From a bacterium (GTDB taxonomy: Bacteria; Babelota; Babeliae; Babelales; CAIQNR01): a stretch of DNA of 41,434 bases. The stretch spans positions 1 through 41,434 of the forward strand of contig CANNBR010000001.1 in NCBI GenBank assembly GCA_947502805.1, given 5' to 3'. Of this stretch, positions 1 to 41,434 are shown in pieces (the stretch's first letter is position 1; every line of letters starts with the position of its first letter). The notes under the pieces were generated by a model. That model was not told the DNA's origin. It did no database searches and worked only from the letters and a program-made list of their open reading frames with translations. The position numbers and the translations under genes are program-made.

Positions 1-192
1 GCAGTTCTTTTTATGGGAGGTATTCAGCTTTCTGTGATGGGTATTATTGGAGAATATTTGGGACGACTGTACATAGAAGTGAAAAAGCGCCCTCTGTATG
101 TAATTCGTGATTTTTTTAATGCGGATTCTCTTTCAGGAGAACTTCCCCTTTTTAAGCAAGAAGAGTTATATGGTAAACAATTTTTTCGTTGA
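1..192 (+). CDS. C-terminal fragment of a GT2 polyprenyl-phosphate glycosyltransferase (ArnC/GtrB-like); 5' end lies outside the window
   Basis: Frame 1 is open from base 1 to TGA at 190-192: [37 protein letters not shown]... This is the same TM plus GEYxGRxY..RPLY tail as the complete GT2 at 2806-3750. Confidence 0.7.
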
Positions 193-904
193 TCATTTTG
201 ATTCTAAACTCTTGGAACTCAATGTTGCCAAAGTTATTCCAGTACCATCTGTTGATCATTCTTTTTTTGATCAAGCAGAACTGTTTTTTGTTCAAGAAAA
301 TATAGGGCTTGTTTTTTGTTCAGTCCCTTGTGATGTTAAGCTTGGTTTATTACTAAATGAGTATGGCTACTATCTTGTTTCATCCCGGATAGTTTATCGA
401 GCTACTGATGATAGTAGTTTTCATAAAGATAAAAATGACGATTTGCTGGTAACTGAAAATTATCAGTATTCTGAAAGTGATAGTTTTTTAGCTGAAATCA
501 CGTCTGACCTTGCGGCAGTAAGCCATTATGCAAAAGATCCTTTTATAGGATTACAGGGTGCATTAAAGGTGTACCGCCAGTGGATGAAAAATACATTCTT
601 GGGTTACGCACAAAAGGTATTCGTAGCAACTAATGAGCAGAGGCAGTGTGGAGGAATTCTTTCTTTGCGTACGGCAAAAAATGATCTTTTTATTGATTTG
701 CTGGGTGTTCATAGCTCTTTTAGAAATAAACGAATCGCATCGATTCTTTTACGGCAAGCACAAATCTATGCAGAAAGTTTAAAAAAAACGTTACTAGTTG
801 CAACGCAGGTAGAAAATATCCCCGCAAATCGTTTTTATCAGAAAAACAGTTTTTTAGTTGAATCGGTAGAGCATGTGTATCACAAAATTATTACGAGGAA
901 GTAG
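170..904 (+). CDS. GNAT N-acetyltransferase, WecD-like (dTDP-4-amino-4,6-dideoxyhexose acetyltransferase type)
   Basis: The ORF track gives 107-904. I prefer ATG 170 ([10 protein letters not shown]) because 107-192 overlaps the upstream GT2 tail. The C-terminal GNAT core ([68 protein letters not shown]) is laid out like E. coli WecD. Confidence 0.7.
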
Positions 905-906
905 TT

Positions 907-2070
907 ATGAACTCTAAAGAATATCCGATTGATAAAGTCCTTCCTGTTTTTTCAAGTGAAAAAAGAAAAGTAGAATACTTTCGTCACAATCTAGAACAGC
1001 AAGATAAAGCTGAATTGATGAAAGTTTTAGACACTGTTTTTCTTACAACTGGTACCATTACAAAACAGTTTGAAGAAGATTTTGCATGTTATCTTGGTGC
1101 TAAGTATGCAGTAGGGGTTATGTCATGTACTCATGCATTAGAACTCTGTTTGCGTTATTTTGGTATTGGGGAAGGTGATGAAGTTATTACTACTCCTTTG
1201 TCCTATGTTGCCACAGCAAATACCATTGAATTTGTGGGGGCGAAACCAGTCTTTGTTGATGTTGAATGGAAAACTGCAAATATCGATCCAACATTAATAG
1301 AAGCTGCTATTACTCCACGAACAAAAGCGATTATTCCTGTTCATTTATATGGTCAAATGTGCAATATGACCACCATTAAAGAGATAGCTGATCGCCATGG
1401 ATTAATTATCATTGAAGACGCAGCTCATTGTGTTGAAGGAGAGCATCGTGGTGGAAAATCAGCAACTCTTTCCAATGCGGCCTGTTATAGTTTTTATGCA
1501 ACAAAGAATATTACTGCTGGTGAAGGTGGTGCAATAGCAACAAATGATGAAGAGATGCACAAATGGCTGTTGCAAGGGCGAAGCCATGGTATCTCATCAA
1601 GCGCAGCAGATCGTTACACTAAAAAATACCGTCATTATGATATGGAATTTTTGGGTATGAAATCGAACATGACTAATATGCAAGCAGCTCTTTTGATCCA
1701 TCAGGTTGAGCGCATTGAAACATTGCACAAGCGAAGAGAAGTTCTCTTTAATCTGTATGAAACATTATTAACAAAGTTTGAACGTCCTGGCCTTGAAGCT
1801 GATTCTCGGCATGCCTATCACGTGTATTCTGTCTGGGTAAAAAATAGAGATGCGGCCATTGATTTCTTGTATGAACAAGGAGTTGGGGTTGCGGTTCATT
1901 ATCGTCCAACTCATCTTATGTCTTACTACCAAGAAAAGTATGGGTATCAAAAAGGCAACTTCCCTATTGCTGAATACATAGGAGAACACACCCTTTCATT
2001 GCCTCTTTATCCATTATTGTTAGAAGAAGAAGTTGCGTATGTATGCGAAGTTTTACAGAGGCTTTCATGA
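907..2070 (+). CDS. DegT/DnrJ/EryC1/StrS-family sugar aminotransferase (WecE/ArnB-like)
   Basis: 387 aa, starting 3 nt after the GNAT stop. The PLP-lysine context is SFYATKNITAGEGGAI and the family layout is typical (DEVITTPLSYVATAN, IIEDAAHC). Confidence 0.85.
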   Translation: MNSKEYPIDKVLPVFSSEKRKVEYFRHNLEQQDKAELMKVLDTVFLTTGTITKQFEEDFACYLGAKYAVGVMSCTHALELCLRYFGIGEGDEVITTPLSYVATANTIEFVGAKPVFVDVEWKTANIDPTLIEAAITPRTKAIIPVHLYGQMCNMTTIKEIADRHGLIIIEDAAHCVEGEHRGGKSATLSNAACYSFYATKNITAGEGGAIATNDEEMHKWLLQGRSHGISSSAADRYTKKYRHYDMEFLGMKSNMTNMQAALLIHQVERIETLHKRREVLFNLYETLLTKFERPGLEADSRHAYHVYSVWVKNRDAAIDFLYEQGVGVAVHYRPTHLMSYYQEKYGYQKGNFPIAEYIGEHTLSLPLYPLLLEEEVAYVCEVLQRLS

Positions 2071-2801
2071 TTTCTGAATTAGATACAACAACCTTACTTG
2101 CTCGAGCAGAGTATGATCATTGGTGGTTTCAGTCTCGGCGGGCAATTATGGAGCAGCTTTTTTGGAAAACCCTGTCATCCTCTTCTTCTTCAAAAGATAT
2201 AAAAATCCTTTGCGTTGGTTGTGGAACTGGGTCAGAGCTTGAGCACGCAGCGAAATTTGGGCAGGTAACTGGTGTTGATATAGATCCTCAGGTTATTGCG
2301 TTATGTAAAGAAAAAGGGTTGAACGTTATCCAGGCTGATATTTTAGACACATCATTACCGCAAGAAAGTTTTGATGTTGTGATGGCGATGGACGTTATTG
2401 AACACATTGAAGATGATCATAAAACAGTACAAGCATTATCAGCGCTTCTTAAAAAAGGGGGGCATCTTTTGGTGACTGTTCCGGCACTTCAATGTTTGTG
2501 GAGTAGTTTTGATGAAGAGGGAGATTTCCCTCACTTTCGACGCTACACAAAAAAAACATTGAGTACGTTATTGCTTTCGCAGCCTCTAAAACGAGAAAAG
2601 TTAAGTTATTATAATTTTTTTCTTTTCCCAGCAGCATTCTTAGCGCGTAAAGCAAATAGCTCTTTTGCGGCTCAAATGACCGTTCCTTCTGGATGGAAAA
2701 ATAATCTTTTACGAACACTATTTAGTTTTGAAAAATATTTTTTGCCCTGGATGTCGTTTCCTATAGGTGTTTCACTCGTAGCCATTTATAAAAAGCAGTA
2801 G
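2067..2801 (+). CDS. class I SAM-dependent methyltransferase
   Basis: ATG 2067 overlaps the upstream TGA (ATGA). It has motif I ILCVGCGTGSE and DVVMAMDVIEHIED. The ORF track start at 2043 is an alternative. Confidence 0.75.
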   Translation: MISELDTTTLLARAEYDHWWFQSRRAIMEQLFWKTLSSSSSSKDIKILCVGCGTGSELEHAAKFGQVTGVDIDPQVIALCKEKGLNVIQADILDTSLPQESFDVVMAMDVIEHIEDDHKTVQALSALLKKGGHLLVTVPALQCLWSSFDEEGDFPHFRRYTKKTLSTLLLSQPLKREKLSYYNFFLFPAAFLARKANSSFAAQMTVPSGWKNNLLRTLFSFEKYFLPWMSFPIGVSLVAIYKKQ

Positions 2802-2805
2802 TTCT

Positions 2806-3750
2806 ATGAAAAAACTATCCTTTGTTATCCCTGTGTATAACGAAGAAGGGAATCTTCCTGTTCTTTATGAAAAGCTTAAAGCGATTTGTGATCATTTTGC
2901 TCAGAAATATAGTTTTGAGATTCTTTTAGTTGATGATGGAAGCACTGATAGCTCGTGGCAGATTATAAAAGAGCTAGTAAGTAAAGATTCTCGAGTGCGA
3001 GGGTTTTCATTTAGCAGAAACTTTGGGTTTCAAATGACTCTTACTGCTGCGTATGATCACGCACAGGGAGATGCTATTATAGGATTAGATGCTGATCTGC
3101 AAGATCCACCAGAACTGATTTATGAAATGATAGAACGGTGGGAGCAAGGTTTTTATATTGTCTATGCGCGCCGTAGCTCCCGTAATGATGGATTTGTAAA
3201 AGACTTTACCGCTTCGCTTTATTATAAGCTTTTACATTATGTTGCTGACGTTCCTATTCCACAAAATGTGGGGGATTTTAGGCTTATTGATAAGCGAGTA
3301 TTGCAACAAGTAAGGTTGTGTCGTGAACGAGCCCGTTATTTGCGAGGCATTGTTGCATGGACCGGATTTAAACACACTTATGTAGAATTTAAAAGGCCTG
3401 AAAGAGTAGCAGGGGTATCGGGATACAGTTGGTTAAAGCTTTTTAAATTGGCTTTTGATGGTGTAACTGCTTTTTCACTGTTTCCCTTAAGGATAGCAGC
3501 TTTTGTGGGTGTTTTTGTCATTTTTACCGGTTCATTAATGTTTGCTTATATAGCCTTTGATGCTTTTGTTCATGGGGCACGGTACCCCCTTTTTAAATGG
3601 TTAGTAACGGTGGTTTATATTTTTATGGGAGTTCAATTTTTGTTGATGTGGCTCCTTGGTGAATATATTGGACGAATATATGATCAGCAAAAAAACAGAC
3701 CGCTTTATATTATTCAAGAAAGCATAGGAAAAGGTTTTGAGGAGAAATAA
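2806..3750 (+). CDS. GT2 polyprenyl-phosphate glycosyltransferase (ArnC/GtrB/DPM1-like)
   Basis: 314 aa with FVIPVYNEEGNL, VDDGSTDS and DADLQDPPE. These are followed by C-terminal TM helices and GEYIGRIYDQQKNRPLYII. Confidence 0.85.
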   Translation: MKKLSFVIPVYNEEGNLPVLYEKLKAICDHFAQKYSFEILLVDDGSTDSSWQIIKELVSKDSRVRGFSFSRNFGFQMTLTAAYDHAQGDAIIGLDADLQDPPELIYEMIERWEQGFYIVYARRSSRNDGFVKDFTASLYYKLLHYVADVPIPQNVGDFRLIDKRVLQQVRLCRERARYLRGIVAWTGFKHTYVEFKRPERVAGVSGYSWLKLFKLAFDGVTAFSLFPLRIAAFVGVFVIFTGSLMFAYIAFDAFVHGARYPLFKWLVTVVYIFMGVQFLLMWLLGEYIGRIYDQQKNRPLYIIQESIGKGFEEK

Positions 3751-4910
3751 TGGATATAATGCCGTGTCGTTTGGAACTTTTTAATGAAACCATCGCTGCT
3801 TTCAAAGCAACGGGTGTACTTTTACTGCGAATCCTTAATGGAATGCTTGCTCCTTTAGAACAGGGGTATGGCGGAGATCCTGAGATCTATCCTTTTGTCC
3901 CCGTACTGGTTGATTGGTTTCACCTTTCTTTGGATCAGGCTATTTGGTGGACGTATGCAGTCTTTATCGGTCTAGGTAGTGCAATAGCGATTACTGGGTT
4001 TTTGAGGCTGTGCACAGATTGGGTAAGTCGAACTATTACAGTTATTGGTGTGCTTGGAGTTGGGGCTGTTTGTTATGTTGTGTATGACATTTACTTAGTT
4101 TCATTTTTTGCTCTTTGCTTTGTTCCATGGCTTTTTGCATTGCTTTCAGAGAAGAAGATTTTGCCTTTAGCTTTGTATTGCCTGATCGCTGGATTTGTAA
4201 TGGTTGGTGTTAATTTTTTGCGACTTCATACGGCTACTGCGCTAGGGCTTGTGGTTGTGACTACGGTAGTGCTGTATTACAGGTGGTCGGTGCGAGCAGT
4301 AGTTTTATTGTTGTGCTTTGGGTTGGGAGCAGGGGTAACTTTTTGGGGAATTCAGAAATCTCTTGAAAGTAGAAATGCCTATCTTGATACTCATGGCATT
4401 GAGCATGGTTCCACTCGAGTATCACACACATTTTGGCATAATATTTACGCAGGTCTCGGTTTTGTAACAAATGATTACGGTCTTTATTATAGCGATAGTT
4501 GCTCTGTTTATAAGGTAAGAGAGGTCGCTCCAGAGGCAGTCTATCTTTCTGATGAGTATGAAAATACTTTACGTGATGAGATTATAAAGCTTTGTAAAAC
4601 GCATCCTCAATTTGTACTCAAGACCCTTTTTGCAAAGTGCGGAATCTTACTTTACTACTTGCTAATGTTTGCCAACATTGGGTTATTGTGCGCATGGTTT
4701 TATCGCAAGCCTTGGTATTTAGAAATTCCGTATTGGTTTGCTTTATGGTTTAGCGCGCTCCCTGGGGTAGTAACCGTTCCCGTAGCCCCTTACCTCACCG
4801 GTTTTTTTACCGCGGCAACGTTCTACGGGATCCATTCAATCATTTGGGCGCTTCAACATGGGTTGTATGATAAAATTGCCTTACGTATTCGCCGATTAAT
4901 GAGTAAATAA
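3750..4910 (+). CDS. polytopic inner-membrane protein of unknown family (candidate GT-C-like glycan transferase or polymerase by context)
   Basis: 386 aa, hydrophobic helices throughout, and the start overlaps the GT2 stop by 1 nt. I can name no diagnostic motif, so the functional guess rests on context only. Confidence 0.5.
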   Translation: MDIMPCRLELFNETIAAFKATGVLLLRILNGMLAPLEQGYGGDPEIYPFVPVLVDWFHLSLDQAIWWTYAVFIGLGSAIAITGFLRLCTDWVSRTITVIGVLGVGAVCYVVYDIYLVSFFALCFVPWLFALLSEKKILPLALYCLIAGFVMVGVNFLRLHTATALGLVVVTTVVLYYRWSVRAVVLLLCFGLGAGVTFWGIQKSLESRNAYLDTHGIEHGSTRVSHTFWHNIYAGLGFVTNDYGLYYSDSCSVYKVREVAPEAVYLSDEYENTLRDEIIKLCKTHPQFVLKTLFAKCGILLYYLLMFANIGLLCAWFYRKPWYLEIPYWFALWFSALPGVVTVPVAPYLTGFFTAATFYGIHSIIWALQHGLYDKIALRIRRLMSK

Positions 4911-4918
4911 AAAGTCCT

Positions 4919-5172
4919 GTCATCCCCAGAGAGCGAAGTCGCAGCAGTGCAAAGCACTGGCTAGACTGAGTGAACGGTATGGGGACCCAGACGTAACTAG
5001 AAAAAATCATAATTTTTTTAATCTTAAAATCAAAGATGGTTAATCTGTGCTAAACGGTGCAAATAGAATGTTTTGAATTATGAGGACTTTGTCTTGTTAC
5101 GTCTGGATTCCCGTACCGTTCAGTCGCTTGTCCGCGCATTCGCACGTGACAATCTCCTTCTCTGGGAATGAC
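4919..5172. repeat. MITE-like nested palindromic repeat, type A, full copy (A1)
   Basis: The left arm is 4919-4997 (gtcatccccagagagcgaagtcgcagcagtgcaaagcactgg...ccagacgtaac) and the right arm is 5096-5172 (gttacgtctgg...ctctgggaatgac). They are imperfect inverted copies around an AT-rich core. The left arm is about 57% G+C by my count (45/79), far above its flanks. Its apical hairpin is cagtgc-aaa-gcactg. Confidence 0.85.
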
Positions 5173-5188
5173 TTCGAGAAAAATGAGA

Positions 5189-5887
5189 TTATTTGTTCGA
5201 CGTCTCTTTCTTTAAAAAAGTAGCGTAAAGCCCGCCAAGAGGTACTTTTGTTAGGAATTTTTCGGTGCATCTAAATCCACGCAAAAAGTGGGGGAAAAAG
5301 CTGTAAAACTTGAGCGTTGGCGAGCCATATTCTTTTAAAAGATTGCGTGCATATAAAGGGTTGAGCATCTTTGCATTCTTTTCAATAGGGCACGTATTAA
5401 AAATGTACTGTGTTCCTGGGTTAAAAGGATTGAGTTCAAAAAGTATCAACACCCCATTTTTACTGAGGACTCTATGAAGGTCTTGAATGTACCCGGCATG
5501 TTCGGCAAAAGGAATGTGATGGAAAACTCCTGCTGCAAAAATCACATCGAACTGTTCATCTTTAAAACACGAAACATCAGCTCCTGAAACTTTAAAGGTG
5601 ATGTCGGGATGATTTTTTTGTGCAACTTTAATGCTTTCTGGTGAAGGGTCGCAGCCAAAGAGTTTAGTTTTTGGAAACTGTTTTTGTACTTTTTCTGTCA
5701 TCAAGCCATCGCCGCATCCAAAATCAAGAATGGTTTTTGGAACACCTTTAAAAAATTCAGGCAACCATTCAGCAGGTTTTTGAGTTTTTTAGACGGTAAA
5801 AAACTCACTTGATTCTCCTGTTGCATTGAGGTAATTATCTTGGTCTTTTCGATATTCTTTTATGTAATCGTCAAATTCTGCTTTCAT
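5189..5887 (-). pseudogene. class I SAM-dependent methyltransferase interrupted by an in-frame TAA
   Basis: ATG at 5887-5885 follows a strong RBS (aaggagaactcATG) and opens MKAEFDDYIKEYRKDQDNYLNATGESSEFFTV. A TAA at 5791-5789 is followed in the same frame by KTQKPAEWLPEFFKGVPKTILDFGCGDG..., which is ORF-track 5189-5764 (a TTG pseudo-start with no RBS). 5887-5764 = 123 = 41 codons, so the two parts are in frame. Confidence 0.7.
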
Positions 5888-5987
5888 GAGTTCTCCTTTT
5901 TTATGGTTAGAAATTATGACTTTTTCTTCACAATCATTCCTAAGTTCTGTTTAGTTTTGAACCCGATCTTTCTATTTTAGGCTTGCG

Positions 5988-6229
5988 CTCGTCGTCCTCA
6001 GCAAGGCGAAAGTCGCAGCGGTGTATTTTAATGCACCGACCAGACGAAGCGAGCGTAAGGATCCAGAAATAAATTACACCAAAGTCATCATAATTTATCT
6101 AAAGAAATGGATTATTCAGGTCATTTCTAAAATGATTTTTGTGCAATTATCCTGGATCCTTACGCTCACTTTGCCTAGACAGGGTACCGCGTACCCTGTC
6201 TAGGCTCTCGTATCGCTGAGGACGACGAG
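5988..6229. repeat. MITE-like nested palindromic repeat, type B, full copy (B1)
   Basis: It has perfect 15-bp termini (ctcgtcgtcctcagc at 5988-6002, gctgaggacgacgag at 6215-6229). It also has a perfect inner 16-bp inverted repeat (gagcgtaaggatccag / ctggatccttacgctc) and an AT-rich core. The termini resemble type A (gtcRtccYcag). Confidence 0.85.
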
Positions 6230-6274
6230 TGGGAGGGCTATGTTAATTTTAAGATAAATTTTTAGGTTGCCTTT

Positions 6275-7519
6275 CTATTTTTCGTACACAGGGAATTTTT
6301 TACATAGTCGGTGCACTTGTTCTGCTAAACTATTAAGCGCATGGATATCGGTTCGTTTTTGTAAAGCATCGTGAATAATCTGCACCACTTCTTCAGTTTC
6401 TTCTTTTTTAAATCCGCGGCTAGTGATAGCAGGGGTTCCAACTCTAAGGCCACTGGTGATCATCGGTTTTTGAGGATCAAACGGAATGCAGTTGCGGTTA
6501 ACTGAGATACCAATGCTTCCAAGAAGTTCTTCAGCTTCTTTGCCGGTGATATTTTTGCTACGCAGGTCAATGACCATTAAATGGTTTTTCGTTGAGCCTG
6601 AAACGATACGGTAGCCAAGGGAAGTAAAAGCATCTGCCATGGTCTGTGCGTTTTTGATAATCTGTTTTTGGTAAGTTTTAAATTCCGGTTGGAGCGCATA
6701 TAAAAAGCCGACCGCTTTGGCTCCGATTTGTTGCATCAATGGTCCACCTTGGAGCCCTGGCATAACTGCTTTATCAAGTCGTTGGGCATATGGTTCTTTA
6801 CACATGACAAGGCCACCGCGAGGTCCACGTAATGTTTTATGGGTGGTACTGCTGACAAAATCCGCATGTTTGATGGGGGAAGGGTGAAGTCCGGTGGCAA
6901 CAAGCCCTGCAATGTGGGCAATGTCGGTCAGTAAGAATGCCCCTACTGATTTGGCAATCGCTGCAAACTTTTCAAAGTCGATGATTTGTGAATACGCAGA
7001 AGCGCCACAGACAATAATCTGCGGCTTATGTTCAAGGGCAAGTTTTTGAATTTCTTCGTAATCAAGATGTTCAGTATCTCGATTAACTCCATAGTTAACA
7101 TTTTTGTAAAAGGTACCGGAAAAATTTATTGGGTATCCATGGGTTAAGTGTCCGCCTGCTGCAAGGTTCATGCCAAGAATAGTATCGCCTGGTTTGAGCG
7201 CTGCAAAATAGACCGCCATGTTTGCCTGTGACCCTGAGTGGGGCTGCACGTTTACATGTTCAGCACCAAAGAGTTGGGCGCAGCGTTGGCGAGCGAGGTC
7301 TTCAACTTCGTCCACATAGACGCATCCACCGTAGTATCGTTTTCCTGGGTAACCTTCTGCGTATTTATTGGTCAAAATGGAGCCGCTTGCTTCAAGCACT
7401 GCAGGCCAGGTGTAATTTTCAGACGCGATAAGGTCTATAGTTGTTTCGAGCCTGTTTGCTTCGTGTTCGATGATTGTTGCTACCGCAGGATCTATGTGGT
7501 TTAGGCTTGTTCTATTCAT
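6275..7519 (-). CDS. glyA: serine hydroxymethyltransferase
   Basis: 414 aa with [33 protein letters not shown] and [12 protein letters not shown]. Confidence 0.95.
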
Positions 7520-7534
7520 TTTTGACTCCTTTGT

Positions 7535-7577
7535 GTCATTCCCAGCTTGCTATCGCAAGCAGTAAGGGAATCTTTGG
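7535..7577. repeat. mini-hairpin repeat related to the type A terminus (copy 1)
   Basis: The sequence gtcattcccagcttgctatcgcaagcagtaagggaatctttgg has an attccc/gggaat outer stem and a gcttgc/gcaagc inner stem. Its 5' and 3' ends match 24453-24492. Confidence 0.7.
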
Positions 7578-7605
7578 TACGTCTAAAGAGTTTTTTTCTC
7601 CACCC

Positions 7606-7830
7606 GTCATCCTCAGAGATAGAAGGCGACCAGGCACGTAGTGCAGTGGTTGCCGACTGAACGTACGGGGATCCAGGCGTAACAAGAAGAAATCATAATT
7701 TTTAATCTTAAAAATGGATAGTCCATACAAAAAATAAATAAGAGGACTTTGTTTTGTTACGACTAGGTCCCCGTACGTTCAGTCGATTATCCCGCATTCG
7801 CATGAGATAATCTCCTGTTTCTGGGGATGA
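7606..7830. repeat. MITE-like nested palindromic repeat, type A, full copy (A2)
   Basis: The left arm is 7606-7683 (gtcatcctcagagat...ccaggcgtaac) and the right arm is 7756-7830 (gttacgactagg...tttctggggatga). The right arm aligns closely with the A1 right arm. The core shares aaatcataattttt..aatcttaaaa and gaggactttgtYttgttacg with A1. Confidence 0.85.
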
Positions 7831-7950
7831 TGGTAAAATTTGGATGCTTGTGAAGGATCTTTTTATAAACACAGCGCTAGTCTTCGTGCTTGTTAAAATA
7901 AAGTAACGCTAGCTCGATGACGCCCCTAGGCGTAGATGGGCGATGGACGA

Positions 7951-7978
7951 TTGCTTTTTATGATGAGCGTTTTATACT
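7951..7978 (+). promoter_or_regulatory. candidate sigma70-type promoter for efp-nusB
   Basis: TTGCTT (7951-7956), a 16-nt spacer, then TATACT (7973-7978), about 50 nt upstream of the efp ATG. The efp RBS is aaggag. Confidence 0.4.
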
Positions 7979-8026
7979 GATGGATACGTCTTTTCGCTCA
8001 AAAATTTAAGGTAATAAGGAGACCAG

Positions 8027-8587
8027 ATGATATCAGCTACAGATTTCCGTAAAGGTACAAAGGTTTTATTGCGGGATGAGCCGCATGTTGTGATGGATTT
8101 TCAACATAATAAAATGGGCCGTGGTGGTGCATTAGTACGCGCTAAGCTCAAAAACTTGATTTCCGGTTCAACATTTGAAGAAAACTTTCGCTCGGATCAA
8201 AAATTTGCAAACCCTGATCTTGAACGCAGATCTATGAAGTATCTTTACTGTGATGGAGATCTTTATAATTTCATGGATGAGGAAAGCTACGACCAAGTGT
8301 CACTCAATAAAGAAAATTTGGAAGATGTTATTGGCTATTTAAAAGAGCAAGAAGTTTATGAAATGCTCTTTTTTAGAGAACGACCTATTGGGGTAACTCC
8401 GCCACTCTTTATGGTTTTGGAAGTCAAAGAAACTCCTCCTGGTGTCCGTGGTGATACTGCTCAAGGTGGGGCAACCAAGCCAGCATTGTTAGAAACAGGG
8501 GTAACAGTACAAGTTCCTTTGTTTGTTAACGAAGGCGAAAAAATTAAAGTCGACACTCGTGATAATACGTATATTGAACGCGTCTAA
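8027..8587 (+). CDS. efp: elongation factor P
   Basis: 186 aa aligning end to end with E. coli and B. subtilis EF-P (GDTAQGGATKPALLETGVTVQVPLFV, KVDTR..YIERV). The loop reads HNKMGRGGALVRAKLKNL, with Arg32 where the others have Lys. Confidence 0.93.
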   Translation: MISATDFRKGTKVLLRDEPHVVMDFQHNKMGRGGALVRAKLKNLISGSTFEENFRSDQKFANPDLERRSMKYLYCDGDLYNFMDEESYDQVSLNKENLEDVIGYLKEQEVYEMLFFRERPIGVTPPLFMVLEVKETPPGVRGDTAQGGATKPALLETGVTVQVPLFVNEGEKIKVDTRDNTYIERV

Positions 8588-8605
8588 GGGTACGGAGTCA
8601 TCATT

Positions 8606-9085
8606 ATGGAAGAGGTAACAAATAATCCCGTTATAGCGACATCGCGTCGTGATTTTCGCTCTTTAGCTATTCAGTTGTTGTATGTAATGGAATCATTTGA
8701 TTACACCATTTCACTAGAATCGGTAATTCATAATTTCAATCGTGGTTATGAGATGGATATTCCGATTGATGGTGAAGTTGCTGTTATGGCTCAGTCTATT
8801 ATTGACACAAGAGAAGCCCTTGATGAAATGATAACCCCTCTTCTTGCAAATTGGCGCTTAGATCGTTTGGGTACCTGTACCCGTCTTGTTTTGAGAGTTG
8901 CATTGTGGGAACTAGTTAATACTGATACTCATGCAACTATTGTTATCAATGAAGCCATTGAACTTGCGAAAGCTTTTTCAGAAAAAGATGCTTACAAATT
9001 TGTAAATGGCATTCTTGATGAAGCGGTAAAAAAGATGGAAAAACATAAAAAGTACGATTACAAAGATCTCTCTGCTTTAAAGTAG
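8606..9085 (+). CDS. nusB: transcription antitermination factor NusB
   Basis: 159 aa with RRDFRSLAIQLLY, a W.LDRL...R..LR.A..EL pattern and INEAIELAK.F....A.KFVNGILD. Confidence 0.85.
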   Translation: MEEVTNNPVIATSRRDFRSLAIQLLYVMESFDYTISLESVIHNFNRGYEMDIPIDGEVAVMAQSIIDTREALDEMITPLLANWRLDRLGTCTRLVLRVALWELVNTDTHATIVINEAIELAKAFSEKDAYKFVNGILDEAVKKMEKHKKYDYKDLSALK

Positions 9086-9107
9086 ATTTTGTTTTGTTTC
9101 GATAAGT

Positions 9108-9138
9108 ATGGGCTCTTACATGGGGCCCATTTTTTTTA
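9108..9138. terminator. candidate intrinsic terminator between the convergent nusB and murI genes
   Basis: atgggc (9108-9113) pairs with gcccat (9125-9130), followed by T8 (9131-9138). It lies 23 nt after the nusB stop. Confidence 0.55.
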
Positions 9139-9945
9139 CAGCCTTTTTCTAGACTCAAATGAAACCATACACCCATGATCTTTAACCAAGAAATGCTCAA
9201 CTGCTTGTTCGATATATTCAATTGGTGCGGTAGTAACAAAATGAATATGAGATATATCAGTCCTTTCAGTGAAATTAAGCAATGAATTTGCAGCGTTTAC
9301 AAAGGTAATATGTGGAGCTTGATCCTCTAAAAGTTTTTGAATAAAGGGATAATGAGTGCACCCAAGAATGATCGTATCAACATCAGCGGTAAGCAGTGGA
9401 GTTAGATATTCGTCAATAGCTGTTTGGCATTCTTGAGGGGATGCTTTTCTTTCGATAAGCGTAACGAAATCGGGGCAAGGCTGTTCGATAAGGGTGGCGC
9501 TAGTATTGATAGTGATGATGACCGCTTCACTAAGTAATCTTTGATGTATATGGGTATTTATCGTTGCTTGTGTTGCCATGACCCCAATTCGATTATTTTT
9601 TGTAACCGCAAGAGCTCGATCAATAGTGAGGGGAAGCAGGTCTACATAGGTTATATGCGGAAACAGTTTTCTTAATGATGCAACTGCTGTAGCGCTTAAT
9701 GTATAGCAGGCAACAAAAATGGTAGTGATGCCTAAGCTTTCAAAAAAACAAGTAATAGCGATTCCCCGATTAATAAGAAATTCTACGGTCTTTTGTCCAT
9801 AGGGAAGATGTGCTGCATCAGCGAAATAGACAGTTTCTTGAGGAAGAAAGGGAATAAGTGCATTTAATACAGAAAGACCACCAACGCCCGAATCAAGCAT
9901 GCCTATTTTTTTAGGAAGCATTAGCTTTGATAATTGTTTTTTCAT
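9136..9945 (-). CDS. murI: glutamate racemase
   Basis: 269 aa with MLDSGVGGLSVL, VACYTLSA and ILGCTHYPF. Confidence 0.9.
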   Translation of the reverse strand: MKKQLSKLMLPKKIGMLDSGVGGLSVLNALIPFLPQETVYFADAAHLPYGQKTVEFLINRGIAITCFFESLGITTIFVACYTLSATAVASLRKLFPHITYVDLLPLTIDRALAVTKNNRIGVMATQATINTHIHQRLLSEAVIITINTSATLIEQPCPDFVTLIERKASPQECQTAIDEYLTPLLTADVDTIILGCTHYPFIQKLLEDQAPHITFVNAANSLLNFTERTDISHIHFVTTAPIEYIEQAVEHFLVKDHGCMVSFESRKRL

Positions 9946-10805
9946 TGTTTTCTACTTCGTGTTTCTGCATAAAGATTAATAATTTGTTTGATATAGGCCT
10001 GGTCTATTGCAAAATCTTTTTCTTTTTCTTCCGCAGTGTAGGGCGCCGCAGTAAAGAACGGAGTTTCTTTGCTCTTTGTATCAAGGTGCAAACAGTAACT
10101 TCCTTTTTCTGTAAAGAGCGTGTGGAGAAAGGGGAGTTGTATGATTACATCTGCACTTCGTAATGTTTCGTGCCAAAGGCCCTCATTATTTTTTTTCACC
10201 GGAAGATTATAAATATGAGGAGCTTCAGGAAGCATTCTTTCAAAAACAGTAAAGACTGGCTGAATAAAGTCTCCATATGAAAAAATATGATAGATAGCAT
10301 CAATAGAATTACATGCTTTTGGATACCAGTCAGTATATACCGGCATGCCAAGGGTAAAGAGTTCTTTTATGCGGATATTATTGAGTTGTTGATCTATCAT
10401 CATTTGTACTGCAAGAAGTACAACAGTACCACCATGGCTGTGGGCAATAATATGAGTGGTATGATATTTGTTTATGCTTACTAGTTGTAAAAGTTCTTGT
10501 AATTCTTGTGCTGCTTTTATTCGTGCTTGGTGATTGTTAGAGCTTGACCACAGAAATGAATTGATGGTGTGTGGTTTGTTTTGAGTAGTGAGGAATTTAG
10601 ACAAAGCTTCGTAACCAGAGCCACCTTTTTTATACCAGGGTATTATTCGTGCAAAAGTACCATGAATAATAATCCAATGTTCAACTTGTAAAGAAGAAAG
10701 GTAGGGAGAATTTTGAGGCCTATGCGTTTCGGTTCTTATTTCTGAAAAAGAAAAAAGGCCAAAAAATAAGGAGAAACAGTATAAAATACGAATAACGTAA
10801 TTCAT
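9942..10805 (-). CDS. secreted alpha/beta-hydrolase, lipase/esterase-like
   Basis: 287 aa with an N-terminal signal-like hydrophobic segment and an IIHGTF oxyanion-type segment. The nucleophile elbow IIAHSHGGTVVLL resembles AHSMGG of B. subtilis LipA. It overlaps the murI start by 4 nt. Confidence 0.6.
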   Translation of the reverse strand: MNYVIRILYCFSLFFGLFSFSEIRTETHRPQNSPYLSSLQVEHWIIIHGTFARIIPWYKKGGSGYEALSKFLTTQNKPHTINSFLWSSSNNHQARIKAAQELQELLQLVSINKYHTTHIIAHSHGGTVVLLAVQMMIDQQLNNIRIKELFTLGMPVYTDWYPKACNSIDAIYHIFSYGDFIQPVFTVFERMLPEAPHIYNLPVKKNNEGLWHETLRSADVIIQLPFLHTLFTEKGSYCLHLDTKSKETPFFTAAPYTAEEKEKDFAIDQAYIKQIINLYAETRSRKQ

Positions 10806-10849
10806 GCAGTTTCTCCTTATTTTTTTAATTCAAATGTATGCGTTAGTTC

Positions 10850-11263
10850 TTAGCAGCAGTGAGCTGGAAAGAAAAACGCAATTTCACGAGCAGATGCGGC
10901 AGTAGAATCAGAGCCGTGAGAAGCATTAATACCTTTATTGGTACCAAAGATCTTACGAACAGTTCCTTCTGCTGCTTGTGCAGGATCGGTTGCGCCCATT
11001 AATTCACGCCATCCTAAAATTGCATTGTCTTTTTCAAGAACAAGAACAACTACAGGACCTGAAGTCATGAACTCAACTAATTCTGGAAGAAAGCTACGGC
11101 CTTTATGTTCAGCGTAAAATTCTTCAGCTTCATCAGCAGTAAGGTGCATTTGTTTGCAACGTACTACTTTAAAACCATGGTCTGTTATCATGCCAATAAG
11201 CTCAAAAGCACGGTGTGCCTTCATAACGTCAGGCTTGATAATAGCGAGTGTTCTTTCTGTCAT
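10850..11263 (-). CDS. ndk: nucleoside diphosphate kinase
   Basis: 137 aa with ERTLAIIKPD, GPVVVLVLE, TVRKIFG and NASHGSDS. Confidence 0.93.
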   Translation of the reverse strand: MTERTLAIIKPDVMKAHRAFELIGMITDHGFKVVRCKQMHLTADEAEEFYAEHKGRSFLPELVEFMTSGPVVVLVLEKDNAILGWRELMGATDPAQAAEGTVRKIFGTNKGINASHGSDSTAASAREIAFFFPAHCC

Positions 11264-11272
11264 GATTATTCC

Positions 11273-13072
11273 TTAGTTACTATCTTTTTTTTGACGAGCA
11301 GATGCTTTTTCAAGTTCTAGTTGGAACGCGCTTTTTGGTTTTGCAACCGGAGCAGCTTGTTCAACTGTTTCTTCTCGAGCAGGACGTGCTTGTCTTTTTT
11401 CTTCTTTTTCTTTTGGAAGTTCAGCAGTGAGACGTGTAGTTAAGCCAAGCTTATGCTCATCTTTGCTGACTTTGATAACACGGAATTCTCTTTTTTCGCC
11501 AACCTTAAAGAGGTCTTCAATCTTCGCATCATCTTTTTTCAGATCAGTAAGTTCTGAGATGTGTACGAGACCTTCGATACCGCTTTCAAGTTTTACAAAA
11601 AGACCAAAGTTGGTAATGCGTGAAATGTTACCGTTGATGATATCGCCTACTTTGTAAGTAGCATCGATATTTTCCCATGGATTTTGAGCTAATTGCTTAA
11701 TACCAAGGGAGATCTTTTTGTTTTCAGTATCAACAGAAAGAACAACAGCTTCGATTTCTTCGCCGCGCTTAAACATATCGCCCGGGTGTTCAATGTGTTC
11801 AGTCCATGAAAGGTCTGATACGTGCACTAAGCCATCAATTCCTGGCTTAAGAAGCACAAACACACCAAAGTCGGTGATATTGCTAATAGTACCTTTGATT
11901 TTTTCGCCTGGTTTGAATTCAGCAGCAACTGTTTCCCAAGGATTTTTATCAAGTTGTTTGATACTCAAAGACATACGGCGGTTTTCTTTATCCAAAGAAA
12001 TTACCAATGCTTCGATTTCATCGCCAACTTTGAAATGACGCTTAAGATCAGTTATGCGATCAACCCATGAAATTTCAGAGATGTGAATAAGTCCTTCAAC
12101 ACCTTTTTCAACTTCAACGAAAAGGCCATATTCAGTGATGTTAGAAATTTTGCCTTTTACGCGGCTGCCAGGAACAATTGATTTTTCCATAGATTCCCAT
12201 GGATTGTCAGAAAGTTGCTTCATACCAAGTGAGATTTTTTCATTGTCTTTATCGAATGAAAGAACCTTAACATTGATATTGTCTCCAATTTTCACGATTT
12301 CGCTTGGGTGAGAAATTCTGCCCCAAGTCATATCAGTGATGTGTAGAAGCCCGTCAACTCCGCCTATGTCAATAAACACGCCATAGTTGGTGATGTTTTT
12401 AACTTGTCCTTGGATGATTTGACCTTCAGTCACTGTATCAAGTACTTTTTTGCGTACTTCAGTGCGTTGGTCGCCAAGGAATTTACGACGAGAAATGATA
12501 ACATTTCCACGTTTTTTATTAATTTTAATAATGTTTGCGGTAATCGTGGTGTTTACATACTGATCAAAGTTTGTAACGCGTTGGATATCAACTTGGGATC
12601 CTGGCAAGAATGCAGGGATACCGATATCAACGGATAATCCACCTTTAACTTTATGAGTAACGATACCTTCGATAGCTTCGCCTCTTTCAAAATACTTAAG
12701 AATAGTATCCCAAGCTTTCAAAGCTTTTGCTTTTTCAAATGAAAGAACGAGCTCGCCCTCTGGGCTTTCAAGTTGATCGAGAATAACTTCGATTTGGTCC
12801 CCAACTTGATACTTTTTAAGTTCAAAAGAAGAGAATTCGTAACGAGGAATTAAGCTTTCTGATTTATAGCCAATGTCGACACGGATACCGTCGTTATTGA
12901 CTTCAGTAACTTTTCCTTCAACGATTCTTCCTGGTTTATTAACCGAGAAAAAACCTTCGAACAGATTAGAAAGTTCTTCTAACTGTTCAGGATTAAAGGC
13001 AGCATCGAGCTCTTCAAGCTCTACAATATCAACTTTCCCAAACTGGCTGGGACGTATGATCTCTTTGGACAT
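11273..13072 (-). CDS. rpsA: 30S ribosomal protein S1
   Basis: 599 aa with six tandem S1 (OB) domains, each with G.V..I...G.FV....G..GL.H.SE, and a Lys/Glu-rich tail. Confidence 0.93.
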   Translation of the reverse strand: MSKEIIRPSQFGKVDIVELEELDAAFNPEQLEELSNLFEGFFSVNKPGRIVEGKVTEVNNDGIRVDIGYKSESLIPRYEFSSFELKKYQVGDQIEVILDQLESPEGELVLSFEKAKALKAWDTILKYFERGEAIEGIVTHKVKGGLSVDIGIPAFLPGSQVDIQRVTNFDQYVNTTITANIIKINKKRGNVIISRRKFLGDQRTEVRKKVLDTVTEGQIIQGQVKNITNYGVFIDIGGVDGLLHITDMTWGRISHPSEIVKIGDNINVKVLSFDKDNEKISLGMKQLSDNPWESMEKSIVPGSRVKGKISNITEYGLFVEVEKGVEGLIHISEISWVDRITDLKRHFKVGDEIEALVISLDKENRRMSLSIKQLDKNPWETVAAEFKPGEKIKGTISNITDFGVFVLLKPGIDGLVHVSDLSWTEHIEHPGDMFKRGEEIEAVVLSVDTENKKISLGIKQLAQNPWENIDATYKVGDIINGNISRITNFGLFVKLESGIEGLVHISELTDLKKDDAKIEDLFKVGEKREFRVIKVSKDEHKLGLTTRLTAELPKEKEEKRQARPAREETVEQAAPVAKPKSAFQLELEKASARQKKDSN

Positions 13073-13601
13073 TAATGACTCCTGGGGAGAATAATAACCC
13101 GTTATTTCAAGAACTGAAAAGGCGGGGTTAGAGGTTTGTGAAAAAATAATAACAGATCAAAACTAGCATTATAATAGGTATTAGGCAACTCAGAGCCAAT
13201 TTTTAGATAGTTAAGGTAAGTTAATAATAGTGAGCTAGCGAGCTTTTTTTGGAGTCAAAGAAAGGAAGTTTTTGATTTAGCTTAGGCCTAATGTATGGGA
13301 TAACTGTGGTCTTTACTTAAAGAAATGAAATTGAGTCCTAGAAAAAGTTATTTTATTAAAGTTTTAAAATTCATATATAGATTTAATTGGTTTTTTTAAA
13401 AGAAAATAAATTTATTTTTTATTAAAAACATTGACAGAGGTTTGTTTTTTTATTTATTTTTTCAATATTAAAAAAATTCTATTTGAACTGTTGCTATTCG
13501 GAAAGAGGGGCTGATACTATTGTTTATGAAAGGTAGGCGAGGTGCTTACCTGAATATTCTAAGGTCCTGCTAAAATATTGCGGACTATAAAGGAGACGGA
13601 A

Positions 13602-14066
13602 ATGGAAAAAAAACTAAACATCGCGTTGTTAGTAGTTGCTGTTGCGTTTGGTCAAAATGGGGTGTGTGCACGTTCTTACGTTAAAACTCAGCTACAGCAT
13701 GATGCGGCCGTCGCAGGAATAACTTCTCTTGTTGCGGCTGTAATTGCAGGTGATTATTCAAAAACAAAAGCTCTTTGCGATGGTGGTACTGATATAAATG
13801 AAAGGAGAGATAAATATACTGCGCTTATGCATTCAATAAGACAAGGTAATTTGCAAATTACTACTTTACTTAATGAACGCAAAGCTACAATCAACAACGA
13901 TGATATTCAAAAGGTTATAGTAGAAAGTGTTGACAGCCCGCAACGTGATGCATGTGTTAAAGCTGTTTTAGATGTTAATCCTGGACTTGTAATAAAAACA
14001 GGTATGGGTGAAACTAATCAACAGAGTTCTACAGAGGCGGTTTTGGCTAGGCATAAAGGCCAGTAA
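13602..14066 (+). CDS. signal-peptide ankyrin-repeat protein
   Basis: ATG 13602 is preferred over the track start 13578 because of the RBS aaggagacggaaATG. MEKKLNIALLVVAVAFGQNGVCA is signal-like. Two ANK-like repeats follow (SLVAAVIAGDYSKTKALCDGGTDINERR and DKYTALMHSIRQGNLQITTLLNERKATINNDD). Confidence 0.65.
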   Translation: MEKKLNIALLVVAVAFGQNGVCARSYVKTQLQHDAAVAGITSLVAAVIAGDYSKTKALCDGGTDINERRDKYTALMHSIRQGNLQITTLLNERKATINNDDIQKVIVESVDSPQRDACVKAVLDVNPGLVIKTGMGETNQQSSTEAVLARHKGQ

Positions 14067-14091
14067 CTAGTTCTAGTAATTAAAATAAAAG

Positions 14092-14126
14092 AGCCTCTGA
14101 GGGGAAATCCTTCAGGGGCTTTTTTA
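14092..14126. terminator. bidirectional intrinsic terminator
   Basis: A 12-bp stem, agcctctgaggg / ccttcaggggct, with two G-U pairs and loop gaaat, followed by tttttattt. It lies between the convergent genes ending at 14066 and 14128. Confidence 0.7.
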
Positions 14127-14127
14127 T

Positions 14128-14883
14128 TTATTTTTTATTCTCTTCAATTACTTGAGAAAGTTTTTTTGAATATTTTCCTGCTTCTGGAAGGCGAGCCACT
14201 CTTTTAATCATTCGCCGCACAATGAGGTAGTGAGAAAGAGAGAGTAATGGTGGAACAAAAGAAAGCACTGGGTAGCCAAGCATGATCATGTTGCGGATAT
14301 CATCAAGTAATGGTGTTAGTTTAAGTGGTGCAAGAGGGAGTTTAATAAAGGCAACTGATCTAGCAAACCATCCTGCACTTTGAACTACTACTCCTCCTGG
14401 CCCTGAAATTTCTTGTGTAGCAGATGGCCAAATGCTTGCTTGAAAATTTGTGAGAGTGTCTTGTATGGAAAAATAAAAAACGATTCCTGCAATGCTAAGG
14501 CAGGCCAATGTGTAGACGATAATATGGAAGTTTATGGGGAAACTGAGGCATGCCATTCGCTGCCAAAAATTTTTTCCATCACCCTTTTTATTTGCTCGGT
14601 AGCATAAATAGATGCCACCAAAACTTATAATGATAGTAAGAATGCTCATGCTGACTGACCAGATATTATAAAAATGCATGTATGGGTGGCTTTCTCCTAA
14701 CCAGCCCCTAAATGAGTATTCAACAACTTGGTGGCTGAAAAGTAAAAAGCCAAAAAAAATACCACTAGATATACTCAAGAAAGGGCTTAAAAAACAGTAG
14801 ATGGCAACTTCTTTTTTACTTAATTTTCCATGTCTAATGCGATGCGCAAGCCCACGAATATCCCATAAATAAATCATTGCCAT
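14128..14883 (-). CDS. hypothetical integral membrane protein
   Basis: 251 aa with several hydrophobic helices and no recognisable motif. It lies 8 nt downstream of the preceding membrane-protein gene. Confidence 0.55.
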   Translation of the reverse strand: MAMIYLWDIRGLAHRIRHGKLSKKEVAIYCFLSPFLSISSGIFFGFLLFSHQVVEYSFRGWLGESHPYMHFYNIWSVSMSILTIIISFGGIYLCYRANKKGDGKNFWQRMACLSFPINFHIIVYTLACLSIAGIVFYFSIQDTLTNFQASIWPSATQEISGPGGVVVQSAGWFARSVAFIKLPLAPLKLTPLLDDIRNMIMLGYPVLSFVPPLLSLSHYLIVRRMIKRVARLPEAGKYSKKLSQVIEENKK

Positions 14884-14891
14884 TCCTTCAT

Positions 14892-15785
14892 TTAGTTAGT
14901 GTCAGTTGGGGCAAAGCTTATTTTTAAGAGATCGGCTTCAAAGGGGCCAGTTGGTTTATTCCTGGTGTAATTAAAAAGAGCTGTCTTAATAATTATTTTA
15001 ACGGTTGAAGTAATAATGCCCATAATAAGAAGCGGAATAGTAAAAGCCAGTACTGCAAAAATAACAAGAAAAAGCGCTTTTTCTGGCATTACTGGTTCCT
15101 CTAAAAAGTATTTGCAATAAATGGTAAATGGTCCAAAGAAAAGAAGATACCAACCTAAAAGCCACCAGATTCCCATAAATCCAATGTTAAATGTTGCTCC
15201 AGCTGATGGTCCCCAGGTTTTTTTTATGATACTACCTGATTCTTCTATGGTTGCCATAAGGGAGAGATCTTCAAAAGCGATTAGTGGAATAACAAAAAAG
15301 GTTAGAATATTCCAACCAAGCTCTAGGGCTATTCCTAGCAAGCTTCTTAAAATCGACGCTATGAATCCTTCGTTATTATTTTTACGTCGTACTATTTTTA
15401 CAATTGTTCCTACAATCGCATCCACAAAAGCCCATTGAGCTATTGCAAAAAGTCGAGATAATGCACGGCCAGCACTTGTTATTGTGCTGATAGGGTTGTT
15501 TTCAAAAAGAGCATTAGTATAAATGCTTAACGAAACTTTCATCCAGGTTGAAAATACTGTGGTTAAAAAGAGAAATAAAAAGCCAAGAACCCAGTGGTTC
15601 GAAAGAGATTTTTCGGTGATCGATACCCCAATAAAAGGAATGATAAAAAATAAAAATGTCAGAATAAATAAGCATCCGGAAAAAAAGCTGAAAAGCAGTG
15701 TTGCTGTGTGGTTTTTTATAAAATTAAATCCTGTAGATCCAAGTTGCCAACCAATCTTTGCATTTTCTAATATTTGATATGCCAT
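14892..15785 (-). CDS. hypothetical integral membrane protein
   Basis: 297 aa, multi-pass, with a soluble segment IEESGSIIKKTWGPSAG between helices. I cannot assign a family with confidence. Confidence 0.55.
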   Translation of the reverse strand: MAYQILENAKIGWQLGSTGFNFIKNHTATLLFSFFSGCLFILTFLFFIIPFIGVSITEKSLSNHWVLGFLFLFLTTVFSTWMKVSLSIYTNALFENNPISTITSAGRALSRLFAIAQWAFVDAIVGTIVKIVRRKNNNEGFIASILRSLLGIALELGWNILTFFVIPLIAFEDLSLMATIEESGSIIKKTWGPSAGATFNIGFMGIWWLLGWYLLFFGPFTIYCKYFLEEPVMPEKALFLVIFAVLAFTIPLLIMGIITSTVKIIIKTALFNYTRNKPTGPFEADLLKISFAPTDTN

Positions 15786-15895
15786 AATGCCACTCCTTTT
15801 TTTAAGACTATGGGTTTTATTCTACGCAATAGAAGAATGAAAACGCAATAGTGAGGGGCTTGATTCAAATGCTTTTTTACTGAATAAGCTCAGGA

Positions 15896-16519
15896 TTATA
15901 TTTTGTGAGTTTCTAAAAATTCAACCACCAGCCTACTCCAGCCTTCAAGATCTTTTTCTTTGCATTCTGAAAGCAGAACAAGTTCACCACTTTGGAGTTC
16001 TGAACGGATACTAATATCTGCTGAATCCCCTTCTAAAAGGAGCACAAACCCGATATGTACTTGGTCAACAGGAGTGCTTTCTGAATTTAAGATCCCGAGT
16101 GGGGTGATGGTGACCGATCCTGAGTAACAGATTTCTTCATCAAATTCCCGTTGTGCCCATTCGATAATGGTCGAGCCTTTCATATCTTCCTCGCGAAGGT
16201 GTCCGCCTATGCCAAGAGAATATTTGCTTGCAAGGCGTTGTTCAGAAGAAGAGCCTTTGCGTTGCATTAAAAAATAAAGGTCGTTATGACGGAACACAAG
16301 GTAAGGGATGATTTGTTTGTAGGTAGCATCTTCTTCTGCCAGCCCCCGAGGCATAAATTCTTGGTGTTGTTGTACTAATTTTAAGTATTGTTCAAAATCA
16401 ACTTTTTTGATACCTGTCCAGTCACCATCAGGAAAAAGATTTTTTCTTTTTAAGACGAGTATGGATTCGTTAAATTTATTGACTGGTAGCTGTTTTTCGT
16501 TGCCAGAGGCTTGCTTCAT
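15896..16519 (-). CDS. NUDIX hydrolase
   Basis: 207 aa with a Nudix box, GGHLREEDMKGSTIIEWAQREFDEEI, that fits GX5EX7REUXEEXGU. Confidence 0.75.
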   Translation of the reverse strand: MKQASGNEKQLPVNKFNESILVLKRKNLFPDGDWTGIKKVDFEQYLKLVQQHQEFMPRGLAEEDATYKQIIPYLVFRHNDLYFLMQRKGSSSEQRLASKYSLGIGGHLREEDMKGSTIIEWAQREFDEEICYSGSVTITPLGILNSESTPVDQVHIGFVLLLEGDSADISIRSELQSGELVLLSECKEKDLEGWSRLVVEFLETHKI

Positions 16520-16588
16520 GGTATACTTCTTTTTTAAATTAGGTGAATGAAAAGTATAAGCTGTGTGTTTGTAAAATCTAGGAAAAAT

Positions 16589-17164
16589 ATGAAAATAATG
16601 TTTTTGATAAGTTTGGCGTTTTTTAGTATTTCATTGAATGCGTCAAACCAGAGTCCGCATGTAGATTCATTTCTGATCTTAAGCATTATTGGCAATAACT
16701 CTATGCCAAGAGATCTTAAGAGAAAATTAAGTCCTAAAGAAAGTCCATTTACAACATTTAAGCATGCTTTGTATTTAGCAAAATTTGATGCATTATCCTG
16801 CGCCCTTGAGGAGCCTGAAAATGATAATGGTATGCGTTTGTTGTGTTCTGCTTTTTCTTATAATGCAACTCTTTTCTTGAAGCATAAAACAGGTCATAAT
16901 GAAATCTCTAAAACTTTGCTTGAAAAATTTGTTATCTATTTAAGCGATAGTGAAAATAATTATGAAGCTTTCGCTATTCAAGATATTGCCAGAAAGTTAA
17001 TGAGCTATCCTGCAACTAAAGATTTAAATCTTTGTAGATGGCTCAAGGATAATAAAAATCTTGAAACAGTGAACGAAGTTGTTTCTTATATTAATGATTA
17101 TTCTCAGACAAAAAATGAATATCATATTCAAGCTCTCTCTTTATATTTTCAAGATAATGCATAA
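16589..17164 (+). CDS. hypothetical secreted protein
   Basis: ATG 16589 (MKIMFLISLAFFSISLNA, signal-like) is preferred over the track start 16547. No family is recognised. Confidence 0.5.
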   Translation: MKIMFLISLAFFSISLNASNQSPHVDSFLILSIIGNNSMPRDLKRKLSPKESPFTTFKHALYLAKFDALSCALEEPENDNGMRLLCSAFSYNATLFLKHKTGHNEISKTLLEKFVIYLSDSENNYEAFAIQDIARKLMSYPATKDLNLCRWLKDNKNLETVNEVVSYINDYSQTKNEYHIQALSLYFQDNA

Positions 17165-17233
17165 AAAAGATAAGACAGCGCTAGCTCAGTTATCTTAAGC
17201 GTTTTGACGATTTTTGATACCATTGGTAGATTA

Positions 17234-17258
17234 AAAGGCCTAGAGATGGGCCTTTTTT
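17234..17258 (+). terminator. weak candidate intrinsic terminator
   Basis: aaggcc-tagagatg-ggcctt followed by a T run (17253-17258), immediately upstream of leuS. The stem is short. Confidence 0.35.
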
Positions 17259-17278
17259 AGTTGTTGGGAATTCAAAAA

Positions 17279-19720
17279 ATGCAGTACAACGTAGCGCAAG
17301 TAGAAAAAAAGTGGCAAAAGCGCTGGGCGCAAGATCCAGATGCTCGCGCAACAGATGGTAGAACTGGCAAAAAATATTATTGCCTTGATATGTTCCCGTA
17401 TCCTTCAGGTTCGGGCCTTCACGTAGGTCATTGGAGAGGGTATGTGCTTTCTGATGTGTATGCTCGTATAAAATGGCTGCAAGGGTATAACGTTCTGCAT
17501 CCTATGGGGTGGGACGCCTTTGGCCTTCCTGCTGAAAACGATGCGATCAAAAAAGGGATTCACCCACGCATTTCTACCGATACCAACGTTGCTACCTTTA
17601 AAAAACAACTTGAAGAAGTTGGCGCTCTCTATGATTGGACCAAGGAAGTTAATACAACCGATCCTGAGTATTACAAATGGACTCAGTGGATCTTTTTACA
17701 AATGTTCAAGCGTAATCTTGCCTACCAATCTTTTATGCCTATCAATTGGTGCCCTTCTTGTAAAACCGGCCTGGCTAATGAAGAAGTAGTTAATGGCGGA
17801 TGTGAACGTTGTGGAACTGCGGTTACAAAAAAAGATGTGCCGCAATGGGTGCTCAAAATTACTTCGTACGCGGAGCCGTTATTAAACGATCTTGATGATC
17901 TTGATTGGCCAGAAAAAGTTAAGCTGATGCAAAAAAATTGGATTGGTAAAAGTGAAGGTCTCACTTTTTCAACACCAGTTAAAGGTATGGATCTAACGCT
18001 TGATACGTACTCCACTCACTTTGAAGCCTGTTATGTCGATACGTTTGTCGCCATAGCACCTGATCATTCATTGTTACCTCAACTACTTGAAGGTATTTCT
18101 AATAAAGATGAAATCCTTACCTTTTGTGACGAAGTCATCAAAAAGCGCATTACTGCTGGCAACGAAGGGGAAAAAGAGATTGAAGGCATCTTTACTGGTC
18201 GTTATGTGATTAATCCACTTGATGGCAAAGAGCTACCTATCTGGATTGCGAGTTTTGCTCTTGCAGATTACGGAACGGGCATAGTGAAATGTTCCGCACA
18301 TGATGAACGTGATTTTGAATTTGCTAAAAAATATAATATTCCTCTAACTATTGGATTAGTGCCTGCCAATAATGAAGAGCTCAAGAAAAAAGTAGTTGCT
18401 CAAGAGCTTTGTTATAGCGACACTAAAACAGGAATTTTGCTTTTGCCAGAAGCTTTTTCAGGTAAAGTTGCAGGAGAGGTTCGTGAACAAATAAAAGATT
18501 ATTTAGAAGAACAAGGTCTTGCAAAACGTACGGTGACCTACAAATTGCGTGATTGGATTTTCTCTCGCCAACGTTACTGGGGCGAACCGATTCCTTTAAT
18601 TCATTGCAAAAGTTGCGGCGTTGTTGCAGTGCCAGAATCAGAGTTACCTGTTTTACTACCAGATGTTGAAAAATATGAACCGACAGGAACAGGAGAGTCT
18701 CCGCTTGCTGGTATTACAGACTGGGTAAATACAAGTTGCCCTCAGTGTAAGGCGCCTGCAAAACGAGAAACAAATACCATGCCTCAATGGGCAGGCTCTT
18801 GCTGGTACTTTTTACGTTACCCAAATCCTCAATTGGATACTGCTGCATTTGATCAAGCTGATTTACAATACTGGCTTCCGGTTGATTTGTATGTTGGTGG
18901 TATTGAACATGCTATTTTGCATCTGTTGTATTCACGTTTCTATGTAAAAGTTTTGCATGATGCTGGTTTTGTACCTTTCAAAGAACCGTTCACTCGCTTG
19001 TTTAATCAGGGAATGGTGAACAAACTTTCAGAAAAGAGTGGCTTGGTTGAAAAGATGTCAAAATCAAAAGGGAACGTGGTTAACCCTGATGAAATTGTAA
19101 AAATATACGGGTCTGATGTGCTGCGTATGTATATTCTTTTTATGGGACCGCCTGAACTTGATTGTGAATGGCAAGATAATGGTCTTGAGGGTGTGCGACG
19201 TTTTACGAATCGTTTTATTGCCTATATGTCCACCGAAGTTTTAGCCGATAAAGAAGAAGATCGTGAAGCAAAAGTACGCGTTCAGCAATTTTTAAAAGCA
19301 TACCAAGAACGTCTGGATCAATTTAAACCAAACACTGCACTTTCAGCTGCCATGGAATTAATGAACGATCTTATTAATAAGAAAATTAAAGTTGGTAAAA
19401 CTTCTACAGAGCAGGTGATTGTGGCGCTTTCAGCTCTTGCTCCGCATATGGCAAGTGAGTTACTTGAACACCTGTTTGGTAAAAAATTGCGTGACTGTGA
19501 ATGGCCAGCTTATGATCCAGCGCTTACCGTTCAAGCTACAGTTGAGATTGCTATTCAGGTGAATGGTAAGGTTCGCGGTCAGATTACCGTTGCTCGAGAT
19601 AGTTCTCAAGATGTGGTGCAACCACAGGCGCAAGCGATTATTGAAAAATGGCTTGAAGGCAAGACGATACAAAAAGTTATTTTTGTATCAAACCGTTTAA
19701 TAAGTTTTGTGGTTTCATAA
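17279..19720 (+). CDS. leuS: leucine--tRNA ligase
   Basis: The HIGH motif is [12 protein letters not shown] and the KMSKS motif is present. ATG 17279 ([16 protein letters not shown]) matches the usual LeuRS N-terminus better than the TTG at 17261. Confidence 0.95.
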
Positions 19721-19743
19721 GTTATTTTTGAATGGGATTTTCT

Positions 19744-21708
19744 ATGGCCTTATTTAAGCTTTTTTCTCCGTTTGAACCAGCAGGTAGTCAACCAGAAGCA
19801 ATTAAACAGTTGCTAGAAAAACGAGCAAGCGGCGTCAATGATACTTCCACCCTTATGGGTGTAACCGGTTCTGGTAAAACATTTACAATGGCCAATGTTA
19901 TCGCTCAGCAAAATAAGCCAGTGCTCGTACTTTCTCACAACAAAACATTAGCTGCTCAGCTTTATGAAGAGTTTTGCCTTTTTTTTCCCGAAAACAAGGT
20001 CTGCTATTTCGTAAGTTATTACGATTACTATCAGCCTGAGTCATACATCCCTTCCCAAGACATTTACATACCCAAAGAAACGAAAGTGAATAGCGAGATT
20101 GAGCGTTTGCGTATTGAAGCAAGTGCTTCTCTTATTAATCGTAACGATGTGATTGTTATCGCCTCGGTTTCTGCTATTTACTCCCTTGGTAATCCGTACG
20201 ATTACCGTGAACTAGCTCTTTCGTTAAAAGTTGGTCAGAAACTAAAACGTGCTGAGCTACTTAGTAACTTGATCCATATTCAGTATTCGCGAAATGATGT
20301 TGAACGAAGCTTTGGCACGTTCCAAGTAACGGGAAATACGATTGAAGTTGTTTTGCCGTATCAAAAAGATAGGCTTCGTATTGAGCTTTTTGGTGATGAA
20401 ATTGAAGGCTTACAGTGGATTAGTAAAGATAATAATCGTGTTTTAACGAACCTTGATAACACCTTAATCTTTCCCGCAAAGCATTTTGTGACTACTGAAG
20501 CAAAGAAAAAAGCAGCATTACGCTCAATAAAAGCTGAACTTAAAGAATATTTACCTACGCTTGAAAGTGAAGTAGTGCGTGAACGGTTGCGCCAACGTGT
20601 ATCCCATGATCTTGAAATGATAGAAGAGCTTGGTTATTGCAGTGGCATTGAAAATTATTCATCGCATTTTGAAAGTAGGCCATCAGGAGTTTCTCCTTTC
20701 TGCTTGTTCGATTTCTTTCCTAAAGATTTTTTATGCATCATTGATGAGTCTCATGTGGCATTGCCTCAATTGCGTGGAATGCATGCAGGTGATCGTTCTC
20801 GTAAAAAAACATTAATAGATTTTGGCTTTCGCTTACCATCAGCCTATGACAATCGCCCCTTAAAGTTTGAAGAAATAGAAAAGCATTTAACTGATGTTAT
20901 TTTTGTTTCCGCCACGCCTGGTGATTATGAAATTACTCATTCAAATCAGCTTGTTGAGCAGATTATTCGGCCTACTGGTTTGGTTGATCCGATGATTGAA
21001 ATTGTGCCTCGCATTGGCCAAATGGATCATCTTGTTACAGAAATTCAAAAGGTTATAGCAAATGATCAGCGTACGTTGGTTACAGTACTTACTAAAAAAA
21101 TGGCAGAAGAGCTTGCTCGGTATCTTGAAGAGCGCCGTTTAAAAGTTTGTTATTTACATAGTGATATTAAAACACCACAACGTACTGAGCTTTTACAAAA
21201 ATTACGGTTAGGCGTGTTTGATTGTTTGGTCGGGGTTAACTTGCTTCGTGAAGGTCTTGATCTTCCTGAAGTTGCATTGGTTGCTATTATGGATGCGGAT
21301 ATCGAAAGTTTTTTGCGAGATAAACGTTCGCTTATTCAAACTATTGGCCGTGCTGCGCGTAATGTTGATGCTCGAGTGTTAATGTATGCGGATAAAATTA
21401 CCAATTCGATGCGCAATGCGATTGATGAAACTGATCGTCGACGTGCTATTCAAGTTGCGTATAACGAAGAACATGGCATTACTCCTTTGTCTGTTAGGCG
21501 AGAAGTTACTAAAAGTATTTCATCGTTACAGCAGGCTATTTCGCAAGCTTCTAAGCGTAAAAAGAAAGATGATAAGGTTTTAACAGAGCCAGAACTTCAA
21601 AAGAAACTTGCTGATCTTGAATATGAAATGCGTAAGGCTGCAGAGAATCTTGATTTTGAAACAGCGATTGCTTTACGTGAGCAATGGCTTGAGCTACAGA
21701 AGACTTAG
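19744..21708 (+). CDS. uvrB: excinuclease ABC subunit B
   Basis: MALFKLFSPFEPAGSQPEAIKQL matches the UvrB N-terminus, so I prefer 19744 to the track start 19732. It has Walker A GVTGSGKTF, DESH, and a C-terminal UVR domain (LEYEMRKAAENLDFETAIALREQ). Confidence 0.93.
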   Translation: MALFKLFSPFEPAGSQPEAIKQLLEKRASGVNDTSTLMGVTGSGKTFTMANVIAQQNKPVLVLSHNKTLAAQLYEEFCLFFPENKVCYFVSYYDYYQPESYIPSQDIYIPKETKVNSEIERLRIEASASLINRNDVIVIASVSAIYSLGNPYDYRELALSLKVGQKLKRAELLSNLIHIQYSRNDVERSFGTFQVTGNTIEVVLPYQKDRLRIELFGDEIEGLQWISKDNNRVLTNLDNTLIFPAKHFVTTEAKKKAALRSIKAELKEYLPTLESEVVRERLRQRVSHDLEMIEELGYCSGIENYSSHFESRPSGVSPFCLFDFFPKDFLCIIDESHVALPQLRGMHAGDRSRKKTLIDFGFRLPSAYDNRPLKFEEIEKHLTDVIFVSATPGDYEITHSNQLVEQIIRPTGLVDPMIEIVPRIGQMDHLVTEIQKVIANDQRTLVTVLTKKMAEELARYLEERRLKVCYLHSDIKTPQRTELLQKLRLGVFDCLVGVNLLREGLDLPEVALVAIMDADIESFLRDKRSLIQTIGRAARNVDARVLMYADKITNSMRNAIDETDRRRAIQVAYNEEHGITPLSVRREVTKSISSLQQAISQASKRKKKDDKVLTEPELQKKLADLEYEMRKAAENLDFETAIALREQWLELQKT

Positions 21709-21713
21709 CGCTG

Positions 21714-21742
21714 ATCAGAAAAGTTTTAGTGTCGCACTTCAT
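21714..21742 (-). repeat. solo copy of the motif that precedes the IS30-like transposase at the window end
   Basis: The reverse complement, atgaagtgcgacactaaaacttttctgat, matches 41323-41345 (atgaagtgcgacaactttctgat). The match is 13 identical nt, a 5-nt indel, then about 10 nt. It lies between the uvrB stop and the stop of the convergent gene. Confidence 0.5.
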
Positions 21743-21761
21743 ATTTGACATTGCCGTTTTT

Positions 21762-22223
21762 TTATATGCCAGGGGAGATAGAGCTAAATCCTCTTTCTGC
21801 TAACTTATTATCAAGCGCTATGCGATCTTCAAGCGCTATGCGATCTTCAAGCGCTATGCGATCTTCAAGTGTTTTTTTAAATTGTAGGGCAAGATTATTT
21901 CTATCTTTTTCTGCTTTAAATGAAAGAAGAAAGCCTGACACTTGTAGTATTTTTTCTTTAAAATGAGGAGTTATTTCTTTGTTAAGAGCAAAAATTAATC
22001 TATTCTTATCTAGGTCATTCTCTCTAAGAATCGTTACATTTACTAAATATTCCATACCTTCTAAAAATGAGACAGTTGAAATTCCTTTAGGGGATTCTTC
22101 TTTAAGAAATAGGTCCACCAATTCATGTGCATTTTCTGCAAAGCATTTATTTCTCTCTTCTATATAAGAGCCATATGTTGCTGTGGTAGCGGTTAGTAAT
22201 AATAAACTGATAATTTTTTTCAT
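21762..22223 (-). CDS. hypothetical secreted protein with a tandem EDRIAL repeat
   Basis: 153 aa with a signal-like N-terminus (MKKIISLLLLTATTATYG) and LEDRIALEDRIALEDRIAL near the C-terminus. Confidence 0.55.
   Translation of the reverse strand: MKKIISLLLLTATTATYGSYIEERNKCFAENAHELVDLFLKEESPKGISTVSFLEGMEYLVNVTILRENDLDKNRLIFALNKEITPHFKEKILQVSGFLLSFKAEKDRNNLALQFKKTLEDRIALEDRIALEDRIALDNKLAERGFSSISPGI
21811..21869. repeat. 18-bp perfect tandem repeat, 3 copies plus 5 nt, in-frame within the CDS
   Basis: The unit tcaagcgctatgcgatct occurs at 21811-21828, 21829-21846 and 21847-21864, followed by tcaag. Confidence 0.9.
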
Positions 22224-22336
22224 CGATATCCCTTGTGTTAAGGCCCCTTGGCTTTTTTTATTAGTGATGGTATTGTACCATCCACTGATTCAGTCAGCAA
22301 ATCCAAAGTGAATTAGATACTTAAAAAAGGCCTAAA

Positions 22337-24445
22337 ATGAAAAAAAATGTATTTTTATCTATACTAATTGGTGGATCTCTTGGGTTTTTGTTAGCCCATA
22401 AAGTTCCCTTATCAAAGGAAAAAATAACTATGAAGTGTGATATTCAAGAATATAAAAATATAAACACTGTTGCATTAGCTTGTTCGGTGTTTCCAAAAAC
22501 TTCTCAGGAAATTATTGAGCGTTCAGACAGGGCACAAAAAACAGCTCTCGAAAGCATTAATGTGCTTATTGCGCTCTCTCCAGAAAATTATAGTCAAGCA
22601 ACGGTGCTACAAGGGTTCGATAGGTTAAAGGCTCGGATAGGATCAGAATTATCTATTCTTGGGTTAGTAAAATCGGTCTATCTAGAGCAAGAAATGCTTG
22701 ATACTGCAGAAAAACAATTTGTGCTTTTGAATCAATTTATTATTGAACATATCGATAGTAACGGCCAGATTTACCAAGTATTTAAGGCATATCAGATGGG
22801 GGCTGCCCATAAAGAAAATCTTACAGAAGATGATCATTATTTCTTAAACAAAGTACTAGAAAATTTTGAGTTACAAGGGTTGAATCTTCCTGCAGAAAAA
22901 CAAGAACAGGTGCTTGCTCTTAAAAAACAGTGCGCACAATTAGAGTCTGAATTTCATCGCCTCATTGATCAAGATGCAACCACTATAAAAGTTTCTGAAG
23001 AAGCGCTTGTAGGTATTCCAGAAGATTTTAAGAAAACATTGCAGCATGATAGTGATGCCTATGTTTTACCGATGAACTATCCGGTTCAATCAATGGTTAT
23101 GAATTATTGCTCTGTTCAGGAAACGCGTAAACAGTATTCAAAGGCTTTTAGCAATAAAGCCTACCCTCAAAATGAGTCAATTTTACAAGAAATTATACGC
23201 ATACGAGATGAGTTCTCAAAGCTACTTGGGTATGAAAGTTTTGCTTCGTATGATTTAAAAACTCAGATGATTAAAACTCCTGAACGTGCATGGGACTTTG
23301 AAAACGATCTGCAAAAAAAAGCGTTAATTGCAGCAGAAAAAGACTTTAATCAATTAGTAGGGGATCTTCCAGAAGGAGTTTCTTTAACTAAGGATGGAAA
23401 GTTGGATCCTTGGAATTTTGGCTTTGTGAATACCTATTTTAAGAAAAAATATTACTCAATTGATGAGCAAGTTTTTGCAGAATATTTTCCTATGGAAAAA
23501 ACAATAGCAGGGCTTATTGGTATCTATGAAAAATTCTTTAATTTGAGCATTGAGCCTGTTGTGGTTACTGGTATGTGGCATTCTGATGTTCGCCTTTTGC
23601 AAGTTAAAAACAGGGCTGATGGCGCATTATTAAGTTATATTTTTTTAGATATGTTTCCGCGAGAAAAAAAATACGGGCATGCAGCAGCTTTTGAGGCTGT
23701 TTTAGCAACTAAAAAAGATGATGGAACGCGTACTCCGTCTGTTGTTACCTTGGTGTGTAATTTTACTAAGCCAACAGCAGAAAAACCTTCATTATTAAAA
23801 TATTCAGAAGTTACTACATTCTTCCATGAGTTTGGTCACGCTATTCATGTAACTTTAGGAGCAACTAAATATTATGCTCTGTCTGGGTTTAATACGGAAA
23901 TTGATTTTGTTGAGTTGCCTTCACAGATGCTTGAAAACTGGATGGAGAATAAAGAGATTCTTACCATGATTAGTTCTCATTATAAAACAGGAAAATCTTT
24001 ACCAGAAGAGCTTATTGAAAAACGTCTTGAACTTCTAAAGTTTGGCCAAGGTATTTTTGTAGCGAGTCAACTTACTCTTGGCATGATTAGTTTAGAGCTT
24101 TTTGGACCGCACCATACGGAGTCTTTGGCTGATACCTATAAACGTTTTTCCGAACTTAATTCTAAGTATCTCGCGTATGATACAGATACTCATCGTTATT
24201 GTTCTTTTGGACACCTTACTGGCTATGGCCCTAAATATTATGGTTACCTGTGGTCATTAGTACTTGCTTACGATGTGTTCGAGCAGATTGAAAAAGAAGG
24301 CTTGCTAAATTCAGAAGCAGGTAGAAAATATTCTGATGCAATTCTTTCCTGTGGTGGAAGCAAAGATGCAAATGATATGTTACGTGACTATCTAGGACGC
24401 GAACCTCGCTTTGATGCTTTTTATAAAAAAATGGGCCTTGAGTAA
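22337..24445 (+). CDS. M3-family zinc oligopeptidase (thimet oligopeptidase / Dcp / oligopeptidase A type) with an N-terminal membrane anchor or signal
   Basis: 702 aa with an HEFGH zinc motif (TTFFHEFGHAIH), a downstream E (VELPSQMLENW), and a hydrophobic N-terminus. Confidence 0.85.
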   Translation: MKKNVFLSILIGGSLGFLLAHKVPLSKEKITMKCDIQEYKNINTVALACSVFPKTSQEIIERSDRAQKTALESINVLIALSPENYSQATVLQGFDRLKARIGSELSILGLVKSVYLEQEMLDTAEKQFVLLNQFIIEHIDSNGQIYQVFKAYQMGAAHKENLTEDDHYFLNKVLENFELQGLNLPAEKQEQVLALKKQCAQLESEFHRLIDQDATTIKVSEEALVGIPEDFKKTLQHDSDAYVLPMNYPVQSMVMNYCSVQETRKQYSKAFSNKAYPQNESILQEIIRIRDEFSKLLGYESFASYDLKTQMIKTPERAWDFENDLQKKALIAAEKDFNQLVGDLPEGVSLTKDGKLDPWNFGFVNTYFKKKYYSIDEQVFAEYFPMEKTIAGLIGIYEKFFNLSIEPVVVTGMWHSDVRLLQVKNRADGALLSYIFLDMFPREKKYGHAAAFEAVLATKKDDGTRTPSVVTLVCNFTKPTAEKPSLLKYSEVTTFFHEFGHAIHVTLGATKYYALSGFNTEIDFVELPSQMLENWMENKEILTMISSHYKTGKSLPEELIEKRLELLKFGQGIFVASQLTLGMISLELFGPHHTESLADTYKRFSELNSKYLAYDTDTHRYCSFGHLTGYGPKYYGYLWSLVLAYDVFEQIEKEGLLNSEAGRKYSDAILSCGGSKDANDMLRDYLGREPRFDAFYKKMGLE

Positions 24446-24452
24446 AATCAGT

Positions 24453-24492
24453 GTCATTCCCAGTGATGCAAGGAGCGGTAAGGGAATCTTGG
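24453..24492. repeat. mini-hairpin repeat related to the type A terminus (copy 2)
   Basis: gtcattcccagtgatgcaaggagcggtaagggaatcttgg shares gtgtcattcccag...gtaagggaatctt(t)gg with 7533-7577. It starts 8 nt after the peptidase stop. Confidence 0.7.
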
Positions 24493-24517
24493 ATAGTGTA
24501 GTAAGTTTATTAGAAAG

Positions 24518-24543
24518 CACTTTTGGAAACAAAGGTGTTTTTT
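24518..24543 (+). terminator. intrinsic terminator of the M3 peptidase gene
   Basis: cacttttg-GAAA-caaaggtg forms an 8-bp stem with one G-U pair and a GNRA loop, followed by T6. Confidence 0.7.
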
Positions 24544-24617
24544 GTGTGAGAATATTCGTAGTAATCTGCTATACTTTTTCTTCTGCGGTCACTGAGTAAA
24601 GTGGGGGAGTAGTTAAG

Positions 24618-25208
24618 GTGTTAGCAGGTCGAATAGAGTGCGTAGGATTAGTGCTACGGTCAAGTGGAAGTGCACTTTCAATCTTAAGCCCACAAGAAGG
24701 TCGCGTTGAAAAAAGATGGTTCAAACCATTTCATTGGGGACCATTACATCGGGGTTCTATCATTTCCTATTTCAGTGAAAAAAAACATGGGCAGCTGGTT
24801 GAAATTATCGAGTATCTTGATCTTGAACAGTGTGCAACACAGTTAGCATTCCAGGATATTTACTTGCTCCATTACATTCTTGAGCTGTGTCATTATTTTA
24901 TTCCAGTTGGGAGTGAGGCAGAACAACCATTTTATTTTTTGGTTGAATTATTTCAGCAATTTAATAAGTTTTCTACACCTCTTCAGAAAAAAATTGTTTT
25001 ATGTAAAATTCTTGCGTTGCTTGGTGTGTGCCCTGATGAAGTATCAGTGCAAGCCATAGCTAATAAGTTACGTATAATGCCTATTGACAAGTTACTGAGT
25101 GAGCACCTAGAGTTGGATTCAGAAGAGCTGATCAGTAGATGGCTCTTTTGGTGCAGAGAAATGCACCCCAAAGGAAAGTTTTTTAAGGCTATGCCTCTCC
25201 TTACTTGA
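24618..25208 (+). CDS. hypothetical protein, possibly RecO-like
   Basis: 196 aa with a GTG start. The N-terminus (GLVLRSSGSALSILSPQEGRVEK) resembles a RecO OB fold and the helical part (LLHYILELCHYFIP) resembles RecO by eye only. It is shorter than typical RecO. Confidence 0.3.
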   Translation: MLAGRIECVGLVLRSSGSALSILSPQEGRVEKRWFKPFHWGPLHRGSIISYFSEKKHGQLVEIIEYLDLEQCATQLAFQDIYLLHYILELCHYFIPVGSEAEQPFYFLVELFQQFNKFSTPLQKKIVLCKILALLGVCPDEVSVQAIANKLRIMPIDKLLSEHLELDSEELISRWLFWCREMHPKGKFFKAMPLLT

Positions 25209-25220
25209 AGTGATGTTGCG

Positions 25221-28200
25221 ATGAAAAGAATACTATCAACCGTTTTTCTCCTAGGATTTTGCTACGCACAGGCAGATATTTTTGACACATTAAATATACC
25301 AAAAATCGACAAATTTAATGTTGTGGTTGGTACTAATAAAATTACCGAAGACATTGCTCAGTTGCGCAAACAAACGGATTTTTTACAAAAAGAAGAACGT
25401 ACAGCACATGAAGACCTTCTTCTGCAATCAGAAAAAGTTAAAAGCCAGATCTTAATACTTGAGACAACTAAGTCTACTGATACTCAATACAAAAGTAAGC
25501 TTCTTTTAACGCTTAAGTCGATGAGTCAAGCACTCATAACGTTTCGCTCTTTGCGTAAAGAAACTATTGCAACGAGTAAGCAACATGAGGTTCTTTTGGA
25601 GGATTTTTCAAAGGAACGGTTTGAAGGAATTCTTTCTGAACGAAAAACTATGTATACCTTTGACGATATTCAGAATCTTGGCAATCAAATTGCTAGTCAG
25701 GAAGAAGTTGTAGAACATGAGCAGGCTCGAAAAAAAGAACTGATACTTGATCTTGAAAATGGAGAAAAAAAAGTTATAGCTGCAGAAGAGTTGTGTAAAA
25801 AGAAGCTCAAAGAACAGGGTGACTTTGGAAAATGGCTGGAGTCTGGTGAGCGCCATGTTCGTATTAAAGGTGAGTTGCTTGATGCAGAGGTTGCTCTTGC
25901 TCAGTATGAGCGCGATTTAGCAGCATTAAGGATTGAAGATAAAAAAGTAAAATTAGCTTTTGCGACTGATATGATTCTTGTTCAAGAGCGCACTCTGCAA
26001 GTTCTTAAGAAAAAATTAGATTTTAGTGTTCGTATTTCTTTACGTGTTGATCTTGAAGATGTTCACCAAGCAGAAGAAAAACTTAAAAAAGAAAAACAGC
26101 TCTATTTGACCATAACTGATGCTTATTTGCAGTCAGTTGAAAAGTTAACTATTCAAGAAGAAAAGATAAAAAAAGAGCTTTCATTTTTAGAAAAAAGTTA
26201 TGGAGAGCCAGGTAACAGTATTCAAAATTTGAATGAATGGTCAGCTACCGTTAGTTCGGCTGAGGGATATTTGATTCTTGGTGAAACTGGTTTAAAAAAT
26301 GATGAGCTCTTAGTTTTAGAACGTGAAATTGAGTTACTTAAAGCACAGATAGAATGTGAAAAAGAAAAGTTTAAAGAGCAAGAACTTAATACGGAAATGA
26401 TTCTTTCTTGGCATAAAACAAAACATCAAAAGTTTAAAACGAGTGATGAGCTTCATGCAGAAGTAAAGAAGTATCAAAATTGTTCAGTGGAGCTTTTGCG
26501 TGAGTGTTCTTCGTGTGAGGATAAGCGCACTGCCTCAACTAACCGTTTAAATATACAGAATAGAGCGCTTTCGAATCTTAAAAATCATAAAGAGCAGTTG
26601 AATAGCAAAAATAAAGGGATAGTTGGGTACGATGAAAATAAGTATTCACACATTATTAATTATTTTGATCAAGCTCAGATTCTTATCTCTCATCAAATAG
26701 AAATAACTGGAAATCTTATTGAGGTGTATTCAAAGTCGCTTGTTTATTTAAACAGTTCGCTAAAGCATATCGATGCAATGGTCAGCGAATTACAACGAAT
26801 AAATTTATGGCATCGCTCTCGCGGAGCAATTTCTTGGAATGGAATAAAAAATGTTTTTTCGGATACAAAAATATTCTTGAGTGATATGCATACCCTTGCT
26901 TCTCATTCTTTAGCTTCAGGGTTTGATCTTCATGAAATGGTTAGTTTATTACTTGATCAACCATTAAAACTCTTTTTTTTGTTTATAAAACTTCTTGCTT
27001 TAGTAGCACTTTTTTGGACTTTTTATTATTGCTTGCCTCGCTTTTCAAAGCAGCTTTTAGCAGTTCAGCGTGATTTTAGTGGTGTATATATTATTGGTCG
27101 CGTATTGGGATTTATTTGTCAGTTTATTTTTAATCATATGATAACACTGTTTTTATGGGCCGTTTGTCTTTATTATTTTGGGTATTATGGTTCTTCAGAG
27201 CTGTATCCAAGTATGCTTTTTTATCTTTTTTCTATTCCCTATTTATTGTATCTTGCCCGAAAAATAGTCAGTACTTTTATCACACTTAATCAAGAAAATA
27301 ATTATGACATTGTAAATGAATCATTTCAGCCTCGATTCGCTTTAATATGTTACGTTTTTTTGTATGCAACAATCATTATACTCTGCTTTAGAGAAGCATT
27401 TTTACTTGGCGGCTACTCAAAATCTGAATTGCCAAATATTCTTTTAGCAGCGTATTCAATTATCATTCGTGGATTACTTTTAACCTTTATTCGCAAAGAA
27501 GATTTACTTAGTATTATTCCTTCAAAAACACCATTTTGGGCCTGGGTATGGAGCGTAGTAAATGATTATTACTATATTCTGCTCGGTATTTTTATTGTCA
27601 TCATGATTTTAAGCGACCCGTATATTGGTGGTTATGATAACTTAATGACCTATATTTTCTGGGGTGTGCTCGGTACTGCAATTGTTATAAAAATGCTCTT
27701 TTTATTTTATGGATTTTTCAGAAGAACATCAGTTCTTGTTTTCTTTTCGTCTGAGCGGGAGATTTTACGTGAACGCTTTTATTTGGCAAAAACCTTGTAC
27801 AGTCTGCTTGCCATTTTCTTGCTTATATTTTTCATTTTTCTTGGTGTCTGGCTTATTTCATGGTTCTGGGGGAAAACAATTTCACTAGGGGCGCTTGCTG
27901 AATTTTTTACCCAAAAAAGTATTACTATAAGTATCATTGATGGCCAGTATCAGAAAATAAGTGTGCTTGATATTTTGCGTACCATTTCATTCATTCCATT
28001 AAGTTTTATGGTTGCATCGTTCATTGATAAATTTGTTTTATATCGTCTTTTTGGGATGTTACTTGTCGACCCAGGTGTGCATAATACAGTTTCAACTATT
28101 TCATATTACCTATCTGCTATCACGGTTATTACTCTTGGGTTGTGGTATGAAGGATTTGGTTTTCTTGTTGTGTATTATCTCGGGCCATTGCTCTTTGGTA

Positions 28201-28760
28201 TGGCATGGGCATTGCGTGACGTATTCAATGATTTTGTTGCCTACTTTATTATCCTTGTTCAGCGGCCTCTCAAAGTAGGGGACTATATTAGATTGGATCA
28301 GGAAGTCATGGGGGTTGTTAGGAGAATTACTCCACGTTCAGTCGTCTTACGGCGTCAAAATAGTTACAACATTATTGTTCCAAATTCTCGTATTGTTCGT
28401 GATGTGGTGAATAACTGGGATTACAGCAGAAGTTATATCGCATTTCCTGATATTGTTATTTCTGTACGTTATTTTGAAGATCCAGCAAAGGTAAAAGAGC
28501 TTCTTTTGCAAGCAATTCAGAGCACAAATAATATTTTGAATACACCTGTTCCTGTTATTCGCTTGGAAGAGTTTTCAGTAAATGGATTTACTTTCTTGGT
28601 GCGTGCTTTTATTAGTTCAGAAAAAACAATGGAGCAATGGGAAATCGCAAGTAACGTGCGGTTTGCTATCGTCAAAACCTTGCGGGATAATGGCATAGAC
28701 TTATCATTTCCTGTTCAGATTGTTCACCTTAAAAAAGATGATGAACCTAAAAATTATTAA
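25221..28760 (+). CDS. large MscS-family mechanosensitive channel (MscK/KefA-like)
   Basis: 1179 aa with a signal peptide, a long coiled-coil region, many TM helices and a C-terminal MscS core (FNDFVAYFIILVQRPLKVGDYIRLD..MGVVRRITPRSVVLRRQNSYNIIVPNSRIV...VNNW). Confidence 0.85.
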   Translation: MKRILSTVFLLGFCYAQADIFDTLNIPKIDKFNVVVGTNKITEDIAQLRKQTDFLQKEERTAHEDLLLQSEKVKSQILILETTKSTDTQYKSKLLLTLKSMSQALITFRSLRKETIATSKQHEVLLEDFSKERFEGILSERKTMYTFDDIQNLGNQIASQEEVVEHEQARKKELILDLENGEKKVIAAEELCKKKLKEQGDFGKWLESGERHVRIKGELLDAEVALAQYERDLAALRIEDKKVKLAFATDMILVQERTLQVLKKKLDFSVRISLRVDLEDVHQAEEKLKKEKQLYLTITDAYLQSVEKLTIQEEKIKKELSFLEKSYGEPGNSIQNLNEWSATVSSAEGYLILGETGLKNDELLVLEREIELLKAQIECEKEKFKEQELNTEMILSWHKTKHQKFKTSDELHAEVKKYQNCSVELLRECSSCEDKRTASTNRLNIQNRALSNLKNHKEQLNSKNKGIVGYDENKYSHIINYFDQAQILISHQIEITGNLIEVYSKSLVYLNSSLKHIDAMVSELQRINLWHRSRGAISWNGIKNVFSDTKIFLSDMHTLASHSLASGFDLHEMVSLLLDQPLKLFFLFIKLLALVALFWTFYYCLPRFSKQLLAVQRDFSGVYIIGRVLGFICQFIFNHMITLFLWAVCLYYFGYYGSSELYPSMLFYLFSIPYLLYLARKIVSTFITLNQENNYDIVNESFQPRFALICYVFLYATIIILCFREAFLLGGYSKSELPNILLAAYSIIIRGLLLTFIRKEDLLSIIPSKTPFWAWVWSVVNDYYYILLGIFIVIMILSDPYIGGYDNLMTYIFWGVLGTAIVIKMLFLFYGFFRRTSVLVFFSSEREILRERFYLAKTLYSLLAIFLLIFFIFLGVWLISWFWGKTISLGALAEFFTQKSITISIIDGQYQKISVLDILRTISFIPLSFMVASFIDKFVLYRLFGMLLVDPGVHNTVSTISYYLSAITVITLGLWYEGFGFLVVYYLGPLLFGMAWALRDVFNDFVAYFIILVQRPLKVGDYIRLDQEVMGVVRRITPRSVVLRRQNSYNIIVPNSRIVRDVVNNWDYSRSYIAFPDIVISVRYFEDPAKVKELLLQAIQSTNNILNTPVPVIRLEEFSVNGFTFLVRAFISSEKTMEQWEIASNVRFAIVKTLRDNGIDLSFPVQIVHLKKDDEPKNY

Positions 28761-28769
28761 GATTTACTT

Positions 28770-29300
28770 TTATAGTTGTACATTCGATACTTGCCACGGC
28801 TCACTAAAGTTAAGATGAATATCTTCTAATCGCTCATGATGTACCAAAAAATAAAAAGATGATGCAGTGCATCCTTGTTCTTTATAGCTTTTAATAAGCG
28901 CATTGATAAAAGATTCTTTATGGTGAATTGACCAGTTTTTCTCAAAAGGATTGTGGTCAAAAGAAGTGTATATTTCATAGCCAGAAGGGGAAAAGAGTAC
29001 GCTTTCAACCATTATTTTTTTTGAAAGTTCTTGTTCATCTTCAAGCCATGCAAGCCAGGCAGTAGTTAAAAGTTTAAAATTTGCATTCTGATTTTCTGAC
29101 CAAAGAACTTGAAACGATTCTTTAATAAAATTGCTGTCTTTTTCTCTCCACAATGTGATGTTTTTTTTCTCAATAATGGGAGTTGTTTGTGTTTGATAGG
29201 ATGGTTTATTCCAATAAATAATCAGCCATTCTTGGTAGGTGCAGAAGAAGATGAGGCCGGCTAGGAAGCTGATAGCCAGGATGACAGTTTTATTGTTCAT
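28770..29300 (-). CDS. hypothetical membrane-anchored protein
   Basis: 176 aa with a single N-terminal TM (VILAISFLAGLIFFC). No family is assigned; a GerM-like fold is only a guess. Confidence 0.5.
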   Translation of the reverse strand: MNNKTVILAISFLAGLIFFCTYQEWLIIYWNKPSYQTQTTPIIEKKNITLWREKDSNFIKESFQVLWSENQNANFKLLTTAWLAWLEDEQELSKKIMVESVLFSPSGYEIYTSFDHNPFEKNWSIHHKESFINALIKSYKEQGCTASSFYFLVHHERLEDIHLNFSEPWQVSNVQL

Positions 29301-29314
29301 AGGGGCTTTTTCCC

Positions 29315-29394
29315 GTTACGTCTGGATACCCCGACGCTCACTCCATCTAGCCAGTGCTGTGCACTGCCGCGACTACCGTACCGCTGGGGACGAC
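29315..29394. repeat. solo arm of the type A repeat
   Basis: gttacgtctggataccccgacgctcactccatctagccagtgctgtgcactgccgcgac...ctggggacgac aligns with the reverse complement of the A1 left arm, including the hairpin cagtgc-tgt-gcactg. It is bracketed by tcccgt / acggga. Confidence 0.8.
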
Positions 29395-29451
29395 GGGAAC
29401 TTAGGAAATCTTTTACGATATTTACTCTCTGAGAGAGGCGATAGATATTCT

Positions 29452-30084
29452 TCATGCATTCTCCATCGCGACTATAATTACCTCTTTAAGTCCTTCAAAA
29501 AGTTGAGGAAAATATGCTTTCCATTCTTTTGATTTTCCTATTCCTACCTCAAGTAAAAATGAAGGAGCAGTTATTGTTTTGAGCGCTTTAAGAGGAAGTT
29601 CTTGTGGTTCAAAAACAGGAATAGACCCTGCATTTTTTGCTGCAGTAAAAAATTTTTGCCTAAAGGTTTTTGATTCTTGAGCATGCTGTTCATACGCTTT
29701 TTCTACAGGGATAAGAGCAAGATCATTAGATTTTTTTTGCATACCAACTGGAGCTAGGCAGGTGTAGATTCTTATATTTTGCAGTACTTCTTTTGCGGTA
29801 AAAAAATTAAAACTGATGTGAAGATCTGCTTTGATTCGGTTAGAAAAAGAGGCGACCTGAAGAGGGGTAATAGCTTCTTGAGAGGTGCAAGAAAGGATAA
29901 TACGTGCTTGTGGAAATGCATCTTGTAATGCTCGTTGGATCGTTTGCACACAACTAAAAGCTTCTTGTGTAATGGTTGTATCTTCTTGTGATCCACGGTC
30001 AAGTACCACTGTAAAAGAATGAGCAGAAAGCGAGATCGAGAAAAAGGTTAGTGCTGTAGTAAAAAAAAACTGTTTTATCGACAT
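29452..30084 (-). CDS. Amidase_3 (AmiA/B/C)-like periplasmic protein, apparently lacking the zinc ligands
   Basis: 210 aa with a signal peptide. VVLDRGSQED stands where amidases have DPGHGG.D, ADLHISFNFF where they have ADLF.S.H.N, and PSFLLEVG where they have P..L.E.GF. The alignment is by eye. Confidence 0.45.
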   Translation of the reverse strand: MSIKQFFFTTALTFFSISLSAHSFTVVLDRGSQEDTTITQEAFSCVQTIQRALQDAFPQARIILSCTSQEAITPLQVASFSNRIKADLHISFNFFTAKEVLQNIRIYTCLAPVGMQKKSNDLALIPVEKAYEQHAQESKTFRQKFFTAAKNAGSIPVFEPQELPLKALKTITAPSFLLEVGIGKSKEWKAYFPQLFEGLKEVIIVAMENA

Positions 30085-32297
30085 GTTAAATCACTGGTTA
30101 AAAATTGAGTAAGGAAAGTAAGCCGTTCAGTTCCCTTGGTGTTTTTAATCGCCATGGCAAGCGCTTTATATTGCCCTACAATGAAACAGTATTTTTTTGC
30201 TCTTGTCAGTGCTGTGTAGATAAGATTGCGCTGTAAAAGAGTAAAGTGTTGCATAAAGAGCGGAATAATAACTGCTGAAAATTCTGAACCTTGGCTCTTA
30301 TGGATTGAGATTGCATAGGCTAGTATAAGTTCATCAAGTTCAGAAAAATCATACTCAACATCTTTTTCAGGAAAGGTAATGGTCATAATTTTATCTTCTT
30401 CATCGATTTTACTAATCGTTCCAATATCACCATTGAACACATGTTTATCGTAATTGTTTCTGATTTGCATAACCGGATCATCAATTTTGAAGATACTAAA
30501 TAAACGTTGAACTTGTGGTTTTTTTTCTGGATTTAAGAGAAGTTGCATGTCTTGGTTTAATTTTTGTGTTCCTGCAATACCACGATTCATAGGGGCAAGA
30601 ACAAGGGTGTCTTTCGCTGAAATGCCAAATCGAGGAAGAAGTCCATGCATTATTTTTTTAAGATGCAAAGGAAGATTTGCAGGATCTTCTTCTGCAATAA
30701 AAAAATAATCTTGGAGTGTGCATTCTGCGTTTGAGACTGGCATTTCTCCTTTATTAATACGATGAGCGTTGTAAGTAATCAAACTGTTTTGTGCTTGTCT
30801 AAAAATGTAACTGAGTTTGGCTACAGGGGCCATATTGCTTGCAATTAAATCTCGTAAAAAGTTTCCTGCTCCTACTGGTGGCAGCTGATCGACATCACCA
30901 ATAAAAATAATGTGCGCAGTAAATGGCACCGATTTAACGAGAGCATAGGCAAGAAATGAATCGATCATGGATGCTTCATCAATAATTAAATAATCGACTT
31001 TCAGAGAGTTCTGTTCGTTGTAGGTGAAGGACATAGTGTGTGGATTGAATTCTAAAAGACGATGAATAGTGACTGCAAAGCGTCCAGTGCTTTCCATCAT
31101 TCGTTTTGCAGCTCTGCCTGTTGGTGCTGCAAGTCTATAGCTGATCTGTAGCCCATCTAGGATACCAAGGAGTTTTTTGATCAATGTTGTTTTTCCTGTT
31201 CCTGGTCCGCCGGTAATGACCGAAACTTTTGCTTGCAAGCAGTCAATAATACCTTTTTGTTGCGCTTCATTGAGCTCAACTTCACCTTCTTTAGGGACGC
31301 GTAACGATTGGTAGATTGCATCAACATCAAATGAGCGCGTTGAATAATGTTTGATTACCGTATCCAGTTTTGCTGCGATGTTTTTTTCAACATGATAGTG
31401 TTGTGCAAGGGTAACGTAATGCTTGTCTTGATAGGTAACTAATTTTATTTTTTGTGCTTCATGGAGTTCATGAAATGATCTTTTTAGAGTTGCTTGCAGT
31501 TCTAATTCTTCCGAGGATTCCCTTTGTGGACTGGAGTCCTCAATAGCCTTGGTAAAGGAGGATAGCTCTAAAAGTTCGAAGGTCTTTTTTTTAAGTTCAT
31601 CAAGTTCAACGTAGAGATGTCCAAAAGTGGTTGCATTGGTAATGGCAAAGATAATACCAGCTTTTATTCGCTTGGCTGAATTTTTTTCAAATCCTAAGTT
31701 TTGCGCAAGAAGATCAGCCATTTTAAAACCGATTCCCCAGATTTCTTCTGCGAGGCGATAGGGATTTTCGGTAACGATGGCTACTGAACTTGTCCCATAT
31801 TTTTTATAAATTTTTGTTGCATAGGCAGGAGATGCTCCTTTTTCCTGTAGAAAGACCATAATTTTTGCAATATCTTTTTGATCTTTCCAGGCAGTAATTA
31901 TTTGTTCGAGCCGCTTAGGTCCAATACCAGAAACTTCTGAAAGCCGTTCTGGATGCTTATCAATGACATCAAGTACCGTAGTTCCAAAAGCATTGACCAA
32001 TTTGTCTGCATATGTTTTTCCAATACCTTTGATCATGCCTGAACTTAAATAGCGCCGAAGACCAAGAATACTGGTTGGGAGTGTTGCATTGCACGATTGT
32101 GCATCAAATTGTTTGCCGAATTTAGGATGAGTAACCCATGCGCCTTCAACTTCCACATCTTGTCCTGGATGGAAAGAAACTGCATGGGCACGAACAACTA
32201 TAGATGTTTCACGCTCAACTTTAAGGAGGAAAACACAAAAGCCTTTTTCACTATCTTGAAAAAGAAATCGTTCAACTGTTCCGTTTAGTGTTTCCAT
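30075..32297 (-). CDS. recD2: RecD2-type SF1 ATP-dependent DNA helicase
   Basis: 740 aa with the RecD2 N-terminal domain (GTVERFLFQDSEKGFCVF), an HhH region, Walker A GGPGTGKTT, DEASM and GDVDQLPPVG, and a C-terminal AISIHKSQGSEF. Confidence 0.88.
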   Translation of the reverse strand: METLNGTVERFLFQDSEKGFCVFLLKVERETSIVVRAHAVSFHPGQDVEVEGAWVTHPKFGKQFDAQSCNATLPTSILGLRRYLSSGMIKGIGKTYADKLVNAFGTTVLDVIDKHPERLSEVSGIGPKRLEQIITAWKDQKDIAKIMVFLQEKGASPAYATKIYKKYGTSSVAIVTENPYRLAEEIWGIGFKMADLLAQNLGFEKNSAKRIKAGIIFAITNATTFGHLYVELDELKKKTFELLELSSFTKAIEDSSPQRESSEELELQATLKRSFHELHEAQKIKLVTYQDKHYVTLAQHYHVEKNIAAKLDTVIKHYSTRSFDVDAIYQSLRVPKEGEVELNEAQQKGIIDCLQAKVSVITGGPGTGKTTLIKKLLGILDGLQISYRLAAPTGRAAKRMMESTGRFAVTIHRLLEFNPHTMSFTYNEQNSLKVDYLIIDEASMIDSFLAYALVKSVPFTAHIIFIGDVDQLPPVGAGNFLRDLIASNMAPVAKLSYIFRQAQNSLITYNAHRINKGEMPVSNAECTLQDYFFIAEEDPANLPLHLKKIMHGLLPRFGISAKDTLVLAPMNRGIAGTQKLNQDMQLLLNPEKKPQVQRLFSIFKIDDPVMQIRNNYDKHVFNGDIGTISKIDEEDKIMTITFPEKDVEYDFSELDELILAYAISIHKSQGSEFSAVIIPLFMQHFTLLQRNLIYTALTRAKKYCFIVGQYKALAMAIKNTKGTERLTFLTQFLTSDLTCR

Positions 32298-32312
32298 ATC
32301 GTTGTAGTGACC

Positions 32313-33038
32313 TTATTTAGTGCGTGCTTTTTGCACAAGTTCTTTGTACTGTTTATGTGCTTCAGTACATGAATCGATCATGTCTCCAAAAAAATGTTTA
32401 AGTTCTTCTAAGAAAACAAAAAATTCGCTGGCTGATGCATCATAAAGTCGTTTTTTTTCATCAGGAAGATCAGAATTCATGAGCAAAGATATTTTTATTT
32501 CTTGGTCTTTAAGCCAAAAAACAATCAATTTATGTTTGATGTTTTTTGACATTTCACTTTCTTCTTTTCCATTACGTAATGCTTTTATCTTAGCATTAAA
32601 ATCATCTTTTATCCTGTCTAGAGCTGTAGTGCATGCTATTTGCCGAGCATCATCTTTTGCAACTCCTTCTTTAGTAAGCTTATCTTGAATAACAGCAATA
32701 TCGTGAAGCGCTACTTGTTGATCGCCTAACTGATACAGACCACTTCTTTTTTGTGTTTTTTTATCAAGCTTTCCATATTGGATTGCATGAATTTCTGAAA
32801 TTATTTTGAGAGATTCATGCACCGAGTGTCCATCAAAAAGTCCATATTTGCCATCTATTGTTTGGATAAATGCAAGTTCCTTAAAGTTTGCCTTTTTTCG
32901 CTTGGGTGCGGCTGCACCAGCAGTTGCAGCTATTATTGCCGTATCTTTGTGTGTTTGGTCTGTTGTTATATCAGTGCTGATTATAATAGTTGTGTATGAG
33001 CAGAGCATAAGAAGTGAAAATATTTGTTTTTTTTTCAT
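32313..33038 (-). CDS. hypothetical secreted protein
   Basis: ATG at 33038 (MKKKQIFSLLMLCSYTTIII, signal-like) is preferred over the track start 33062. No family is recognised. Confidence 0.5.
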   Translation of the reverse strand: MKKKQIFSLLMLCSYTTIIISTDITTDQTHKDTAIIAATAGAAAPKRKKANFKELAFIQTIDGKYGLFDGHSVHESLKIISEIHAIQYGKLDKKTQKRSGLYQLGDQQVALHDIAVIQDKLTKEGVAKDDARQIACTTALDRIKDDFNAKIKALRNGKEESEMSKNIKHKLIVFWLKDQEIKISLLMNSDLPDEKKRLYDASASEFFVFLEELKHFFGDMIDSCTEAHKQYKELVQKARTK

Positions 33039-33097
33039 ATTTTTATTTCCTTTATTAATCACGCCTTAGCTCAAAATGAGCAGTGGCGTATTCTTTT

Positions 33098-34711
33098 TTA
33101 AAAGAATTTTTGGATGAGAATACAGGCGCCCCATTCTTTTCCAACTCCAAAACCATTTGTAGTTGATTCAACTCGCAAGCCAAATTTCCAGGAAGAACCT
33201 GGCTTGAATTTTTTTTCTAAAGAACCCCAGAACATTGTTTGAAATCCATACCCATGCTTTGCCGTTGATTTATTGATGATGCTTTGGTTTTTAATTTCTT
33301 TTGGTGCGTCGATAGATAAAAAGCGTTCATTGGTGTGCCACCACAAATCAGTACCGCCTGTTATTTCAAGGCGTCTACCTCGATAGGTAAGGGCAGAAGT
33401 ACTTTGAATGATAAACCCAGGAAACACAGAAACTTTATAGCGAACTGGGAAAAATTTATTAATAAATTGTTGATTTAAAAAATCTAATTTTGCTGAAAGT
33501 TGCCCCGTTGCAGCATCTGTATTTGCCCAATTAAAAGCATTAAAAGCAGAAAGGGGAGTGTTTATAATAAAAAAGCGTTGTTCATTTGCAGGAAGCAACA
33601 TTTCAGCTGAAAAAAGCCCTGAGAGAGATAGTTTTTCACTAAAAATCATTTTATTGTGAGTGAAGACGCCGATACCAAGATGCTGTTTATTGCCCAAAGG
33701 GGTTTGCACAAGGATGGTTGCGAGTCTATCCATGATCGCATATCCAAGTGTTTGAACATTTTGCTGCACTAAGGGAATATTTTGATCGGGTGGAGTACTT
33801 AATCCTGGTAAAAGTAAGTCAGTATAAAGGTCAAAATTTGGAGCTGGAGCTTCAACATTAAAGTTAGTACCATACAATCCTTTTTTTACAGCAAAAGCAG
33901 TTGGGATAGTACCTCGTATACCGGCACTAAAAGTTTGTTTATGAGTATCTATAAAGAGGTATTCAAAGTTGATTCGAAGATCTCCAAACCCAACTTGATC
34001 ACTGATTAAATGTTCGCGAGCAAAAGCAACTTCATCAAAGTCGCTACTACTAAAAAAAGAATTTTTTTGGACCTTTACTTGATCTTCTGGAGGCATATTT
34101 AAATTGTGTTCACTGTAATAAAAAGGAATACGGCCTGAAAGGGTCCATGCATCAGTTGATTTAACATATTCAAACATCGCCCCCGCGCGTCGTTCTTCTA
34201 GGTAGATGGTGTTAAAGAGACCAAGAACATTACTTACGTTAAAGCCAGCAAAATCGACATTATCAATAACAGTTAAAAGGTCATTGAGCTGATTATTGGC
34301 TTCATTTTGGTTCATGTCGATGTAATAGTTGATGTTTGATCGGGTATCGTAAAAATATTCTTTAAACGTTTGGGTCATAAACGGTTTAAAGCTAAAGTTT
34401 TGACCAGGGTTTCCCTGTTCAACAAATTGCTGAAAGATAGGATTATCAATGATATTTCTGCGCATAGGTGGATTGCTGCGATAGTATAAAGGGTTTTGGA
34501 GGATTTTTTGTGCATTAATAGTTGTAGGGTCAGTAAGGTTTATTACCGCATCGTTTTTTGAAATAATTGCTCGTGTTGCATTTAAATTTATGTCTTCATC
34601 TAGAATATAAGATTCTTCTCCGAGTTGATCAAAGGCATTTTCCCATTCTTCGCAACGAATAATGCCTTGTGAGAATACTACTATTAATAAAAAACAACGG
34701 CCGTACTTCAT
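33098..34711 (-). CDS. putative outer-membrane beta-barrel protein
   Basis: 537 aa with a signal peptide (MKYGRCFLLIVVFSQGIIRC). The C-terminal half has alternating amphipathic strands and the protein ends ...ILIQKFF, with the terminal Phe typical of BAM substrates. Confidence 0.6.
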   Translation of the reverse strand: MKYGRCFLLIVVFSQGIIRCEEWENAFDQLGEESYILDEDINLNATRAIISKNDAVINLTDPTTINAQKILQNPLYYRSNPPMRRNIIDNPIFQQFVEQGNPGQNFSFKPFMTQTFKEYFYDTRSNINYYIDMNQNEANNQLNDLLTVIDNVDFAGFNVSNVLGLFNTIYLEERRAGAMFEYVKSTDAWTLSGRIPFYYSEHNLNMPPEDQVKVQKNSFFSSSDFDEVAFAREHLISDQVGFGDLRINFEYLFIDTHKQTFSAGIRGTIPTAFAVKKGLYGTNFNVEAPAPNFDLYTDLLLPGLSTPPDQNIPLVQQNVQTLGYAIMDRLATILVQTPLGNKQHLGIGVFTHNKMIFSEKLSLSGLFSAEMLLPANEQRFFIINTPLSAFNAFNWANTDAATGQLSAKLDFLNQQFINKFFPVRYKVSVFPGFIIQSTSALTYRGRRLEITGGTDLWWHTNERFLSIDAPKEIKNQSIINKSTAKHGYGFQTMFWGSLEKKFKPGSSWKFGLRVESTTNGFGVGKEWGACILIQKFF

Positions 34712-34875
34712 AAATTTTTTTTCCTGCGTAAACTCTTCATTATTGCTATTACTAAAGAAAAGTAGATGTTTTGCTTGATTAAGACATTTTCTGTTTAATA
34801 GTAGTCAGTATACTTAAAACATCTAATTATGACAAAGCATGGCAATATTAAGCTTATTCTACAAATTGTTTTTCT

Positions 34876-35619
34876 ATGGAGTCGATTTTTATGGTACATA
34901 AAACATCTTTTTTAAAAAGTTTTATGGTTGAAGGAAATATTGGGGCGGGCAAATCGACCTTTTTACGATTGATCGAAGAACATTTACCAGCACAAATAGT
35001 ATATGAGCCTGTAGATCAGTGGCAGCGAGTTGCGGCAGGGGAAAACCTTCTTGATCGTTTTTATAAAGACACAAAGCGATGGGCTTATACGTTTCAGTCG
35101 TATGCCTTTATTACGCGTGTTATGGAACAGCAAAAAAAGGCTTCAGTATCTGTGCATGGGTTACAGATTCTTGAACGTTCTGTGTATTCAGATCGTTATT
35201 GCTTTGCAAAAAACTGTTTTGAGATGGGAACTATGAGCCCTCTTGAATGGAGCTTATATCAAGAATGGTTTGATTGGCTTATTGAAAATTATGTTCAAAA
35301 ACCATCTGGCTTTATTTATTTACGTACGAGCCCTGAAAAAAGTTTTGAACGTTTAAAAAAGCGTGCTCGTTCAGAAGAAAAAGTGGTTCCTCTAGAATAT
35401 TTAACATTGTTGCATGATAAGCATGAGCAATGGTTGCTAGGTAAAGAAGGTATTGCAAAGTCACTTATTGATGTTCCGGTATTGGTGATTGAAGCAGATC
35501 AAGAATTTGAAAATTATTCGGATCAAATGGAAGCGCATGTTGCTAAGGTTGCTGAGTTTATTGAAGTAACAACGCTAGGATTACCAGCTCATTCTGCGAT
35601 AAAATCTACATCTTTATGA
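34876..35619 (+). CDS. deoxynucleoside kinase (dAK/dGK/dCK family)
   Basis: 247 aa with P-loop VEGNIGAGKSTF and ERSVYSDRYCF (the ERS motif). LRTSPEKSFERLKKRARSEE is the LID-type arginine-rich segment. Confidence 0.85.
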   Translation: MESIFMVHKTSFLKSFMVEGNIGAGKSTFLRLIEEHLPAQIVYEPVDQWQRVAAGENLLDRFYKDTKRWAYTFQSYAFITRVMEQQKKASVSVHGLQILERSVYSDRYCFAKNCFEMGTMSPLEWSLYQEWFDWLIENYVQKPSGFIYLRTSPEKSFERLKKRARSEEKVVPLEYLTLLHDKHEQWLLGKEGIAKSLIDVPVLVIEADQEFENYSDQMEAHVAKVAEFIEVTTLGLPAHSAIKSTSL

Positions 35620-35637
35620 GGTTATTCGCATTCATTC

Positions 35638-35667
35638 TTGTAAGGAACTAAAAAAGTGGAGTAGAAT
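35638..35667 (+). promoter_or_regulatory. candidate sigma70-type promoter for the atp genes
   Basis: TTGTAA (35638-35643), an 18-nt spacer, then TAGAAT (35662-35667), about 50 nt upstream of atpE. Confidence 0.35.
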
Positions 35668-35717
35668 GACGAACTACATTGTTAAAATGAAAAAAATCAA
35701 TCTGTGAAAGGGTACTC

Positions 35718-35957
35718 GTGGAATATTACGTAAAAGCAGCAGCTTTTTTAGGTGCTGCAATTGCTATCGGCCTAGGAACGCTCGGGCCATCTTTGGGAAT
35801 GGGCATGATTGCATCAAAGGCTTGTGAAAATATCGGAAAGTATCCTGAAAGCGCTAAGCAAATCAGAAGTGCGATGATGTTCGGTCTTATCATGGTAGAA
35901 ACAGCTGCCGTGTATGCCTTTGTTATTGCTTTCGTTATTATTATTTTCAGCCGTTAA
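35718..35957 (+). CDS. atpE: F0F1 ATP synthase subunit c
   Basis: 79 aa forming a two-helix hairpin. It has a Gly-rich helix 1 (GAAIAIGLGTLGPSLGMGM), a polar loop (GKYPES) and the essential carboxylate in LIMVETAAVYAF. The start is GTG. Confidence 0.9.
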   Translation: MEYYVKAAAFLGAAIAIGLGTLGPSLGMGMIASKACENIGKYPESAKQIRSAMMFGLIMVETAAVYAFVIAFVIIIFSR

Positions 35958-35994
35958 TCTTTTCGCTTTTTACTAAGCTAATGCAGGGGATCTT

Positions 35995-36366
35995 ATGATT
36001 CAGATTAACGTTACGCTCTTTATTCAGATGCTTAATTTTATTATTGCGTGGAAGATGCTTGATACTTTCTTTTTACGTGACTGCGTAAAAGAAGTTCAGG
36101 ATGAGCGTGAGGTTGTTATGCTCCTTGAGCAGTGCGTGCAGTCTGAAAAAGATGCGTTAAAAAAAACAAAAGATGAGCAAATAAGTGCTCTTGAGGGAAT
36201 TCGCAAAGACTTTATTGCCGCATTACCTCCTGTTGCCGAAGACCTTTCTCCTAAGAATATCTCGATCGACACCTTTTCCTTTTCTCGTGAATGTGATGTT
36301 GCTTCTCGCAATCAGATAACAGAACAATCGGTTAATTTTTTGGTAAAAAGGATAACCAATGTCTAG
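35995..36366 (+). CDS. F0F1 ATP synthase b-type subunit (b')
   Basis: 123 aa with an N-terminal TM (TLFIQMLNFIIAWKML) followed by a charged helix. It sits between atpE and the second b-type gene. Confidence 0.65.
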   Translation: MIQINVTLFIQMLNFIIAWKMLDTFFLRDCVKEVQDEREVVMLLEQCVQSEKDALKKTKDEQISALEGIRKDFIAALPPVAEDLSPKNISIDTFSFSRECDVASRNQITEQSVNFLVKRITNV

Positions 36367-36859
36367 TTTTTTCTGGGGAGCGCTTATAAATAAGTTTCTC
36401 AATCTGGGAATGCTTATTGCTGCATGTGCCTATCTTGTGACGAAGTATATTGCTCCTTATATTAAAAAAAGCCTAAAACAACGCGAAGAGCGCCTTTTTT
36501 CTTTAGAGCAAGAAGCAGTAGAGCTTCGAGTAAAAAAGGCTGAGGTGATTCGAGAAATGGAAGGTCAAAAGGCTTATGCTCAGCAGTTGCTTTGGAAGGT
36601 GCAATTATGGAAAAGTGTGATGGAAGGACGAGAGAATGTCTATGCTGTTGAACGCAGAGAGATTGAAAAAAAGTCCCTTGAGTATTTAAAGAAGCGGGCA
36701 GATGGTTTGTGCCAAGAGTTTCTGAAGCGTGAGGTTATTCCACCTATTTTAATAAAGACAAGAGAGCAAGTACTTGTTTTTTTTGCCAATGAAAAAGCTC
36801 AAAGAGACTATGTAACCAGTTCTTTAAAAGCATTGGGCAAGGAGAGTATTTGTGGATAG
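36359..36859 (+). CDS. atpF: F0F1 ATP synthase subunit b
   Basis: 166 aa with an N-terminal TM followed by a long charged helix (KQREERLFSLEQEAVELRVKKAEVIREMEGQK). It overlaps the upstream gene by 8 nt. Confidence 0.7.
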   Translation: MSSFFWGALINKFLNLGMLIAACAYLVTKYIAPYIKKSLKQREERLFSLEQEAVELRVKKAEVIREMEGQKAYAQQLLWKVQLWKSVMEGRENVYAVERREIEKKSLEYLKKRADGLCQEFLKREVIPPILIKTREQVLVFFANEKAQRDYVTSSLKALGKESICG

Positions 36860-37394
36860 AGCAGGACTTTTTCTTTCTCGGCGTTATGCACAAGCTTATC
36901 TTGGGGTATCGTATCATCTTCTTGTTCCCGATCATGTTGCTGCATTCGAATCGGCGCATGTTTTTTTTAAGAAGCATCAAACAGCGTGTTTTTTGATGGA
37001 TTTAACTTTGCTTTCTCCAGAGGTAAAAGAAAAGGCGCTCATAGATCTTATTGAGCGGTTTAAACTTCCATCATCTTGTTATGCATTAATGTGTTTGGTA
37101 ATAGCGCATCACCGTACCTCATTACTTGCTCCTATGTTTCATCAGTTAGCAGATTTGTATCAAAAGCGGGCTGGAATTATAACATTTTTAGTACAAAGTT
37201 CAGTGGCTTTATCAGAGCAAGAAAAAACATTGATAGAAAATTTTTTAAAAGAACAGGTATCTGTAAGGGTGTATTGTTCTTACGAGCTAAACCCAGAGCT
37301 TATAGCTGGTGTGCGTATTTTTAATGAACAGTATTTATGGGAATATTCTGCTCAGGCTCAATTACGAGCGCTGTATACTAGCGTACGACGCTGA
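36852..37394 (+). CDS. atpH: F0F1 ATP synthase subunit delta (OSCP)
   Basis: 180 aa with a GTG start. The N-terminus reads RRYAQAYLGV and the C-terminus reads ELNPELIAGVRIFNEQYLWEYSAQAQL, which fits the delta pattern (IGG..i.....iD.S....L). Confidence 0.75.
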   Translation: MDRAGLFLSRRYAQAYLGVSYHLLVPDHVAAFESAHVFFKKHQTACFLMDLTLLSPEVKEKALIDLIERFKLPSSCYALMCLVIAHHRTSLLAPMFHQLADLYQKRAGIITFLVQSSVALSEQEKTLIENFLKEQVSVRVYCSYELNPELIAGVRIFNEQYLWEYSAQAQLRALYTSVRR

Positions 37395-37401
37395 GGTTTT
37401 T

Positions 37402-38913
37402 ATGAAGATAAAAAGTACCGATCTTGTTTCTCTTTTTGAAAAAGCTTTACATGATGGGCCACAAGAAAATTTAGAAGAGATAGGCATTGTTGTTCAAGTG
37501 GGGGATGGCATTTGCCGTGTTCATGGTCTTGAACGAGCAGTGTATAACGAAATTGTTGAATTTGATGAAGGCAATAAAGGGATCATTCTTGATCTTGATG
37601 AAAGCTATGTCTCTGTTTTTCTTTTGTATGCCAACATTCCCGTTGTTGAATTAGAAGTAGTTAGACGTACTGGGCATGTGTTTAAAACTCCTGTAGGCAT
37701 GAATCTTCTTGGTCGTGTGATAAATGCAACTGGAGCACCACTGGATGGTCTAGGTGATTTGAATGCAGAAGCTGTAGCGCCGATAGAAACATTTGCGCCA
37801 GGGGTTATTGAACGTAGTCCGATTAATGAACCATTACAAACAGGTATTCTTGTTATTGATGCCTTAGTACCAATTGGTAAAGGTCAACGAGAGTTGATTA
37901 TTGGTAACAGAAATACAGGTAAAACAGCGGTTGCGCTTGATGCCATTCTGAATCAAAAAGGTAAAAATGTTTTCTGTATTTATGTTTCGATTGGTCAACG
38001 CCAAGCAAATCTAGCACGCGTTATTCAGTTGTTAAGTGAAAACGGAGCCCTTGAATACACAGTAGTAGTAAGTGCTGATTCAAGTGACGCAGTGTTATGC
38101 CAATATCTTGCTCCTTATGTTGGTTGTACGATTGGTGAATACTTTAGAGATAGAGGTCACGATGCTCTTATCGTCTATGATTCTTTAAGTAATCATGCGA
38201 TTGCGTATCGAGAAATGTCTCTCTTGTTGCGTAGGCCGCCGGGGCGTGAAGCGTATCCAGGCGATGTGTTTTATCTTCATTCACGATTATTAGAACGTGC
38301 AGGTAAACTTGCAAAAGGTGGTTCGTTAACAGCGCTTCCTATTATTGAAGTACAGTCAGATGATATCACTGCCTACATTCCAACGAATCTTATTTCCATC
38401 ACTGATGGTCAAGTATTCCTTGATGATCAGTTATTTAAAAGTGGCATTCGTCCTGCGGTGAACATTGGTCTTTCTGTTTCTCGTGTTGGTGGAGCAGCGC
38501 AAACTCGTGCAGTGAAAAAAATGGCAAAGACCTTAGGTCTTGAACTTGCTCAGTATCGTGAACTTTTAGACTTTTCTCAGTTTGGTACTGATCTTGATAA
38601 AGAAGCACAACGACGTCTTGCTCGTGGACAATGTGCCACGGAAGTGCTTAAGCAGGGTCATTACACCACGTATAACTTTGTTCAAGAAGCGTTGATGCTT
38701 TTTATTTTGCAAGAAGGTTTTTTGCATGATGTCGCACTTCCTACTATTCAAGCATTTGTTACACAGTTTGTAAGTTACGTTGAATCTGTCTATCCAAAGG
38801 TGTATGGCACTATTTTAGAATCAACCGATGTATCTGATCAGATTAAAACCGAGCTTATTGCCATAGCAAAAGAGTTCAAGATTCTTTTTGTGGCTCCTGA
38901 GTTGGTTGGCTAG
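37402..38913 (+). CDS. atpA: F0F1 ATP synthase subunit alpha
   Basis: ATG 37402 has RBS gagg and begins MKIKSTDL. The track start 37309 would overlap atpH. It has Walker A GNRNTGKTAVALD, DSLSNHAIAYREMSLLLRRPPGREAYPGDVFYLHSRLLERA and ITDGQVFL. Confidence 0.93.
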   Translation: MKIKSTDLVSLFEKALHDGPQENLEEIGIVVQVGDGICRVHGLERAVYNEIVEFDEGNKGIILDLDESYVSVFLLYANIPVVELEVVRRTGHVFKTPVGMNLLGRVINATGAPLDGLGDLNAEAVAPIETFAPGVIERSPINEPLQTGILVIDALVPIGKGQRELIIGNRNTGKTAVALDAILNQKGKNVFCIYVSIGQRQANLARVIQLLSENGALEYTVVVSADSSDAVLCQYLAPYVGCTIGEYFRDRGHDALIVYDSLSNHAIAYREMSLLLRRPPGREAYPGDVFYLHSRLLERAGKLAKGGSLTALPIIEVQSDDITAYIPTNLISITDGQVFLDDQLFKSGIRPAVNIGLSVSRVGGAAQTRAVKKMAKTLGLELAQYRELLDFSQFGTDLDKEAQRRLARGQCATEVLKQGHYTTYNFVQEALMLFILQEGFLHDVALPTIQAFVTQFVSYVESVYPKVYGTILESTDVSDQIKTELIAIAKEFKILFVAPELVG

Positions 38914-38960
38914 ATTAGACTGATTTTTATAGTAAAGATTAGTGTAGAAGAAACCTTTTA

Positions 38961-39059
38961 CTCGTCGTCCTCAGCGGTACGAGAGCTGCGGCAGCGTGCG
39001 TAGTACGGTGCTAAGCGAAGTGAGCATGAGGATCCAGGATAATTGCACAAAAATCATTA
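38961..39059. repeat. solo arm of the type B repeat
   Basis: ctcgtcgtcctcagcggtacgagagc...aagtgagcatgaggatccaggataattgcacaaaaatcatta aligns with the reverse complement of the B1 right arm (ctcgtcgtcctcagcgatacgagagc...aagtgagcgtaaggatccaggataattgcacaaaaatcattt). Confidence 0.85.
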
Positions 39060-39078
39060 TAGTGAGGCATTTTCAGCG

Positions 39079-39639
39079 ATGAATAAAATAAAAGCAATTC
39101 TTATTCCCGGCAACGGGGATAGCTCGCCTCAGGATAATTGGCTTCCTTATGTTAAAGCGGAGTTAGAAAAAAGAGGCCTTACCGTTTTAGCCCCACAATT
39201 TCCCGATACACCGATTTGCAGAGAAAAGTACTGGATTCCTTTTTTAAAACAATTGGGAGCGGACGAGAGTACCATACTTATCGGGCATTCAACCGGAGCT
39301 ATCGCGGCAATGCGGTTTGCAGAAAACAATAAGATTTTAGGTTCGGTGCTTGTTGGTTCGTATCACAGTGATCTTGGCATGGAAACTGAAAAATTAAGTG
39401 GCTATTTTGACCGTCCTTGGAACTGGGAAGCTATCAAACAGAATCAATCCTTTATCATTCAATTTGCATCTACTGATGATCAGTGGATTCCCATAGCAGA
39501 AGCGCGTGCTGTGCATAAAAATTTGAACACTGAATATTACGAATTTACTGATAAAGGCCATTTTATTGGCCGTTGTTATAACCCAACTTTTCCTGAATTG
39601 GTGGAAGCGGTTAGTAATCAACTTATGGTTCTACGGTAA
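39079..39639 (+). CDS. alpha/beta-fold serine hydrolase, YdeN/RBBP9-like
   Basis: ATG 39079 (MNKIKAILIPGNGDS) is preferred, because the track start 39043 lies inside the repeat arm. The nucleophile elbow is LIGHSTGA and the length is about 186 aa, as in this family. Confidence 0.7.
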   Translation: MNKIKAILIPGNGDSSPQDNWLPYVKAELEKRGLTVLAPQFPDTPICREKYWIPFLKQLGADESTILIGHSTGAIAAMRFAENNKILGSVLVGSYHSDLGMETEKLSGYFDRPWNWEAIKQNQSFIIQFASTDDQWIPIAEARAVHKNLNTEYYEFTDKGHFIGRCYNPTFPELVEAVSNQLMVLR

Positions 39640-39822
39640 TGAAATTTTTACCATTAAAAATAGAACATTTTCCGTTGCTTCCTTGCCTTTTATGTTGACC
39701 CTGAAAAAGAAAATAAACCAGCTTTGCGCACATACGAAAAAGCAGGGTTTACCGTTTTCAGTAGTATAGGTCATACAATTCTGGAAAAACTTTCTATTGT
39801 ACCTTTGGTTATCTATAGGTAA
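39639..39822 (+). pseudogene. internally deleted, frameshifted GNAT acetyltransferase remnant
   Basis: Frame A (39639-39698) reads MKFLPLKIEHFPLLPCLLC*, a GNAT-type N-terminus. Frame B (39694-39822) reads VDPEKENKPALRTYEKAGFTVFSSIGHTILEK...*, the classic GNAT C-terminal N..A...YEK.GF motif. The roughly 100 codons normally between them are missing. Confidence 0.6.
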
Positions 39823-39891
39823 CTATTTTAATGGATTTTGGTAACTCATAGGTAACCAAAAGGGGTTGTGAACATTGCTATTGAAAAAACT

Positions 39892-40110
39892 TTACCGTTT
39901 ATTTATTTCATCTCTATCAAAATTAAGGTCTTTTGTTGTTATGCGTACCGCATCAAAGGTTCTTTTTTTAGAGAGTTTTTTTGTTTGATCAGCCGTTTCA
40001 TCATCTTGCAAGATGATGACGCGAAATTTTTTAGATAATTGGTCCTGATACTTTTTTGGTACCTTGATAATTCCATCTTCGATTTCCGCTATAAATTCTA
40101 TTGCATGCAT
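39892..40110 (-). CDS. small antitoxin-like protein (AbrB/SpoVT-like N-terminus?), with no partner gene
   Basis: 72 aa. MHAIEFIAEIEDGIIKVPKKYQDQLSKKFRVIILQDD resembles small type II antitoxins, followed by a charged tail. No adjacent toxin ORF is present. Confidence 0.35.
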   Translation of the reverse strand: MHAIEFIAEIEDGIIKVPKKYQDQLSKKFRVIILQDDETADQTKKLSKKRTFDAVRITTKDLNFDRDEINKR

Positions 40111-40438
40111 AGTAAGTTCCTTTAAAAAACTTTTGATTTTAAATTTAACCTAACATTGAACACTTTCAACAGCAAACGTAAACGATAGCAAGAAGTAGAT
40201 TTTTTTAGTTATCTATAGAATCCCTTGATAAGATACTTGAAAAACAAGCACGAGTTATCGCCAAAAGACGAATTAAAGTAATAAATCATTCTATGAATTT
40301 AGAGCAGCAAGGGTTAAATCAAAAGCAGTTGCAGAGCCAAGAAGAAGATTTGGTTCAAGAACTCTTACGCGGTGAACCTAAAAAACTGTGGAATAATGAA
40401 ATTTAATTATCCGATTTACTTGGGGAATGTATTAAAAT

Positions 40439-41023
40439 ATGAGTGAAAAAGCATTAACAACTTATGAAAAATTTTTAGCAACATTAACACCAAAGCAAGC
40501 TAAGCAATTTAGTAAAGAACAAAAAGAATTTTTTATATTGGAAATGGTTTTTGCTGCGCAAGAGTTTGCTTATAATCCTAGTGGCTTAATCATTAGCAAT
40601 CTGGAGCAAGAAGCAGAAAGCCAAGAGTATGGAGCCTGTAGATTTGACCTTGGTCAAAAACATATTAAATTCCGTGTGGCAAAAATCACCCCAAAAAAAG
40701 TCGGTCAGTTTGTTACTTTCTGGAAACGAATGGGAGATGGTCCCATTATGCCTTATGATGTAAACGACCACTTTGATTTTTTGATCGTCAGTGTGCGTAA
40801 AGTAGATTGTCTTGGTCAGTTTATTTTTCCAAAAAATGTTCTGTTGCAAAAAGGGCTGCTCTCAAAAGATGGTCGTGGGGGAAAGCGCGCGATGCGTGTG
40901 TACTCTGTATGGGATATAACTGAAAGTCTGCAAGCTAAGAAAACTCAGGGATGGCAATTACTGTATTTTGTGGAATTACAGCCTGTGCTTGATAAGGTAA
41001 AAATTCAAAAGCTGTTTCTTTAA
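40439..41023 (+). CDS. MepB-family protein
   Basis: 194 aa. ESQEYGACRFDL...IKFRVAKITPKKVGQFVTFWKR...GPIMPYD..DHFDFLIVSV....GQFIFPKNVLLQKGLLS...GGKRAMRVYSVWD...QAKKTQGWQLLYF matches my recollection of the MepB family pattern. Confidence 0.6.
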   Translation: MSEKALTTYEKFLATLTPKQAKQFSKEQKEFFILEMVFAAQEFAYNPSGLIISNLEQEAESQEYGACRFDLGQKHIKFRVAKITPKKVGQFVTFWKRMGDGPIMPYDVNDHFDFLIVSVRKVDCLGQFIFPKNVLLQKGLLSKDGRGGKRAMRVYSVWDITESLQAKKTQGWQLLYFVELQPVLDKVKIQKLFL

Positions 41024-41100
41024 ATTATAGATAAAAATTGAAAAGAATGATCAGTTGCCTTATACTAAAGGTTTCTTAGTTCTTAAGATTTAAAAATTAG

Positions 41101-41177
41101 TGTGCTCGTAGCTCAGTTGGATAGAGCAACGGATTTCTAATCCGTAGGTCGCTGGTTCGAATCCAGCCGGGCACACC
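41101..41177 (+). tRNA. tRNA-Arg (anticodon UCU), CCA encoded
   Basis: The cloverleaf folds by hand. The acceptor stem is gtgctcg/cgggcac (one G-U), the D arm is gctc-agttggata-gagc, and the anticodon stem is acgga/tccgt with loop ttTCTaa. The variable loop is aggtc and the T arm is gctgg-ttcgaat-ccagc, then discriminator A and CCA. Confidence 0.92.
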
Positions 41178-41322
41178 ATCTCTTCACACTCCATCATTAC
41201 CAAAGTTGCAGCATTATTTTTGATATTTCATAGAGTGGATCAGTTTATGCCACCCACTTCTTTGTTTAATTTAGGTTTATTTTTTCCTCAGAACTGGTTG
41301 TTTTCAAGGGGCCAAGTCTAAA

Positions 41323-41390
41323 ATGAAGTGCGACAACTTTCTGATAGAATTAGTTTTGATAAAAAATTCTGTCTAAAAAAAAGTTGTCGC
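41323..41390. repeat. putative left-end region of an IS element, containing an 11-bp inverted repeat
   Basis: gcgacaacttt (41330-41340) and aaagttgtcgc (41380-41390) are perfect inverted copies just upstream of the transposase ATG. The first 23 nt recur, inverted, at 21714-21742. Confidence 0.45.
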
Positions 41391-41392
41391 TT

Positions 41393-41434
41393 ATGAATTA
41401 TACCCAATTAAAAGAACATGATCGAATACGAATT
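41393..41434 (+). mobile_element. 5' end of a probable IS30-family transposase gene, running off the window
   Basis: MNYTQLKEHDRIRI fits the common IS30-family N-terminus pattern M.Y..L....R..I (for example M.YTHLT..ERYQI). Only 14 codons are visible. Confidence 0.4.

Follow-up and report, generated by a model that had tools for sequence, protein, structure and literature searches.

Decayed copies of a probable IS5-mobilised MITE family with exchangeable hairpin modules in an uncultured Babelales lineage

Introduction

What kind of sequence are the GC-rich, nested palindromes that occupy intergenic DNA in this genome, and are they mobile? The window, by which we mean the whole stretch of 41,434 nucleotides that was analysed, is taken from contig CANNBR010000001.1 (assembly GCA_947502805.1) of the Babelales lineage CAIQNR01. 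The original prediction described seven related repeat sites in it and read them as a mobile or recombinogenic, MITE-like family. That reading is supported by our analysis, in which related loci and contigs are given L numbers. The lineage is probably protist-associated; it has genes for ankyrin and RING-finger proteins, and a Lon protease closest to that of Babeliales.

Repeat copies in the window

All seven predicted sites are present, as described and where they had been placed. A profile built from the arms recovered exactly eight GC-rich hairpin arms of ~80 nt in the window (E-values 3e-20 to 4e-8, the next match having E>1), at 4919-4997+, 5096-5172-, 5991-6072+, 6147-6226-, 7606-7683+, 7757-7830-, 29316-29394- and 38964-39042+. 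These form three full two-arm elements, A1, B1 and A2, and two solo arms; two mini hairpins are the only other GTCATTCCCAG...GTAAGGGAAT units in the window (7535-7571 and 24453-24487). A strict arm pattern gave three matches in the window against 0.00 expected from shuffles. The G+C content of the arms is 0.49-0.63 compared with about 0.38 for the window, and all of the window copies are intergenic. No transposase was found in 30 scanned window ORFs (of ~40 non-nested ORFs of at least 80 aa).

The A1 and B1 boundaries first drawn proved too narrow, because both elements retain remnants of outer terminal repeats. The A1 insertion block (4871-5175, unstranded as a whole) was delimited by alignment to the empty orthologous site in L007, by the arm profile and by comparison of its flanks with intact copies. 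It comprises an outer-left terminal-repeat remnant (about 4877-4918), a left arm (4919-4997, +), an AT-rich palindromic core (4998-5095) and a right arm (5096-5172, -); the right outer end is missing. Its predicted fold has a dG of -108 kcal/mol (z -9.2). The ORF at 3750-4910 takes its last ~12 codons and its stop codon from A1.

B1 (5988-6262, unstranded) sits in the spacer that separates the stop codon of glyA from the methyltransferase start. It is made up of a left arm (5988-6072, +), a core (6073-6144) and a right arm (6145-6229, -), followed at 6243-6261 by a remnant of the outer terminal repeat, TTAATTTTAAGATAAATTT. In the L008 orthologue of B1 the left-arm interior has been swapped, and the core is 96-100% identical between the two copies while the flanks are about 85% identical. 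Such a contrast between core and flanks is more in keeping with selection or recent exchange than with a neutral relic. A2 (7606-7831, unstranded) occupies the divergent glyA/efp spacer, with a left arm (7606-7683, +), a core (7684-7755) and a right arm (7756-7831, -), and its predicted fold has a dG of -112 kcal/mol (z -13.2). The same spacer in L018 holds two arms, differently arranged.

The remaining copies are smaller. Mini hairpin 1 (7535-7577, +; GTCATTCCCAG-16 nt-GTAAGGGAATC) shares the divergent glyA/efp spacer with A2; it is placed 15 nt ahead of the glyA start codon, just past the ribosome-binding site of that gene, and was not found in the orthologous spacer of L007 or L018. Mini hairpin 2 (24453-24492, +) begins 8 nt past the stop codon of an oligopeptidase A-like ORF (22337-24445), and a near-identical unit occurs at 8732-8796 of L007. 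The solo A arm (29296-29396, -; E 1e-16) consists of an arm at 29315-29394 and about 20 nt of core start (29296-29314), the latter overlapping the start codon region of the ORF at 28770-29300. The solo B arm (38961-39062, +), found between atpA and the ORF that follows, consists of an arm at 38961-39044 and about 20 nt from the start of a B-type core; it is 90% complementary over 52 nt to the core/arm junction of B1. The proposed types A and B do not hold as clean classes, since outer stems and interiors recombine.

Insertion polymorphism among relatives

Comparison with related genomes indicates that the window repeats are insertions. In close relatives, whose glyA is 94-95% identical, three intergenic sites are compact and empty, and in more distant relatives (85-86%) no copy was found within 21 kb. 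The efp-glyA, glyA-methyltransferase and methyltransferase-386aa spacers measure 507, ~370 and 278 bp in the window. The same three spacers measure 159, 25 and 6 bp in P0003 (glyA 94% identical), 164, 26 and -4 bp in L010, and 135, 264 and -27 bp in L007. Thus, the efp-glyA spacer that holds A2 is 507 bp in the window versus 135-164 bp in L007, P0003, L009 and L010, the B1 site is only 25-26 bp in P0003 and L010, and pairwise alignment with L007 resolves an empty A1 site at the base level. The MurJ/ABC junction is a further polymorphic site. Positional polymorphism had been put forward in the original prediction as a test of mobility, and the clean empty sites in close relatives provide it. 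For the copy in L006 we found no empty site by comparison with L013, which is not syntenic on that side. The solo arms and minis are polymorphic on their own, so the arms could move or recombine independently and simply be carried along within an IS5-type MITE.

Ends of young copies and a candidate IS

The hallmarks of a MITE that are absent from the window (a terminal repeat, a target duplication and a candidate autonomous IS) were found in relatives. Intact copies in L003, L006 and L014 carry a 20-nt outer terminal inverted repeat, GAGCTTATCCGAAAATTAAT, at both ends. The triplets that flank them are TTA/TTA in L006, TAA/TAA in L014 and an imperfect TTA/TAA in L003, so that a perfect 3-bp target duplication is seen in only two of the three young copies. 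An intact element is a long imperfect palindrome of about 330 bp, in which the GAGCTTATCCGAAAATTAAT terminal repeat is followed by an A/T-rich linker, a GC-rich arm of ~80 nt and an AT-rich palindromic core, and then by the inverted arm, linker and repeat. Overall, elements are 190-330 bp in size. The metagenome-assembled genome (MAG) CAZQDJ01 holds three copies at different loci that are 98.9-100% identical, one of them nested in the core of another A element, which suggests recent activity of the element in this relative.

With up to 3 mismatches allowed, the window gave no match to the intact outer repeat, nor was a clear duplication of 3 bp recognisable at its copies; the A1 junctions look more like a degenerate duplication of ~9-10 bp (GAKAAAAWTG) than like TWA. 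The window copies do keep the inner inverted termini GTCATYCCCAG/CTGGGRATGAC, and remnants of the outer repeat and linker adjoin the arm termini of A1 and B1 as well as those in L005, L007, L008, L015 and L017. The earlier statement that there is no transposase inside the copies and no clear target duplication therefore stands for the window and fails for the young copies in relatives.

A candidate autonomous partner is found in L013. At 11727-11845, a TTA triplet is followed by a terminus identical to the right end of the MITE at 26 of 26 nt, and inside this terminus lies the 3' end of an ORF (WLRGLKTCWAKTMESSLGFLQLACSIRLLKMI, then a stop codon). The sole NCBIfam match of this 32-aa fragment is NF033580, IS5 family transposase (positions 232-257 of 258, E 0.005). 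For the IS5 subgroup, ISfinder would lead one to expect GAG ends and a 3-bp duplication. The L013 contig ends inside the repeat, 147 nt past the RING gene, as expected of a multicopy IS. This IS is missing from the site in the sister contigs L022, L023 and L024, and an X-padded homology search with the 32-aa peptide gave no candidate full IS. The putative partner is thus known from one terminus and a 32-aa fragment.

Given these data, we consider it probable that the window repeats are decayed copies of a lineage-restricted, non-autonomous MITE family, mobilised by an IS5 element and carrying exchangeable hairpin modules inside. An IS5-family DDE transposase with the same termini, encoded elsewhere in the genome, would move the MITE in trans, and transposition would duplicate a 3-bp TWA target. 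On this view the window holds older insertions, by now lacking one or both outer ends and decayed into full-arm pairs, solo arms and minis. Once inserted, copies would trade modules through recombination or gene conversion, which would account for the mosaic arms, and selection would keep the hairpins foldable, most likely because they help in cis to propagate the element. For the host, the consequences (new C-termini, altered spacers, and stem-loops in untranslated regions) are probably by-products.

Covariation and exchange of hairpin arms

The predicted fold of the full copies is a cruciform with three branches (dG -108 to -129 kcal/mol, z -9 to -15). Across the arms, 93% of stem cells are paired, a share that is 77% in shuffles and falls to 20-50% with the partners slid, and 74 cells have changed on both sides versus 23 +/- 4 in shuffles; compensatory changes were seen in 10 of 12 pairs. 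The apical stems are hypervariable, with 28 distinct forms among 36 arms, and the arms are mosaic, their interiors having been swapped between elements. The strong covariation of the stems, together with this mosaicism between copies, argues that hairpin formation is selected. Stems contain 33 G-U but 10 A-C, and the forward strand folds 4 kcal/mol better than the reverse (p 1.6e-5). Both features would point to folding of one specific strand, but they are suggestive only, because many of the arms share ancestry. A RibD_C gene in L018 sits between two inverted arms that retain core ends; these arms lack outer terminal repeats, and this is the single cargo case.

From these properties a more unusual reading can be drawn, which we regard as doubtful. 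The arms would be strand-specific, single-stranded hairpin modules (of DNA or RNA) that are selected, exchangeable and possibly independently mobile. Their conserved frame and freely variable apical stem would be a REP/attC-like recognition structure for a hairpin-binding enzyme. Such modules could bracket or move host genes, as with RibD_C in L018, and the IS5-type ends would be one vehicle only.

It is also unlikely that the repeats are chiefly structured RNAs, that is, transcribed hairpins kept as mRNA stabilisers, processing sites, attenuators or insulators whose mobility is historical. The copies are intergenic and most would be co-transcribed (mini hairpin 1 in the glyA leader, mini hairpin 2 soon after a stop codon, and each solo arm in a gap between co-directional genes). 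The covariation, the tolerance of G-U on one strand and the conservation of the B1 core far above its flanks would all suit such a role, and small RNAs arise from the QMITEs of Coxiella (PMC5896051). However, Rfam at gathering thresholds matched only tRNAs in the window and eight related loci, promoter- and terminator-like sites in 4800-8100 were no commoner than in shuffles, and the arms lack T-tails. Moreover, the two arms of an element lie in opposite orientation, so a given transcript can carry just one of them in the favoured sense. Close relatives with the same genes have these sites empty, which argues against an essential regulatory role tied to those genes. Small ORFs that begin in the A cores (TTG after GAGGAC) were also considered and rejected, as their frame is not kept between A1 and A2.

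Comparison with known repeat families

REPs are imperfect palindromes of 20-40 nt with a conserved 5' GTAG. If the family were of this kind, the ~80-nt arm would be the mobile unit, cut and pasted as single-stranded DNA by an HUH/Y1 transposase (RAYT or IS200/IS605), and two-arm copies would be doublets of the REPIN sort with incidental IS5-type ends. Our data resemble REP, BIME and REPIN systems with RAYTs in the imperfect palindromes, the coexistence of solo arms with inverted doublets and the strong selection on pairing; hypervariable apical stems, arms swapped between elements and the hint that one strand folds could be read in the same way. In 11 of 36 arms, the inner stem has GGTAG at its foot. 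The family nevertheless fits this model poorly, and we think it quite improbable. The arms (75-85 nt) are two to four times longer than REPs, GTAG is not conserved, the G-U excess is inflated by related arms, and the whole elements have DDE-type ends. About 190 kb of related contigs with Pfam-annotated genes (L007-L011, L019, L020, L022-L024) showed no Y1 transposase or RAYT, and the 30 scanned window ORFs no Y1 transposase. Young copies move whole, as units of 330 bp with terminal repeats and a target duplication, so that a DDE enzyme would suffice without a RAYT.

Least likely of all, in our view, is a kinship with the NIME/dRS3 repeats of Neisseria, in which the repeats would make spacers hot spots for exchange and cassette capture. 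The outer stems (ATTCCC/GGGAAT, ATCCCC/GGGGAT and similar, flanked by GTC and CCAG) recall the inverted hexamers of dRS3, GC-rich units alternate with AT-rich cores much as in NIME arrays (PMC1797815), the arms are mosaic, their arrangement varies between strains within the same spacer, and inverted arms flank RibD_C in L018. However, dRS3 is a 20-bp unit, ATTCCCNNNNNNNNGGGAAT, that has an 8-nt centre and flanks RS segments in arrays (Bentley et al. 2007, PMC1797815), whereas the window has no strict dRS3 (ATTCCC-N8-GGGAAT), its ATTCCC...GGGAAT spacers are 20-51 nt, loops are 20-60 nt and there are no arrays; we therefore rejected identity with these repeats. NIMEs lack the IS-type terminal repeats and target duplications which, in our young copies, indicate transposition rather than site-specific recombination, and no IS110/Piv recombinase was found in the annotated related contigs.

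The preferred reading, a MITE family moved by an IS5-type transposase, has its closest parallels in IS5-derived bacterial MITEs. These are likewise small, non-coding, multicopy, intergenic and polymorphic for presence or absence. They also share terminal inverted repeats with an IS and have a TWA duplication in young copies, features to which the candidate IS terminus in L013 and the flanking triplets in L006 and L014 would correspond; Tourist/PIF-Harbinger MITEs are their eukaryotic analogue. The interior of our family differs in comprising two GC-rich hairpin modules of ~80 nt rather than a simple deletion remnant, in its covarying, hypervariable apical stems that are exchanged between copies, and in a parent IS known from one terminus.

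Mobile insertion cassettes (MICs) are passenger genes flanked by inverted repeats, and the L018 arms around RibD_C are similar, but this one cargo case is without outer terminal repeats. Rickettsia palindromic elements (RPEs) and QMITEs alter host proteins in frame. A1 does so too, by replacing a C-terminus, although its overlap is about 12 codons at the end of an ORF and not an internal in-frame insertion. The QMITE1 and QMITE2 elements of Coxiella burnetii are structured, long-palindrome MITEs of 150-400 bp that fold at -85 to -190 kcal/mol (Wachter et al. 2018, PMC5896051). They too are highly structured, occur as full-size and truncated REP-like versions, overlap ORF ends and reside in a host-associated bacterium. 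By description, they would be set apart by their duplications, which are not TWA: QMITE1 duplicates 2-4 bp (WW, SS or GAAG) and QMITE2 7-11 bp, and QMITE2 is an IS1111 target with a GTAG REP (PMC5896051). No Coxiella genome matched the strict arm pattern among the species-genome representatives.

Range of the family

Further copies exist outside the window. Two more arms are present in L019, another contig of 18 kb from the same sample, and related MAG and metagenome contigs hold more than 40 arms. The strict arm pattern matched one related MAG among 185,579 species genomes, a count in which an exact pattern can miss diverged copies, and two JGI metagenomes. Judging by these matches, the family is restricted to one clade. 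On a further test set by the original prediction, whether the copies belong to a well-described family, no match came from Rfam, from plasmids or phages, or from the literature. An intact copy queried by BLAST against plasmids, and A1 against phages, gave nothing relevant, and a scan of viral contigs for the mini gave 0 matches. A GC-rich block after an arm in L005 was considered as the start of a group II intron and rejected, there being no Rfam intron match; it is a second, unrelated inverted-repeat family.

Implications

The family is previously undescribed and is an ordinary kind of element with some unusual hairpin features. It adds a MITE family and its likely IS5-type driver to an uncultured lineage, and it can be used as a strain-level marker since genomes that share 94-95% identity in their glyA proteins differ in where the insertions sit. 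The MITE and its IS are a likely cause of MAG contig breaks in this lineage, where one contig stops within the IS and one locus begins within a MITE copy. Insertions have reshaped compact genomes through new protein C-termini, expanded promoter spacers and an arm-bracketed gene. Only the covarying, hypervariable and mosaic arms go beyond the routine, and they suggest a cis-acting structural requirement that lies outside the usual picture of DDE-type MITEs.

Hairpin repeats inserted among housekeeping genes

The window has a G+C content of approximately 38% and carries housekeeping genes (glyA, efp, nusB, leuS, uvrB, atpA, ribosomal protein S1 and ndk). An arm-profile search bore out the repeat positions of the original prediction, recovering exactly eight of the GC-rich hairpin arms (E-values 3e-20 to 4e-8) with no ninth window match at E < 1, and the only other GTCATTCCCAG...GTAAGGGAAT units in the window were the two minis (7535-7577 and 24453-24492). 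A strict arm pattern matched the window three times against 0.00 expected. Arm G+C is 49-63%, and the predicted fold of each full two-arm copy (A1, B1 and A2) combines a long central stem with two side hairpins and an outer stem, at energies of -108 to -129 kcal/mol and z-scores of -9 to -15. The repeats had no Rfam match in a scan of the window and no similarity to plasmids, phages or viral contigs, and none of 30 scanned window ORFs (approximately 40 non-nested ORFs of at least 80 aa exist) was a transposase.

Close relatives were selected through their glyA homologues and the orthologous spacers were read from their contigs. The efp-glyA, glyA-methyltransferase and methyltransferase-386aa spacers measure 507, approximately 370 and 278 bp in the window, compared with 135, 264 and -27 bp in relative L007 (glyA identity 95%), 159, 25 and 6 bp in P0003 (94%) and 164, 26 and -4 bp in L010 (85%). 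The window copies are insertions. Base-level alignment places A1 (4871-5175) in a clean gap of L007, and its insertion gave the 386-aa protein a different end, with element-encoded codons and a stop in place of its final ~12 codons. In L008, a MAG relative, A1 and B1 occupy the same sites as in the window, with the core of A1 deleted and the left-arm interior of B1 being of the A1-right type, while the B1 site in L007 holds a different element, GTCATTCCCAGAG...CTCTGGGAATGAC. The glyA-efp spacer of L018 contains two arms arranged differently from those of the window, and at the MurJ/ABC junction the genes overlap in L019 and an arm is present in L020 and L022-L024. No arm was found in 21 kb each of L009, L010 and L011 (85-86% glyA identity). 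Two further arms lie on another contig (18 kb) that shares its sample of origin with the window's twin contig; together with the window this gives ~0.1-0.2 arms per kb, which by rough extrapolation amounts to hundreds of arms per genome.

Codon 33 of the class I methyltransferase gene between A1 and B1 (5189-5887, minus strand) is an in-frame TAG (FFTV*KTQK) where the intact L007 orthologue reads FFTIYKTQK, so the window gene is probably a pseudogene or restarts at the TTG of ORF 5189-5764.

Intact copies and a candidate parent IS

Among genomes scanned at one per species, the strict arm pattern was found only in MAG CAZQDJ01, labelled 'uncultured Pseudomonadota', and a scan of JGI metagenomes identified it in seven stretches from two samples. 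CAZQDJ01 carries a ~330-bp unit at three loci (98.9-100% identity between loci) in the order GAGCTTATCCGAAAATTAAT, linker, arm, core, arm, linker and inverted terminal repeat, and one of these copies is nested in the core of another A element. Intact copies in relatives are flanked by the triplets TTA/TTA (L006), TAA/TAA (L014) and TTA/TAA (L003). Many other copies keep remnants of the outer repeat and linker next to their arm termini; in the window, outer-repeat remnants lie on the left side of A1 and the right side of B1 (6243-6261), and the element boundaries of the original prediction were therefore too narrow. No window copy has an intact outer terminal repeat; these copies are relics without intact ends. 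The proposal of a MITE-like mobile family is itself supported by the empty sites and by the intact copies with terminal repeats in relatives.

Contig L013 carries the same terminus at 11727-11845, preceded by a TTA triplet and identical over 26/26 nt to the MITE right end. It leads not into an arm but into the 3' end of an ORF on the minus strand, the stop codon of which falls in the terminal repeat. The ORF fragment (32 aa) gave a single NCBIfam match, to the IS5 family transposase NF033580 (profile positions 232-257 of 258, E 0.005), and no Pfam match. The contig stops within this IS-like sequence, as happens at multicopy ISs. A 3-bp duplication combined with GAG termini would fit the IS1031 subgroup of IS5 in ISfinder, which is a lead only.

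Conserved pairing and mosaicism of the arms

The 36 distinct arms share an aligned frame of GTCRTYCCCAG, inner stem, apical hairpin, GAGTGAACG and GGGRAYCCAGRCGTAAC. Consensus pairs are 93% paired, compared with 77% in column shuffles and 20-50% with the partners slid; two-sided changes occur in 74 cells (23 +/- 4 in shuffles) and 10/12 pairs show compensatory change. The apical stem is hypervariable yet stays complementary: its 28 distinct versions fall into roughly a dozen sequence classes, and 29/36 arms have a fold z better than -2. On RNA folding, the GTCAT-to-GTAAC strand is 4 kcal/mol more stable than its complement (p 1.6e-5), and consensus stems contain 33 G-U pairs versus 10 A-C mismatches, an excess that is only suggestive of folding by one particular strand because many arms are related. 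As the favoured strand is symmetric relative to the element ends, a cis role in transposition would be a more natural fit than a function within one transcript.

Recombination has reassorted outer stems and interiors: L008 and L019 join B-type termini to interiors of the A1-right type. Over ~130 nt (6070-6200), the core and inner right arm of B1 match the L008 orthologue at 96-100% identity, although the flanking coding DNA is ~85% identical, a difference that gene conversion, recent exchange or selection may explain.

Effects on host genes

Nothing indicates a dedicated host function of the repeats. The repeats show no enrichment of promoter-like or terminator-like sites, and T-tails are missing from the arms. 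In close relatives, the same genes function with the spacers empty. Side-effects on host genes are likely: mini 1 begins 15 nt upstream of the glyA start codon, the solo arms sit between presumably co-transcribed genes and A1 alters the C-terminus of a host ORF. In L018 (2645-3411), a complete gene for a 172-aa RibD_C (dihydrofolate-reductase-like) protein lies downstream of nusB between two inverted arms, which belong to one subtype and carry ~16 nt of inverted core ends; the window spacer at that position is only 50 bp. This bracketing is a MIC-like arrangement, seen in one instance.

At 37309-39639, the next gene after atpA and the solo B arm is not atpG but a non-atp ORF, and a beta-type ATP synthase gene is found on another contig of the same sample (L019, 14326-15783). 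This suggests a split atp operon.

Host lineage and other repeats

Pseudomonadota is the submitter's label. The best named homologues of Lon are from Babeliales (77%); Dependentiae are represented among the glyA homologues at 63-65%. The conclusion on the repeats holds whichever assignment is right. Eukaryote-like proteins with ankyrin repeats or a RING-H2 finger are encoded at window 13578-14066, L013 11054-11698 and L007 563-3187, and may reflect a host-associated lifestyle. Together with the Babeliales-like Lon, they suggest an intracellular, protist-associated lineage, even though the related MAG is labelled Pseudomonadota.

A second, unrelated repeat family with inverted ~100-nt arms (about 48-49% G+C) and no Rfam match was observed in relatives: L005 (2117-2209 and 2423-2523), L009 (14337-14426 and 14722-14826), L012 (149-313), L013 (3841-4001), L014 (1098-1251), L017 (10445-10495) and L022 (10369-10489). 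It often adjoins first-family arms, occurs also in L009, which has none of the first family, and is absent from the window. Within the window, ORF 21762-22223 (minus strand; no Pfam match) contains about 3.3 copies of an 18-nt unit (TCAAGCGCTATGCGATCT) in perfect tandem at 21811-21869. The spacer between ndk and ORF 9942-10805 contains, at 10761-10825, a 30-nt inverted repeat with 87% complementarity and a 5-nt loop; it does not belong to the arm family and could be a terminator-like hairpin.

Comparison with known families

The arms fall outside the dRS3 definition (PMC1797815), and they differ from REPs in length and in the GTAG motif. Neisseria NIMEs resemble the family in their ATTCCC/GGGAAT stems, GC/AT alternation and mosaicism (PMC1797815). 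Coxiella QMITEs, compared by description, are likewise long palindromes of very high stability that have truncated REP-like derivatives and overlap ORF ends, but they differ in duplication lengths (PMC5896051). The family is so far undescribed but a known kind of element; judged from its sequence it would behave like a bacterial IS5-derived MITE, with a candidate parent IS represented by one terminus. The one aspect of the family that may go beyond the routine is its selected, hypervariable, mosaic hairpin modules.
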